A DNA stretch of 57,251 nt from Coriobacteriales bacterium (GCA_031264075.1 JAISEO010000101.1:1-57251), one strand, 5' to 3'; counted from the first letter of the stretch, positions 1 to 57,251 are shown. Translations and numbers: made by a program. The notes: generated by a model from the letters alone, not told the origin.

Positions 1-716
1 GAGATATGCACCAGGCCGTCAATACCGCCCAGGTCGACAAAGGCACCAAAGTCCACGATGGAGCTGACGTTGCCCTTGAGACGCATGCCCTTGGTGAGCT
101 TCTCCAGGATCTCGGAACGCTCATTCTTGCGGCCCTCCTCAAGCACAACGCGGCGGGAGAGCACGACATTATTGCGATTGCGGTCCATCTCGATGATGCG
201 CGCCTCGATGCGCTCGCCGGTAAAGGACTCCAGATCCTTGACACGACGCAGATCCACCAGGGATGCCGGCAGAAAGCCGCGCAGGCCAATGTCCACGATG
301 AGCCCACCCTTGACCACCTCGATGACCTCACCGACGACAGCCTCGGAAGCATTGAACTTCTCCTCAACATCTATCCAGGCACGCTCGTACTCAGCGCGCT
401 TCTTGGAGAGGATCAGACGGCCGTCCTTGTCTTCCTTTTGCAGGACGAGCGCCTCTACCGTGTCGTCTATGGAGACGATTTCGCCCGGGTCGGCGTCTTT
501 GCGAATGGAGAGTTCACGAAGCGGTATGACTCCTTCGGACTTGAAGCCAATGTCCAGGAGGACTTCGTCATGCTCAATCCTGACCACCGTACCGGTTACG
601 AGGTCGCCCTCATCAAAGTCGGTGATGGTGTCGTCAATCAAGTCGTTGAATGTTTCGTCGGTGATGTCACCCAGCTCAATGACATCGGGGTTTTGAATCT
701 CACTCAAGGGAAGCCC
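1..716 (-). CDS. rpsA: 30S ribosomal protein S1, 5' part (gene continues beyond position 1)
   Basis: Not in the ORF track because it runs off the window. Minus-strand translation from TTG 716 gives SEIQNPDVIELGDITDETFNDLIDDTITDFDEGDLVTGTVVRIEHDEVLLDIGFKSEGVIP...RLKGNVSSIVDFGAFVDLGGIDGLVHI. These are consecutive S1/OB-fold repeats. A GAGAGGGG run lies just upstream of the TTG. The 6..848 plus-strand ORF is its antisense artefact. Confidence 0.9.
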
Positions 717-994
717 CTCTCATATTGGGGCCCATTCTCCATGTTACGTAAGTCTCGCGGTTTTCAACATGTATCCGGGGCCATGACAATTACCAGACGC
801 CCGCTCAAGGCGCCACAGACCCAGTATATTGTTTTGGCGCAGATTTAACAACCGTAATCGCGCATTTTGCCCGACATTTACCCGCGATTGGCTACCGGAT
901 TGGTTACCGGGCGCATTCGCGGCTTTCTGTGCCAAGGCGATAGGCCAGAACGGTACTGGGAATATAGTGTTGTCAGAAAACTCTGGGGAGGATC

Positions 995-1462
995 CTAGTC
1001 TACCTGGGTCGTGAGGAACTGTTGGAGCGACATCTGCTCTATCAGGTCCTGCAGATCCTCTATGTCGTCGATGTGACGGTCTTCATCGTTGAGGATACCC
1101 ACCAGTATGTCGCGCGTGGCGTAGTCGAGCTTCTCGCCCGCCAGCACTATGGCCGCGTTGTAGTCCTTGATGGTATTGAACTCGGAGTTGTGGTCGTTGT
1201 CTATCTGAGTGGGGATGTCTTTTCCGATGTTTATCTCGCTCAGATTGCTGACGATGGGAGAGCCCTCCAGGAAGAGGATCCGCTCGATGAGTTTCTCGGC
1301 GTGCTTCATCTCGTCGATTGCGCGCTTCTTGACGTTCTTGCTCAGCTTGTTATACCCCCAATCCTCGCACATCTCCGCATGGACGATGTATTGATTGATT
1401 GCGGTCAGCTCGCCTTCGAGCAGATTGTTCAAGCTATCAATGATTTCTGGATTGCTTTTCAT
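995..1462 (-). CDS. bfr: bacterioferritin (ferritin-like di-iron protein)
   Basis: MKSNPEIIDSLNNLLEGELTAINQYIVHAEMCEDWGY...EMKHAEKLIERILFLEG matches the bacterioferritin pattern, including the di-iron Glu/His ligands and a Met at the heme-ligand position. I chose ATG 1462 (GAAGGGAG SD upstream) rather than the longer track start at 1522. Confidence 0.85.
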   Translation of the reverse strand: MKSNPEIIDSLNNLLEGELTAINQYIVHAEMCEDWGYNKLSKNVKKRAIDEMKHAEKLIERILFLEGSPIVSNLSEINIGKDIPTQIDNDHNSEFNTIKDYNAAIVLAGEKLDYATRDILVGILNDEDRHIDDIEDLQDLIEQMSLQQFLTTQVD

Positions 1463-1615
1463 GAGAAACTCCCTTCGTCGGGCCTGGTCACTGTGACTCG
1501 TTGCTCCAATAAGACTGTCCATCTAGGATACATCGTCTGTGCAGGCGTGTAAAGGTCAGAAGCTGCCGTTGGTAGTGTGGGCTTGTTGCTGCGAAGTTGA
1601 CAGGATTTTCTCGAC

Positions 1616-1644
1616 TTGAACTCGCCGGGGATTTGCTTTAGTAT
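1616..1644 (+). promoter_or_regulatory. candidate sigma-70 promoter for metNIQ (TTGAAC-N17-TAGTAT)
   Basis: TTGAAC at 1616-1621, a 17-nt spacer, TAGTAT at 1639-1644. This leaves a leader of about 170 nt before the metN ATG at 1822. Confidence 0.35.
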
Positions 1645-1821
1645 ACGTCGGATGATTTTTTCTTTGCGACAGAGCAGCTGTGTTCGTATGTACATGCCCA
1701 AGCCTGGGTTATTTCGTGCGCGCGCTATGACTCAGGCATACTAACTCCCGGCGACCGCTGCGTGTGCCCCGCGTTACAGCAGGTCGCGTCTCCCCCGTTT
1801 ACCCACAACTGAAGGAACAGC

Positions 1822-2643
1822 ATGATACAGATCGAGCATCTGTCTAAAAGCTTTGACTCGCCTGCGTCCAGGAACCGCGACTCGGCGATGAGCTGCCATC
1901 ACGCCCTGCAAGACGTGAGCCTTACCATAGATGATGGTGATATATTTGGCATCATCGGTTCGTCTGGCGCCGGCAAGTCTACGCTGGTGCGCTGTATCAA
2001 TCTGCTGGAACGGCCGACTTCGGGGCATATCTACGTTGACGGAAACGAGATAACGCGCTACCGGGGCAGGCAATTGCTCCAACTCCGCGCAAGCATGGGC
2101 ATGATATTTCAGCACTTCAGCCTGTTCGCACAGCGCTCCGTGCTGAGAAACGTGACCTTTCCGCTTGAGATACAGCATGAGCCGCGGCGCACCTGCGACT
2201 CCCGTGCCCGAGAGCTACTACAGCTCGTGGGCATAGCCGAAAAGGAAGAAGCCTATCCCAGCCAGCTCAGTGGCGGCCAGCAGCAACGGGTGGCCATTGC
2301 CCGCGCGCTCGCCAACAAGCCGCGCGTCATGCTCTGCGACGAAGCCACGAGCGCGCTCGACACGGCAACGACGGTCTCCATCCTCAGGCTTCTGCGCAGC
2401 ATCAACGTCGAGCTGGGAGTCACCATCATCATAATCACCCACTCTCTCGCGGTAACCGAAAGGATCTGCAACAAGATAGCCGTACTCGACAAGGGGCGGC
2501 TGGTTGAACAGGGCCCGACCAGAGAGATCCTGCAAAACCCACAGAGCCAGGCAACCCGCGAGTTGCTTGTGGCCGATACCGTCGCGGCCTTTCATGGGGC
2601 GGAAGCTGCAGTTGGCCCCGCCTGCAAGGGAGCCTTCCTCTGA
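1822..2643 (+). CDS. metN: methionine ABC transporter ATP-binding protein (short form, no C-terminal NIL domain)
   Basis: Walker A GSSGAGKST, ABC signature LSGGQQQRVAIARAL, Walker B LCDEATSALD. GAAGGA SD upstream. The stop overlaps the metI ATG (TGATG). Confidence 0.9.
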   Translation: MIQIEHLSKSFDSPASRNRDSAMSCHHALQDVSLTIDDGDIFGIIGSSGAGKSTLVRCINLLERPTSGHIYVDGNEITRYRGRQLLQLRASMGMIFQHFSLFAQRSVLRNVTFPLEIQHEPRRTCDSRARELLQLVGIAEKEEAYPSQLSGGQQQRVAIARALANKPRVMLCDEATSALDTATTVSILRLLRSINVELGVTIIIITHSLAVTERICNKIAVLDKGRLVEQGPTREILQNPQSQATRELLVADTVAAFHGAEAAVGPACKGAFL

Positions 2644-3320
2644 TGGAAGCCTTACAGACCTTCTTCGAGAACTACGGCGCACTGCTCGGGCGAGGCACGC
2701 TCGACACGCTGCTGATGACCTCGATCTCCACCGTTTTTGCCTATGTCCTGGGCATACCCCTCGGCATCCTCGTCACGCTCACCGCTCCTCAGGGGCTTTG
2801 GCCTCATCCCGTGTTCAACACGGTACTCGGGTGGATACTCAATATCGGGCGCTCCATCCCGTTCATCATCCTGCTGGTGGCCCTTATCCCGCTCACGCGG
2901 TTCCTCGTAGGAACAGCACTCGGCGTGGCCGGTGCCATCGTACCGCTCGTGTTTGCGGCTGCTCCCTTCGTGGGGCGCATGGTGGAGCAGAGCCTGGCGG
3001 AGGTGGACGGCGGACTTACGGAGGCGGCCCAGAGTTTTGGGGCTTCGATAGGACAGATAGTGTACAAGGTGCTGTTGAAGGAGAGCGTTCCCTCGCTTAT
3101 CCGCGGTGCCGCCATCACGTTTATCACCCTGTTTGGCTACTCGGCCATGGCCGGCACGGTGGGAGCGGGAGGCCTGGGCGACATCGCCATCCGATACGGC
3201 TACCAGCGCTACCAGGACGACGTCATGATTGCCGCGGTGCTGCTCTGCATCGTCCTCGTGCAGATAGTCCAGAGCATTGGAGACCTCGCCGCACGAAAGA
3301 TTGACAAACGCAACAGATAA
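2643..3320 (+). CDS. metI: methionine ABC transporter permease
   Basis: Polytopic membrane protein of 225 aa with a MetI-type EAA-like loop (LTEAAQSFGAS). Translationally coupled to metN. Confidence 0.9.
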   Translation: MEALQTFFENYGALLGRGTLDTLLMTSISTVFAYVLGIPLGILVTLTAPQGLWPHPVFNTVLGWILNIGRSIPFIILLVALIPLTRFLVGTALGVAGAIVPLVFAAAPFVGRMVEQSLAEVDGGLTEAAQSFGASIGQIVYKVLLKESVPSLIRGAAITFITLFGYSAMAGTVGAGGLGDIAIRYGYQRYQDDVMIAAVLLCIVLVQIVQSIGDLAARKIDKRNR

Positions 3321-3410
3321 GGACAGACACCAGCCCAAACAACCACGTACGACCACACAAGCGTGCACCAAAGTGCACAACACGACACAGAAAAGAACAG
3401 GAGAACCATC

Positions 3411-4283
3411 ATGAACACAAAGAAACTGACAGGCCTGGCACTACTGACCGCTCTCATTGTGAGCCTGACCCTGACCCTGGCACTCGCAGGCTGCGGTGGA
3501 CAAGGCACCTCGGCCTCGGCAGGCAGTGGCACGGAAGGCAGCGCGGCAGACGGCGGCACAGTCATCAAAGTGGGGGCCTCCCCCGCTCCCCACGCTGAGA
3601 TCCTCGCGCAGGTCAAGGATATCCTGGCAGGCGAAGGCTACACACTGGAGGTAGTGGAGTATTCCGATTACATCCAGCCCAATGAGGCCCTCTCGGACGG
3701 CACGCTGGACGCGAACTATTTTCAGCACATCGCCTATCTGGAAAACTACAACGATGAAAACGGTACCAACCTGGTCTCGGCAGGAGGGGTTCACTTTGAG
3801 CCACTGTGCCTCTATCCCGGCAAGACGCTCAGCCTGGACGCCCTGGGAGATGGAGCCGAGATCGCCGTACCGTCAGACCCCACCAACGAGGCGCGCGCGC
3901 TGCTCCTGCTTGAAGACGAGGGCCTCATCACGCTCAAGGAGGGCGTTGGACTGGAGGCCACCCCCAATGACATCGCCAGCAACCCCCGGAATATCGTTAT
4001 AGTCGAGGCAGAGGCCGCTGCGCTGCCGCGCACGCTGGAGGATGTGGACGCGGCGGTTATCAACGGCAACTACGCTATCGGTGCGGGTCTCGACCCTGAT
4101 ACCGCCCTTGCCAGCGAGGATGTTTCGTCTGCCGCCGCCGAGCGCTACGTCAACGTCATTGCGGTGCGGGCGGGCGACGAGGACTCCGACAAGATCAAAG
4201 CGCTCGTCAAGGCCCTGCAAAGCACCACGGTCAAGACCTATATCGAGCAGACCTACAACGGAGCGGTGCTCTTCGTTTCATAG
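3411..4283 (+). CDS. metQ: MetQ/NlpA-family substrate-binding lipoprotein
   Basis: MNTKKLTGLALLTALIVSLTLTLALAGCGG carries a lipobox (LAGC). The body (IKVGASPAPHAEIL...NYFQH...) is typical of the NlpA/MetQ family. Start set at ATG 3411 rather than the track start at 3363. Confidence 0.88.
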   Translation: MNTKKLTGLALLTALIVSLTLTLALAGCGGQGTSASAGSGTEGSAADGGTVIKVGASPAPHAEILAQVKDILAGEGYTLEVVEYSDYIQPNEALSDGTLDANYFQHIAYLENYNDENGTNLVSAGGVHFEPLCLYPGKTLSLDALGDGAEIAVPSDPTNEARALLLLEDEGLITLKEGVGLEATPNDIASNPRNIVIVEAEAAALPRTLEDVDAAVINGNYAIGAGLDPDTALASEDVSSAAAERYVNVIAVRAGDEDSDKIKALVKALQSTTVKTYIEQTYNGAVLFVS

Positions 4284-4320
4284 GCGCCAGTCTCTCCAAC
4301 GCTGTCCGATTCGCAATCGG

Positions 4321-4370
4321 CGCACCAAAAACACCGGTGCTCGCAACAGACGTGGCACCGGTGTTGTGCG
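4321..4370. terminator. imperfect GC-rich hairpin between convergent metQ and sensor kinase genes
   Basis: cgcaccaaaaacaccggtgc ... gcaccggtgttgtgcg can pair with one bulge. A small ccgatt/aatcgg hairpin lies at 4306-4320. There is no clean U-tract. Confidence 0.3.
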
Positions 4371-4416
4371 CCCCGGGCAGGGATGCTCCGGAGAAGAAAC
4401 CATCCCCTATCCCCTG

Positions 4417-7371
4417 TCATCGCCTTCCGCCTCCCTGGCCCAGGAACTCGTGCAGGGTGCTGTAGACGATGGCGACATCGACAGGCTTGGCCAGATGCCT
4501 GTTCATGCCGCTGGCCAGCGCCTTTTCCACGTCCTCATTAAAGGCGTTTGCCGTCATGGCGATGATGGGCACGGTGAGGGCATCCTCGCGGGGCAACTGT
4601 CGTATCGCACGGGCGGCTTCATGGCCGTTCATAAGGGGCATTTGAATGTCCATGAGCACGGCATCGTAGTAGCCCACCGGCGAGGCTTCAAACCGCTCAA
4701 CGGCCTCCCTGCCGTTCTCCGCGTCCTCGAGTAGCACGCCGCTGTCTGCGAGCAACTCCCTGAGGATGACCCGGTTGACCTCGACATCCTCTGCCAGGAG
4801 CAGTCTCCTGCCCTCAAAATCCGGAGTCTCCCGCGCATACTCGGGGAGCTGCGGGAGTTGGGCCTTTGCAAAGGTCGCGACGAAGAAGAACCGTGAGCCC
4901 TCCCCCAGACGGCTCTGAACCTTGATCTCGCCACCCATCTTCTGCACCATGGTCTGGCTGATGGCGAGGCCGAGCCCGGTGCCGCCGTAGCGTACCGATA
5001 TGCTGTCCTCGGTTTGCGAGAAGGGCGTGAAGAGGCGCGAACACTGCTCTTCGGTCATGCCGATACCCGTGTCCTGTACTGCAAACTCCAGCGTAATGTC
5101 CCGATCAGATTCGCGCACGGTCTGCACGGTAAAACTCACGTGCCCGTGGGCATCGGTGAACTTGACCGCATTGCCCAGCAGGTTGATGAGCACCTGTTTG
5201 AGGCGCAGCTTGTCGCCCTCCACACCGGTGTCTACGCCTTCGTCAAAGGTGGCGACAAAGCCTATGTGCTTTTCCGTACAGCGCTGCGTGAATATCTCCT
5301 CCACCTCACGCATGGCCACCAGCAGCGCAAAGGGCTCAGTGACAAGCGTGAACTTGCCCGACTCTATCTTGGCCATGTCCAGAATGTCGTTGAGCACCCC
5401 GAGCAGATGGTCGGAGGCCGCGATAATACTGTTGTTGGCCTTTCGGGCCTTTTCCGGCACGCCGGCAACCTGCCTGCTTATCTGCGCCATGCCGATGATG
5501 GCGTTGAGCGGCGTGCGGATCTCATGGCTCATATTGGAGAGAAAGTCGCCCTTTGCCTTTGAGGCCTGCTGGGCAACCTCGGTCTGCACCTCCAGTTCGC
5601 GGGTACGCTGGTGGACGAGGGCCTGGAGCCTCCGGGCAGAATTGTGACGGCGGTACAGCATGATGAGCAGCAGCGCCAACACGGTGATGAGCAGCAGGGT
5701 GAGTCCAATCAGAAAGGGCTGCTGCTCGCGGGCCAGCTTGTCGCGATAGTCAAAGACACGATACAGCCAACCGCTTGCGATGGTCTCGGTGTCCACCAAC
5801 TCCTGGGCCTTGCCGATTATGGAACAGAGCTCTTCCTCGCCCACGGCCAGGCCAAAACGGGATTCGTAGACATTGTCGAAGAGGATGTTGACCTTAAAGC
5901 CCGGTCGTTCATGGTAATTGGTCATGCTCAGCATGGAGTCGCGGGTGGCCATGACAAAGTCGACGTCGCCCGTTTCCAGGGCCTGGTAGCAGGCATCGCT
6001 TGTGGCATAGAGCCTCGTGTACTGATGATTGGGGAACCACTTCTCAAACATCTCCAGGTAGACCGAACCCTCTATGATACCCACGCGGGAGTACCAGATC
6101 TGGTTGACCTCGATGTTTGCCTTGCCGGAAAGGGAGATGAGCGCATAGTTGTCCATGCTGTATGAGCTTGCAGGCCAGAGAAAATGACCCTGCCGTTCAA
6201 GCGAGGGAACCAGCTCGGTGGTCAGGGCCACTTCTCCCTCTTCCAGCTGCCGCAGCAGTTCTGTCCAGGTGGTGTCCGGCTCATTGCGTATGGCAAACCG
6301 CAGTCCGGTGAGACGCTCTATCTCTGCCAGCACGTCGTGGGCGATGCCCTGCCACTCCTTCTCTTCCGTGTTGTAGAAGCTGATGGGATAGTTGTCCGGC
6401 TCGGCGGTGATGGGTATGCCCTCAACTCCGCCTGCCGTAGCTTCGCCGTTCTGCTGGTTTCTGGCCAGCCAGGCCTTTTCTTCGTCGCTCAACTGGAGGT
6501 ACAGCTTGTGTTGCAAATACTCCTGCTCCCCCTGGTTGTATAACTCGGTAAGCTGGTACAGAGCACCCTGCTCGAGATACTTCTGCACAACCGAGATGAT
6601 GGGTGCGAGTTCGGCATGGGGGGTGGCAAGGGATACCGGTGTGTAAATCAGGGGAAAATAATCCCGCGCAACGATGTCCGGGTACTCATCGAGCGCGGCC
6701 TCTGCCACTCCCTCCGCAAAGAAGGCGTCTATGCTGCCGTTGCGCAACAGCGTGGCGACTTCGTCGGAGTTCTGCACGAAGCGCGCGTCAAAGTCGTATT
6801 CTGAACTCTCCTCAACCAGGCCTTTTGTGGTTGTGCCCTCCAGGAAGCCGTAGCGGAGCGTTCGCTCAGCCGCGATTTCTGAGAACCTGGGGCTGTCCGC
6901 GAGCCGAAAGGTTCTGATGAACCGCTCCGCTATGGCGTCCGTCATGAAGTAGGTTTCGCGGCGCTCGTCTGTTGCCGTGAGCTCATTGGTAAAATCGAAT
7001 CTGTGGCTGGCAAGACCTGCCATCAAGTCGTCCCACGCTGCCAATTCCGGGTTAAACGGTATGCCGAACAGATCGGTGAGCCAGTTGCACAGGAGCTTGG
7101 AATAGCCGCCCACGCTGCCATCGGTAGCTATGAACGCTTCTGTCGTAGCCAGCTGGGCGAGCGTGAACGCGCTCTGACTCGACCGCAAACGCTCTATGGC
7201 ATCGATTTCTTCCTGCGAAACCCCGGGGATGTCCGTATAGCTTGCGTAGACCGGGTACTCCTCAACCTGAACAGCGGCGTTGTCCGGAGAACACCCGGCG
7301 CACAGGCTCACGGTGAGCATACCGGCGAGGCACAGTGCGAGACCTTTTTTGAGCATACTCGTCTCAGACAC
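4417..7371 (-). CDS. hybrid sensor histidine kinase/response regulator with two extracytoplasmic solute-binding (SBP_bac_3-like) domains
   Basis: N-terminal signal/lipobox-like LSLCAGCS, then two periplasmic-binding-protein-like regions and a TM segment (FLIGLTLLLITVLALLLIMLY). H-box SHEIRTPLNAIIGM, G-box GGTGLGLAIS, and a C-terminal receiver (LLAEDVEVN...LMDIQMP...AMTANAF...HLAKP). GTG 7371 has a GAGG SD upstream. Confidence 0.9.
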   Translation of the reverse strand: MSETSMLKKGLALCLAGMLTVSLCAGCSPDNAAVQVEEYPVYASYTDIPGVSQEEIDAIERLRSSQSAFTLAQLATTEAFIATDGSVGGYSKLLCNWLTDLFGIPFNPELAAWDDLMAGLASHRFDFTNELTATDERRETYFMTDAIAERFIRTFRLADSPRFSEIAAERTLRYGFLEGTTTKGLVEESSEYDFDARFVQNSDEVATLLRNGSIDAFFAEGVAEAALDEYPDIVARDYFPLIYTPVSLATPHAELAPIISVVQKYLEQGALYQLTELYNQGEQEYLQHKLYLQLSDEEKAWLARNQQNGEATAGGVEGIPITAEPDNYPISFYNTEEKEWQGIAHDVLAEIERLTGLRFAIRNEPDTTWTELLRQLEEGEVALTTELVPSLERQGHFLWPASSYSMDNYALISLSGKANIEVNQIWYSRVGIIEGSVYLEMFEKWFPNHQYTRLYATSDACYQALETGDVDFVMATRDSMLSMTNYHERPGFKVNILFDNVYESRFGLAVGEEELCSIIGKAQELVDTETIASGWLYRVFDYRDKLAREQQPFLIGLTLLLITVLALLLIMLYRRHNSARRLQALVHQRTRELEVQTEVAQQASKAKGDFLSNMSHEIRTPLNAIIGMAQISRQVAGVPEKARKANNSIIAASDHLLGVLNDILDMAKIESGKFTLVTEPFALLVAMREVEEIFTQRCTEKHIGFVATFDEGVDTGVEGDKLRLKQVLINLLGNAVKFTDAHGHVSFTVQTVRESDRDITLEFAVQDTGIGMTEEQCSRLFTPFSQTEDSISVRYGGTGLGLAISQTMVQKMGGEIKVQSRLGEGSRFFFVATFAKAQLPQLPEYARETPDFEGRRLLLAEDVEVNRVILRELLADSGVLLEDAENGREAVERFEASPVGYYDAVLMDIQMPLMNGHEAARAIRQLPREDALTVPIIAMTANAFNEDVEKALASGMNRHLAKPVDVAIVYSTLHEFLGQGGGRR

Positions 7372-7555
7372 TGCCGTACCTCATGCCACTTCTGAATTGC
7401 TTCACCTCAGACCACCTTATCAGGCTCACGTGCGCTGCCCACACCTGTTGGCTCGTTGCGGAATTGTGTCAGATTATAGGCGAAAAGTGAATTGCATGCC
7501 AGGGATAGCGGGCGCAGGTCGCAACGGCAAGGCCTGTTTGAGCTATACTGGAAGC

Positions 7556-8365
7556 ATGCAGGATACCCTGGCACATAAGGAGGCGGCCCTCAGGGAGTTT
7601 TTGGAAGGCTGCGACGGCATCGCGGTGGCCTTGAGCGGTGGCGTGGACTCTACGCTTCTCATGGATGTGGCGCATGAGGTTCTGGGGCCGCGGGCCCTGG
7701 CGCTCACCGCCTGCACGGCGAGTTTTCCCGAGCGCGAGCGGCTGGCCGTGCGTGCCTTCTGCGAGGAGCGGGGGATTCGCCAGATTGAGGTGGACAGTGG
7801 GGAGTTTTCCGTGCCCGGCTTTACCGAAAACCCGCCGGATCGCTGCTATCACTGCAAACGCGCGCTGTTCAGCACGCTGCTTCCGCTTGCTGCGGCAGAA
7901 GGCATCTCCGTGCTGGCAGAGGGATCCAATCTCGACGACGAACAGGACTACCGACCGGGCCTTGCCGCCCTCGGCGAGCTGGACATAGTCTCACCCCTGA
8001 AGCGTGCCGGCTTTACCAAGGGCGACATTCGCGCGCTCTCCCGGGAGCGTGGCCTCGCCACCTGGGATAAGCCCGCGTGCGCCTGCCTGGCCTCCCGCGT
8101 GCCGTATGGCACCGAGATATCCCCCGAACTCCTGCTCCGCATAGACCGGGCCGAACAGTGCCTGCTCGACACCGGGATCAGACAGGTGAGAGTGCGTGTC
8201 CACGACGATCTCGCTCGCATTGAGGTAGCCGAGGGCGACGTGCCGCTGTTTGCCAGCGAGGGGTTCCGTCATGGCGTTACCGCCTGCCTGCAGGAACTGG
8301 GATTCACCTACGTAACCCTCGACCTGATGGGCTATCGCACGGGCTCGCTGACCCGGGCTTTGTGA
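7556..8365 (+). CDS. larE: LarE-like ATP-dependent sulfur transferase / PP-loop ATP pyrophosphatase (TIGR00268-like)
   Basis: PP-loop SGGVDS; cysteines in DRCYHCK and PACACLASRVPYG; C-terminal ARIEV...TLDLMGYRTGS. Start set at ATG 7556. The track ORF starts at 7280 but overlaps the kinase gene. Confidence 0.8.
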   Translation: MQDTLAHKEAALREFLEGCDGIAVALSGGVDSTLLMDVAHEVLGPRALALTACTASFPERERLAVRAFCEERGIRQIEVDSGEFSVPGFTENPPDRCYHCKRALFSTLLPLAAAEGISVLAEGSNLDDEQDYRPGLAALGELDIVSPLKRAGFTKGDIRALSRERGLATWDKPACACLASRVPYGTEISPELLLRIDRAEQCLLDTGIRQVRVRVHDDLARIEVAEGDVPLFASEGFRHGVTACLQELGFTYVTLDLMGYRTGSLTRAL

Positions 8366-8381
8366 AGGGGGACAGGGGGGC

Positions 8382-8493
8382 GGGGACACAGGGGGCCGGG
8401 GCAAACTGTGTCCCTTTGGCAGAGAAGCCTGTTGAGTGGTCCTACTGCCTGCTTGCCAAAGGGGGACAGTTTGCCCCGGCCCCCAGTGTCCCC
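8382..8493. repeat. GC-rich imperfect inverted repeat (about 40-nt arms, 32-nt loop) between convergent larE and pepP
   Basis: Left arm ggggacacagggggccggggcaaactgtgtccctttggca (8382-8421) against right arm tgccaaagggggacagtttgccccggcccccagtgtcccc (8454-8493). About 37/40 positions are complementary. Confidence 0.7.
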
Positions 8494-8534
8494 CTCCCCC
8501 CGTACCCCATTCGTCCCCCATAGATATACATGAG

Positions 8535-9647
8535 TTAGTGGGGGGAGTGGGTAAAGCTCGTAAAGCCCTTCTCCTCCACCAGGCCAAAATCCTCGATTCT
8601 GACCCCGCCATATCCCGGGAGGTACACACCCGGCTCCACGGTGACAACATTGCCCGCAACCAGAGCCGTGGTGTTCTTTGGCGAGAGCGCGGGGGCCTCA
8701 TGCACGTCGATGCCCACGCCGTGGCCGAGTGAATGGGTGAATCGCTCATCCAGGCCTTCCGTCTTGAGCACCGTGCGCGCGCTCTCGTAGGCCTGTCCGC
8801 CGGTCTTGCCCGCCCTGATGCCTGCCTTGGCCTCGGTCTGCGCGGCAAGCACCGCGTCGTATATCCGGCGCTGCTCATCCGTTGCCTCGCCCATAACAAG
8901 GGTTCGCGTCATATCGGCGCAGTAATCCCTGTACCGCGCCCCAAAATCGAGGATGAGAAAATCGCCTGTCCGCAAGGTCCGGCCCGTGGGACGGGCATGG
9001 GGAACAGCAGCGTTGGGTCCGGAGGCAGCGATGGTGGGGAAGGCAAGGCCCTCGGCACCCTTATCCCTCAGGATGAAGTCCAGGCGATTGGCTACCTCCT
9101 GCTCCCTCATGCCGCAGCTTATCCAGCTGAGCAGCTCGGCAAAGGCGGCATCGGTGATGGCCTGGGCCCGGCGTAGCAGTTTTATCTCTTCCTCATCTTT
9201 AACGGCACGAAGATCCTCAAACACCCGCTTGACTTCCACCAGCCTGACCGTCGTCTGAGACAGCTCTTTTTTGAGCGCCTTGAACTGGTTCAGGCGGATG
9301 TTTGACTCGTACCCCAGACGCAGGCCCTGCTGAGCGTATCGGGCCAGCGTTTGCCGAGCAAATTCAAAGTGGTCGGGTGTTTTGGTGTTGATCTGCCAGA
9401 GACCCTCCGTGTTTTTGGCCTGCAGGGCTTCGGCGTAGCGCGCATCGGTGTGGATATACGCCTTCTTCGCCGTAATCAGCGCGAGATGTGCCGGTTCATC
9501 ATCAAAGACCTCCTGCCAGGCGCTCAGCCAACGCAGATTGGCCGGATTCAGGGTGAGCAGGGCATCGAGCCTGAGCTCGCGCATGCGCGCGCGGAGCTGT
9601 TTCAAGCGGTTGCGCGCATAATCGGATTGCGTTCGTCCTTGTGCCAT
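8535..9647 (-). CDS. Xaa-Pro aminopeptidase / M24 family metallopeptidase
   Basis: Creatinase-like N-domain followed by an M24 core with the signature HSLGHGVGIDVHE and metal ligands (DFGARY...D, E...E). Confidence 0.85.
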   Translation of the reverse strand: MAQGRTQSDYARNRLKQLRARMRELRLDALLTLNPANLRWLSAWQEVFDDEPAHLALITAKKAYIHTDARYAEALQAKNTEGLWQINTKTPDHFEFARQTLARYAQQGLRLGYESNIRLNQFKALKKELSQTTVRLVEVKRVFEDLRAVKDEEEIKLLRRAQAITDAAFAELLSWISCGMREQEVANRLDFILRDKGAEGLAFPTIAASGPNAAVPHARPTGRTLRTGDFLILDFGARYRDYCADMTRTLVMGEATDEQRRIYDAVLAAQTEAKAGIRAGKTGGQAYESARTVLKTEGLDERFTHSLGHGVGIDVHEAPALSPKNTTALVAGNVVTVEPGVYLPGYGGVRIEDFGLVEEKGFTSFTHSPH

Positions 9648-9660
9648 GTCAGTGCCGCGC

Positions 9661-10104
9661 TCAGCGCTTCTCCACGAGATCCATCAAAAAATCCAGCGCC
9701 TCTTTGTAGGAATCCAGATGCCTGCCCATGAACTGGGCCGCACAGACCTCTGCGATAATCGAATGCTGCCCGGCCTCCTTCCCCCGGCTCACATCCTCCA
9801 GATGCACCTCCACCACGGGCAGCCCGGCGTGCTCCACTGCGTCGTGCAGGGCTACGGAATAGTAGCAGAGCGCAGAGGGATTGAACAGGAGGCCGTCGTA
9901 TTGCAGGGCGGCCTTCTGCACCAGGTCGATAAGCTGGCCTTCATGATTGGTCTGATAAAAGACCAGCTCCAGGTCCTCGCGGATCTCTGTGCCGTAGCGT
10001 GCCAGCGCCTTATTCAGCTCCGTGAGCGTCATCTCGCCCGTAGGCGCCGCACCCGTATAGCCCAGCATGTTAAGGTTGGGGCCATTCAGTACCAGCAGCT
10101 TCAT
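9661..10104 (-). CDS. aroQ: type II 3-dehydroquinate dehydratase homologue with substituted catalytic residues
   Basis: MKLLVLNGPNLNMLG...YQTNHEGQLID...FNPSAL...VVEVHL follows the AroQ fold pattern. ATG 10104 has a GAGGAA SD upstream. See the findings for the missing Arg/Tyr/His residues. Confidence 0.7.
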   Translation of the reverse strand: MKLLVLNGPNLNMLGYTGAAPTGEMTLTELNKALARYGTEIREDLELVFYQTNHEGQLIDLVQKAALQYDGLLFNPSALCYYSVALHDAVEHAGLPVVEVHLEDVSRGKEAGQHSIIAEVCAAQFMGRHLDSYKEALDFLMDLVEKR

Positions 10105-10153
10105 AGCATTCCTCGCTTCCCTCTGTTTCACTCAAACCCCTGCCCAGCTTCTC

Positions 10154-10633
10154 TCACGCATCAACGAGCTTCTTCTCCAGCAGGCGAAAGATCCTCGTAT
10201 ACCACAGGTCGGTGGTGGAGAGCGGCTCCACCTGTATGCAGGGAATGACGCACAGGCGGGCACCCAGTATGTCGGTGAAGGCATGATCGCCCACGGCAAC
10301 GGTGTTTGCGCGGTGCGCGCCGATCTTTGCGAGGGCCTTGACATAGGCCACCGGAAGCGGCTTCATCGCCCGGTAGACTATCGGCATGTCGAGCGCCTTC
10401 GCATAGTCGCAGGTCGTCCGATGCCAGTTATTGGAGAGCAGGCAGCAGGCAATACCCGCCGCTTTCATGGTTTTGGCCCAGGCGAGCACGGAGCTACTCA
10501 GCTCACCGGTTGCCCTTGATACCAGCGTATTGTCCACATCGAGCAACAGGGCGGTAAAGCCCCTGCTCCGGAGGAACTCCGGGCTTATATCCTCGACCCT
10601 GGCGAGCCGTACATCGGCCGTTAACAGTTCCAT
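10154..10633 (-). CDS. YqeG-type HAD-IIIA phosphatase
   Basis: HAD motif I LLLDVDNTL, motif II LLSNN, and a C-terminal VGDHAFTDILGA. Size and layout match the YqeG family. Confidence 0.8.
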   Translation of the reverse strand: MELLTADVRLARVEDISPEFLRSRGFTALLLDVDNTLVSRATGELSSSVLAWAKTMKAAGIACCLLSNNWHRTTCDYAKALDMPIVYRAMKPLPVAYVKALAKIGAHRANTVAVGDHAFTDILGARLCVIPCIQVEPLSTTDLWYTRIFRLLEKKLVDA

Positions 10634-10635
10634 GG

Positions 10636-11958
10636 CTACTCGATTCCAAAGATACGCTCGTACTCGGCCTTGGCGGCCTCGAACTCCTCGCTGCTAGCGC
10701 AAAAGGTGTGAAAGCCCTCAACCGAGGTGAGCACGTAATAGTAGTAGTCGCTCTCCTCGGGATGCGCGGCGGCTTCCATCGACTCGATGCTCGGAGAGCA
10801 GATGGGTCCGGCCGGCAACTCGTCAACAAGATAGGTGTTATAGGGGCTGTCCACCTCAAGGTCCTCGTAGCTCACGCCCCTGCCGCCGTAGGCCGCGCCC
10901 AGCGCGTAGACCACGGTCGCGTCTATCTGGAGCCTCATCCCGTCGCGCAGGCGGTTGTAGATGACCGAGGATATGAGGGGGCGCTCCGCGGCAACGGCGG
11001 TCTCCTTCTCTATGAGCGAGGCCATGGTAACGACATGAAACAGATTCATGCCATGCTCCCCGGCGTAGGCCAGGCTCAGGCCGGCTGTTTCCAGAGCGAA
11101 CTGATCGAGCATGACCCGCACAACATAGTCCGCGTTGGAACCCGTGGGTATGGTGTAGGTCTTGGGATAGAGAAAGCCTTCGAGGGAGTTGTTGTAGACG
11201 CCGTCGAGGAAGGGGTACTCGCCCACATACTCAGAGGCCGCAGAGGTCCGTGCGAGGAACTCAGCGGCGGGTATGGCACAGGCGTCCTGCACGGCTGCCG
11301 CCGTCTGCTCCACCGTAAGGCCCTCGGGCACGGTGAGCCGGTAGCCATCGGATGCAGGCCCTGAGGCCAACAGGCTGATGAGCGTGGTGGTATCCATGAG
11401 GGTCGAAAGCTCGTAGGTGCCGGGCTTGAGGCTCTGTTCGGCGCCCAGGTTCCGCACCTCCCTGGTAAAGCTGAGCGTGTCGCTGATGACGTTCTTCTGT
11501 TTGAGGATGCCTGCTATCTCATCGGTGGTTGCCCCATCGGGGATGGTGACGGTAACGGCGACTCCCGGCTCGACCTCCACCGGGGTAAACAGCGTGCTGA
11601 GCGCCAGAAAGCCGGCGGCAGCCAGGGCCAGCAGCACCACGACGAGAGGGATGACGATGAGCAGGGTCCTGGACCTGGAGTGGCGACGCCGGCTGCCCGT
11701 CTCATGCACGGCCTCATGGTGTTTGAAGGCATGCGGTGTGGCCGCGCGGGCTTTGGCGCCAGCCAGGTCGGAGCTTTGGCGGGCACGGCGCGGATGCTCG
11801 GACTGCACCGGCGGTAAGCTGCTTATGATCGACCTTTCAGGCTCGGAGCCGTCTGCCGTAGTACCCTTCTCAGCCTGTTGTCTGTTCGGTGCCGGATGCT
11901 CCTCGGACGAATTGTCCTCCGGGGTGGGGCGGGAATGCTTGCCGCGATAACTTGCCAT
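10636..11958 (-). CDS. mltG: endolytic murein transglycosylase MltG (YceG-like) with a long disordered N-terminus
   Basis: Single TM (LLIVIPLVVVLLALAAAGFLAL) and a YceG domain with IYNRLRDGMRLQIDATVVYALG and SPYNTYLVDELPAGPICSP. The start is uncertain: ATG 11958 (AAGGA upstream) is chosen, with ATG 12045 and 12015 as alternatives. Confidence 0.82.
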   Translation of the reverse strand: MASYRGKHSRPTPEDNSSEEHPAPNRQQAEKGTTADGSEPERSIISSLPPVQSEHPRRARQSSDLAGAKARAATPHAFKHHEAVHETGSRRRHSRSRTLLIVIPLVVVLLALAAAGFLALSTLFTPVEVEPGVAVTVTIPDGATTDEIAGILKQKNVISDTLSFTREVRNLGAEQSLKPGTYELSTLMDTTTLISLLASGPASDGYRLTVPEGLTVEQTAAAVQDACAIPAAEFLARTSAASEYVGEYPFLDGVYNNSLEGFLYPKTYTIPTGSNADYVVRVMLDQFALETAGLSLAYAGEHGMNLFHVVTMASLIEKETAVAAERPLISSVIYNRLRDGMRLQIDATVVYALGAAYGGRGVSYEDLEVDSPYNTYLVDELPAGPICSPSIESMEAAAHPEESDYYYYVLTSVEGFHTFCASSEEFEAAKAEYERIFGIE

Positions 11959-12076
11959 TATCAGTAATCCTTGTCCAGTTCTCTTGCAGGTCGTATGCGA
12001 ACGAAGAAGCCGCATTGCCCAACTGCCCAACAAAGCTGCTGCCATCCACAGGGCCTGATGCTCAGGGAAAAGCCGC

Positions 12077-12508
12077 CTATACGGTCTCCCTCTGGAGAGA
12101 CGACATGCCGTCGAGCCAGGTCTGTAATAAGATGCCGGCGGCTATTTTATCAGTTCTTCCCCGCATGTCCCTCTCGTTGTAACCCATCTGTCTCAGAACG
12201 CTCCTCGCTTCAACACTGGAGAGGCGTTCGTCGGCTAACTCGACGGGGAGGCCATAGAGCTGTTCGAGTTGCCGTGCCTGGCTCTGGATACGCCGGGCCT
12301 GCGTGTGCTCGGAGCCATCGAGCGAGAGGGGCAGGCCAACTATCAGGCGCTCGACGCTGTAATCTGCCAGAAGCCGCCTGAAGGAGGGTGCCTTGCTCAG
12401 GATCTCGTGCGTGGGCACGACCCTCAGAGGGTGAGCTATCCTGAGTGCGGGGTCGCTGACGGCAACGCCCGTGCGCTTTTCGCCCAGATCGAGGGCCATG
12501 ACGCTCAT
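12077..12508 (-). CDS. ruvX: Holliday junction resolvase-like protein RuvX/YqgF
   Basis: ALDLGEKRTGVAVSDP N-terminal motif, 143 aa, in the conserved position between alaS and mltG. Confidence 0.9.
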   Translation of the reverse strand: MSVMALDLGEKRTGVAVSDPALRIAHPLRVVPTHEILSKAPSFRRLLADYSVERLIVGLPLSLDGSEHTQARRIQSQARQLEQLYGLPVELADERLSSVEARSVLRQMGYNERDMRGRTDKIAAGILLQTWLDGMSSLQRETV

Positions 12509-12518
12509 GGCTCAGCGC

Positions 12519-15251
12519 TCACAGGCTCGACGCTCCCAGCATATCGCGGGCAAGGGTGAGGGCGGCATCCAGGCCCTGGGCGTCCTTACCTCCTGCCTGT
12601 GCCATGGACGGCTTTCCGCCGCCTCTGCCGCCTATGAGGGGGGCAAGCTCGCGGATAAGCGCTCCCGCGTCAAAACCGGCCGCAACCGCCCTGGTGGTAG
12701 CGGCAGCCAGGAGAGAAGGCATGCCGTTTGGGCCGAGGCTCGCCAGTACCACGGCAGAGGAGTCGCCGAGTCTTTGGCGCAGGAAGTCCGCCGCCTCGCG
12801 CAACTGGCCGCCGTCGAGACCGTCCTGGCGCAGGACGAGCAGCTGGTAACCCGGGTCGTTCCCCGTATCACCGCCCAGCTGCACGGCTTCTCCGAGATGC
12901 TCGGAGAGCTGGTCTGTGGCCGCACCCGAGCTGAGACGCGCCAACTCCGCCTCCAGCGTGCGCAGCTGTTGCAACTGTGCCTCGACGCGGATGGATACCT
13001 CATCGGGTGTGGTCTTGAGGAGCGCCGCCGCCCGGCCGAGCTCGTCCTCGGCCCGCTTGTAACGGTCGAGGGCGTCAAAGGAAGTCACCGCCTCGATGCG
13101 ACGCAGGCTGGCACCAACGGACGACTCGCCCACTATCTTGAAGAGCCCTATCTGTGCCGTGTGGGAAACATGGGTGCCCCCGCAGAGTTCACGGGAATGG
13201 GGTCCGGCCTCAAGCACCCGCACCCGTTCACCATACTTCTCGCCAAACAGCGCGGTAACGCCGCTGGCCCGGGCCTCATCCAGCGAGGTCTCAAAGGAGC
13301 TGACCGTGCCATCCTCCATGATGAGCGTGTTAACCAGTTGCTCCACGGCAGCAAGCTGCTCGTGCGACAGTGGTTCAAAATGCGTGAAGTCAAAGCGGAG
13401 TCGTTCCGGGGCCACCAACGAACCGGCCTGCTTGATGTGCTCGCCGAGCACCTCTTGCAGCGCATGGTGCAGGAGATGGGTGGCCGTGTGATTACGCTCT
13501 ATGCGCTCGCGCCTGAGGCTGTCGATGGCCGCGCGCACCGTGTTGCCAACGCTGAGGCTCCCGTCTATGTGGCCGAGGTGTACGACAAGGCCGCCCGCAC
13601 GCAGCTGGGTATCCTCAACGGTAAAGACCCCTGCCGGTGCCTCTGCCTTGGATGTTTCGGAGTCCTCTCCCGACAGGATAAGGCCGGTGTCGCCGAGTTG
13701 TCCACCCTTCTCCGCGTAGAAGGGGCTCTGGTCGAGCACGAGTTCGGCTGCCTGGCCATCGTGGATTTCTGCAACGCTCTGTCCCTCCACGATGAGCGCG
13801 ATGACTTCCGCGGTGGTCTCTGTATGGGTATAGCCGGTAAAGTCCGTGGGGCCGTGCTCGTTAAGGAGGGTTTCGTAGAGATCGTCGCCCGTGCTCCAGG
13901 CCTCTCCCTTCGCGTGCGCGCGACCCTGCGCCTGCTGCTCGTGCATGAGCTCGTCAAAGCCCGCGCGGTCCACCGCTATGCCCTGCTCCCCGGCAATCTC
14001 AACGGTCAGGTCAAGAGGGAAGCCAAACCGGTCATGCAGCTCAAAGGCCACCGCGCCACTGAGCGTGTCCCCGTGCTGGAGGCTGTCGAGATGCTCATCC
14101 AGGAAGCCCTGGCCGTGCTGGAGGGTCAGGGCAAAGCGTTCTTCCTCTGCGTGTGCGATGCGCTGTATGAGCGCACGGTTCTCGGCAATCTCCGGGTAGC
14201 TGCCGCCCATCTCGGCTATGACCACGTCGATGAACTCGCCGAGGAAGGGCCCCTCGATGCCCAGAAGCAGGCCATGTCTGAGCGCCCGGCGCAGCAGGCG
14301 GCGCAGCACATAGCCACGGCCTTCATTGGCGGGTAGAACGCCGTCGCCTATCAGGAAGGTCAGGGCACGGGAGTGATCGGCGAGGATGCGCAGGGAGAGG
14401 TCCCGTGCCAGCTGCTCTGCGTTCTGAGCGGCGGCCTCGTCGCTGCTTGCAGAGGCAAAGCTGTCGGTGTAGTGCTGTCCGCTGAGACGCTCCCCCACCG
14501 CAATAAGCCCGCGCAGCAGGTCGGTCTCGTAGTTGGACTGCACACCCTGCAGCAGGGCGGCCGTACGCTCCAGGCCCAGGCCGGTGTCGATATTCTTTGT
14601 GGGAAGATCGATGAGCCGCCCGTCCTCCTGCAGGTCGTACTGGGTAAAGACGAGATTCCAGAACTCGATGTAGCGGTCGCAGTCGCAGCCAGGTGCGCAG
14701 TCCGCTCTGCCACAGCCCAACTCCGGGCCCTGATCGTAGTACAGCTCGCTGCACGGGCCACAGGGCCCGGTGCTGCCGGCCACCCAGAAATTGTCCTCCT
14801 TGCCGAGCCTCGTGATGTGGCTTCTGTCCACACCCAGGCTCTCCCAGATGCCAAAGGTCTCATCGTCATCCACGTAGACGGTATAGTAGAGCCGTTCCGT
14901 CGCAAAACCCAGCACCTCGGTGGCAAACTCCTGGGCCCAGGCGCACATCTGCTGCTTGAAGTAGCTGCCAAAGGCGAAGTTGCCCAGCATCTCAAAGAAG
15001 CTGAGGTGCCTGCCCGTGGTGCCGATGATATCGATGTCGGTGGTGCGCACACACTTCTGCACGGTGGTCGTGCCGATGTAGGGCGCCTCAAGCTGCTTCT
15101 GCTGCAGGAAATAGGGCTTGAACTGCACCATTCCGGCACTGGTGAGCAACAGGGACGGGTCGTCCGGTATGAGGGAGGAAGAGGGCATGCGTTTGCAGCC
15201 CTTGGACTCAAAAAAAGCCAGGTACTTCTCCCGTAGTTCTGCAGTACGCAT
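12519..15251 (-). CDS. alaS: alanine--tRNA ligase
   Basis: MRTAELREKYLAFFESKGC..., class II core, editing-domain HTATHLLH, C-terminal GGRGGGKPSMAQAGG. Start ATG 15251 with a GAGGAC SD. The 120-codon upstream extension in the track overlaps the neighbouring transporter gene and is rejected. Confidence 0.95.
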   Translation of the reverse strand: MRTAELREKYLAFFESKGCKRMPSSSLIPDDPSLLLTSAGMVQFKPYFLQQKQLEAPYIGTTTVQKCVRTTDIDIIGTTGRHLSFFEMLGNFAFGSYFKQQMCAWAQEFATEVLGFATERLYYTVYVDDDETFGIWESLGVDRSHITRLGKEDNFWVAGSTGPCGPCSELYYDQGPELGCGRADCAPGCDCDRYIEFWNLVFTQYDLQEDGRLIDLPTKNIDTGLGLERTAALLQGVQSNYETDLLRGLIAVGERLSGQHYTDSFASASSDEAAAQNAEQLARDLSLRILADHSRALTFLIGDGVLPANEGRGYVLRRLLRRALRHGLLLGIEGPFLGEFIDVVIAEMGGSYPEIAENRALIQRIAHAEEERFALTLQHGQGFLDEHLDSLQHGDTLSGAVAFELHDRFGFPLDLTVEIAGEQGIAVDRAGFDELMHEQQAQGRAHAKGEAWSTGDDLYETLLNEHGPTDFTGYTHTETTAEVIALIVEGQSVAEIHDGQAAELVLDQSPFYAEKGGQLGDTGLILSGEDSETSKAEAPAGVFTVEDTQLRAGGLVVHLGHIDGSLSVGNTVRAAIDSLRRERIERNHTATHLLHHALQEVLGEHIKQAGSLVAPERLRFDFTHFEPLSHEQLAAVEQLVNTLIMEDGTVSSFETSLDEARASGVTALFGEKYGERVRVLEAGPHSRELCGGTHVSHTAQIGLFKIVGESSVGASLRRIEAVTSFDALDRYKRAEDELGRAAALLKTTPDEVSIRVEAQLQQLRTLEAELARLSSGAATDQLSEHLGEAVQLGGDTGNDPGYQLLVLRQDGLDGGQLREAADFLRQRLGDSSAVVLASLGPNGMPSLLAAATTRAVAAGFDAGALIRELAPLIGGRGGGKPSMAQAGGKDAQGLDAALTLARDMLGASSL

Positions 15252-15276
15252 AATCTGGTCCTCGGAGAGCCTTTCC

Positions 15277-16671
15277 TTATGTCTGCTTAGGCGGATCTGT
15301 CTGGATGGGTGCAGCGTCTTTGGCGTCTTTGGCCTCTTTGCTGCCCGTTGCTGTCGCGCTCTCGGTGGCTGCGCTGTCCCAGGTGTCAGTGGTTGCCGCC
15401 TCGCCAGTCGGATCTGCTGTTTTTTCCGGTGTTCCTGCGGTGCTCCCCGGGACCTTCTTCCCACCCAGGAGCATTTGGAGCAGCCTCGTCGGCAGGCCCT
15501 TGCGGAGCGAATCGACCTCGGGGTTGACATCTGAGGAAGGGTGCCCCTTGAACAGGGCGCCATCCTCACTGATGAGCTGGCGTCCGGTCGTCTTCTCAAA
15601 GTAGTAGACAAAAATCGCCTTGACTGCCGAGGTCAGCGGTACCGCACAGAGCATGCCGAAGATACCGCCGAGGGCGGCGCCTACAAAGATGACCACCAAA
15701 ATAACAGCGGGATGCAGCTCGACGCTCCCGCCCATGACCCGGGGGTAGATGAGGTTGTCGTTGAGCATCTGTGCGACTATGGTGAGCACCAGCGCCAGAA
15801 TGCCGGTGAGCGGCGAGACGAAGAGGCCTATGATACCGGCGAGTATCCATGCGACGGCTGGCCCGATGAAGGGAACAAAGACCATGAGCCCCGTAAAGAG
15901 GGCCATGACCGCCGGATACGGCAGGCCGATGGCCGTGTAGGCGATGAAGGCCAGCGTGCCCGTACAGAGACACGACACCACCATGCCCCGCAAGTAGCCA
16001 CCGAGGGAGCGGGAGAAGGCGGCAGCTATGACATGGACATCCTCGGTGTAGCGGGGCCCGACTATCTTGTAGACCTCAGCGCTGAACCGGGGCAGATCGA
16101 TGAGTATCCAGAATCCCACCACAAGCGAGACACCGGCAACAAGAAAGAAGGTGGAGATGGTTGAGGCCGTAGTCACGACGGCGTTGGCACTGTCAGAGGC
16201 CATGGAGCTGGCCCATTTTGCCATCTCGCTCCCAATGGTACTGACCACGTCCTGGATGCCGGACTCCTGGAGAATCGAGCTTATCTGAGAAAAGGCCTGA
16301 GAGAAGTAGTTGCTCGCGTCCTGGATGTACTGGGGCAGCATACCCACAAAGCTGACGAACTGCTCCATGATAACCGGGATGAATACCAGGGCTATGGCGG
16401 CGATGACCAATATGGCCACGATATACATGATGACGGCGCCGAGGATGCGGGGCACGCCCTTGCGTTCCAGAAAGGCCACGGGTGTATGGAGGACAAACAC
16501 CAGGAAGGCGGAGAACAATATGATGGAGATGGGCGTCCAGATCTGCCCGATGACCCAGAGCGCCGCCACGACTATCAGCGTTATGCCGATGACGGTAAAG
16601 GTCAGATAGAAGCGTCGTCTGGTGGTTGTTATCGTGTCGTGAGTGTGAGCCACGTGTGTTCCCCGGTTCAT
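15277..16671 (-). CDS. AI-2E family transporter (PerM/UPF0118) with a low-complexity C-terminal tail
   Basis: About 8 TM segments with the typical layout (…LNDNLIYPRVMG…). The C-terminal ~80 aa are Thr/Ala/Lys-rich. Confidence 0.85.
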   Translation of the reverse strand: MNRGTHVAHTHDTITTTRRRFYLTFTVIGITLIVVAALWVIGQIWTPISIILFSAFLVFVLHTPVAFLERKGVPRILGAVIMYIVAILVIAAIALVFIPVIMEQFVSFVGMLPQYIQDASNYFSQAFSQISSILQESGIQDVVSTIGSEMAKWASSMASDSANAVVTTASTISTFFLVAGVSLVVGFWILIDLPRFSAEVYKIVGPRYTEDVHVIAAAFSRSLGGYLRGMVVSCLCTGTLAFIAYTAIGLPYPAVMALFTGLMVFVPFIGPAVAWILAGIIGLFVSPLTGILALVLTIVAQMLNDNLIYPRVMGGSVELHPAVILVVIFVGAALGGIFGMLCAVPLTSAVKAIFVYYFEKTTGRQLISEDGALFKGHPSSDVNPEVDSLRKGLPTRLLQMLLGGKKVPGSTAGTPEKTADPTGEAATTDTWDSAATESATATGSKEAKDAKDAAPIQTDPPKQT

Positions 16672-16718
16672 CCTGTTCGCTGATGTGTATGATGCGTCGC
16701 GCTGTGCCTTCTCAGCGT

Positions 16719-17600
16719 CTACTCGGCGCGCCTGCCCTCTTTGACGCTTTCGTCGTCGGTATAAAAGAGGTAGAAACCCTCCTGCGCCACAGGCGTGGAG
16801 CCGGGGCCAGGCGGTGTCTGAAGGTCGTCGTCCGGCTCAAAGTCGGGCGTGTAGCCTACCTGCACGGAGCTGCTCGGCTGTGCCCCGGACAAGGGCGGTA
16901 CAGCGGGCTCCTGCTGGGTCACCGGCTCCGGTGTGTGTGCCGGCGTCGGTGGTACTGCCGCTCCGGCGACAGGTTCAGGGGCAGCATAGGGAGCAGCGTC
17001 AGGAGCAGGCCCGGCAACCGCTACGCTAGCAGGGGGTGGCTCGGGAGCTGCAACCGGCTCAGCCGCGGGTTCGGGAGCGGGGGAAGCTACGGGAACGGGA
17101 GAAGGCTCGGGAGAAACCGCAGCCGCAGGAGCTTCTGCAGCGTCGGCCTGCCTGGGCGTGCTGCTCTTTTCAGCCGAACGATTGACGACCTTCTCAGCCT
17201 TCCGCTTTTCCCTGGAGGAGCCAAAGAGGTCACGAACCTTGTCCGTAGCGGCGGTGAGCAGATTGAGCGGCGCATCCGTTATCTCGGCCACCTTGTCCAC
17301 GGCGTCCGTGGCGGTGGAGGTTATCTCGGAGATGTCCGCGAGGATGGTGTCGGCACGCATTATCTCCAGATTGACGGCGTCCACCGTCAATGAGACACGC
17401 TCCATGAGCGGGTCCACCCGCTTGAGCGCCGGCTGTAAGTCTTCCAGCATCTTGTTGGCCGAGCTGATGGTCGGCTGAATATCGTCGATGGTCCGGTTGA
17501 TCTTGCGCACCGTGCCAACAACGTGAATGACCAGCACAATGAGCGCGACCACAAGGACTATGGCAACTATGATGAGCACGAGTATCGCTGTGTCATTCAT
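16719..17600 (-). CDS. DUF948-like membrane-anchored coiled-coil protein with a Pro/Ala-rich C-terminal half
   Basis: N-terminal TM (ILVLIIVAIVLVVALIVLVI), then a helical region (INRTIDDIQPTISSANKMLEDLQPALKRVDPLMERV...). The C-terminus is a PAP/EPA-rich low-complexity region. Confidence 0.65.
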   Translation of the reverse strand: MNDTAILVLIIVAIVLVVALIVLVIHVVGTVRKINRTIDDIQPTISSANKMLEDLQPALKRVDPLMERVSLTVDAVNLEIMRADTILADISEITSTATDAVDKVAEITDAPLNLLTAATDKVRDLFGSSREKRKAEKVVNRSAEKSSTPRQADAAEAPAAAVSPEPSPVPVASPAPEPAAEPVAAPEPPPASVAVAGPAPDAAPYAAPEPVAGAAVPPTPAHTPEPVTQQEPAVPPLSGAQPSSSVQVGYTPDFEPDDDLQTPPGPGSTPVAQEGFYLFYTDDESVKEGRRAE

Positions 17601-17706
17601 CGCGGCTCCCTTCCCGAGGTAATCTGTTGCTTCCCATCATAGCACAGGATGTGCCCAGGGCCCCCAGCGTATCGCAGCCGCTTGGGAAATCTGCCCCCGG
17701 CCCGCC

Positions 17707-19044
17707 TCACCCTTCTTCCTGCGTGATTCCCGGCTTGTCGGCTGCGCGCTGCTCGGTGCGCCATGCCTCCCAGCCGCGCTCGCCGGGTTTGTAGAAGCAG
17801 CCCGCCTCCAGGCCATCCGGCAGGTACTGCTGCTCCACGTAGCCAGAGGGTTGCAGATGGGGGTACTGGTAGGCGCCGTAGTTCTCGGAGCCAGGTCTGT
17901 GGCGGTCGCGGAGATGATTGGGCACCTGCCTGAGCGGCCCCTTGGCTACTTCGGAAAACGCCCTTTCAACGGCCATATAGGAGGCGTTGGACTTGGGGGC
18001 AAGCGCCATGTAGACCGCGGCCTGCGCCAGGTTGATGCGACACTCCGGAAGCCCGATACGTTCTACGGCGGCAAAGGCGGCATGGGCTATGAGCAGGGCC
18101 TGGGGGTCGGCATTGCCCACATCCTCCGAGGCAAAAATCATGATGCGGCGGGCGATGAACTTGGGATCCTCCCCGCCGTCCAACATGCGCGCAAGCCAGT
18201 AGGCTACGGCATCGGGGTCGGAACCACGCATGCTCTTGATAAAGGCGCTGATGACGTCGTAGTGCAGGTCACCCTTCTTGTCGTAGGGCAAGGTGGTGCG
18301 CGGGGCGGCCTCCATCACGTCACCGAGTTCTATGGTGATGGCTTGGTTCGCATCCGGCTCGGCGCGATTGGCGGCCATATCCGCGGCCAGCTCCAAGGTG
18401 GTGAGCGCGCTCCGTGCGTCACCCCCGGCCATGGTTATCATGGCATTGCGCGCTTCATCGCTCACGGCAAAGGCGCTCGCAAGGCCCCGCTCGTCAACAA
18501 GAGCACGGTTGATGATGGTCGCGATGTCCTCGTTGGTAAGCACCGTGAACTCAATGACCCTCGAGCGGCTGATAAGCGCGGAGTTGACCTCAAAGGCCGG
18601 GTTCTCGGTAGTCGCGCCGATGAGGATGACCACCCGGTCTTCCACCGCGTGCAGAAGCGCGTCCTGTTGCGAGCGGGAGAAGCGGTGTATCTCATCCACA
18701 AAGAGGATGGTCTTCCTGTTATGGTGCGTCAGCCGCGCCGCCGCCTCGTCGATTACTCTCCGTAAATCGCTGACCCCGCCGCTGATAGCACTGACCTCGG
18801 TAAAATGTGCCTTGGTCTGGGCGGCGATGACCCGGGCGAGCGTCGTCTTTCCGGTGCCGGCCGGCCCAAAGAGTATGACGGAGGAGAGGCTGTCGCCCTC
18901 TATGGCATTGCGGAGCCAACTCCCCTGCCCCAGAACCTCACTCTGCCCTCTGATCTCATCAAGCGTGCGCGGCCGCATCCGAACCGCCAGCGGCGCCACG
19001 CTGTCGAGGGCATCCCTCTCAACTTCTGTAAAAAGCGTATCCAT
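17707..19044 (-). CDS. rarA: replication-associated recombination protein A (AAA+ ATPase)
   Basis: Walker A GPAGTGKTTLARVIA, Walker B LFVDEIHRF, MgsA C-terminal region (HYDVISAFIKSMRGSDPDAVAYWLARM). Confidence 0.92.
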   Translation of the reverse strand: MDTLFTEVERDALDSVAPLAVRMRPRTLDEIRGQSEVLGQGSWLRNAIEGDSLSSVILFGPAGTGKTTLARVIAAQTKAHFTEVSAISGGVSDLRRVIDEAAARLTHHNRKTILFVDEIHRFSRSQQDALLHAVEDRVVILIGATTENPAFEVNSALISRSRVIEFTVLTNEDIATIINRALVDERGLASAFAVSDEARNAMITMAGGDARSALTTLELAADMAANRAEPDANQAITIELGDVMEAAPRTTLPYDKKGDLHYDVISAFIKSMRGSDPDAVAYWLARMLDGGEDPKFIARRIMIFASEDVGNADPQALLIAHAAFAAVERIGLPECRINLAQAAVYMALAPKSNASYMAVERAFSEVAKGPLRQVPNHLRDRHRPGSENYGAYQYPHLQPSGYVEQQYLPDGLEAGCFYKPGERGWEAWRTEQRAADKPGITQEEG

Positions 19045-19362
19045 GGCTCAATTATAGCCGCTTTGTGGTGGGGTGAGTCCGTGCAAGCCTCACTCGTGAG
19101 CCGGCGGGATGAACCCACCTATCAAAAGGTGGGGTGCCCGCGCCACTGCTTCCAGCTTTCGCTACCGTATAGGGGAATACCTGTCCACAGCAGTATCTGG
19201 GCTCCCTATTCATGCATGTCGGTCCATCGAACAGGCCGGCTCAGAATGAGGCTCCTCTATTCTAGCGTTTCTTAAATCGAGATTGCAAGCAGAGCTTTGC
19301 AAACCCTCAGGCTCCTTTACCTTTGGGTTATACGTCACACCCTTTTGCGAGCGAGCGGCTTA

Positions 19363-19628
19363 CCCCCCTCTTTTGTCATTGCGAGGAGCGCTTAGCGCGA
19401 CGCGGCAATCCAGTCCTTGTACAGTGCCTCTGGGTGGTCAGTTTTTTACCACTTCCCTTGTTTCAAGAACTGGATTGCCGCGCTCGCCTTGCTCGCTCGC
19501 AATGACAAAGAAGGGTGAGAAGAACTGGATTGCCGGTAGCACTTACTTTGCCTTTGCGTCGAGTAGCAGCACCTGCCCAGTTCTCAGGCAAAGTAAGTGC
19601 TACCTCGCTCGCAATGACAGAGGGGGGG
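19363..19628. mobile_element. nested MITE-like palindromic element (non-coding)
   Basis: Outer inverted termini cccccctcttttgtcattgcgagg (19363-19386) and cctcgctcgcaatgacagaggggggg (19603-19628). Internal arm pair 19375-19414 / 19469-19506. A perfect 19-bp inverted repeat, ggtagcacttactttgcct (19535-19553) / aggcaaagtaagtgctacc (19586-19604). aactggattgcc is duplicated. No ORF with coding character. Confidence 0.6.
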
Positions 19629-19650
19629 CTGGACAACCTTGACGTGGAGC

Positions 19651-21948
19651 TCAGAGTCTGACCCAGGTGATCTCCTCCAGGGTGTCGAGACTGAATACGC
19701 CTATGTTGTCTCCATTGACCAGGTAGAGGTAGTCGTCAAGGTAGAGTGCCCTGGCCGGTTCGTACTCCTCCGGCAGCTCTATGGCAGCCCGCTCGAAGAA
19801 GCCGGTATCCCTGTCGTAGCCGTAGATCAGGTAGTAAGACAGCGATTCATAGCGGTAGAGTACGTCGGAACTGTCGTAGCGCATCTCTGTCTCGACAGAA
19901 AAACCGATGAGGTTCTTCTCCGCGTCAATCAGCACGGCCTTGTGGTTGTTGAGGGCCTCGCTGTAAGAGGCATCGACGAGCTGCTTGTCGGCCTCACGCA
20001 CCGCAAAGGGGTCGCTCACGTCAAACACTGCGAGCTTGAGGTATCCCGTCATCGCTCCGGAACTGGAGGCGTCCTGCCCCAGGCCCAGGAGCAGACCATC
20101 GGCATAGGGATGCAGGTACTGGCTGAATCCCGGTATCTTGAGCGCGTCCATGACCCGGGGGTTTTGAGGGTCGGAGAGGTCGAGGCTGAAGAGCGGGTCG
20201 GTCTCCCGGAAGGTGACCATATACCCCACGTCGCCGGTAAACCGCGCACTGTAGATGCGCTCGCCGGGAGCCAGATCCTCTATGCTGCCCGTGAGCCTGA
20301 GGCTGCTGTCAAAGATGAGCAGGCTGTTGCTGGTAGTACTGCCGCTCCAGAATCTCTCCCCGTCGTCTCCCCTGCCAGAGGGCTCGTACCGATCCTCGAT
20401 AACGGTCGCTGCCACGCGGAGGTATCCCCGGTATTCGTCGAGTGAGAACTGGTTGAGGAGTGTGCCTTCAAAGCTCGTGCTCGCGGCGACGTCCAGGGAG
20501 CCCTGATTAAGCGCGACTCGAGTGATATGCGTCAGAGCAGAACCGTAGTCGTAGATCGCAGCCGCGAGGAAGAGATTGTCCGCGTTCATATACACGGTAT
20601 CGGTGGAGCCGAGGACAGAGATCTCGCTCTCGCGCTCGGCGCTGTCCACGGCAATGGCAGTAAGCACGGTGTAGGCGGCACGTTCAAAGTCCGGCAGGAT
20701 GCGGATATCCTCAACAGCAAAGGGCTCCGCCGTGGCCGAATCGTCGTGCAGCTCAGCCATATCCACGCTGGTATAGAGATTGGGCACGAAGCTTGCCGGG
20801 TCTCCCGGTTCGCAGCTGTTGCTGTAGATCCAATGCACGCTCGCCACATAGAGTATGCCGTCCACGAGCCGCGAGGTGTTGAGGTACCCGTCCTGGGCGA
20901 GGACATTCAGAAGCTCGGGATTTGAAGGGTCGCTCACCTCATAGATGGCAACGGCGGCAAGGCTTGTCTCCACAAAATAACCGGAGGAGCTCGCAGACTC
21001 GTCATCCGTATTCCCATGGAAGAGCACCACCAGCCGGCCCTCGTTGACATACAGGTCTTCCACCGAGCTGCTCCCCATACTGATGCGGGCCAGTTCCTCT
21101 GTGTCCCTGCCGTCGGCGCGCGTGATGAGTATCTCGTTGTAGCGTGTGGAAAGCGAATAGATATGTTTGCCGTCGGTCTTGACGATGTCCGCCTCGTCAA
21201 CCCCCTCCACCTGTGTGTTGGTCTGCGAGTAGCTTCCGGAGGTCTCATCTGCGCCGGTCGCGGTGGCCTCTGCACGGAGCTGGGGTGTTCCGGATTCGAA
21301 GACCTCTGCACGGGCCGAGTCCGCGGAAGGCGCCTCAGCCGAGTCCGATCCCCCGCCTTCCGCGTTGAGGAGCGGAGCTACATCGGTGCTGACTACACCC
21401 TCACCCACAGACCCGAAGGCCTGCGCCTGAAGCGAGGCATAGATGTCGTCGTAGGAGCCGGGTGTGATGATCCCGTCTGCGGCGATAACGCCTGAGGTCA
21501 GGACCGGCGAACTCGTTGACTGATAGACGGCGACGCTCCCGACGATAACAAGCACCGCGGCTGCGGCGGCGGCGGCTGTGCCTATGAAACCGATGACACG
21601 CCCACGGCGGCGCTTCTTCGTGCGGGGTGTGTGTGTTCGGGGCACCGGGGCGGGAGAGACAGGCGCACCCTGTGGCGCAACAGTCATCGTGGCTGCTACG
21701 GGTTGCGCCGCGGACTGCGCCCCTTCGGCCCGCCTTGCGGCGGCAAGGGTCTGCTCTATCAGCTCGCCTGGTGGCTGCATCTGCTCACGCATGTCGTGGG
21801 CCACGGCCCTGAGCTGAGTGTCGAAGAGTTCGTCAGGTTCCGCGTCCGCAGCAAAGGAAGCGCCGGCCTCGGGAGCACCGACAGGCGCAGTGCCAAATGG
21901 GTCAGGCTCAACGGGCGTAGTATTTGATGTTGTGGATTGCTCGGTCAT
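19651..21948 (-). CDS. membrane-anchored beta-propeller domain protein (putative anti-sigma factor partner of the ECF sigma)
   Basis: Cytoplasmic N-terminus of about 120 aa, KKRRRGR followed by a TM (VIGFIGTAAAAAAAVLVIVGSVAVY), then SYSQTNTQVEGVDEADIVKTDGKHIY, which is characteristic of the secreted Beta_propel family. ATG 21948 overlaps the sigma stop codon as ATGA. Confidence 0.75.
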   Translation of the reverse strand: MTEQSTTSNTTPVEPDPFGTAPVGAPEAGASFAADAEPDELFDTQLRAVAHDMREQMQPPGELIEQTLAAARRAEGAQSAAQPVAATMTVAPQGAPVSPAPVPRTHTPRTKKRRRGRVIGFIGTAAAAAAAVLVIVGSVAVYQSTSSPVLTSGVIAADGIITPGSYDDIYASLQAQAFGSVGEGVVSTDVAPLLNAEGGGSDSAEAPSADSARAEVFESGTPQLRAEATATGADETSGSYSQTNTQVEGVDEADIVKTDGKHIYSLSTRYNEILITRADGRDTEELARISMGSSSVEDLYVNEGRLVVLFHGNTDDESASSSGYFVETSLAAVAIYEVSDPSNPELLNVLAQDGYLNTSRLVDGILYVASVHWIYSNSCEPGDPASFVPNLYTSVDMAELHDDSATAEPFAVEDIRILPDFERAAYTVLTAIAVDSAERESEISVLGSTDTVYMNADNLFLAAAIYDYGSALTHITRVALNQGSLDVAASTSFEGTLLNQFSLDEYRGYLRVAATVIEDRYEPSGRGDDGERFWSGSTTSNSLLIFDSSLRLTGSIEDLAPGERIYSARFTGDVGYMVTFRETDPLFSLDLSDPQNPRVMDALKIPGFSQYLHPYADGLLLGLGQDASSSGAMTGYLKLAVFDVSDPFAVREADKQLVDASYSEALNNHKAVLIDAEKNLIGFSVETEMRYDSSDVLYRYESLSYYLIYGYDRDTGFFERAAIELPEEYEPARALYLDDYLYLVNGDNIGVFSLDTLEEITWVRL

Positions 21949-22508
21949 TTCTGGTACCAACCTTTCAACTTCTCGCGCAGCTGTGCGCGCGCACGCGAAA
22001 GACGCGTCTTGACCGTGCCCTGCTCTGCACCCAGGATGGCGGCAATCTGGGCAATGGTCCGGTCCTCAAAGTAGAACAGCTGCAGCACCGTACGATAGGC
22101 CGCTGGCAAGCTGCGAAGCGCCGCGTACAAGGCTGTCTGCTCTTCTGTTTGGAAGGGAAAGTCGGCTGAGGGGATCTCTGGTCCGTTGGCAGATTCGTCG
22201 CTGATGAGGCCTGGCGGGGCTTTGTCCTCCGCGTGCTCGACAGCCGAGTAACCGTCGTCTGCGTAGACCGTCTTTTTGGCCCAGCTACTCTGTGTTATCT
22301 TGAGGCAGCGGTTCAGCGTGGTGCGGATGAGCCATGCCTTGCGGTGCTCCTCGTCGTTGAACCCGGGCCTGCTGTGCCAATAGGCCAAAAAGACCTCCTG
22401 AAACACGTCATCGGCGTCGCTACGGCTGGCCGTGTGCGTCAACGCGACGCCATACACCGTTGCGGTATAGCGCGCAATGACCTGCTCAATGCTCGGTTCG
22501 CTCTGCAT
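21945..22508 (-). CDS. ECF-type RNA polymerase sigma-70 factor
   Basis: Region 2 DADDVFQEVFLAYW...RKAWLIRTTLNRC and region 4 YRTVLQLFYFEDRTIAQIAAILGAEQGTVKTRLSRARAQL. ATG 22508 lies behind a GGAGGA SD; the track TTG at 22622 is probably too long. Confidence 0.88.
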   Translation of the reverse strand: MQSEPSIEQVIARYTATVYGVALTHTASRSDADDVFQEVFLAYWHSRPGFNDEEHRKAWLIRTTLNRCLKITQSSWAKKTVYADDGYSAVEHAEDKAPPGLISDESANGPEIPSADFPFQTEEQTALYAALRSLPAAYRTVLQLFYFEDRTIAQIAAILGAEQGTVKTRLSRARAQLREKLKGWYQK

Positions 22509-22604
22509 CTGCTGTCCTCCACCTTGGATTGCCTCGGCTGTGTAGGCAAAACGCGGGCCCGATGCCTCGCACAACACATGCCTGCCTTCCCTTTCAGAGA
22601 TAAC

Positions 22605-22630
22605 TACGTTTTGGCATCCCAAAGGTTACA
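22605..22630 (-). promoter_or_regulatory. ECF-type promoter TGTAAC-N16-CGTA upstream of the sigma gene (probable autoregulation)
   Basis: The minus strand reads cctGTAACctttgggatgccaaaaCGTAgtt. The -35 is at 22630-22625, the spacer is 16 nt, and the -10 CGTA is at 22608-22605, about 100 nt upstream of ATG 22508. Confidence 0.5.
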
Positions 22631-22689
22631 GGATTTCAGAAAAAGTTTTGCGGAGAAGGTGAGGGAGAAAGGGGCTGAGGGGCGTGTCG

Positions 22690-22810
22690 GGGCTGAGGCA
22701 GGAGAGCACGGGGCTGCTGTCCCACAGACGTTCGTGGGACAGCAGCTAAGGGCGGGGCTGAGGCAGAGGGAACGAAGCTGCTGTCCCACAGAACTCTGTG
22801 GGTGTGCAGC
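22690..22810. repeat. two tandem ~64-bp hairpin units (ggggctgaggcag...gctgctgtcccac...)
   Basis: Perfect 13-bp stem gctgctgtcccac / gtgggacagcagc (22713-22746, 8-nt loop). A second, imperfect copy lies at 22777-22810, and both are preceded by ggggctgaggcag. The units sit between the stop of the giant gene and the ECF promoter. Confidence 0.7.
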
Positions 22811-22878
22811 CCCTTCCCCCCTGCCTCAAGACGGGCAGGCGCGGGGAGTTTCACCCCGCACCAGGGAGAGAGGCTCTG

Positions 22879-25800
22879 CTAGGCGCCACCGGTGAGTACC
22901 GGGGCTCTGCCCTGATTGTTTTGCAACACATCCTTTTCCTCGTCCGCCTTGTCGTCTTCACGGTGCACGACGGTGCAGGCGGCGACGATACTGAACAACA
23001 TCACCAGGGCAAACACGATAGAGTAGAGGTCGAATATGACCGGCGGGTTGGACAGGTCCTGGGTGAGGATGAACAGTATCACCGCAAAGACCACGGCCAG
23101 CAGCGCGCCGAGTAGCATGTACGGACGCAGGCGGCTTACGCCCTCGCCGTCGTTCTTCTCGCTACCAGCCTGGGCGGATGCGGCCTGTACAGCATTTCGC
23201 GTGGTAGTGGCTGCAGCTTGCTCATCTTCCTCGTCTTTTCTGCGCCGCAGGAGGCTTCGGACTGCCGCGACGATGAGCGCCAGAGCACAGACGATGGTGG
23301 CGAAGAGGTCAAACAGAGACCATGCCGCAAAGCCCGAGGGTGCTACGAGCGGAATCTGGAAGCCGAAGATGTCGAGTACCGGGATGCCCTCGGCACGAGC
23401 CGCGTCAGTGATGCTCGGGTCGGCCTCGGGGGTCGGCGTGGTTTTGAGAGACTCGGTAAGAGAGGCACCCACCGGAATCAGCGTGTCCTTTTTCCACACT
23501 GCTGTGAGCGTCACATCGTTGTCCGGCATGCTGAAGCTCTCCTCCGGCTTCAAGGTATCTCCCAGAGAGGACTGGTAGCCCTCAAAGCTGTAGCCCTGCC
23601 GCTTGGGAGCCGCGCCTACGATGACGCTTGTGCCAAAGTTGATGCCCGTCTCATTCGCCGGCAGGCCGGTGACCGCATCGTTCTCTGAATCGGACAGGCC
23701 GGCATCGTAGATAAGGTCGTGGCTGTTGATGACCCAGACGGCATAGAGGCTTATGTGGCCGGTTACCGTATGGCCGGCGCCGGGCTGGTAGGCCACTTCC
23801 GCGGAGTCGGGGTTGAAGGACCAACCGGCGAGGCTATGGCCTTCGCGCAGCAGCGAGCCCTGATTCTGAATCGTCGCCGTCTGGCCGTAGCTGTGTCCCG
23901 TCTGGTCCGGCGCGGTACCGGAGGTGTGGCCCACGGAGAAATAGCTCACGTAGTACAGGTTGGAATCAACCAGGCTCACCTTGATGGTGGTAGAGGCACC
24001 GTAGCCATTGTAGAAGGTGAGCGGGAGCGTCACCATCTGATGATCGTTCTGCGCGGCTATGAGCGCGTCGAGTTCCTCGGCATTGTAGGCTATGTCTTCC
24101 TGCAAAATCCAATGGTCGTTCACGTCGGTCGCTGTCACCGCGGAACGCGTGCGCGCGATGAGGTCGTCGAGGGTCGGCTGCGTTATCTCGTAGCTGAAGT
24201 CGTTGGCCACGATGTGCCCGCTGCCGCCTCGGCCCGTGCCGCCGCCGTTATCGGTAATGGTAACCTCAACGGTAACCGCTACGTCGCCGGGACCCGCGTA
24301 GGTTGAGGGGAAGGTCTCCCCTGCCACAGTTGCCGCGTTAATGGCGTCGAGCTGGTCCTCGTCAACGATGACGAGCGCAAGGTCCAGGGGGAACCCGTCC
24401 TTATCGCGCAGATCGGTTGCCGCGAGGTCTATGGCCTGCTCGGGAGTGATATTGAGCTCGTCGAGCCCCACCGAGAAGTCATCGGCTGCGATGTGGTTGC
24501 GACCATCAGGCGCATCGGGCTTGCTGTAGTCGCGTAAGGTCACGGTGATGGTTGTGGAGACGCCCTCCGGCGTGGAGAAGGTGAGCGGATAGAAGCCCCG
24601 CATCCGCGCGTGTTGGGCGGCGACGATTGCCTCGAGCTGGCCTTGGTCCACCGTTATCTTGGTAAACGGAATGCGCAGTCCGTCCTTGTCGCGGGCCGAT
24701 ACATGGCTGAGTATGCGGGAGCGCACAACATTCAGGTCGGCCTGGCTGCAGCCATACGAAAAGTCGGAGGCTGAGATGGTGGGCCTGCCGGGATCCGGCA
24801 CCGCGGGGGCGCCGTGCTCATAGAGACGCACCTGGATGGTGACGCTCTTCCCGCCCAGTACTTCCGTAAAGGTCAGCGGGAAGCTGCCCGGTATGCCGGC
24901 GTTCTTCTGCGCGTTGATGAAGGCAAGCTCTACCGCGTCCACCACTATGGTGGAGACATCCTGGAAGAAGCCCTCGGTGTCGCGGGCGACAACGCGGGAG
25001 AGGTATTTTGCGAGCGTCTTGCTGATGTCGGGCTGGTCGATGCCATACTCGAAGTCGTCCGCGGCGATGTAGGTCTCATCCGCACCCGGCGTGGGTGGTA
25101 TGACGTCGAAGATACGGACGTTGACGGTAACCGATTTGCCGCCTTCCGGCTCGGTGAAGGTGAGCGGGAAGTTGCCAATCTCGCCAGCCTTGATAGCGTC
25201 GTTGATGATTTTGAGTTCGTCTCCGACGCCCACGGTTATGTCAGCCTCATCCTGGAAGAAGCCTTCGATGTCACGGGCAACAACGCGGGAGAGTTCCTTG
25301 GCAATGTCGGGACTCAGTTCCTCTGCAGGCGTACCGTCAGAGTAGTGCAGTCCATACTCGAAGTCGTCTGCTGCGATGTAGGTCTCGCCTTCAGGTGCGG
25401 GGCTTTCAGGAACCTCAGGTATGACGTCGAAGATACGGACGTTGACGGTAACGGACTTGTATCCCAAAGGCTCGGTAAAGGTGAGCGGGAAGTTACCTAT
25501 CGTGCCTGAGTCGATGGCAGCGCAGATGTCTGCGAACTCATCGTCTACGCCGACCAGTATGGTAGAGGTGACTTGCGGGAAGCCCTCTACGGTGCGGGCG
25601 ATGACGTGGGAAAGCTCACGGGCAAGGACCTCGGTGAAGTCCTCTGCGGGGCTTCCGTCAGAGTAGTGCAGTCCATACTCGAAGTCGTCAGCTGCGATGT
25701 AGGTCTCGCCTTCAGTGTTCGGCATCTCGGGGACAGTCGGAACAACATCAAAGAGGCGGACCTTGACGGTGACGGTCTTCATGCCGACAGGCTCTGTGAA

Positions 25801-28800
25801 GGTGAGGTCATGGATGCCAATCTCTCCGGCCTTGATGGCGTCGTTGATAGCATCAAGCATACCCTCATCTACGAGTATGGTGGAGACATCTTGGGTGAAG
25901 CCTTCTCTGTCACGTGCTATGGCGTGTGCGAGTTCCTTCGCGACATCATCGCTCAGGGCAAGAGCAGGTGTTCTGTCAGAGTAGTACAGTCCATACTCGA
26001 AGTCGTCTGCTGCGATGTAGGTCTCGCCGGCCTCTGGTACCTCAGATCCGAGGGCGTCGTAGAGGCGCACGTTTACGATGACAGACTTGCCACCCTCTAT
26101 CTCTGTGAAGGTCAGCGGGAGGGTCTTCAGCGTGCCTGCCGCTATGGCATCGTTGATGGCTTTAAGCTGGGTCTGGTCTACTGTTATGGCGGAGACCTCC
26201 TGCAGGGAACCGTCGGTATTGTAGGCGATAACATGCGAGAGCTGGCGTGCGAGAGGATCTTGGATGGCGTCTGCCGGGCTGCCGTCGGCCTTTCTGACGC
26301 CGTACTCGAAGTCGTTGGCAAAGATGGACGTAGTGTCATAGCCAGGACCGTCTGGCCCTGCGCCGTGGTCATAGATCGTCACCCAGATGGTGGTGATGTT
26401 GGTAGTGGTCAGGTCAGGATAGTGGGGGTTCACCACCGGCGTGGAGATCGTGAGCTCGTATTTACCGGGCGTTCCGGCAGTGATGAGACCATTGATGGCC
26501 TTAAGATGTGCGGCGGTGGGCAAAAGCATATCCCTGAGGTCAATGACCCCTCCACCGTAATAGGTACCGGTCGCGCGGGCCAGCTGGATGGCGAGAAGGT
26601 CCGCAGTGATGAGCCCCTGGTCGATGCCGCGCGAGAAGTCCAGGGCATCTATCTTATCCTTGCCCGCAGAGTTGATATGGGCGTATTGCAGATAGGGCAC
26701 ACTTTCGTTGCCGGCGATGTCCGTAGTGATAACCCACACGTCGTAGTAGGCATCCACCTGAGGGAGAACAGCCGCGGCGCGGGCCACGTAATCCCCGGCC
26801 ACAGGAGACGTACCCGTAGCTACCACGGCCACCTTGGTGGTTGCGATATCGATGCCGGAGAGGGAGAGGTTCTCATTCTCAGTTGCCGAAGCATTTGCGT
26901 GGTTGTAGTTCGTGGGCTCACCGTTGAAGGCGTCCTTGGAGCGCTCTTCAAAACCAAAGGTGGCGGTATTGAGTTGTACGCGGGCCAGAGGCTTGGTCGT
27001 GTCGATCTTAAGGATGTAGGGAGCATGCGTAGAAAGCTCGGTGGCCGCAGAGGTATTCGTGCTGGTCATCACGCCATAGACCGGGGTGACCTGCTCGTCG
27101 GTGAAGGTCTTGAAGGCCGGTGCGGTCGGCCTGCTTAAAGAGTTTGCGTTGCCACTCGCAAGCCAGACGGGGATAACCGGTGCGTCCTTATACAGCGACA
27201 GGTAGTAGATGCCGGTCGCTTCGCTGTTGTCGGTTACCTGTACGGAAACCTCGGTGTTGGTCCAGGTGTTGGTGGCAAGTACCTTTTCAGAGTTAACCGA
27301 GCTGCCCGTATAACCGGTGATGACAGGCGCGCGCGTAGTCCAGACCGCGTACACCGTCTTGCCTGCGTCAGTCCAGTCAACGATAGCGGCACTGGTGAAG
27401 TCGGCTGTGTTGCTGGTGCCCGTGCCTGTGGTGAAACTGCCCTCGGTCTCAGACCAACCCGAGAAGGTATAGCCCGCAAGCGTCGGTGCCCCAGAGCCGA
27501 TATCCGGGAGCGTGCCTACGGCTGAGTCGAAGACGACGGACTTCTCGGAGGTTCCCAGTGCGGCTCCGACAGCGTTTGCGTTGAAGTACAGCTTGTAGCT
27601 GTTAGCTGACCACTGAGCATAGAGCTTCAGGTCAGATGTGAGGTCCCAGGGCTCGAACTTTTTGCCGTTGGCATAGGAAGTGCCCTTGCCATCTGCAGCC
27701 GTGTTCCAGCCGATGAAGCTGTAGCCGGTGAGTGAGAAGGTGTTTGTCGTGAGTGTCAGGTTCTGGTTGTAGGTGGCTGTCTGGCTTGTCATGGTACCGG
27801 AGACAGCGCCAGTGGCACCACTGGGTTTGTTTCCTTCGTAGCTTACCGTGTAGGTATTGGCCTTCCAGCGGGCGAAGAGCTCCACATTCCCAGCCACTGT
27901 CAGCTTATAGTCCGCTTCGTTCGCATAGGCCAGGTCGCCGTTTTTCGTGGTCGACCAGCCGTCAAAGGTATAGCCTGTTTTGCTGAAGCCGTTTGAGGTG
28001 AGTTTTTTGGTCTCGTCGAAATTGATGGGAAGGTCCGCTGTTGAACCTCCGGTATTATCGTTGCCGTTGAAGGTTACCTTGTAGCTGTTAGCTGACCACA
28101 CCGCGTAGAGCGTCACATCTGTATCTACGGCAAGTGTGTAGCTCGCCTTGTCGTCGTATGCCTTGCCGCCGGCTGCTGAGGTTGCCCAGCCAGCGAAGGT
28201 GTAGCCTGTCTTGGAAAAGCCGTTAGCGGTGAGGTTTTTGGTCTGACCAACGTCGATGGGAAGGTCAAGCATTGAGCCTGTGCCGCCGTTGGAGCTGAAG
28301 ATTATTTTGTGCGCATTGGCCGTCCACACCGCATAGACGGTCTTGGAGCCTTCCCAATCTACGGTTGTAGTGTTGTCGAAGTTGACTGAGTTGCTGGCAC
28401 CTGAGTCCGTGGACCAGCCCGCGAAGGTATAGCCGGTGCGGGTGGGTGCTCCTGAGCCGGTGGCAGGCAGTAGCTTTGACTGTGTGGTAAAGCTCTGGCC
28501 AAAGCTAAGACCAGTCATCTTCGTGATGTCGCCTGCCACACCACCGTTGGCGTTAAAGATAAGCTCGCTGTCTGTGCGGGCCTTCCATTCGGCATAGAGC
28601 GTTGTGCCTCCTGCTGTTTGCAGCTTGTAGCTCTGACTGTCTGCATAGTGGGTGCCGGTGCCGTTCGGATACGTGCACCAGCTGACAAAGGTATAGCCTG
28701 TGCGGGTAAATCCGTTCGGGGTGAGCGTCTTGGTTTCATCGAAATACATCTCAAGGTCTGCCGTTGAACCTCCGGTATTGCCGTTGCCGTTGAAGATCAC

Positions 28801-31800
28801 CTTGTAGAAGTTTGCCTTCCACTGGGCATACAGCTTAAGGCCCGTTGTGGACTGCCAGGGTGTAAACGCCTGTTCATCCACGTAGTCAGTGCCGGTTCCG
28901 TTCGCAGCCGTGTTCCAGCCGGTGAAGGTGTAACCGTTGAGTACGAATTCGTTCTTTGTAAGCGTCAGGTTCTGGCCGTAGGTGGCTGTCTGGGAATCCA
29001 TGCTGAACGGGCTGACGGTTCCAGTCGCACCGCTGGGCTTGTTCCTATCATAAGATATAGTAGCGGTAGCAGGCGTCCAATGGGCATAGAGCTTGAGGGT
29101 GTTATAGGAAACCACTCCGTTTTCCACAGTCAGGTCTGTGCCCGTGCCCGCTGCACCGAACTTCCAGCCGCCCGCAGGCGTGTCATCGGTAACATGGGTA
29201 TACCAACCGGTGAAGGTGAAGCCCAAGCGCGTGGGAGTGGGCGTGGGAGCCGTGGTTATCGTAGCACCGTATTCACCGCGCGTGGTAAGCGTGGCCGTTG
29301 TTTCCCCGCTGTTTTGGGTGGTATAGAGTGTCGAGCTGTCGTAGTAATACGAGATGCCGACTTCCGCGTAGTTTATGTCGAGGTTGTTGAAGACGGATTT
29401 CTTGTTAAATTCAGCATTGTCGGTAAGCCCGTTAAGTGAGTTTATGTTCGCGGGACTGAGCGTGGCAACGCCTCCCACGAAGGCCACCGGAGGGTTTGCT
29501 TTGTGATCGGGTGACAACAGATAGACCTGAATGGCCTTGTTCGTATTAAAGCTTACCGAACTGCCCTCAGGTATTGACAGGTAGCTGTAGTCTGTCGTGT
29601 ATACGCCGCCGCCGTTGAGAGATGCCGTGTTGTTCGAGATGGTTCCATTGCCCATGGCGAGGGAGCCCCTGAGGGAACCGGTGTGGTTTACGTACACGCC
29701 GCCGCCGTTAAGGCCTGCCGTGTTGCCTGAGATGGTTCCAGCCTCCATGCTGAAGGAGCCGGCAGCATACACGCCGCCGCCATTGATCTTGACGCCATCA
29801 GCTCCCTTATTGCCGCTTATCGTACCGCCCTTCATGGTTAAGGAGCCGAAGCCGTAAGGAGACGTAGTAGCACCGTTATTGTGTATGTACACCCCGCCGC
29901 CGCCGACAGAAGTTGCCGTATTGCCCGAGATCGTCCCGTTCTTCATGACAAAGGGACCACTGGTGTACACGCCACCGCCGTAACCGTATGTGGTACCCGT
30001 TGCCGTATTGCCCGAGATCGTCCCGTCCTCCATGGTGAAGGAGCCGTATACCGTGGAACTCCCGGCGTTGCAATACACACCGCCGCCGCCGCCCTGGCCG
30101 CCTCCCCAGGGGGATTTGTACTCGTCTGCCGTATTGCCCGAGATCGTCCCACCACTCATGGTAAAGGCCATACGATAGCCTACGTATACACCGCCGCCGG
30201 GGCTAACTGACCTGTTGTTTTTAATCGTACCACTGGTCATGGTGAAGGAGCCACCTCTGTCTAGACTGCTGTCGCTCAGGTGCACGCCGCCGCCGCCGTA
30301 GTTGCTGTTGGAGGTCAACGTCTCATTGCCGGATATCTCTCCGCCGTCCATGGTGAACTGGCGATCATAATCGATGTATACGCCGCCGCCGGCCCTCTCC
30401 GCCGTGTTGTTTGAAATCGTCATACCGTTTTTCATGAAACTGGGCATGCGGACCATATAATCATTTGACAAAGCGTAGTTATTGACTAGCATGCCGCCGC
30501 CGTTTTGAGCCGTGTTATCTGAGATTGTCCCCTTGTACAATTCAAAGCCGGTATAGCCAAGAATACCGCCGCCCTTAGTGGTTGACGTATTATGAGAGAT
30601 CGTCCCGCCGTTCATGACAATACCGCCGGCCACACCGCCGCCGCCCAGAAAGATTCCGGTTCCATCTGCGTTATTTTCTGAACGGTTATACGATATCTCC
30701 CCGCCGTTCATGACAAACGATATCACCGCATCAGTCCCAGTGCTACCAATATCGGCAACGCCTAACACGCCGCCGCCGCAAAGCGCCTTATTGTATGCTA
30801 TCTTGCCGGCATTCAGGGTAAAGACGGATTCGGAGCCTACGTACACACCGCCGCCGCCCAAAGTTTTCTCGTTGCCCTGTGCCTCGTTGTACGATATCTC
30901 CCCGCCGTCCATGGTGAAGGAGGACTTTCCGACTGAAGAGCCATGCATGTATCCCACAGAAACACCGCCACCGTTTCCTATGGCTCCATTATTTGAGTTG
31001 ATTCCTGTGGCTAGATTAGATGAGATGGCACCGTTCTTCATGACAAAGGTGCTGCCATATTCCACAGACACGCCACCACCATACGTTGCACGGTTGCCCG
31101 AGATCGTCCCACCCTCCATGGTGAAGGAACTTCCACTTGTGGAGGAACCTCCTCTTACGTACACGCCGCCGCCATATCCATAGTTTGGCGTCGAATTGTT
31201 CAAAATGCTTCCGGCCTTCATGGTGAAGGAGCTTCCTTCGTACAAATACACACCACCACCTGAGGTGTTACACGTGTTTCCTGAGATCTCCCCACCATTC
31301 ATGATGAGAGAACCGCCTCTAACGTATACGCCACCGCCTGTTCCCGTGTTTCCTGAGATCTCCCCACCATTCATGATGAGAGAACCGCCTTCAACGTATA
31401 CGCCACCGCCTTGGTTCACGGAGTAAGACGACTCGGTTTCCGATCTGTTATTCGTGATCTTCGCTCCTGCAGCCATCGTCAGCGTACTGGCAGCACCTAC
31501 ACTTACGCCGCCGCCGAAGACGGACTCGGTGTCTGAGGACACACTGTTACCTGAGATGACCGCGCCACTCTTCATGGTGAGATTACTGTATTTGAGCACG
31601 TATATGGCACCGCCGTAACCGTGGCGAGCCACGTTACCTGAGATGACCGCGCCGCTCTCCACGATGATTTCCGCGCCCCCTTCCGAATATATGCCACCGC
31701 CAGAACCACCCGTATTATTTGAGATGCTTGCACCGCTCTTTACGGTAAGGGTACAGGATGCCGAGTAGATGCTTATGCCGGCACCACGAAAAGCATCGTT

Positions 31801-32547
31801 TTCTGAGATGCTTGCACCGGCATTCACAGTGACGGTAGAGTTTGTCCCTTTTGTATAAACGCAAATGCCACCGCCGCCGTAATTGCCCCCAACATTATTA
31901 CCCTTGATGACTGTGCCGCTGTTCAAGATGAGTTCGCAGGATGCCGCGTCTACGAATATGCCAGCGCCATAGTTGCCGTGGTATCCTTCCCTGATAACAA
32001 CATCCGCAAGCGTGAGTTTTGCGCCAGCGTCATACATGCCAATTACTCGCCTGTTAATGTTATCGGTTCCTTCACCGCCTATCAACGCATATTGCTTGCC
32101 TGCAACACTGCGTATAGTAACGTCCATGCTTGCGGGAATCTTCAGTTCTGGTTTTATCACGAAGTCCTCATGCAGCTCCATCACCCAGGGTTCGCCCGCA
32201 GAGAGACCGCGGTCAACACTTCTCACATTGCCGGTATCTGCCAGGGCGTTAGCCGGCGACGCGTAGTCGTAAGGCCCGCCCTCACCCGTACCCACCGTAA
32301 AGACATTGCCACTTCCCAGTGACATCGGCGCGACGCCCAGGCTCATGACCTCGGCTGTGGGCGAGAACGAGAGATCCTGGGCTTCTAGCCTGGTGACATC
32401 ATCCAGCTCAGCGTCGTCTGGCAACGCGTCGTCCGGTTCAGATTCTGTGAGCCCCCCCCCCCCCGGTGTTGGGGTCTGCAACGTCATCAGGGATGGGAAT
32501 AGGATCGGGTTGGTCCGCGGTCTGTTCCTCCACCACAGGGACGGCAT
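22879..32547 (-). CDS. giant mosaic cell-surface protein (body, 3,222 codons as listed; lacks its own signal peptide)
   Basis: Approximate domain map. 32300-29450: Pmp-like GGGVYV/(G)TISGNT parallel beta-helix repeats. 29340-27330: 8 Listeria-Bacteroides (Flg_new) repeats (GYTFxGW ... LYAxW). 27330-26660: Ig-like region. 26660-23970: 10 tandem ~100-aa repeats (YIAADDFEYG...FPLTFTEP.G.KSVTVNVRIFDV). 23970-23480: 2 more Flg_new repeats. 23420-22940: 3 hydrophobic TM-like segments with RRRKDEEDE between them. The stop is TAG at 22879. Confidence 0.9.
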   Translation of the reverse strand: MPSLWWRNRPRTNPILFPSLMTLQTPTPGGGGLTESEPDDALPDDAELDDVTRLEAQDLSFSPTAEVMSLGVAPMSLGSGNVFTVGTGEGGPYDYASPANALADTGNVRSVDRGLSAGEPWVMELHEDFVIKPELKIPASMDVTIRSVAGKQYALIGGEGTDNINRRVIGMYDAGAKLTLADVVIREGYHGNYGAGIFVDAASCELILNSGTVIKGNNVGGNYGGGGICVYTKGTNSTVTVNAGASISENDAFRGAGISIYSASCTLTVKSGASISNNTGGSGGGIYSEGGAEIIVESGAVISGNVARHGYGGAIYVLKYSNLTMKSGAVISGNSVSSDTESVFGGGVSVGAASTLTMAAGAKITNNRSETESSYSVNQGGGVYVEGGSLIMNGGEISGNTGTGGGVYVRGGSLIMNGGEISGNTCNTSGGGVYLYEGSSFTMKAGSILNNSTPNYGYGGGVYVRGGSSTSGSSFTMEGGTISGNRATYGGGVSVEYGSTFVMKNGAISSNLATGINSNNGAIGNGGGVSVGYMHGSSVGKSSFTMDGGEISYNEAQGNEKTLGGGGVYVGSESVFTLNAGKIAYNKALCGGGVLGVADIGSTGTDAVISFVMNGGEISYNRSENNADGTGIFLGGGGVAGGIVMNGGTISHNTSTTKGGGILGYTGFELYKGTISDNTAQNGGGMLVNNYALSNDYMVRMPSFMKNGMTISNNTAERAGGGVYIDYDRQFTMDGGEISGNETLTSNSNYGGGGVHLSDSSLDRGGSFTMTSGTIKNNRSVSPGGGVYVGYRMAFTMSGGTISGNTADEYKSPWGGGQGGGGGVYCNAGSSTVYGSFTMEDGTISGNTATGTTYGYGGGVYTSGPFVMKNGTISGNTATSVGGGGVYIHNNGATTSPYGFGSLTMKGGTISGNKGADGVKINGGGVYAAGSFSMEAGTISGNTAGLNGGGVYVNHTGSLRGSLAMGNGTISNNTASLNGGGVYTTDYSYLSIPEGSSVSFNTNKAIQVYLLSPDHKANPPVAFVGGVATLSPANINSLNGLTDNAEFNKKSVFNNLDINYAEVGISYYYDSSTLYTTQNSGETTATLTTRGEYGATITTAPTPTPTRLGFTFTGWYTHVTDDTPAGGWKFGAAGTGTDLTVENGVVSYNTLKLYAHWTPATATISYDRNKPSGATGTVSPFSMDSQTATYGQNLTLTKNEFVLNGYTFTGWNTAANGTGTDYVDEQAFTPWQSTTGLKLYAQWKANFYKVIFNGNGNTGGSTADLEMYFDETKTLTPNGFTRTGYTFVSWCTYPNGTGTHYADSQSYKLQTAGGTTLYAEWKARTDSELIFNANGGVAGDITKMTGLSFGQSFTTQSKLLPATGSGAPTRTGYTFAGWSTDSGASNSVNFDNTTTVDWEGSKTVYAVWTANAHKIIFSSNGGTGSMLDLPIDVGQTKNLTANGFSKTGYTFAGWATSAAGGKAYDDKASYTLAVDTDVTLYAVWSANSYKVTFNGNDNTGGSTADLPINFDETKKLTSNGFSKTGYTFDGWSTTKNGDLAYANEADYKLTVAGNVELFARWKANTYTVSYEGNKPSGATGAVSGTMTSQTATYNQNLTLTTNTFSLTGYSFIGWNTAADGKGTSYANGKKFEPWDLTSDLKLYAQWSANSYKLYFNANAVGAALGTSEKSVVFDSAVGTLPDIGSGAPTLAGYTFSGWSETEGSFTTGTGTSNTADFTSAAIVDWTDAGKTVYAVWTTRAPVITGYTGSSVNSEKVLATNTWTNTEVSVQVTDNSEATGIYYLSLYKDAPVIPVWLASGNANSLSRPTAPAFKTFTDEQVTPVYGVMTSTNTSAATELSTHAPYILKIDTTKPLARVQLNTATFGFEERSKDAFNGEPTNYNHANASATENENLSLSGIDIATTKVAVVATGTSPVAGDYVARAAAVLPQVDAYYDVWVITTDIAGNESVPYLQYAHINSAGKDKIDALDFSRGIDQGLITADLLAIQLARATGTYYGGGVIDLRDMLLPTAAHLKAINGLITAGTPGKYELTISTPVVNPHYPDLTTTNITTIWVTIYDHGAGPDGPGYDTTSIFANDFEYGVRKADGSPADAIQDPLARQLSHVIAYNTDGSLQEVSAITVDQTQLKAINDAIAAGTLKTLPLTFTEIEGGKSVIVNVRLYDALGSEVPEAGETYIAADDFEYGLYYSDRTPALALSDDVAKELAHAIARDREGFTQDVSTILVDEGMLDAINDAIKAGEIGIHDLTFTEPVGMKTVTVKVRLFDVVPTVPEMPNTEGETYIAADDFEYGLHYSDGSPAEDFTEVLARELSHVIARTVEGFPQVTSTILVGVDDEFADICAAIDSGTIGNFPLTFTEPLGYKSVTVNVRIFDVIPEVPESPAPEGETYIAADDFEYGLHYSDGTPAEELSPDIAKELSRVVARDIEGFFQDEADITVGVGDELKIINDAIKAGEIGNFPLTFTEPEGGKSVTVNVRIFDVIPPTPGADETYIAADDFEYGIDQPDISKTLAKYLSRVVARDTEGFFQDVSTIVVDAVELAFINAQKNAGIPGSFPLTFTEVLGGKSVTIQVRLYEHGAPAVPDPGRPTISASDFSYGCSQADLNVVRSRILSHVSARDKDGLRIPFTKITVDQGQLEAIVAAQHARMRGFYPLTFSTPEGVSTTITVTLRDYSKPDAPDGRNHIAADDFSVGLDELNITPEQAIDLAATDLRDKDGFPLDLALVIVDEDQLDAINAATVAGETFPSTYAGPGDVAVTVEVTITDNGGGTGRGGSGHIVANDFSYEITQPTLDDLIARTRSAVTATDVNDHWILQEDIAYNAEELDALIAAQNDHQMVTLPLTFYNGYGASTTIKVSLVDSNLYYVSYFSVGHTSGTAPDQTGHSYGQTATIQNQGSLLREGHSLAGWSFNPDSAEVAYQPGAGHTVTGHISLYAVWVINSHDLIYDAGLSDSENDAVTGLPANETGINFGTSVIVGAAPKRQGYSFEGYQSSLGDTLKPEESFSMPDNDVTLTAVWKKDTLIPVGASLTESLKTTPTPEADPSITDAARAEGIPVLDIFGFQIPLVAPSGFAAWSLFDLFATIVCALALIVAAVRSLLRRRKDEEDEQAAATTTRNAVQAASAQAGSEKNDGEGVSRLRPYMLLGALLAVVFAVILFILTQDLSNPPVIFDLYSIVFALVMLFSIVAACTVVHREDDKADEEKDVLQNNQGRAPVLTGGA
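23970..26660 (-). repeat. tandem in-frame coding repeats, about 285-321 bp each, 10 copies
   Basis: The junction motif ccatactcgaagtcgtc(t/c/a)gc(t/g)gcgatgtaggtctc recurs at 25043, 25352, 25673 and 25991 (spacings 309, 321, 318). Diverged copies lie near 24190, 24470, 24750, 26300 and 26640. Confidence 0.85.
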
Positions 32548-32725
32548 CGTCCGCCCACGCGGTAACCGGCGTAATCATGGAAGTTGCCATAATAAAAGCC
32601 AGCATCGTCAGTAGTATCTTCTTGGCTACCGTTGATGTCTGGCCTCGTCCTGTACCACTGCCTCGCGTTGTCCCGTTCATTGCCACTTCACCTGCCCTTT
32701 CACCGTTTCCTGCTTCTCTCGTCAT
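32438..32725 (-). CDS. 5' fragment of the giant surface-protein gene (signal peptide plus acidic linker), out of frame with the body
   Basis: The MNGTTRGSGTGRGQTSTVAKKILLTMLAFIMATSMITPVTAWA|DDAVPVVEEQTADQPDPIPIPDDVADPNTGGGG segment has a Sec-type signal peptide. The frame ends 4 codons after the poly-G tract. ATG 32725 or ATG 32680 (AGGTGAAG upstream). Confidence 0.75.
   Translation of the reverse strand: MTREAGNGERAGEVAMNGTTRGSGTGRGQTSTVAKKILLTMLAFIMATSMITPVTAWADDAVPVVEEQTADQPDPIPIPDDVADPNTGGGGAHRI
32452..32464 (-). repeat. homopolymer tract: 13 G on the coding strand (13 C on plus)
   Basis: Counted directly: g at 32451, then c at 32452-32464, then ggtg. The tract lies at the junction of the two reading frames. 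Confidence 0.95.
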
Positions 32726-32922
32726 TGCCCGTGCTTACCCAGTGCTGAGGTCCCGCTTCTCTTGCCCTGCTGCATCGGTTGAGAGCTACCCTGTTGCCAA
32801 AGTACCGCCTCCTGCGCCGCTCCTGAGGCTCGATCAACACACAAGAACCTCGTTGTCAACGCAAATCCGATAAAACTTCTTCCTTGAAATTACGGTACGG
32901 TGGGGGCGTCGTCAAGTATATT

Positions 32923-33058
32923 GCTTGAATCTCCACAAAATAAACACAATTGGAGTTTGAGGCCGGGCGCCTTTGAGGTCGATTGAGCTTGAATCTCCAC
33001 AAAATCTCCACAAAATGAACACAATTGGGGTTTGAAGGCGGGCTTGCGGCCTTGAGGT
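32923..33058. repeat. two direct ~57-72-bp repeats with an internal 11-bp duplication (iteron-like)
   Basis: gcttgaatctccacaaaataaacacaattggagtttgaggccgggcgcctttgaggt (32923-32979) against gcttgaatctccacaaaatctccacaaaatgaacacaattggggtttgaaggcgggcttgcggccttgaggt (32987-33058). A third gagtttgagg follows at about 33069. Confidence 0.8.
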
Positions 33059-33134
33059 AAATTAAGGGAGTTTGAGGATGATGTGCTGTCTGGGCAGCTG
33101 AAGATTCCTGGAAATAAGGGGAACTGAGCCCCCG

Positions 33135-33159
33135 CTCGCTCGCAATGACAGTGGGGGGG
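33135..33159. repeat. solo copy of the MITE-like element terminus
   Basis: ctcgctcgcaatgacagtggggggg matches 19604-19628 (ctcgctcgcaatgacagaggggggg) at 24/25 positions, in the same orientation. Confidence 0.7.
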
Positions 33160-33207
33160 CATAGGAGCTGTTACCCCGTACCCCAGTACCGTTACAATTT
33201 TTCTAAT

Positions 33208-33510
33208 TCAAATTTCATACAGCACAACCCCAGTAGATTCGATTTCCCTCTCTATGGGAGAGCCTGATTCAATATGAGTGGCATCAATGAGGTCAACATT
33301 CTTGTCAACCGCCCTGGTGATTGTTTCAAGAAGCCCCACAAACTCGAGACCGCGAAGCCCGCTGTCTACAAATAGGTCAATATCACTTTTGGGAGCAACA
33401 TCGCCCCTCCCGTACGAGCCAAACAGCATCGCCCTACGCACATTATTGGCGATAAAAATCGGCGTCAATAAGTTTTTGATCTGATATATGTCATACACAG
33501 TCTCAGTCAT
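33208..33510 (-). CDS. MntA-type minimal nucleotidyltransferase (antitoxin-like), no HepT/HEPN partner
   Basis: LFGSYGRGDVAPKSDIDLFVD is the GSxxRG...DxD NTase motif. 100 aa. AT-richer than its surroundings (26 G+C of 60 nt at 33241-33300). Confidence 0.85.
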   Translation of the reverse strand: MTETVYDIYQIKNLLTPIFIANNVRRAMLFGSYGRGDVAPKSDIDLFVDSGLRGLEFVGLLETITRAVDKNVDLIDATHIESGSPIEREIESTGVVLYEI

Positions 33511-33627
33511 GTATACCTAACAGGATGTTCTTTTGAATACGTATTGGTACCGTCCTGTCTTTCAGCATCCACACTATAGCATGGCTATTCCTGCTTTTCA
33601 ATACGTACGTGCTTGTTTACAGTACTT

Positions 33628-36372
33628 TCAGCGATTGTCTGACGCTTCGTGTTTGTCTTCCAGTGCTGCCTGGGCGGCGGCCAGGCGGGCCAGGGGCACG
33701 CGGTAGGGCGAACAGCTCACGTAATCCAGGCCTATCCTGTGGAAGATCTTGACGGACTGCGGGTCGCCGCCGTGCTCGCCGCAGATACCCAGGCCAAGCT
33801 CGGGGTTGGCCGAGCGTCCGAGCTGCACGGCCATCTCAACCAGCTTGGCCACGCCCTCGTCCAGCGTCTCGAAGGGATTGAAGGGGATTATCTTGCGTTC
33901 AAGGTAGCGTGGCACGAATTTGCTCTCCACGTCGTCGCGCGAGAAACCAAAGGCGGTCTGGGTGAGGTCGTTGGTGCCAAAGGAGAAGAAGTCTGCCCTG
34001 GCAGCTATCTCATCTGCGGTCACGGCGGCGCGGGGCAACTCGATCATCGTGCCAATGGCAAGGTCAAGCTCCCTCCCAAACTCCTCGCCCACCTCTTCCA
34101 GTACGGCCTCGCATTCCTCGCGCAGCGTGGCCAGTTCTGGCTCCACACTCACCAGGGGTATCATGATCTCGGGGTTGGGATGCAGGCCCTCTGCGAGCAG
34201 GCGGGCGGTTGCGGTGGCAAGGGCACGCACCTGCATGGCGGCCAGCTCGGGGTTGAGGATGGCCAGGCGCACGCCGCGCAGCCCGAGCATGGGGTTCATC
34301 TCCGTCATGGAGTCGATGCGCGAGAGCAGCGCACGCTTGGTGATGACGAGGTCGGTGTCCTCGGCGGTCAGCTCCAGGCGGGTTATCTCCACCTCGAGCA
34401 TACGCGGGTCGTCGAGGAACTCGTGCAGCGGCGGGTCGAGCAGGCGCACGACCACCGGCAGGCCGTCCATGGCCTTGAACATGCCGTAGAAGTCCTCGGT
34501 CTGGACTCGGAGCAGATCATCGAGCGCCTTTTCGCGTACGGCAGGATCATCGCTCAGGATGTAGTTCTGGATGATGGCCTTGCGACTGCCGAGGAACATA
34601 TGCTCGGTGCGGCAGAGCCCTATGCCGCTGGCCCCAAACTCGCGGGACAGCCCGGCGTCCTCGGGGTTATCGGCGTTGGCACGCACGCCCAGCGTGCGAA
34701 ATTCGTCCGCCCAGCCGAGAATGGTATCCAGGTCGCCGGAAAGCTCGGGCAGTACGAGGTCCACCGCACCGAGCACCAGGATGCCGCTCGTACCGTCGAT
34801 GGAGATGACGTCGCCCTCCTCAATAACGATGTCGGTACCCGCGATGAGGGCGCGACGTGCCTCGGCATCGATCCTCAGCGCCTCGGCGCCACAGACACAG
34901 GGCGTACCCATGCCGCGTGCGATGACCGCCGCGTGCGAGGTCTTACCCCCGTGGCTCGTGAGGATGCCCTCGGCAGCAACCATGCCGGCCAGATCGTCGG
35001 GATTGGTCTCCCAGCGCACGAGCACGGTCTTCTCTCCCTCACTCGCATAGGCCACGGCCGTGTCAGCGGCAAAGACCGCCCTTCCCACGGCCGCACCCGG
35101 GCTTGCGTTAAGGCCGCGTGCCACCACCTCCAGCGAGGCATCCCTGTCAAACTGCGGATGCAGGAGCTGGTCGAGCTGCGAGGGGTCAATGCGCAAAATG
35201 GCCTCCTCCTTTGAGATAAGGCCCTCCCCTACCATGTCGATGGCAATGTGCAGGGCGGCCAGAGCCGTGCGCTTGCCCACGCGGGTCTGGAGCATCCAGA
35301 GCGTGCCCTGCTCGATGGTAAACTCAATGTCGCACATATCGCGATAGTGGTTTTCAAGGATGGAGAATACCTCCTCGAGCCGTTTGCCGGCCGCCTCAAG
35401 CCCCGGATTGTTCTTGAGCTCGGAAATAGGGCTGGTGTTGCGGATACCGGCGACGACATCCTCCCCCTGCGCGTTGATGAGGTAGTCGCCGTAGAGCACA
35501 TTCTCCCCGGAGGCAGGGTCGCGGGTAAAGGCCACGCCGGTAGCCGAGGTGTTGCCCTTGTTGCCAAAGACCATGCACTGCACGTTGACGGCCGTGCCCA
35601 GATCGTCGGGAATCCTGTTCTGCTTGCGGTAGAGCTGGGCGCGGTCGTTCATCCAGGAGCCAAAGACGGCCTTGATGGCGAGCAGCAGCTGGGTGTCCGG
35701 GCTCTGCGGAAACGCTACCCTGCCCGCGGCGTCCCGCTCCAACTCCGGAAAGTCCGCCGCCTCCACATTGTTGGCAAATATCTGCTTGAAGGCACCGACG
35801 AGCGCTTCCAGATCCTCGGCGGAAAGCTCGTTGTCTCCCGCAACGCCGCGGGTGATCTTCGTGGCGGTGAGGGCATTCTCAAAGAGGTCGCCGTCGATGT
35901 TCATGACCACCTTGCTGAACATCTGAATGAAGCGGCGATAGCTGTCCCAGGCAAAACGCGGGTTGTTGGTCTGGGCTATGAGGCCCTTGATGGACTCGTC
36001 GTTAAGGCCGAGGTTGAGCACGGTGTCCATCATGCCGGGCATCGAGAAGGGGGCGCCGGAGCGCACGCTTACCAGCAGGGGATCTGCGGGGTCTCCTATC
36101 TTCTTGCCCATGCGCTTTTCAAGGTCCAGACGATAGTCCTCGATCTCTGCCAGTGCCTCGGGAACAAAACGGTTGCCGCCCTGTGCGTATTCCATGCAGG
36201 TCTGACAGGAGATGGTAAAGCCGGGCGGAACCGGCAGGCCGATGGAGGCCATCTCGGCCAGGTTGGCGCCCTTGCCGCCCAAGATGGATTTCATGTCTCT
36301 GTTGCCCTCTGTTACGTTAACGCCGGCCTCATCTGCGCCAAAAGCATAGACGCGTTTTGCTGTCTCAGCCAC
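33628..36372 (-). CDS. ppdK: pyruvate, phosphate dikinase
   Basis: AETAKRVYAFG...ILGGKGANLAEM, phospho-His motif GGKTSHAAVIARGMGTPCV, and a C-terminal PEP-utilising TIM barrel (GICGEHGGDP). GTG 36372 lies behind an AAGGAG SD. The track start at 36606 adds about 78 non-homologous codons. Confidence 0.93.
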   Translation of the reverse strand: MAETAKRVYAFGADEAGVNVTEGNRDMKSILGGKGANLAEMASIGLPVPPGFTISCQTCMEYAQGGNRFVPEALAEIEDYRLDLEKRMGKKIGDPADPLLVSVRSGAPFSMPGMMDTVLNLGLNDESIKGLIAQTNNPRFAWDSYRRFIQMFSKVVMNIDGDLFENALTATKITRGVAGDNELSAEDLEALVGAFKQIFANNVEAADFPELERDAAGRVAFPQSPDTQLLLAIKAVFGSWMNDRAQLYRKQNRIPDDLGTAVNVQCMVFGNKGNTSATGVAFTRDPASGENVLYGDYLINAQGEDVVAGIRNTSPISELKNNPGLEAAGKRLEEVFSILENHYRDMCDIEFTIEQGTLWMLQTRVGKRTALAALHIAIDMVGEGLISKEEAILRIDPSQLDQLLHPQFDRDASLEVVARGLNASPGAAVGRAVFAADTAVAYASEGEKTVLVRWETNPDDLAGMVAAEGILTSHGGKTSHAAVIARGMGTPCVCGAEALRIDAEARRALIAGTDIVIEEGDVISIDGTSGILVLGAVDLVLPELSGDLDTILGWADEFRTLGVRANADNPEDAGLSREFGASGIGLCRTEHMFLGSRKAIIQNYILSDDPAVREKALDDLLRVQTEDFYGMFKAMDGLPVVVRLLDPPLHEFLDDPRMLEVEITRLELTAEDTDLVITKRALLSRIDSMTEMNPMLGLRGVRLAILNPELAAMQVRALATATARLLAEGLHPNPEIMIPLVSVEPELATLREECEAVLEEVGEEFGRELDLAIGTMIELPRAAVTADEIAARADFFSFGTNDLTQTAFGFSRDDVESKFVPRYLERKIIPFNPFETLDEGVAKLVEMAVQLGRSANPELGLGICGEHGGDPQSVKIFHRIGLDYVSCSPYRVPLARLAAAQAALEDKHEASDNR

Positions 36373-36632
36373 AGTTGCACTCCTTATCACATTACTCTGC
36401 GGCTCGCACAAGCCGCTGGGGTCAAGAGTATCAAGGATAACAGAAGCCGAGCCGCGCGGCAGGCAGTTTTGCCAGACATCGCCGAGATGTAAGCTATGCT
36501 GTGGAGGCGGCGTGATATCCTGCCAGCGCCAATCTGCGTGAGTCAGGCACTGAGCAGCACTCCCTCCCTGTTCACATTCTGATAGAAAGGAAGAGTTTCT
36601 GACCATGCGTCAAATATACCTTGTTAACCCCT

Positions 36633-39600
36633 CTACGCGCTGGAAAGCTGTAGGAGTTGGGCCTTGAGGCGTCCATCCTGGCCGTCTACGGTGTAGGGTA
36701 GCTCGGCTCGGAGCGGCGTGGCGCTCTCGCGTTCGAGAATGAGAACCACCGGGTCAATGCCCCCATAACTCCCCAGCAGACGCGAGAGTTCATCTGAGAA
36801 TACCTGATTGAATGCACTGGCCTTGAAGCGGAGTTCGAGCGGGCGGGGCTCTCGCGTGGCGTTCTCACTGAGGCGTATCTCCCTGATGGCGCTGACCTTG
36901 ACCTGCGAGCCGCGGTCTGAGGTCTCGAAGAAGCCCGTTACCTGCACGACCGCGTCCTCCACCAGAATCTCCCGATAGCTCTCAAAGGGCCGGGGAAACA
37001 GTATCATCTCCATGCTGTCCTCAAGGTCCTCCAGCAGAAAACGTGCCATCCGCTCACCCTTCTTGGTAACCAGGGGAGAAACGCTCGCAATCATCCCGGC
37101 CAGCGTTATCTGCCGGTCCTGGGGAACCCGCCGCCGGAAGGCCTCGCCCATCACATCACCGGAGATGCCCTCGGACAGGTCCAGGGCCTCGCCGCCTACC
37201 TCCGCATCGTCCATCTGCGCATCGGCCAGGAGCTCTGACAGGGTATATTCCGCAGCGACTTTAAGCGAATCGGCATAGGGGTTGAGCGGGTGGTCAGACA
37301 CATACATCTTGAGTATCTCTTTTTCAAAGGCGAGCTTCTCGCGCCGGTCCCACTCTATGCCATCCGGAGGCTCGACGACATCCCCAAAGCCTGCGTCCTC
37401 GGCGTCGTCGCCCAGGAGGTCAAGCATCGAGACCTGGCCTTCTGCCCTCGCCTTGCGCCGCGTGGACGCGATCTCAACAATTTTGTCCACGTCGAGTATC
37501 CTCAGCATATGCCTGCGCGTGTAGCCGGTGGAGTCGAGCGCACCCGACTTGATGAGTGCGTCAACCGCGCGCTTGCTTACGATGGAATTGGGCACGCGAA
37601 AGACGAAGTCGTGGAGCGAGGTAAAGGGGCCCTTTCTCTCGCGTTCCCTGATTATCTCGCTCGCCGCCTGCTCGCCTACGCCCCTGATGCCGGCAAGGCC
37701 GAAGCGGATGGACGCGCCGAGCGCGGTAAACTCAAGCCCAGAGGAGTTGACATCGGGAGGCAGCACCTCTATGCCCTCCTTGCGGCAGATGGTGATGTAA
37801 TGGGTGAGCGCGTCGTTGCGCCCGAGGTTGGAGGACAGCACCGCAGCCATGAACTCAACCGGATAGTGCGCCTTGAACCAGGCTGTCTGCATGACGAGCA
37901 CGGCGTAGGCAGCGGAATGCGACTTATTGAAGGCGTACTCGGCAAACTTCTCCACGTCTTCCCAAATGGCCTGGGCCACCTGCCTCGTGTAACCGTTTCT
38001 CTCGGCACCGTTGAGCCAGTGGTTTTTCATGGATTCGGTGGTGCCGTCCTTCCAGCTGCGCTCCTCAGACATCATGGCGTAAATCTTCTTGGCCACGGCC
38101 TTGCGCACGATATCGCTCTCGCCGGCGGTAAAGCCACTCATGGTCATGGAAATCTGCATGACCTGCTCCTGGTAGACAATGGCGCCGTAGGTCTCCTGCA
38201 GTATGGGAGCGAGCCGGTCGTCGTAGTACTTCACGCGCTTTCTGCCACTCTTGCGGTCTACGAAGTCGTTGACCATGCCGGAGTTCAAGGGGCCGGGACG
38301 GAACAGTGCGATAGTTGCCACGATGTCCGAGTAGCGGTCGGGCTTCATGCGCCTGAGCAGCGTCGTCATGCCGGGCGACTCCACCTGAAACACGCCAGCC
38401 GTCTCGCCTCGTTGCAGGAGCCCGAATACCTTGGCATCGTCGAGCGGTATGGCGTCGATGTCGATGTCTACGCCGCAGCTCTGCTTTACGTAGTCACGCG
38501 CGCGCATCAGTACGTTGAGCGTGCGCAGCCCCAGAAAATCCATCTTCAACAGGCCAAGCTTGGCGTTATATTCCCCGTCGTACTGCGTGATGATGACCTC
38601 ACCCTTGGTGTCCTTTTTGACCGGGACGTGCTTTTCTATCGGATCGCGGCAGATAATGACCGCGCTGGGGTGCACGCCCTCGCCGCGGATGGAGCCTTCC
38701 AACATGAGTGCCGTCTTAACCACCAGCTTTGCCTCATCGTTGCTGTTGATGAGATCGAGGAGGTCCGCGCTCCTCTGAGTCGCGAGCTTGCTGTCTCGGG
38801 ATTCGCCGAGGTTGGCCCTGAGGTTGGCCGCCGGGCCTCCCTGGATGGTCTTGGAGATCTTCTGGGCAAGCGAGATGGGCTTGTCGAGGATGCGCGCGGC
38901 GTCGTTGATGGCCGCCTTGGCCTTCATCGTGGAGTAGGTGATGACGTGGGCGACCTTGTCAAAACCGTAGAGTTCGCGCAGATGCTCGATGACCCGGAAT
39001 CGGCCTTCCTCGTCAAAGTCGATGTCGATGTCGGGCATCTCCACGCGCTCGGGCGAGAGGAAGCGCTCGAACATGAGTCCGTTGGAAAGCGGGTCGAGGT
39101 CGGTGATGCCCAGCGCGTAGCTGATGATGGACCCTGCCGCACTGCCGCGCCCCGGGCCCACACCCACGCCGTTGTTGCGTGCCCAGTCCACAAACTCCGC
39201 CACCACCAGAAAGTAGGAGGGAAAGCCCTGGGAGCAGATTATCTCATACTCGTAGTCGTAGCGCTCGCGCACCTCCGCCGACAGAGGACTGCCATAGCGC
39301 GCCTCAAGACCGGAGAGTGCCTGTTTGGCCAGAAGCGAGCTATTGGTCTCGCCCTCGGGAAGCGGTATCTGCGGCAGCACGTAGTCGTCGGGCAGTTCGA
39401 CCTTACACTTGGCCGCAATCTCAACGGTGGTATCGCAGGCATCGGAGAACTCCCCGAGCGCCGAGCGCATCTCTGCCTCACTCTTCATATAGAACTGGTC
39501 GCACTCGAAGCGCAGCCGCCCCTCATCGCTTACGCGCGAGCCGGTCTGGATGCAGAGCATGTAGTCCTGGGCTACGCTGTCGGCCTGCCTGAGGTAGTGG

Positions 39601-40229
39601 ATGTCGTTGGTGGCAACGGTCTTGAGGCCCAACTCCCGTGCCAGATTGTTGAGCAGGTGATTGAGTTCCGTCTGCGTCATGCCGCTGTCCGAGACGGTGA
39701 GCCCCTGGTTCTGGAGCTCTATGTAGAAGTCTCCCGGGGCAAAGGCCGATGCGAGATCCTCCGTCCACTGTCGAGCGTCCTCAGCCCTGTTCGTGATAAG
39801 CATCTGGGGAATGATGCCCACGAGACAGGCACTCGTGCCGATAAGGCCCTCGCCGTAACGTCTGAGCATGGAGAGCGTGACGCGCGGCTTGTAGTAGAAG
39901 TTCTCCACGGCCGCCACCGAGCATATCTTGAGCAGGTTCTGGTAGCCTCCCAGATCCTTGGCGAGGAGCAGCAGGTGATAGAGCTCGGGCTTGTGCTCGC
40001 GGCTGAGCCCTTCGTCGGGCGTAAAGTACACCTCGCAGCCGATAATGGGCTTGACGCCCTCCTTCTTGCAGGCATCCACAAAGGCCGGCACGCCGAGCAT
40101 ATAACCATGGTCGGTGATAGCGATGGCGTCCATGCCAAAGTCGCGGGCCTGGCGGGCCATGGCAGGGAGCCGGGTCTGCCCGTCGAGGAGGGAGTATTCC
40201 GTGTGGTTGTGCAGGTGAACAAATGCCAT
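36633..40229 (-). CDS. dnaE: DNA polymerase III alpha subunit
   Basis: PHP domain MAFVHLHNHTEYSLLDG, polymerase core (PDIDIDF, GLLKMDFLGL), and a C-terminal OB fold. 1,198 aa. Confidence 0.95.
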   Translation of the reverse strand: MAFVHLHNHTEYSLLDGQTRLPAMARQARDFGMDAIAITDHGYMLGVPAFVDACKKEGVKPIIGCEVYFTPDEGLSREHKPELYHLLLLAKDLGGYQNLLKICSVAAVENFYYKPRVTLSMLRRYGEGLIGTSACLVGIIPQMLITNRAEDARQWTEDLASAFAPGDFYIELQNQGLTVSDSGMTQTELNHLLNNLARELGLKTVATNDIHYLRQADSVAQDYMLCIQTGSRVSDEGRLRFECDQFYMKSEAEMRSALGEFSDACDTTVEIAAKCKVELPDDYVLPQIPLPEGETNSSLLAKQALSGLEARYGSPLSAEVRERYDYEYEIICSQGFPSYFLVVAEFVDWARNNGVGVGPGRGSAAGSIISYALGITDLDPLSNGLMFERFLSPERVEMPDIDIDFDEEGRFRVIEHLRELYGFDKVAHVITYSTMKAKAAINDAARILDKPISLAQKISKTIQGGPAANLRANLGESRDSKLATQRSADLLDLINSNDEAKLVVKTALMLEGSIRGEGVHPSAVIICRDPIEKHVPVKKDTKGEVIITQYDGEYNAKLGLLKMDFLGLRTLNVLMRARDYVKQSCGVDIDIDAIPLDDAKVFGLLQRGETAGVFQVESPGMTTLLRRMKPDRYSDIVATIALFRPGPLNSGMVNDFVDRKSGRKRVKYYDDRLAPILQETYGAIVYQEQVMQISMTMSGFTAGESDIVRKAVAKKIYAMMSEERSWKDGTTESMKNHWLNGAERNGYTRQVAQAIWEDVEKFAEYAFNKSHSAAYAVLVMQTAWFKAHYPVEFMAAVLSSNLGRNDALTHYITICRKEGIEVLPPDVNSSGLEFTALGASIRFGLAGIRGVGEQAASEIIRERERKGPFTSLHDFVFRVPNSIVSKRAVDALIKSGALDSTGYTRRHMLRILDVDKIVEIASTRRKARAEGQVSMLDLLGDDAEDAGFGDVVEPPDGIEWDRREKLAFEKEILKMYVSDHPLNPYADSLKVAAEYTLSELLADAQMDDAEVGGEALDLSEGISGDVMGEAFRRRVPQDRQITLAGMIASVSPLVTKKGERMARFLLEDLEDSMEMILFPRPFESYREILVEDAVVQVTGFFETSDRGSQVKVSAIREIRLSENATREPRPLELRFKASAFNQVFSDELSRLLGSYGGIDPVVLILERESATPLRAELPYTVDGQDGRLKAQLLQLSSA

Positions 40230-40518
40230 GCCCTGATGATACCAGAGTCAGCGGAGCGGTGCCGGCACGGGGTGGAAAGTGCAGGGTTGGTGATACAAGG
40301 GTTGAGGTGCACCGGGTGCTTCTACCTCCAGTTTAGACCCAGTTTATTGCGAGTTGGCATTATTTTGCTCGCGTTTTGCTCTGGTTTGGAGAGTAGTAAG
40401 AAGGCTCTGGTAGTGTCGTCTTATGGCAACAGCTGCTATGAGATGTTGGAGGTGCTGCCAGATAAGCAGAGCCCGTGAGAAGGCTCCGATATCCTCGTGA
40501 CAACAGAAGGGAGCAAAC

Positions 40519-41379
40519 GTGCGAGAGAAAGACACCCACGGACAAAGGCAGTACAAATCCAACCTTTTCGCTGACTACCTAAGTGAGAAGGAACGCCTGA
40601 TAGAGGTCTACAACGCCCTTTCCGGTGAGAATTATCCTTTCGACACTAAGATAAGCTACGAGACACTCGACAACGTGCTCTTCGGTGGTCCCTATAACGA
40701 CATAGCCTTCACCATAGCGGGAAGGTATGTAATCCTGGCTGAGCATCAGAGCACCGTGTCGAGCAATCTACCTTTGAGACTTATGCTCTACCTGGCGAGA
40801 ATCTACGAGGCTATGGTGCCGAGTGAGGAGCTCTACCGAAGAAGGCTCTACAGGGTGCCCACCCCTGAGTTCATCGTGGTCTACAACGGGCGTGAGCCCT
40901 GTCCTGATAAACAGGTACTACGCCTGTCCGATGCCTTTATTGCTCAGGAGAAGTCTCCTGCACTTGAGCTTGTAGCCACGGTCTATAATGTTGCTGAGGG
41001 ACACAGCAGAGAAGTGCTTGCCAAAAGCAGGGCACTCTCTGACTACTCTGTCTTCGTGTCTATGGTAGAAAACTATCGAGCAGGTGGCCTTTCCCTTGAC
41101 GAGGCCATAACAAAGGCCATACAGGAATGCAAGAAGCGCGGTATAATGGAGGCATACTTGGAAAGTCGTGGATCGGAGGTGCTTACTATGTTGGTGGCGG
41201 AATGGAACTGGGACGATGCAATAAGAGTTGCGCGTGAAGAGGAACGAGAGATAGGCTTTGCTGAGGGTGAGAAGCGGACTGCACGCACTAACGCCACACG
41301 TATGAAGTCTGCTGGCCTTGACGTTGGGCTTATTGTAGAGTGCACTGGCCTCAAACCTGAGGAAGTGGCAAGCCTCTGA
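40519..41379 (+). CDS. Rpn-family recombination-promoting nuclease / putative transposase (PD-(D/E)XK)
   Basis: NDIAFTIAGRYVILAEHQS (D...ExQ nuclease core) and a C-terminal helical tail ending TGLKPEEVASL, as in Rpn/YhgA-like proteins. GTG start behind AAGGGAG. Lower GC (29 of 60 at 40561-40620). Confidence 0.78.
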   Translation: MREKDTHGQRQYKSNLFADYLSEKERLIEVYNALSGENYPFDTKISYETLDNVLFGGPYNDIAFTIAGRYVILAEHQSTVSSNLPLRLMLYLARIYEAMVPSEELYRRRLYRVPTPEFIVVYNGREPCPDKQVLRLSDAFIAQEKSPALELVATVYNVAEGHSREVLAKSRALSDYSVFVSMVENYRAGGLSLDEAITKAIQECKKRGIMEAYLESRGSEVLTMLVAEWNWDDAIRVAREEEREIGFAEGEKRTARTNATRMKSAGLDVGLIVECTGLKPEEVASL

Positions 41380-41386
41380 GAGTTTG

Positions 41387-41491
41387 CATACCTTGAAAGT
41401 CGTGGATCGGAGGTGCTTACTATGCTACTCACAGGATAGAACTGGGACGATGCGCTCAGGGTTGCGAGTGAAGAGGAAGGGCGAGATAGGC
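41387..41491 (+). pseudogene. degenerate duplicate of the Rpn gene 3' region (fragment)
   Basis: 41387-41491 aligns to 41152-41265. gcatac(c/t)ttg(g)aaagtcgtggatcggaggtgcttactatg and gaactgggacgatgc are nearly identical in both copies. The fragment contains an in-frame tag stop and has no start codon. Confidence 0.6.
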
Positions 41492-41597
41492 ATGGGACAA
41501 GAGGGACGGGGCTGGTGTCCCACCTTTTCCAGTCACAAAAGATGCATGGCCACAGGGTAAAACCGGTGGGACACCAGCCCCGTCCCTCTTGTCCCAT
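41492..41597. repeat. perfect 33-bp inverted repeat with a 40-bp spacer
   Basis: atgggacaagagggacggggctggtgtcccacc (41492-41524) and ggtgggacaccagccccgtccctcttgtcccat (41565-41597) are exact reverse complements. Confidence 0.92.
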
Positions 41598-41614
41598 CAG
41601 CCGAAACTTCCAGC

Positions 41615-42655
41615 TCAGTTGAACCTGAATATGCGACGCGTGACCCGATAGCCGCGTTTGATGGTGAAGTTTCCGTATCGGCCATTCAGATTGACGCCGC
41701 GGCCCAGGAAGCGCTTGCGGATTTTTGCGTACATCTGCGGCGAGCGATTCTTGAGATAACCCCAGATGGCATCGCGCTGTTCGAGTGCGTCCTCCCGGCC
41801 GGAGAGTATGAGGAACACCGAGCAGATGACGAGCATCATCAGGAGGTAGTTCTCCATATAACGGCGGAGCCGTGGCTGCTTTATGTCGCTGCTGAGGTCA
41901 TACGCGTCTATCATGATGCGGGTGACGCGCAGCTGCTGGTCAATACGGCTTATCATCACCTGCTCGTTGACGCTCTGCCCCTCCCGCCCGATAAAGTAAC
42001 GGTAGAGGTTGACGTTCATATAATAGAGGCTCCGCACCGCGGGCAGCGGCACGTACACGAAGATATTGTCCACATAGAAGGTATGCCTGGGGAGCGTGAG
42101 GCCTATGTCTCTGAGCAGTTGCGTGCGGTAGATGACGGAATGCATGAGGATATTCTGCGAGGGCATGAACACGCCTATGTCTCCCCACGAGAACTGCTTG
42201 TTGCGCGGGAGTACGTTGAGGTAGCGGATGGCCGTGCGCTTGTTCTCATAGACCTTTTCGTAGACATAGTTGGTGAGCACCATGTCGATGGGGGCCTGGG
42301 TGAGCGAGAACTGGGCCAGCTTGGGCATGACTCGTTTGCAGGCCTTCTCATCGAGCCAGTCGTCGGCATCGACGACCTTGAAGTAGGTGCCTGTCGCGTT
42401 TGCCAGGCCGGTGTTGACCGCCTGACCGTGGCCGCCGTTCTCCTGATGAATGACCTTGATGATGTCGGGATGCCGTGCCCCCCACACGTCGAGCTTGGCC
42501 GGCGTGTCGTCCTTGACGGAGCCGTCATCCACGAGGATGATCTCGATGGCACCCAGGTACTCAGAGCAGCCCGCCAGAATGGACTCGACGCAGGTATCAA
42601 CGTAGTCCGCGACGTTATAGCACGGTATGGCAAAGCTGATGATGGGCCTGGGCAT
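41615..42655 (-). CDS. family 2 glycosyltransferase
   Basis: ISFAIPCYNVADYV...ILVDDGS...VVDADDWL: GT-A fold with a DxD motif. Confidence 0.88.
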   Translation of the reverse strand: MPRPIISFAIPCYNVADYVDTCVESILAGCSEYLGAIEIILVDDGSVKDDTPAKLDVWGARHPDIIKVIHQENGGHGQAVNTGLANATGTYFKVVDADDWLDEKACKRVMPKLAQFSLTQAPIDMVLTNYVYEKVYENKRTAIRYLNVLPRNKQFSWGDIGVFMPSQNILMHSVIYRTQLLRDIGLTLPRHTFYVDNIFVYVPLPAVRSLYYMNVNLYRYFIGREGQSVNEQVMISRIDQQLRVTRIMIDAYDLSSDIKQPRLRRYMENYLLMMLVICSVFLILSGREDALEQRDAIWGYLKNRSPQMYAKIRKRFLGRGVNLNGRYGNFTIKRGYRVTRRIFRFN

Positions 42656-42664
42656 GATGACCGG

Positions 42665-44050
42665 CTAGCTTTCTTTCTGGGCACAGAGCGCATCGGCAAG
42701 CTCCAGGGCTCGCTCCACTATCTGGTCCATGTTGAAATAACGGTACTCGGCCAGACGCCCCAGAACGTGAAAGTTGTCAAGCCCCTCAAACAGCGCCCGA
42801 TACCGCTCGTAGGCCTGCTGGTTACCCGGGTCGAGGATGGCATAGTAGGGCACCTGACCGGGAAGGTCCTCAAAGGCACGGGGATACTCCTCCATGATGG
42901 TGGTGTGCTCAAGCTCCTGTCCGGTGAGCCAGCTGAACTCCGTAATGCGGGTAAAGTCCTCGCTCACCGTGTAGTTGACCGTGCCCACCGGTTGAAAGTG
43001 GCGTTGTGGCAGGGTCTTGTACACAAAGTCCAGGCTGCGGTACGGCATCAGGCCAAAGCGCTTCTGCGCGAGAAAATCCAGAGGCCCGGTGTACACGACG
43101 GGGCCGGTAAAGGGCTGGCCGTTGACGAAGACGGCAACGAAGGGATTGGCGGGTTGCTCGGTGTGAGAAGGCGCTCTTGCTGGGGCAGGCTGCTCCGTAG
43201 AGGGTGCTCCTTCCTTGAAACTCAGCAGCTCACGCGCATCCACCCCGGTGACCACCTTGATGTTGTCGTGTGCGAGCAGGGCATCGAAGAGCGGCGTGTA
43301 GCCGGCCTGCGGCATGCCCTGCCAGGTGTCGGTAAAATAGCGGTTGTCGCGCCCGGTAAAGACGGGCACCCGCGCCGTAACGCTGGCATCGACTTCTTCC
43401 GGTTTGAGTCCCCACTGCTTGAGCGTATAGTACAGAAAGATCTTGGCGTACACGAAGTCCGCAAGCTCTGCCAGCAGCGGGTCCTGGGCCTTGCGGAGCT
43501 CGATGATAGGCACCTTGGCATCCGTACCAAAGCTCTCCGTGAGGCGCTCGATAAGTGCCCGGGCCACGTCGGGAGCAAAATGCTGCTCGATGGCGTTGAA
43601 GTTGAAGGGCACCGGCGTGTACACGCCATCGATGTTGGCGAGCACCTCGTGCTGATAGTTGCGCCAGGCGGTAAAGCGGCTCAGGTACTCATACGCGCGC
43701 CGGGTATTGGTGTGGAAGATGTGCGGCCCATAGGCGTGGATGAGCACCCCGGCATCGTCGTAGCAGTCGTAGGCATTGCCCCCCACGTGCGGGCGCTGCT
43801 CCAACACCACCACCCGCAGGCCACCGCGCTCTGCGAGTTCGCGGGCCACGACCGCTCCGGCAAAACCAGCGCCTACGACAAGGGCATCCGCGCCCGCTGC
43901 CAGGGCACGGCAGGCCTCGGCCCGGCCCTGCGCGTAGCCTTGCGCGTGAGGCTCTCCCCGGGCATCGCCGCCCGGGTCGTGTTGTATGCCGCTTTGGTTC
44001 TCTGTCAAGCCTGCTCCTTTGGTTTTTTCTGTCCTATGGTATTCTAACAT
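42665..44050 (-). CDS. glf: UDP-galactopyranose mutase (start uncertain; N-terminal extension)
   Basis: Rossmann motif [16 protein letters not shown]...[14 protein letters not shown], then YGPHIFHT and the Glf C-terminal region ([12 protein letters not shown]). About 55 codons precede the GxGxxG, and an in-frame TTG with a GGAG SD lies 14 codons in. Confidence 0.85.
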
Positions 44051-44158
44051 GAGAGCCTGTCAGACACTCCAGCACGGCTCTCATCCAACACCCTGGTTGA
44101 TAGTTTGTATCCCGCTCTGCCCGGGAGGTGCCTGGGGCCGGCAACAGAAAGGTTGACT

Positions 44159-45160
44159 ATGAGCGTTTTTCTCGAGTGCATCTGCGCGCGGGCTGCCGCA
44201 GACACCCAGCATATCGTCTTGCCGGAGGGCGCAGACCACCGCACGCTTGCGGCTGCCCGGGCCCTCGTCGATGGCGGCATTGCCGAGGTAACCGTACTGG
44301 CCGCGGCGGATGTGGCGGCTCAGAGCGACATCGATCTCACCGGCATCCGTGTAGTGGACCCCGCACTGAGCCCCGAGGGCCCCCGCTATGCCCAGGCACT
44401 CTACGAACTCCGCAAAGATAAGGGGCTTACGCTTGAGGAGGCTCGAAAACTCGTGTGCGACGAGCTGTATTATGGCGTCATGCAGGTGTATTTTGATGAG
44501 GCGGACGGCATGGTGGCCGGTGCCACCCATGCGACGAGTGACGTGCTGCGCCCGAGCCTGCAAATCCTCAAGACCGCTCCCGGCGCGGGCCTCGTCTCGG
44601 CCTTCTTCGTTATCGTCGTACCCCAGTGCGACTATGGCGAGCACGGTACCTTTATCTTTGCCGACAGTGGCCTCGTACGGAATCCCAGCGCAGAGGAACT
44701 CGTCGAGATCGCGCTGAGTTCCGCCGCCTCGTTTGAGAGCCTGGTGGAGGCCAGGCCGGTGGTGGCCCTGCTCTCCTACTCTACCAAGGGCAGCGCGCAC
44801 AGTTCCAGCGTGGATAAGATGGTCAAGGCCACCGCCCTTGCCCTTGCCCGGGCGCCGGAATTGGCGCTCGACGGCGAGTTGCAGCTCGATGCGGCCATCG
44901 TGCCCAGCGTCGGCGAGTCCAAGGCACCGGCCTCCCCTGTTGCCGGGCGCGCAAACGTGCTGATATTTCCCGACCTCAATTCCGGTAACATCGCCTACAA
45001 ACTGGCGCAGCGCCTGGCCAACGCCGAGGCCTACGGTCCGATTACCCAGGGCCTGAGCAGGCCGGTCAACGACCTTTCGCGGGGTGCCAGCGCAGAGGAC
45101 ATCGTGGGCGTTGCCGCCATCACCGCCGTGCAGAGCCAGGCGAGAAAACTCAGCGCATGA
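44159..45160 (+). CDS. pta: phosphate acetyltransferase
   Basis: [15 protein letters not shown]...[15 protein letters not shown]...[18 protein letters not shown] is the classic Pta core. ATG 44159 has a GAAAGG SD upstream. Confidence 0.92.
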
Positions 45161-46340
45161 GCGCCTTGACATCGCGGGCAATCATCAACTCCTCATTGGT
45201 GGGAATGACCAGCACCTTGACCTGAGAATCATCTGAGGAGATAGTCCGCTCGCCGCCGCGGGCGGCATTGCGCTCGGCATCCAGGCAGATGCCGAGGCCC
45301 TCCAGACCAGTGAGGATTTTCTGCCTCATATCAGCGCTGTTCTCTCCGACTCCGGCGGTGAAGACGATGGCATCAACACCTCCGAGAGCAAACACATACG
45401 AACCCAGATAGTGCAAGACGGCATGGGCATAGAGCTCCAGCGCGAGCGCGGCGTCGGCATTGCCCGCCTCGGCGGCATCCCTGACATCGCGCATATCGTT
45501 GGAGCTTTGAGACACACCCAAAAGTCCGCTCAGCCTGTTGAGGAGCGCGCCTATCTCCGCGGTGTCCATGCCCAGCTCGTCGATGAGATAGAGCACGATG
45601 GCCGGGTCGATACTGCCCGAGCGCGTACCCATCATGAGGCCTTCGAGAGGCGTAAAACCCATGGAGGTATCCACCGACCGGCCACCGTCTATGGCCGTGA
45701 GCGAGCAGCCGTTGCCCAGATGGCAGGTGATGAGCTTGAGCTCGTCAAGCGGTCTCTGCAAAAACAGCGCGGCCTGCTCCGCCACATAGCGATGACTGGT
45801 GCCGTGGAAGCCATAGCGCCGGATCCTGTGCTGCTCGTAATACTCGGGAGGCAGGGCATAGCGGTAGGCCCGGGGAGGCATGCTCTGGTGAAATGCCGTA
45901 TCGAAGGTAGCCACCTGCACCTTGTCGGGCATGAGTTCGCCACAGGACTGGATGCCGGCCAGCGCTGCCGGGTTGTGCAGCGGCGCCAACTGCGAACACT
46001 CCTCTATTCGGGCGATGACCTCGTCGGTGATGATGACCGACTCCGCGAAGTAATCGCCGCCGTGCACCACACGGTGTCCGATTCCCTGTATCTCTGAGAG
46101 GTCCGCGATGGCGCCATACTCCGGGTGGGTGAGCGCCTCAAGCACGGCCAGAACGGCCGCGTGGTGGCTGGGCAGGGGACGGTGGATGACGCACTCATCA
46201 CTGTCCACACCATGCTTGTGAAAGCTCAGCGGGGTACCGACCCGTTCGCAGAGCCCTCGGGTGATGACCTCCTCCGTGTCCATATCGACGAGCTGATATT
46301 TGAGAGAGGACGAGCCTGCGTTGAGTACGAGAACGTTCAT
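45150..46340 (-). CDS. ackA: acetate kinase
   Basis: [54 protein letters not shown] 46340 lies behind GGAAGGAA. Confidence 0.95.
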
Positions 46341-46400
46341 GGAGTTTCCTTCCTGGGCCGGTTGTGGCAAGGCACCAAAGGCCCGGATCTTGTGCGTGCG

Positions 46401-46748
46401 TTAATCCGCCGGGCCCATGGATATGGGCATCGTAGCGCCCCCCAGGATATGGATGTGCAGATGGAAGACGGTCTGGCGGCCATCCTCGCCCTTGTTGACG
46501 ATGATGCGATAGCCCCGCTCGTCTATGCCCATGAGCTCGGCCACCGTACGCACCTTGGCAAACAGGGTGCCCAGCACCTCGGGAGGGATGTCGTCGGACA
46601 TGCTGTGGTAGTGCTGTTTGGGGATGAGCAGTACATGCACCGGGGTCTGCGGATTGAGGTCCTCAAAGGCGAGCACCTCGTCGTCCTCGTAGATGATGGT
46701 GGCGGGTATCTCTCCCGCGGCTATCTTACAGAAAATGCACTGTTCCAT
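46401..46748 (-). CDS. HIT-family (histidine triad) nucleotide hydrolase
   Basis: CIFCKI...VFHLHIHILGG histidine-triad motif. 115 aa. Confidence 0.9.
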   Translation of the reverse strand: MEQCIFCKIAAGEIPATIIYEDDEVLAFEDLNPQTPVHVLLIPKQHYHSMSDDIPPEVLGTLFAKVRTVAELMGIDERGYRIIVNKGEDGRQTVFHLHIHILGGATMPISMGPAD

Positions 46749-46823
46749 GTCTGCTCCTCGTCTCTCGGTTGCCTGACCTGCCCGCGCGAAGCGCGCACGC
46801 CCAGGCGGCCCTTCCGGCTCCGC

Positions 46824-47162
46824 CTACCACTTCAGGGTAAGCTCTGTCTCGCCAGCGTCTCCGCCTTCTGATTCTGACACGACTTCCACCGTGGCGCGGA
46901 GCTCGGACGCGGGTTCGAGCGAGGCATCGGGCTCCAGTTCACCCATCAGTACCTCAATCTTCTGCTCGGCTGCTTGAAGCCGCGTCTTGAGGCTCCTGAG
47001 CAGGGCCACGCCGCGCTCATACAGCGCCAGGCTCTCCTCCAGCTCCAGTGTGCCCGACTCAAGCGAACGGACGATGGACTCGAGTTCATCCTGGGCCTCC
47101 TTGAAGCTGAGATCCTCGACGGGCAGGGGCCTGTCGGTCTGGTCGGCGGTTTTCGTACTCAT
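46824..47162 (-). CDS. xseB: exodeoxyribonuclease VII small subunit
   Basis: SFKEAQDELESIVRSLESGTLELEESLALYERGVALL matches the XseB helical hairpin. The ATG overlaps the xseA stop as ATGA. Confidence 0.85.
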   Translation of the reverse strand: MSTKTADQTDRPLPVEDLSFKEAQDELESIVRSLESGTLELEESLALYERGVALLRSLKTRLQAAEQKIEVLMGELEPDASLEPASELRATVEVVSESEGGDAGETELTLKW

Positions 47163-48529
47163 GGCTTCTCCTGTTTCTCCTTGGACACCACGTTGGTCCT
47201 GATGCTCCCGTCGCTGAACCTTACACGCAGATAGCTGCCGGGTTGTACCTCGTGTATGGAACGCACAATGTTCCCCTGCTCATCATACCCGAGCGCATAG
47301 CCACGCGAAAGCACCGCCAAGGGTGAAAGGCCCTCAAGGCTGGCGGCAGCGGCGGCCAGAGCCGTGTGCGGGCCGGCGGTGAGGGTGGCGCCCACAGAGA
47401 GGAGGGACTGCCCCAGGTGCTGCAGGGCATGGGCCTGCCTGCTCACCAGAATGGCTACCGAAACACTCAGACGCTGCTCAGACTCTGAGAGGCCCTGTCG
47501 GGCTGTGGCAAGGCCGGTGGGCAGCGCCACGTCCAGCCTGCGTGCGGTCTGCTCAAGGTTGAGCGTGTGTTCGGCCGTGAGGAAGGCGTCCTGCACAAAA
47601 ACGGCGGAGCGTTGGAGACCTTCGAGAGCGTGGGCATGGCGTTCGAGCTGCCTGACCTGGGCGCGGGCAAGCGAGTCCTGCCTTGCCCGGAGCGTTGCTT
47701 CCAGCTCCTGCCTGTCGGGAGAGGCGGCCTCGGCTGCCGCCGTAGGGGTAGAGGCCCTGAGGCTTGCCACCATGTCGGCAATCGAGGTGTCGGGCTCGTG
47801 GCCGATGCCTGTTATGACGGGCTTCTGAGTCGTGGCAAGGACCAGGGCCAATGCCTCGTCGTTAAACGGCATGAGGTCCTCATACGAACCGCCGCCGCGC
47901 ACGAGCAGAATCACCTCTGCCTCGGATGCCTCGGCGGCTTTGAGTGCCTGGATGATATGCGCTGCCGCGTCCCGGCCTTCTACCTTGACGCCAAAGAACA
48001 GCACCCTGGCCAGAGGAAACCGCCTGCGCAGCGTACGCAACACGTCGTGCACGGCCTTGCCCTGCGGTGAGGTTATGAGCGCTATCGTCTCGGGCAGGGC
48101 CGGAAGGGCGAGCTTTCGCGCCGGCTCCATATACCCCTGCGACCTGAGCCTGGCGGCAAGGGCCGCCACCTGCGCCCTGAGCTGGCCTTCTCCCGCCACA
48201 CTGAGCTGGCGCACTTCAAACTGCATGCGGCCTTTGGCACTGTAGAGACTGAACCGGCCGCGCACCTCTACCTGCATACCGCTCTTGAGCAGGATGCCCA
48301 GGCGGTCGAAGGCATTGCGCCACATCAGGCAGGGCAGCGCGGCCCCCTTGTCGGCAAGCGTGAAGTACACCGCCTTGTAGCGGGGATTATCGGAGATGTC
48401 GGAGAGTTCGCCGATGATGGAGAGCGTGATGCCCTCCAGGGCGTGCTTGGCCCTGTCCAGGGCGGCGGAGACACTCAGAGGACCATGAGGAGGAGCCTCG
48501 CTGTTGAGATATACGTAGTTCTGTGCCAA
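47159..48529 (-). CDS. xseA: exodeoxyribonuclease VII large subunit
   Basis: N-terminal OB fold (VYFTLAD...), catalytic region LVRGGGSYEDLMPFNDE and GIGHEPD. TTG start as listed, with a weak SD. Confidence 0.88.
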   Translation of the reverse strand: MAQNYVYLNSEAPPHGPLSVSAALDRAKHALEGITLSIIGELSDISDNPRYKAVYFTLADKGAALPCLMWRNAFDRLGILLKSGMQVEVRGRFSLYSAKGRMQFEVRQLSVAGEGQLRAQVAALAARLRSQGYMEPARKLALPALPETIALITSPQGKAVHDVLRTLRRRFPLARVLFFGVKVEGRDAAAHIIQALKAAEASEAEVILLVRGGGSYEDLMPFNDEALALVLATTQKPVITGIGHEPDTSIADMVASLRASTPTAAAEAASPDRQELEATLRARQDSLARAQVRQLERHAHALEGLQRSAVFVQDAFLTAEHTLNLEQTARRLDVALPTGLATARQGLSESEQRLSVSVAILVSRQAHALQHLGQSLLSVGATLTAGPHTALAAAAASLEGLSPLAVLSRGYALGYDEQGNIVRSIHEVQPGSYLRVRFSDGSIRTNVVSKEKQEKP

Positions 48530-48571
48530 AGTCCTGGGTTGCAGTTCTCGGTCGCAGCTCCGGATCGGAGG

Positions 48572-49240
48572 CTAGCGCCGTGCCATGCCGAGCAGGTACA
48601 CCAGCTGCAGTATGGAGGCCAGCGCCGCGGCCACATAGGTGAGCGAGGCCGAGCGCAGCACCGATTTGGCCCCGCCCATTTCCTGGGGGCTCATCCATCC
48701 GCTGCCCTGGATGAAGGCGATGGCCCGCTTTGAGGCATCAAACTCCACCGGAAGGGTCACGAGTTGGAAGATGAGCACGGCACCAAACATCGCGATGGCC
48801 ACATAGACCAGGCCGATTATCGAGAGGAAGATGCCGGCCAGGAGCGCAAAGATCCACAGGTTGGACGCAAAGTTAACCACCGGGACGATGGCCCCTCGTA
48901 TTCGGGCGGGCGCATAGTCGCGGGCATGTTGCACAGCGTGTCCACATTCGTGGCAGGCCACCGCAACGGAAGAGACGCTCCGGCCATGGTAGACCTCGCT
49001 CGAGAGCGACACCACGTTGGTGCGCGGGTCGTAGTGGTCGGTGAGCTCACCATGGATCTCCACGATGGCCACCTGGGAAAGCCCGTTGTTGTTGAGCATG
49101 GTGCGCGCCGCGTCCGCGCCGCTCACGCCCATGCTCACGGGGACCTTCCCCCACTTCTTATACGCGTGTTTGATGAGCAACTGGGCACCAAATCCAATGA
49201 CCAGTACGACGAGTATGAGGGCAAAATAGTTCATTGACAT
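48572..49240 (-). CDS. membrane zinc metallopeptidase (Zn_peptidase_2/YugP-like)
   Basis: N-terminal TM, HYDPRTNVVSLS, HExxH as VACHECGHAVQH, and C-terminal TM segments. AAGGTGA SD upstream. Confidence 0.85.
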   Translation of the reverse strand: MSMNYFALILVVLVIGFGAQLLIKHAYKKWGKVPVSMGVSGADAARTMLNNNGLSQVAIVEIHGELTDHYDPRTNVVSLSSEVYHGRSVSSVAVACHECGHAVQHARDYAPARIRGAIVPVVNFASNLWIFALLAGIFLSIIGLVYVAIAMFGAVLIFQLVTLPVEFDASKRAIAFIQGSGWMSPQEMGGAKSVLRSASLTYVAAALASILQLVYLLGMARR

Positions 49241-49449
49241 GTTGTATCACCTTTGCTTGCCTGCTGGGTTCGCGGGCCTCTGCCCGCAACCAGCCTTAAA
49301 AGTTGGTATCGTGTTCTGCCACACACCGGGCTTAAGCCGGATGCCTCCAGTATACCAGCCCTCCCCCCTTGCCGTGCGGCTTCAGAGGCCCCCGCCTGCC
49401 TGTTGTAACTCACTTGTATAGCGCAGGGCAGATTACTCCCTATCCCTCG

Positions 49450-50337
49450 CTACACCACGACGAATCGCGCGGCACCCGGGAGGATATGCGCCTCAAACGG
49501 CGTGTTGGCAGCGGGCGTCTCACCGTCGAACTGAAGGCCCAGCGGCGGGTCGGACTCGATAAGGGCCCGGGCTGAGCGACGGGATTCAAAGTAATCGGCC
49601 CGGTCGGTAAAATGAGGGTCCAGCAGGGCAGCAAGCAGGGCGGGCACAAGCTCCAGGGTATGCTGCTTTTTGATGACCACTACCTCAAACAGCCCGTCCT
49701 GGGCATCGTTGTTGTAGGTGATGGAGAGATCCGGGTATATCTGGGCAAAGTTGATGAGCAATACGGCAATGCCCTCGCTGGTGAGCGTCTCCTCATCGAG
49801 GCTCAGGCTGAAGCTGGCAACCCGGGGATTGGGCTCGGAGGCAGCCGCGGCCAGATAGGCCAGGGGGCCAAAACGTGCCTTGAGCTTCTCGGCGCGTTGC
49901 ATGATGGTCGCGTCGTAGCCGGCTCCCGCGATAACCGCAAAACCCTGCGTGTGGTTCCGTCCGTCGCACTCGTATGCTATCTCGCCGAGGTCATAGTATT
50001 CCGTCTTGAGGGCGCGTGCTATCCGGGCAAGAGCGCTGGGCTCTTCCGGAGTGTTGAGATTGGTGGCCAGCAGATTGGCCGTGCCGGCAGGAAAGGGCAG
50101 GAGGGGTATGTCGGTGTTCCTCAGTTCATAGGCTACCGTGCTGATAGTGGAGTCTCCGCCCGAAGCCACTACAAGGTCATACTCGGTTGCGTCGGAGAGC
50201 ATGGTATCGATGCGCCGTATGCCACCGGTGGAGCGGATGGTGAGCTCGTCGCCGTCGCGCGCGAAGATGCGGTTGAAGTCATGGATGATGCCATTCCTCA
50301 AACCGGATGCCAGATTGTCGATGATCAGTACTCGCAT
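49450..50337 (-). CDS. diacylglycerol/lipid kinase family protein (YegS/DgkB-like)
   Basis: MRVLIIDN..., ASGGDSTISTV (GGDGT-like motif) and the C-terminal beta-sandwich pattern. Confidence 0.82.
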   Translation of the reverse strand: MRVLIIDNLASGLRNGIIHDFNRIFARDGDELTIRSTGGIRRIDTMLSDATEYDLVVASGGDSTISTVAYELRNTDIPLLPFPAGTANLLATNLNTPEEPSALARIARALKTEYYDLGEIAYECDGRNHTQGFAVIAGAGYDATIMQRAEKLKARFGPLAYLAAAASEPNPRVASFSLSLDEETLTSEGIAVLLINFAQIYPDLSITYNNDAQDGLFEVVVIKKQHTLELVPALLAALLDPHFTDRADYFESRRSARALIESDPPLGLQFDGETPAANTPFEAHILPGAARFVVV

Positions 50338-50358
50338 GCCAGAGGCCTCACTGTCTTC

Positions 50359-50601
50359 TCAGCATTCCGCCTTTAAGGCCTGGGCAAACTGATCGGGGCA
50401 GGACGTGCCCTTATGGCCGCAGGTGACGCCCTCCAGGATGGTGATTATCTCGCTTGCCTCGCGACCTTCCGATAAACGCGCCACCGCCTGGAGGTTGCCG
50501 TGACACCCACCGCTGAAACTGACATCGTGCACGCGTCCCTCCCCGTCCACAGTGTAACGTACCGAGCTGGCACAGACTCCCTTACATTCTCTTATCGGCA
50601 T
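50359..50601 (-). CDS. TSCPD-domain small protein (TIGR03905-like)
   Basis: VRYTVDGEGRVHDVSFSGGCHGNLQAV...GVTCGHKGTSCPDQFAQAL. ATG 50601 lies behind GAAGGGAG. The track start at 50727 runs into the MFS gene. Confidence 0.75.
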   Translation of the reverse strand: MPIRECKGVCASSVRYTVDGEGRVHDVSFSGGCHGNLQAVARLSEGREASEIITILEGVTCGHKGTSCPDQFAQALKAEC

Positions 50602-52069
50602 GGTAACTCCCTTCGTGCGGCTTGTGCTCAGTTGCATGCTCTGCTTCGGTTGCTTCTCTCGCATCGGGTTTGCCCGACCTGGCGCTGTGCATGAGGAAGA
50701 GGCAGACGCCCAGCGATATGAGCACAAAGAGCAGGCAGACGAGCAGGACCAGCCTGAAATTGAACAGGTAGTCCAGTTCCACTATACCACTGGCAGCGCC
50801 CGGCAGATCGGGAAACATCCTCGCCAGGGTGCCGCCCAACGAGAAGATGCTCGCAGAGAGGGCGGTGCCGAGGCAGAAGGCCAGGTTGCGGTTGGTGCCC
50901 ACAAAGCCGCTGGCATAGGAGGCATGGGCCCTGCCGGCGGCCGTCATGATGTCGCTGTTGTTGGGCGTATTGAGAAAGCCCATGCCCGCCCCGGCCAGCA
51001 CCAGCATGCCGACAAAGAGCCAGACCTGCTGGTCTGCCCCCAGGAACAGTGCCGCGAGTATGTAGGCTACCATGCCAACGAGCGCCGGCACCATGACCCT
51101 GAACGCTCCGATGCGGTCGGAGGCAAAGCCGGAGAGCGGACCACAGACTCCCAGCGCAAGCGCGTTGACCATTATCAACAGGCCAACCATGCCTACCGGA
51201 ACCGCCCAGACAATATCGAGGAAGAAGGGCAGTTGGAACATGACCATCATATGCGCGCAGTAGCTGAAGAACGCGATGATGTTGCCGAGGATAAAGCGCT
51301 TATTCCTGAGAAGCTCGGGCTCCAGCAGCGGGTTCTTCTCGCGTCGTTCTGTGTAGATGAACAGGGCGAGCAGCGCCACAAAGCCCAGCCCGAACCATTC
51401 CTGGCCAGCGAACCCGCCGCTGAGGAAGACGATGAGGCAGGCGATAAGCGCCGTGAACAGGATGGAGCCACGAACGTCCAAACTGCCCTCTCTGTTCCTG
51501 GGCAGGGGCGAACGCAGGAACACGGCAGACAGAATAAAGCTTACCAGCCCAAAGGGAACACTGAGCAGAAACACGAAGTGCCAGGAGAAATGTGCGAGTA
51601 TGAGGCCGCCCACCGCCGGACCGGCCACGTTGCCCAGGCCCACCATAAGCGCCGTGACGCCCATGGCCCGGCCGCGCTGTGCCAGCGGGAAGATGGTGGT
51701 GACGAGGCCCATGCCCACGGCTATCGTCATGGCGGCACCGAGACCTTGTATGGCACGCGCAAGGGTCAGCGTCGCAAAGCCGTCCGAGAGGGTACAGGCC
51801 AGCGAGCCTGCCGTGAAGATGACGATGCCCACGATGTAGATTCTATGGGAGCCTACCCGGTCTCCCAGACGGCCAAACAGCAGCATGAGCGAGCTCGTGA
51901 CGATGAGGTAGATGGTGGTGACCCACTGCACCTGCGCCATGGAGATGCCAAAATCCGCGGCCAGGATGGGATTGGCGATATTGACGATGGAAGAATTGAG
52001 CGTGGCCATGAAGGTGCCGAGCGAGATGGTTATCAGTGCCAGCCACTTGTTTGTCGGTTTCTTACTCAT
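50582..52069 (-). CDS. MFS transporter, 14-TMS DHA2/EmrB-like
   Basis: WLALITISLGTFMATLNSSIVNIANP, motif A-like GRLGDRVGSHRIY, and about 14 hydrophobic segments. ATG 52069. The 3' end overlaps the TSCPD gene start by 20 nt. Confidence 0.88.
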   Translation of the reverse strand: MSKKPTNKWLALITISLGTFMATLNSSIVNIANPILAADFGISMAQVQWVTTIYLIVTSSLMLLFGRLGDRVGSHRIYIVGIVIFTAGSLACTLSDGFATLTLARAIQGLGAAMTIAVGMGLVTTIFPLAQRGRAMGVTALMVGLGNVAGPAVGGLILAHFSWHFVFLLSVPFGLVSFILSAVFLRSPLPRNREGSLDVRGSILFTALIACLIVFLSGGFAGQEWFGLGFVALLALFIYTERREKNPLLEPELLRNKRFILGNIIAFFSYCAHMMVMFQLPFFLDIVWAVPVGMVGLLIMVNALALGVCGPLSGFASDRIGAFRVMVPALVGMVAYILAALFLGADQQVWLFVGMLVLAGAGMGFLNTPNNSDIMTAAGRAHASYASGFVGTNRNLAFCLGTALSASIFSLGGTLARMFPDLPGAASGIVELDYLFNFRLVLLVCLLFVLISLGVCLFLMHSARSGKPDAREATEAEHATEHKPHEGSYHADKRM

Positions 52070-52091
52070 GCTGTCTGCCCTGTGCCCAGTT

Positions 52092-55000
52092 TCATGCTGT
52101 CTGCCCTGTGCTCTCTTCATACTCCTCGATGAGCCAGAGTTCGTAGGCCCGTTGCAGTTCTTCGGCACCCGGTTCTTTGGGATCGCCCTTCTTATGCTCG
52201 CCGCTGTTGCTCTTGTATACGGAGTGTGCGCGGAGGTCTGCCAGCTGTTGGCTCTGGAGGAAGCCGCTCGTGTCGAAGAGCTGCTGCTGGAGCCGGTGCC
52301 ACACCGCCTGTATGAGCCTGCGCAGATGCACGAGCTCCTCCTCCCCTACCTGCACAAACTCCTCCTCAGGCAGGGCGAGACCCTGCTTGCGGTCTGGCTC
52401 TACAAAGAGGTCGGCACCGCCGCTTACCCGCCAGCCGCTGAACTCCGGCGTGTTCTCTACGAGGAGTTTGTAGAACTGCAACTGCCGCCGGTAGGCCGCA
52501 CCCTGCGAGCCCGGACTCCTCGCAGCTCCGGTCTTGTAATCGTAGAGGGCTATCGTCTGCGTGCTGGTGTCGAGCAGCAGAAGGTCCGCGCGCCCCGTGA
52601 GGGGTACGCCGTCGAGCAGGACGTCGAAACTCTGCTCAGCGCGCGCGTCCGGCGTGAGCCGCAGCTTGAAGGCGGGCATGAAGTGCTGCAGGAACAGCTC
52701 AAACCGCTGGGCGAGACCGTCCAGCTCCTCGGGCGGATAATCGAGCGCCTGCAGGGCATCCCTTGCTTCTGCCGCAAGCTCTGCCTCGCTCGTTGAGCCC
52801 GCCTTGAGCACGGTATTGAGGTACCCGGCGAGATACTGGTGCACGATATTGCCAAAATCAAGGGCCGGAGAGGGCTTGCTCGGCAGGGCCAGGAGCCTGT
52901 TCGTAAGGAAACGCGCGCCATCGAGGCCGCCCTCCCGGTATTCGACAAACTCATTGAGGAGCGAGACACTGAGCCTCCGCCCTGCCCTTGCCTGCAGCAG
53001 GTGCAGGTTCTCCGGCCTGGGAAGGTAGGCGTCCTGCCAGCTGAGCGGCGCTATGTCCTCAAGAGCCTCAAGACCCACCTCCATCTGGCGCGGAGTAGCA
53101 AGGCCCACGAGCTCCGGCACAAGACGGGAGTTGCCAAGCGATATGCAGAGCTCGTCGCGCGCCCGGGTGGCAGCAACAAAGAGTACGCGTCGCAGGTCGT
53201 CCGCATCCTCGCTCTCGCTCAGATAGATGTTCTGGGTAATGAGCTTTGCGCCTCCGGCAGGCTTTGTCCAGCTGCCCCGGTCAGCGTCGATGAGGTAGAC
53301 GCGGTCAAACTCCATACCCTTGGAATTATGCGCCGTGGTAAGCGTAATGGCATCGGTGCTGCCGAGTGGAACGCTGGCAACGATCTTGACGCCAAAGCGC
53401 TCGGTCTCGTCAAGCAGCTCCACCACAGAGGGCAGGCGGATGGGCGCTTGCAGGCCGAGGGCGGCCCTGCGTTTGGGGGAGTTGGCCTGCAGCTCGCCCT
53501 GCACAAACTCCAGCAGCGCCCCCAGGCCGTAGTGGAGCTCTATGACAGCAAAGGGTTCTGCTTCGCTGTGCGCCTCATAGTAGGGAACAACCCACTCGGA
53601 AAGGCACCGGATGAGCGCGCTCGCCGGTACCGATGCCACCTGGGCCGATACATCCCGGAGTCCGACGTAGAGTCTTTGGAGAGAAGGCTGGCTGCTTGCC
53701 TCCAGGGCGGCAAGCCAACCGCCAGCGCTTCTGGCCTCGATGGCCAGCCTCAAAGCGTCCTCCTGCGCGATGCCGAGCTCCGGCGCGGCAACGATGCGGG
53801 GCAGCTCCGCCTCGGCGCGTGGAACAGCGCCACGCGACCAGTGCACAACACAGCGCATGAGCGCAAGCAGAGTAGCCAGCGAGGCAATCCGGCTCACCTC
53901 GCGCCGTACTTGATAGCTGAAGGCAATGCCAAAATGCTCCAGATAGGGAATGAGCGCACTGAAACTTGCGTGCTTGCGGGCAAGTATCGCTATCTCCGAG
54001 CCGGGATGGGTGCTCCGTTCCATGAAGCCGCCCTCGATAAGCGCCTTGATCTCCCGCGCGACTTCGTAGTACTGCAATTCCGGTGCCGCATACACCCGTG
54101 GCGCAAGGTCAGGCGTGGCCGCAGTCTGTCGCACGGCCTCCAGATGCTTGCTCTCCTTGCTGGTAGTGAGACGTTTCTCAATCTGACCTGCCAGTTCCTG
54201 CCCCAACGCCACTATCTCGGGCAGGGAGCGGTAATTCTTCGTGAGGACGATGGATCGGGTGCCCGCGTAGTTCTCCTCGAACTGCTGGATGAACTCCACG
54301 CTCGCGCCCTGGAAGCGCATGATGGCCTGGTCGTCATCGCCCACGGCCAGGATATTGGGTCGCTCGACGCCCGCGATGATGGATTCGACGATCTTCATCT
54401 GCGCGCCGTTGGTGTCCTGGAACTCGTCTATGAGGATGTACTGGTATTGCGCGCGGAGCTGAGCCGCGAAACTGGGATGCTGCTCGAGGGCCAAGCCGGC
54501 GTCGAGTATCATGTCGTCGTAATCGTAGAGTGCCATCTCCTTCAGATACTCCTGATACCGCTGGTAGACCGACACGACGGAGCGGGTGGCAGCATTGGCC
54601 CGGCGTTCCTTGAAGGCAGGCGGACTCTGGTTGAAGAACCGGTCGCGCAGCTCCTTTCTGAATCCGGAGGAGTTGCCGTTCTCGTCAAAGAAACAGGTCT
54701 CCTGCACCACCCGCCTGAGCAGGAGGGCGTAGGGCTCGTAGCTGCCCGTGAGCGTAACGAGCTGCTCGGTAAACTCGGCCGGCGCGGAGTCCAGAGCCAC
54801 GAGCAGCTCGGCTTTGAGATCCTCGAGAAAACGCTGCTTCTCTTCCTTCGTACCGTGTTGCAGGCTTGTCGTGAGCCTCTGCAGCAGCCCGGCCTTCTCG
54901 CGCTCGAAATAGTCGAAGAAACGCAGATTCTGGTCGCAGATGGCGAGGATGTCTGCCGCTTGGAGGCCGGACTTCTTTATCTTGCCCATGAGGGAGCGGA

Positions 55001-55502
55001 CGGCCCCCAGATTACCGGACACCCCGTCAAAGGGGTTCTGATAGAGCGGGTCGGTTACGGGGAGCTCCCTCAGCAGGCGATTGATGAGCTTGGGGGAATC
55101 GAGGGGGGTGATGAGGCGGTCAAACCCGCTGCGGTCAAAGTATTCCGGATACCTTGCACTCAGGCGCTCGGAAAAGGCGTGGAAGGTCCCGATGGTGACG
55201 CCATAGGCGCTCCGGCCGATAAAGCCTACGAGGCGCTCCAGCATGGCATCCGATCCCGCGTTGGAAAAGGTGAGGCAGAGGATGTTGTCGGGAGACACGT
55301 CCCTGTGCTGCAGGATGGCAGCCACACGCAGGCTCAGGAGCTGCGTCTTGCCGGTTCCCGGGCCGGCCACCACCAGTACCGGGCCATCCAGCGCCTCTAC
55401 CGCCGCGCGTTGCTCGGGGTTAAGGCTTGCAAAGGCCGTTTCGAGTGCGGCGCGTTGCTCGGGGTTAAGATGAAGAGACGTCCCGTGTGTTGTGTCCTGC
55501 AT
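52092..55502 (-). CDS. UvrD/PcrA-family SF1 helicase fused to a C-terminal RecB-like PD-(D/E)XK nuclease (AddA-like, no partner subunit nearby)
   Basis: Walker A AGPGTGKTQ, motif II LIDEFQDTN, VGDDDQAIMRFQGA, TAHNSKGMEFD, VAATRAR. The C-terminal nuclease reads GRADLLLLD...ALYDYKTG. Confidence 0.88.
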   Translation of the reverse strand: MQDTTHGTSLHLNPEQRAALETAFASLNPEQRAAVEALDGPVLVVAGPGTGKTQLLSLRVAAILQHRDVSPDNILCLTFSNAGSDAMLERLVGFIGRSAYGVTIGTFHAFSERLSARYPEYFDRSGFDRLITPLDSPKLINRLLRELPVTDPLYQNPFDGVSGNLGAVRSLMGKIKKSGLQAADILAICDQNLRFFDYFEREKAGLLQRLTTSLQHGTKEEKQRFLEDLKAELLVALDSAPAEFTEQLVTLTGSYEPYALLLRRVVQETCFFDENGNSSGFRKELRDRFFNQSPPAFKERRANAATRSVVSVYQRYQEYLKEMALYDYDDMILDAGLALEQHPSFAAQLRAQYQYILIDEFQDTNGAQMKIVESIIAGVERPNILAVGDDDQAIMRFQGASVEFIQQFEENYAGTRSIVLTKNYRSLPEIVALGQELAGQIEKRLTTSKESKHLEAVRQTAATPDLAPRVYAAPELQYYEVAREIKALIEGGFMERSTHPGSEIAILARKHASFSALIPYLEHFGIAFSYQVRREVSRIASLATLLALMRCVVHWSRGAVPRAEAELPRIVAAPELGIAQEDALRLAIEARSAGGWLAALEASSQPSLQRLYVGLRDVSAQVASVPASALIRCLSEWVVPYYEAHSEAEPFAVIELHYGLGALLEFVQGELQANSPKRRAALGLQAPIRLPSVVELLDETERFGVKIVASVPLGSTDAITLTTAHNSKGMEFDRVYLIDADRGSWTKPAGGAKLITQNIYLSESEDADDLRRVLFVAATRARDELCISLGNSRLVPELVGLATPRQMEVGLEALEDIAPLSWQDAYLPRPENLHLLQARAGRRLSVSLLNEFVEYREGGLDGARFLTNRLLALPSKPSPALDFGNIVHQYLAGYLNTVLKAGSTSEAELAAEARDALQALDYPPEELDGLAQRFELFLQHFMPAFKLRLTPDARAEQSFDVLLDGVPLTGRADLLLLDTSTQTIALYDYKTGAARSPGSQGAAYRRQLQFYKLLVENTPEFSGWRVSGGADLFVEPDRKQGLALPEEEFVQVGEEELVHLRRLIQAVWHRLQQQLFDTSGFLQSQQLADLRAHSVYKSNSGEHKKGDPKEPGAEELQRAYELWLIEEYEESTGQTA

Positions 55503-55509
55503 AGCCTTC

Positions 55510-57060
55510 TTACTGCCCTCTGCCTGCCTGCTGTGCCGGTTCCTGTGGAAGTTCCTGCGCTGACTCCCTGCCTGCTTCTCTGATTACCGCGCCGTAACGA
55601 GCGGCCAGCGCGCGAACAGTGTCCCTGTCCTCGGCCGCACAGCGGTCGAGCGCAATAAGGGCGCAGCCGTTATAGACCCGCAGGGCGCGCTCAAACGCGG
55701 TGGGCCCTGTTGCTGTTATGAAAAGCGGCACATTAACCAGGGCCTGGATTGCCTCTATCATGGCAGGGAGGGCCTGGGCCTCGTCAATGACGGGGAGGGC
55801 CGGGGCCTGGGCATCGTCGGCTGAAGCGTGCAAAGCACGCCTGGAAACCTCATCAGCTCCGCTGAGGGTGGCTGAGACGCCGATTATCCGGGCACCCTCT
55901 CCCTGGGCATCGAGCGCCTCATCGGCAGCATACTCGTAGTCGCCCAGAGCGAGTGCCTCAGCAAGCTCAGCATTGGTAGCAGCATCGATGCGGGTATCGA
56001 CGATAAGGGCTTCTCCGGCGGTGGCCTCTCTGCCTGCTGCTGTTTCGGCGGTGATGTTCTCGCCTGTTGTCTCTTCGTCCTGCCCCGCCTCGAGTAGCAT
56101 CCCTTTGCGTAACGCTGTCTCATCCAGGGCAAGGCTTGAGGCATAGGAGCTGATAACGCAGCGGCGACGGCGCACTTCCGGCCTGAGGCTGATGCCCTCG
56201 CAGGCAGCTGCCAGGGCCTCGATATGCGCCGGAGTCGTGCCACAGCAACCACCAAGCACGGCTGCGTACTCCCCTGCCAGTGGTGTGAGCGTGGAGGCAA
56301 ACTCCTCGATGCTCGTTGTGTACACCGCCTCGCCGTTTTTCATTATCGGGAGGCCTGCGTTGGGGCTGAACACCAGCGGCGTTGAGGAAAGTGCGCGCAA
56401 CTTTTTGATGAAGGGTAGGGTCTCCTGGAGACCATCGCCGCAGTTGAGGCCCAGGGCGTCAACGCCGAGGCCCTCCAGCAGCGCACAGACGCAGGCGATG
56501 TCCGCGCCGTTGAGCAGGTTTCCCTGCCTGTTGATGGCCACCGTAGCCAGTACCGGCAGATTGCTCGCCTCCTGGGCAGCGAGAACTGCCGCCTTGAGTT
56601 CATAGGTATCGATCATCGTCTCTATGAGGATGCAGTCTGCGCCGGCGGCGCTACCCGCCTCCACCTGCTCCTTAAAGAGCGCAACGGCATCGTCAAAGGC
56701 AATCTGTCCCAGGGGGCAGAGCAGCTCGCCGAGCGGGCCCACATCCAAGACGACAAAGCAACCCTGCGTGCCGTGCCGCTCCACGGCCTCGCGGGCCAGC
56801 GTAACTCCAGCGGTAACCACCTCGGCAACGCTGAGGCCCGTATTCTTGAGCGTAAGGGCATTGGCACTGAAGGTATTGGCGGTAATGAGGGTGGCCCCTG
56901 CCTCAAGATAGGCGGTATGGACAGCACGCACCGTGTCCGGATGCGAGACATTCCAGAGCATGGGTGCCAGTCCGGGAGGCAGCCCTCGGGCCTGTAATTG
57001 GGTGCCCATGGCCCCGTCGGCGATGATGAGCTGCTTGCCCAGAATGTCTTTGCTTCTCAC
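55510..57060 (-). CDS. homocysteine S-methyltransferase domain protein (MetH-like N-terminal module with a partial pterin-binding-like C-terminus)
   Basis: IIADGAMGTQL...ITANTF...LNCG...GGCCGTTPAHI (zinc-binding Cys set). The C-terminal ~200 aa resemble only the first half of the MetH pterin-binding barrel. GTG start behind an AGGAG SD. Confidence 0.82.
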   Translation of the reverse strand: MRSKDILGKQLIIADGAMGTQLQARGLPPGLAPMLWNVSHPDTVRAVHTAYLEAGATLITANTFSANALTLKNTGLSVAEVVTAGVTLAREAVERHGTQGCFVVLDVGPLGELLCPLGQIAFDDAVALFKEQVEAGSAAGADCILIETMIDTYELKAAVLAAQEASNLPVLATVAINRQGNLLNGADIACVCALLEGLGVDALGLNCGDGLQETLPFIKKLRALSSTPLVFSPNAGLPIMKNGEAVYTTSIEEFASTLTPLAGEYAAVLGGCCGTTPAHIEALAAACEGISLRPEVRRRRCVISSYASSLALDETALRKGMLLEAGQDEETTGENITAETAAGREATAGEALIVDTRIDAATNAELAEALALGDYEYAADEALDAQGEGARIIGVSATLSGADEVSRRALHASADDAQAPALPVIDEAQALPAMIEAIQALVNVPLFITATGPTAFERALRVYNGCALIALDRCAAEDRDTVRALAARYGAVIREAGRESAQELPQEPAQQAGRGQ

Positions 57061-57097
57061 TATTTACACTCCTGTTTGAGTGGTGTATACTATCGTT

Positions 57098-57196
57098 TAG
57101 GGAGTCGGCGAGGATGCCATTTACATCCCCACCGACTTCGAGACCGGGATTAGTCTCTCGAATGCCTGCCGCGATAACCGGCAGGCTTTCTCTTTA
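57098..57196 (+). ncRNA. candidate ~100-nt small RNA (alternatively the antisense image of a structured 5' leader of the MetH-like gene)
   Basis: Plus strand: TTTACA (57063-57068), 17-nt spacer, TATACT (57086-57091). Three hairpins follow (57104-57136, 57137-57162, 57164-57186), then TTTCTCTTTAT. Confidence 0.35.
57164..57196 (+). terminator. intrinsic-terminator-like hairpin (8-bp GC stem plus T-rich tail) on the plus strand
   Basis: gcctgccg cgataac cggcaggc, followed by tttctctttat. Confidence 0.4.
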
Positions 57197-57242
57197 TGGC
57201 CTCGATTATCAACCTGGCCAGGTTGATAATCGAGGCCATAAA
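57193..57242. repeat. perfect 50-nt palindrome
   Basis: tttatggcctcgattatcaacctgg | ccaggttgataatcgaggccataaa. The two 25-nt halves are exact reverse complements. Confidence 0.92.
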
Positions 57243-57251
57243 TAGACAAGA

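Follow-up and report, generated by a model that had tools for sequence, protein, structure and literature searches.

A run of 13 guanines (G13) lies between a predicted Sec signal peptide and the stop-free body of a giant surface-protein gene in a Coriobacteriales bacterium. From the sequence, and by analogy with systems characterised elsewhere, we consider this tract to be probably a slipped-strand, phase-variable contingency locus that was assembled in its OFF state. The length of the tract modulo 3 sets whether the start codon is in or out of frame with the gene body, and tracts at the equivalent position of distant homologues occur in both ON and OFF lengths. The whole stretch of DNA that was analysed comprises 57,251 bases with a GC content of 60%; it is referred to as the window, and all coordinates are positions within it.

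Results

Two reading frames meet at the G13 tract

The 5' part of the gene contains the following features.

32552–32680, minus strand: from ATG 32680, the probable start codon, through a Sec-type signal peptide of 43 residues with AWA|DD at its end, read from the sequence
32465–32551, minus strand: acidic Pro-rich linker of 29 codons (DDAVPVVEEQTADQPDPIPIPDDVADPNT), from the cleavage site to the tract
32452–32464, minus strand: G13, the slippage-tract candidate, encoding Gly4 as four GGG codons plus one extra G (C13 on the plus strand)
32438–32440, minus strand: TGA that ends the signal-peptide frame at G13 (OFF), four codons past the tract
22879–32451, minus strand: giant-gene body, 3,190 codons past the tract with 0 internal stops (whole gene 9.8 kb, body 9.6 kb)

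An earlier note on this DNA had described a minus-strand G13 tract, a signal-peptide ORF that enters it and stops four codons later, and a giant ORF that crosses it in the adjacent frame with no export signal of its own; inspection of the sequence and its translation confirmed all three. The signal-peptide ORF extends on the minus strand from 32725 to 32438 (MTREAGNGERAGEVAMNGTTRGSGTGRGQTSTVAKKILLTMLAFIMATSMITPVTAWADDAVPVVEEQTADQPDPIPIPDDVADPNTGGGGAHRI, followed by the stop) and comprises 80 codons from ATG 32680 or 95 codons from the alternative in-frame ATG at 32725. The former is preceded by the sequence AGGTG, which ends 8 nt upstream. A scan for sigma-70 promoters in the 5' region gave no match. 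The predicted Sec-type signal peptide has a charged n-region (R, R, KK), a core ILLTMLAFIMA with a Kyte-Doolittle value of 2.7 and an A-x-A motif; a single hydrophobic segment, VAKKILLTMLAFIMATSMITPVTA, is present at the N-terminus and precedes the cleavage motif AWA|DD. The giant ORF (32547 to 22879, minus strand) is intact over 3,222 codons and, in the -1 frame, also spans the tract (...TPTPGGGGLTESEPDD...), and its own N-terminus contains no such hydrophobic segment.

In silico variation of the tract from 9 to 17 residues revealed that G9, G12 and G15 fuse both ORFs into one. The fused product comprises 3,281 or 3,282 amino acids from ATG 32725 (G12 and G15, respectively) and 3,265–3,267 amino acids from ATG 32680 (G9, G12 and G15). 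The fusion of about 3,281 codons predicted earlier for 12 or 15 G was thus reproduced, and G9 has the same effect. With all other tract lengths translation meets a stop within about 79–115 codons. GC3 did not discriminate between the rival frames upstream of the tract (0.58 and 0.61 over 72 codons) and thus gave no independent confirmation of the coding frame.

The tract is over-represented

The G13 tract is the only homopolymer of at least 8 residues in the window, where the next longest are three 7-mers. Based on the base composition of the window, about 0.01–0.02 G/C runs of at least 13 are expected per 57 kb, and a comparison set of 1.54 Mb, taken from loci of related and other genomes, contained 0 G/C runs of at least 9. 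Codon choice is equally non-random. Elsewhere in the giant gene GGG is the rarest glycine codon (30 of 401, 7.5%), and the 26 other glycine runs of at least three residues are encoded almost exclusively by GGC and GGT, with GGG never occurring more than once in each. The chance of four consecutive GGG codons, calculated from the glycine codon usage of the gene, is about 3e-5. As four GGG codons coincide here and no G/C run of at least 9 was found in the related genomes, the tract is not an accident of composition: it is over-represented with respect to both base composition and codon usage, and hence maintained. It is located in the 5' coding region, 29 codons past the predicted signal-peptide cleavage site.

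The giant gene encodes a predicted surface protein

Downstream of the tract, the following features were assigned.

29452–32196, minus strand: Gly-rich repeat region (GGGVY.., ..ISGN..), predicted to form an all-beta, parallel-beta-helix-like rod
27250–29300, minus strand: Listeria-Bacteroides (Flg_new / TIGR02543) repeat array, approximate coordinates derived from G[YF]TFxGW motifs
near 23595–23841, minus strand: two more divergent Listeria-Bacteroides repeat copies
22948–23322, minus strand: FILTED-type C-terminal membrane anchor (NF052597, 60.6 bits, cutoff 40) with three hydrophobic segments

The Gly-rich repeat region matched proteins of metagenomic relatives (BLASTP E values of 1e-14 and 2e-13 for the L109 and L096 proteins, respectively), and Pfam and PDB sequence searches with the N-terminal 1,000 amino acids gave no match. 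An AF2 model of the rod region was all-beta (pTM 0.73, pLDDT 64). The top Foldseek matches were all parallel beta-helix proteins, among them Ag43, pertactin and tailspikes; as none reached E <= 1e-3, the beta-helix is still a prediction. The repeat array showed eight stretches of similarity to the profile PF09479 (E 1.4e-65) and also matched PF18998. At the C-terminus an LPXTG sorting signal is absent, and the single LPxTG-like string lies mid-protein in a repeat, at residue 1419. Signal peptide, repeats, FILTED anchor, three transmembrane segments and the modelled beta-helix-like rod together predict that the product is surface-exposed. A literature search for "FILTED domain" or for the sequencing run SRR14710921, described below, found no paper.

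The neighbouring genes encode an ECF sigma factor (22508–21945), a beta-propeller protein, a nucleotidyltransferase and PPDK; no sortase gene was found among them. The large housekeeping genes of the window (DnaE, PPDK, AlaRS, an AddA-like helicase and a hybrid kinase) are full length when compared with Pfam profiles. Together with the stop-free 9.6-kb body, this indicates that the assembly is not generally prone to frameshifts and that the giant gene is not decayed.

Distant homologues carry tracts in ON and OFF lengths

Forty distant homologues were identified in metagenome contigs, which originate from human and primate gut. The relatives that bear a tract share 27–35% identity with the giant protein, confined to the repetitive beta-helix region, and about 25 of the 35 homologue loci with a 5' end lack any tract. 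Within 273 kb of homologue contigs, all G runs of at least 8 belong to the coding strand, and they lie at the 5' end of either the homologue or the adjacent surface-protein gene. The tract directly follows the signal peptide in L109 (...VAFA|TD-G9; GC 60%) and in L094, L096 and L098 (...VLA|MT followed by G9, G7 and G7, respectively), and it lies about 45 codons past the signal peptide in L110, L108, L106 and L097.

The earlier note had suggested comparing the tract in related genomes, and this comparison revealed poly-G at the same position in distant homologues and, among near-identical contigs, lengths of the ON as well as of the OFF state. In contigs which are 97–99% identical across the flanks, indels are confined to the tract and switch the frame. 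L096 and L098 carry G7 and are ON, while the corresponding L094 carries G9 and is OFF; likewise, L110 is ON with G8, and L108 (G9) and L106 (G7AGG) are OFF. Including the window, four alleles are ON and five are OFF. In a 90%-identical orthologue the tract is interrupted (TGGGAGGGAG), and paralogues have none. The glycine residues are hence dispensable, and a pure homopolymer is no coding requirement.

No second full record of the locus in the collections searched

An exact search for the flanks of the tract, separated by a variable gap, gave 0 matches in GTDB contigs (one genome per species) and 0 in JGI metagenome contigs. The N-terminal 339 amino acids of the fused product matched none of 5.8 billion proteins, and look-ups of the exact products of the giant ORF, the signal-peptide ORF in its 95-aa and 80-aa forms and PPDK (three start choices) were empty. 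One short Logan contig each was retrieved with the sigma factor and with the nucleotidyltransferase, both from SRR14710921, which is the only other public sample containing the same organism. These contigs cover positions 20949–25126 and 33035–33991, match the window with 100% identity and end at k-mer repeats short of the tract. The count of 13 G is that of the assembly; the true length may differ by ±1, which would not remove the switch.

A synteny check of PPDK in 80 genomes gave best amino acid identities of 73–75% (Slackia faecicanis and Coriobacteriales MAGs), and in none of the matched genomes was the giant gene found downstream of PPDK. The species therefore has no close representative among these genomes, and the gene is not syntenic.

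Discussion

The proposed mechanism starts with transcription and with translation from ATG 32680, which would produce the Sec signal peptide and the short acidic linker. With G12, and also with G9 or G15, the ribosome would run on for about 3,190 codons (ON). The product would be exported, held at the cell surface by its C-terminal FILTED-type membrane anchor and would there display the beta-helix-like rod, the Listeria-Bacteroides repeats as well as unassigned repeats over about 1,000 residues. With G13, translation would end four codons past the tract and leave the 9.6-kb body without a start or export signal of its own (OFF). Strand slippage during replication would add or remove G residues at a rate that climbs steeply with tract length, so that a population would contain both ON and OFF cells, among which host immunity, phage or the adhesion niche may select. 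The assembly would represent the modal or a sampled OFF allele. By analogy with Bifidobacterium breve, polarity may affect the untranslated body and possibly also the ECF sigma gene downstream of it. A slipped-strand ON/OFF switch had been suggested before; it is backed by the codon usage and by the ON and OFF tracts of distant homologues, the variation in tract length being seen at the homologues only.

The out-of-frame state could be explained differently if the run had been miscalled, the true genome carrying G12 (or G15) and the gene being intact and expressed. Every sequencing platform is prone to errors in a run of 13 G, a read failure termed "G's end" and discrepancies between annotated and measured tract lengths have been reported for B. 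breve (PMC9187656), and a perfectly intact gene body is what an in-frame gene would have. We nevertheless regard this as unlikely, because the other long genes of the window are intact and reveal no general indel noise, and because the homologue tracts of 7–10 G, which Illumina assemblies size reliably, include ON and OFF lengths, so that OFF alleles are real in this family. Moreover, a miscall would affect the current state only: G12, composed of four GGG codons, would still be a switch prone to slippage. That the frameshift is permanent, in a tract born by chance, and the gene a plain pseudogene would agree with the assembled frame and with the complete identity of SRR14710921 wherever it overlaps, no intact allele being on record. 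We give this explanation hardly any credence, since neither a stop nor a second frameshift occurs in 3,190 codons past the tract, the rarest glycine codon of the gene is used four times within it, and homologues share the architecture and include ON alleles.

A fixed G13 could also be recoded, with RNA polymerase slippage or -1 ribosomal frameshifting (G GGG GGG) yielding a constant low fraction of full-length protein. Compared with the signal-peptide ORF, the body is indeed in the -1 frame, a G homopolymer permits perfect re-pairing of tRNA as well as realignment of nascent RNA, and slippage is known to occur at long homopolymers (references 44-45 in PMC9187656). However, the RNA beside the tract showed no unusual structure (fold z-scores of +0.80, +0.32 and -0.03), which indicates neither a frameshift stimulator nor an upstream hairpin that would drive productive transcriptional slippage. 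In addition, the out-of-frame layout is not conserved: relatives mix in-frame and out-of-frame alleles, a signature of switching at the DNA level and not of programmed recoding. In B. breve, too, productive changes were demonstrated in the DNA (PMC9187656). We therefore judge recoding to be very improbable and retain slippage at the DNA level as the preferred reading.

The closest known system is that of B. breve UCC2003, where replication slippage in G tracts was experimentally proven to switch bbr_1889a/b and bbr_0113a/b (Penno et al. 2022, Sci Rep, PMC9187656). There, bbr_1889a is a 65-aa ORF with a Shine-Dalgarno sequence and a Sec signal followed by G10, and bbr_1889b encodes 2,674 amino acids, lacks both a Shine-Dalgarno sequence and a signal peptide, and is in the OFF frame in the reference genome. 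At the G11 tract of bbr_0113, a single-colony culture contained 37% G11 next to 59% G12, and ON alleles were enriched in mice; database lengths of G tracts can be wrong (PMC9187656). Compared by description, the window shares with bbr_1889a/b the high-GC Gram-positive background and the succession of a short signal ORF, a coding-strand G tract and a giant ORF, and the change from G13 to G12 is exactly the -1+3n slippage required for productive expression in B. breve. The B. breve genes, however, encode LPXTG pilus subunits in sortase clusters, while the window protein has a FILTED-type transmembrane C-terminus and no sortase neighbour; it belongs to the Coriobacteriia and not to the Bifidobacteriales, and its tract exceeds the G10 and G11 of B. 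breve. The window gene therefore appears to work like the B. breve switch, to judge from this analogy, and not to be a member of that gene family.

Adhesin genes of Propionibacterium (Cutibacterium) acnes also carry poly-G/C tracts, in the promoter or at the 5' end, and the length of these tracts varies between strains and correlates with protein secretion (PMC3224659, PMC4746626). A species-wide survey attributed this variation to slow, clade-linked accumulation and not to active switching (PMC4746626), so that a long tract is no proof of rapid phase variation. P. acnes is likewise an actinobacterial commensal with tracts in surface-protein genes, but these encode small PT-repeat adhesins. 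Because B. breve bbr_1889a/b has the same layout, and P. acnes tracts have been described as well, the suggestion that such loci are not well documented in high-GC Gram-positive commensals does not hold. In Neisseria, Haemophilus and Campylobacter, 5' intragenic poly-G tracts switch surface-exposed products on and off by slipped-strand mispairing as proposed here (meningococcal hmbR/hpuA, PMC3786947; G/C tracts of Campylobacter, PMC8355987). Those organisms, however, are Gram-negative pathogens whose small genomes contain many such loci, while the window of an uncultured Gram-positive bacterium of commensal type contains one tract in 57 kb, in a gene roughly 3–10 times longer. Reversible G/C homopolymer frameshifts serve as an adaptive mechanism in the Mycobacterium tuberculosis complex, another member of the Actinobacteria; its tracts are short (typically 7–9), occur mostly in metabolic or regulatory genes and are not located at a signal-peptide junction (PMC10334774).

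As a candidate switch, the window locus is a further example of a known mechanism and introduces no new principle. In mucosal pathogens, phase variation by repeat slippage is textbook knowledge. The literature on gut commensals deals mostly with invertible promoters, and Bifidobacterium is, to our knowledge, the only one of them with a proven G-tract switch. A second actinobacterial class with the same split-gene layout in a much larger and differently anchored protein would suggest a wider pattern.

One can speculate that genes for giant beta-helix surface proteins of unrelated gut anaerobes repeatedly employ coding-strand poly-G directly after a signal peptide or abutting a promoter, in Coriobacteriia-like genomes of 60% GC as well as in human-gut bacteria of 40% GC; we put this forward tentatively, as a possibility somewhat short of an even chance. 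If it were true, the window would hold the first example from Coriobacteriia, as well as the first from a protein that is FILTED-anchored and independent of sortase, and the ON/OFF state of adhesins could be read from metagenomes, providing a host-by-host record of selection on the surface proteins of commensals. Such loci are usually annotated as a short hypothetical ORF and a giant protein without signal peptide, or as a pseudogene; flagging them as phase-variable would be preferable. The window locus and the polymorphisms of its homologues suggest that slippage switches of giant adhesins are general and under-annotated in gut anaerobes.

Tract and reading frames of the giant gene

The window (57,251 bases, GC 60%) contains a single homopolymer of at least 8 nucleotides, a G13 tract, the next longest being three 7-mers. 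It is located where two open reading frames overlap:

32464-32452, minus strand: G13 homopolymer (sequence)
32725->32438, minus strand: signal-peptide ORF (translation of sequence)
32547->22879, minus strand: giant ORF of 3,222 codons, crossing the tract in the -1 frame

The N-terminus of the signal-peptide ORF comprises a charged region, the hydrophobic core VAKKILLTMLAFIMATSMITPVTA and an AWA↓DD cleavage motif, followed by a 29-residue acidic Pro-rich linker, the tract-encoded GGGG and a stop four codons on. ATG 32680 is preferred to ATG 32725 as start codon, as AGGTG ends 8 nt upstream of it (read from the sequence). No signal-like segment of its own was found in the 3,222-codon ORF. Simulated tracts of G9, G12 or G15 led to one ORF of 3,265-3,267 codons from ATG 32680 (ON), and all other simulated lengths led to a stop within about 80-100 codons (OFF); from ATG 32725, too, G12 and G15 fused the two frames. 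Sequence and frame simulation thus bear out the anatomy described in the earlier note, namely a signal-peptide ORF, G13 and a giant ORF in the adjacent frame.

Calculated from base composition alone, about 0.01-0.02 G/C runs of at least 13 are expected in 57 kb, and no G/C run of at least 9 occurred in 1.54 Mb of PPDK-surrounding loci (Coriobacteriia, Streptomyces and others). The most telling argument against chance is codon usage. The giant gene contains 405 Gly codons, GGG accounting for 30 of the 401 outside the tract; the 26 other Gly runs (3-5 residues) are encoded almost exclusively by GGC/GGT with at most one GGG each, and GGG-GGG-GGG-GGG is found at the tract only. The G run is thus a feature of the DNA itself rather than a side effect of glycine coding.

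Protein architecture

The mature giant protein consists of five regions:

Region 1: about 85 residues, disordered and acidic
Region 2: about 900 residues of Gly-rich repeats, predicted all-beta (AF2 pTM 0.73, pLDDT 64)
Region 3: Listeria-Bacteroides repeat array (PF09479, E 1.4e-65)
Region 4: about 1,000 residues of repeats without family assignment
Region 5: C-terminal FILTED surface-protein domain with three hydrophobic segments (NF052597, 60.6 bits vs cutoff 40)

The best structural matches of the Gly-rich repeats were parallel beta-helix proteins (Ag43, pertactin, tailspikes), none at E <= 1e-3. The C-terminus carries no LPXTG sorting signal. An in-frame 72-nt (24-codon) tandem duplication in the beta-helix repeat region (31273-31411, 1.9 copies, 97% identity, GGSLIMNGGEISGNT...) offers a further place where length could vary, by recombination or slippage. 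GC3 of the giant gene (22879-32451) is 0.69 vs 0.78-0.80 in PPDK, dnaE and alaS (33628-40229 and 12519-15200), which would fit either horizontal acquisition or relaxed selection on codon use.

Genomic context and host

Upstream of the giant gene are a lone nucleotidyltransferase gene, PPDK and dnaE; downstream are two further genes:

21945-22508: ECF sigma factor gene
19651-21948: beta-propeller partner of the ECF sigma gene

Between the giant-gene stop and the ECF sigma gene (22509-22878), the minus strand showed no terminator-like hairpin. The solitary nucleotidyltransferase (33208-33510, 100 aa, Polbeta/NTP_transf_2) is MNT-antitoxin-like. Such proteins usually have a HEPN partner, which is missing here, since the next ORF (32890-33162) appears non-coding. 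Two 41-nt direct repeats, 90% identical and 75 nt apart, lie in the intergenic region 5' of the giant gene (32923-33043) and could be operator sites for some regulator; within one of them the 11-nt unit AATCTCCACAA (plus strand) is repeated 2.3 times (32992-33016). Logan contig L002 ends exactly at this repeat region.

The window PPDK shares at most 73-75% amino acid identity with GTDB species representatives (one genome per species), the best matches being Slackia faecicanis and Coriobacteriales and Actinomycetota MAGs, then Collinsella (68%). The organism would thus seem to be a rare member of the Coriobacteriia with no closely related genome sequenced. The sole other public sample with identical genes, SRR14710921, yielded two contigs, both 100% identical to the window and both ending at k-mer repeats before reaching the tract; exact flank searches and protein searches revealed no second copy of the locus.

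Poly-G tracts in distant homologues

Residues 33-432 of the giant ORF served as query in a protein-guided search of metagenome contigs, which identified 40 distant relatives. Two of these were compared pairwise by BLASTP (E 1e-14 and 2e-13) and matched at 27-33% identity, within the beta-helix repeats. Across the 273 kb of these contigs there are ten G runs (8-10 nt), each on the coding strand and at a 5' end, either that of the homologue itself or that of the surface-protein gene next to it. C runs were limited to one C17, at an artefact-like contig end (L115, 12-115, opening with A17, A12, A9 and C17 over some 100 nt); this start was omitted from the tract counts as a likely sequencing or assembly artefact. 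Three settings mirror the tract position in the window:

L109 (capuchin gut, GC 60%): MRRLKIVGASLAALCCMALATVLCTQVAFA↓TD-G9, out of frame
L094/L096/L098 (GC 40%): MKKKKLLSYILSTSLLISLTSNPVLA↓MT-Gn, G7 in frame in two contigs, G9 out of frame in the third
L106/L108/L110 and L097, in the gene that follows the homologue downstream: signal peptide, then some 45 residues, then Gn

For L109, a tract of G8 or G11 would give an open frame of >1,030 codons. The downstream gene of L106/L108/L110 occurs as G8 (ON), G9 (OFF) and G7AGG (OFF); that of L097, which has diverged, is ON with G9. Alignments of near-identical contigs showed flanks of 97-99% identity with indels confined to the tracts, and the alleles, window included, amount to 4 ON and 5 OFF. 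Short-read assemblers size tracts of 7-10 G reliably, so the length differences among homologues are very probably biological. In a 90%-identical orthologue (L123, about 155-165) the tract reads TGGGAGGGAG, interrupted and in frame; glycines are absent at this position from more distant paralogues. This allele and the out-of-frame G7AGG (L106, 8097-8106), otherwise near-identical to its counterparts, look like alleles locked ON and OFF, respectively, by a G-to-A change.

In three further homologue groups the G run lies upstream of the gene and adjoins promoter elements, making these runs candidate promoter-strength switches:

L100, 3143-3179: G8 directly before an 11/12 TTGACA-17-TATACT promoter
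L122, 3077-3091: G9 directly before a perfect TATAAT
L106 1912-1926, L108 2665-2680, L110 4199-4213 (near-identical human-gut contigs): G9, G10 and G9 adjoining TATAAG

Known systems

In Bifidobacterium breve UCC2003, bbr_1889a (a 65-aa ORF with a Sec signal) is followed by G10 and by bbr_1889b (2,674 aa, without SD or signal peptide), and putting both in frame led to pili (PMC9187656). Barcoded sequencing of the bbr_0113 G11 tract in a single-colony culture revealed 37% G11, 59% G12 and 3% G10, and the G10 tract at bbr_1889 was 93% G10; productive events were -1+3n, mouse passage enriched ON lengths, and the authors cautioned that tract lengths in databases may be wrong (PMC9187656). The window shares this experimentally shown layout and its -1+3n arithmetic, but differs in its host (Coriobacteriia), its tract (G13 vs G10/G11) and its protein, which is not an LPXTG pilin, lacks a sortase cluster and has a FILTED-type membrane anchor. 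The proposed switch would act like that of B. breve but belongs outside that gene family. In Propionibacterium acnes, strains differ in a poly-C tract of the adhesin gene PPA2127 (5' end) and in a G11/13/15 tract upstream of PPA1880, and secretion of the proteins varies with them (PMC3224659); a survey of 90 genomes took the variation to be slow and tied to clades (PMC4746626). In light of these precedents, the earlier view of such switches as poorly documented among high-GC Gram-positive commensals fails (PMC9187656, PMC3224659, PMC4746626).

Proposed mechanism and alternative explanations

Replication slippage is the simplest account of the tract: it would alter the length by ±1 and so shift the gene body into and out of frame with the sole available start codon and export signal. 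We consider the tract a candidate, and probably a genuine, slipped-strand ON/OFF switch of the giant surface-protein gene. This proposal of the earlier note gains from codon usage and from the ON and OFF lengths in distant homologues.

Programmed recoding at the tract finds no support, as the flanking RNA on either side shows no excess of structure over shuffled controls and the out-of-frame state is not conserved among relatives. Some transcriptional slippage may occur on the 13-mer and could allow traces of product in OFF cells. The 3,190 codons without a stop after the tract make a pseudogene unlikely. All long housekeeping genes in the window match Pfam profiles end to end and the only frameshift seen is that at the tract, so the assembly is not indel-noisy; a miscalled length, the true one being G12, is possible, but would alter the recorded state only and leave a slippage-prone tract in place.

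The locus would be a new example of a mechanism already known from B. breve. If the giant gene and the ECF sigma gene are co-transcribed, the OFF state could also cut sigma-factor expression by polarity. The most interesting lead of the analysis comes from the distant homologues in gut metagenomes of human and primate origin, which carry the same signal-peptide-proximal coding-strand poly-G in predicted ON and OFF alleles.
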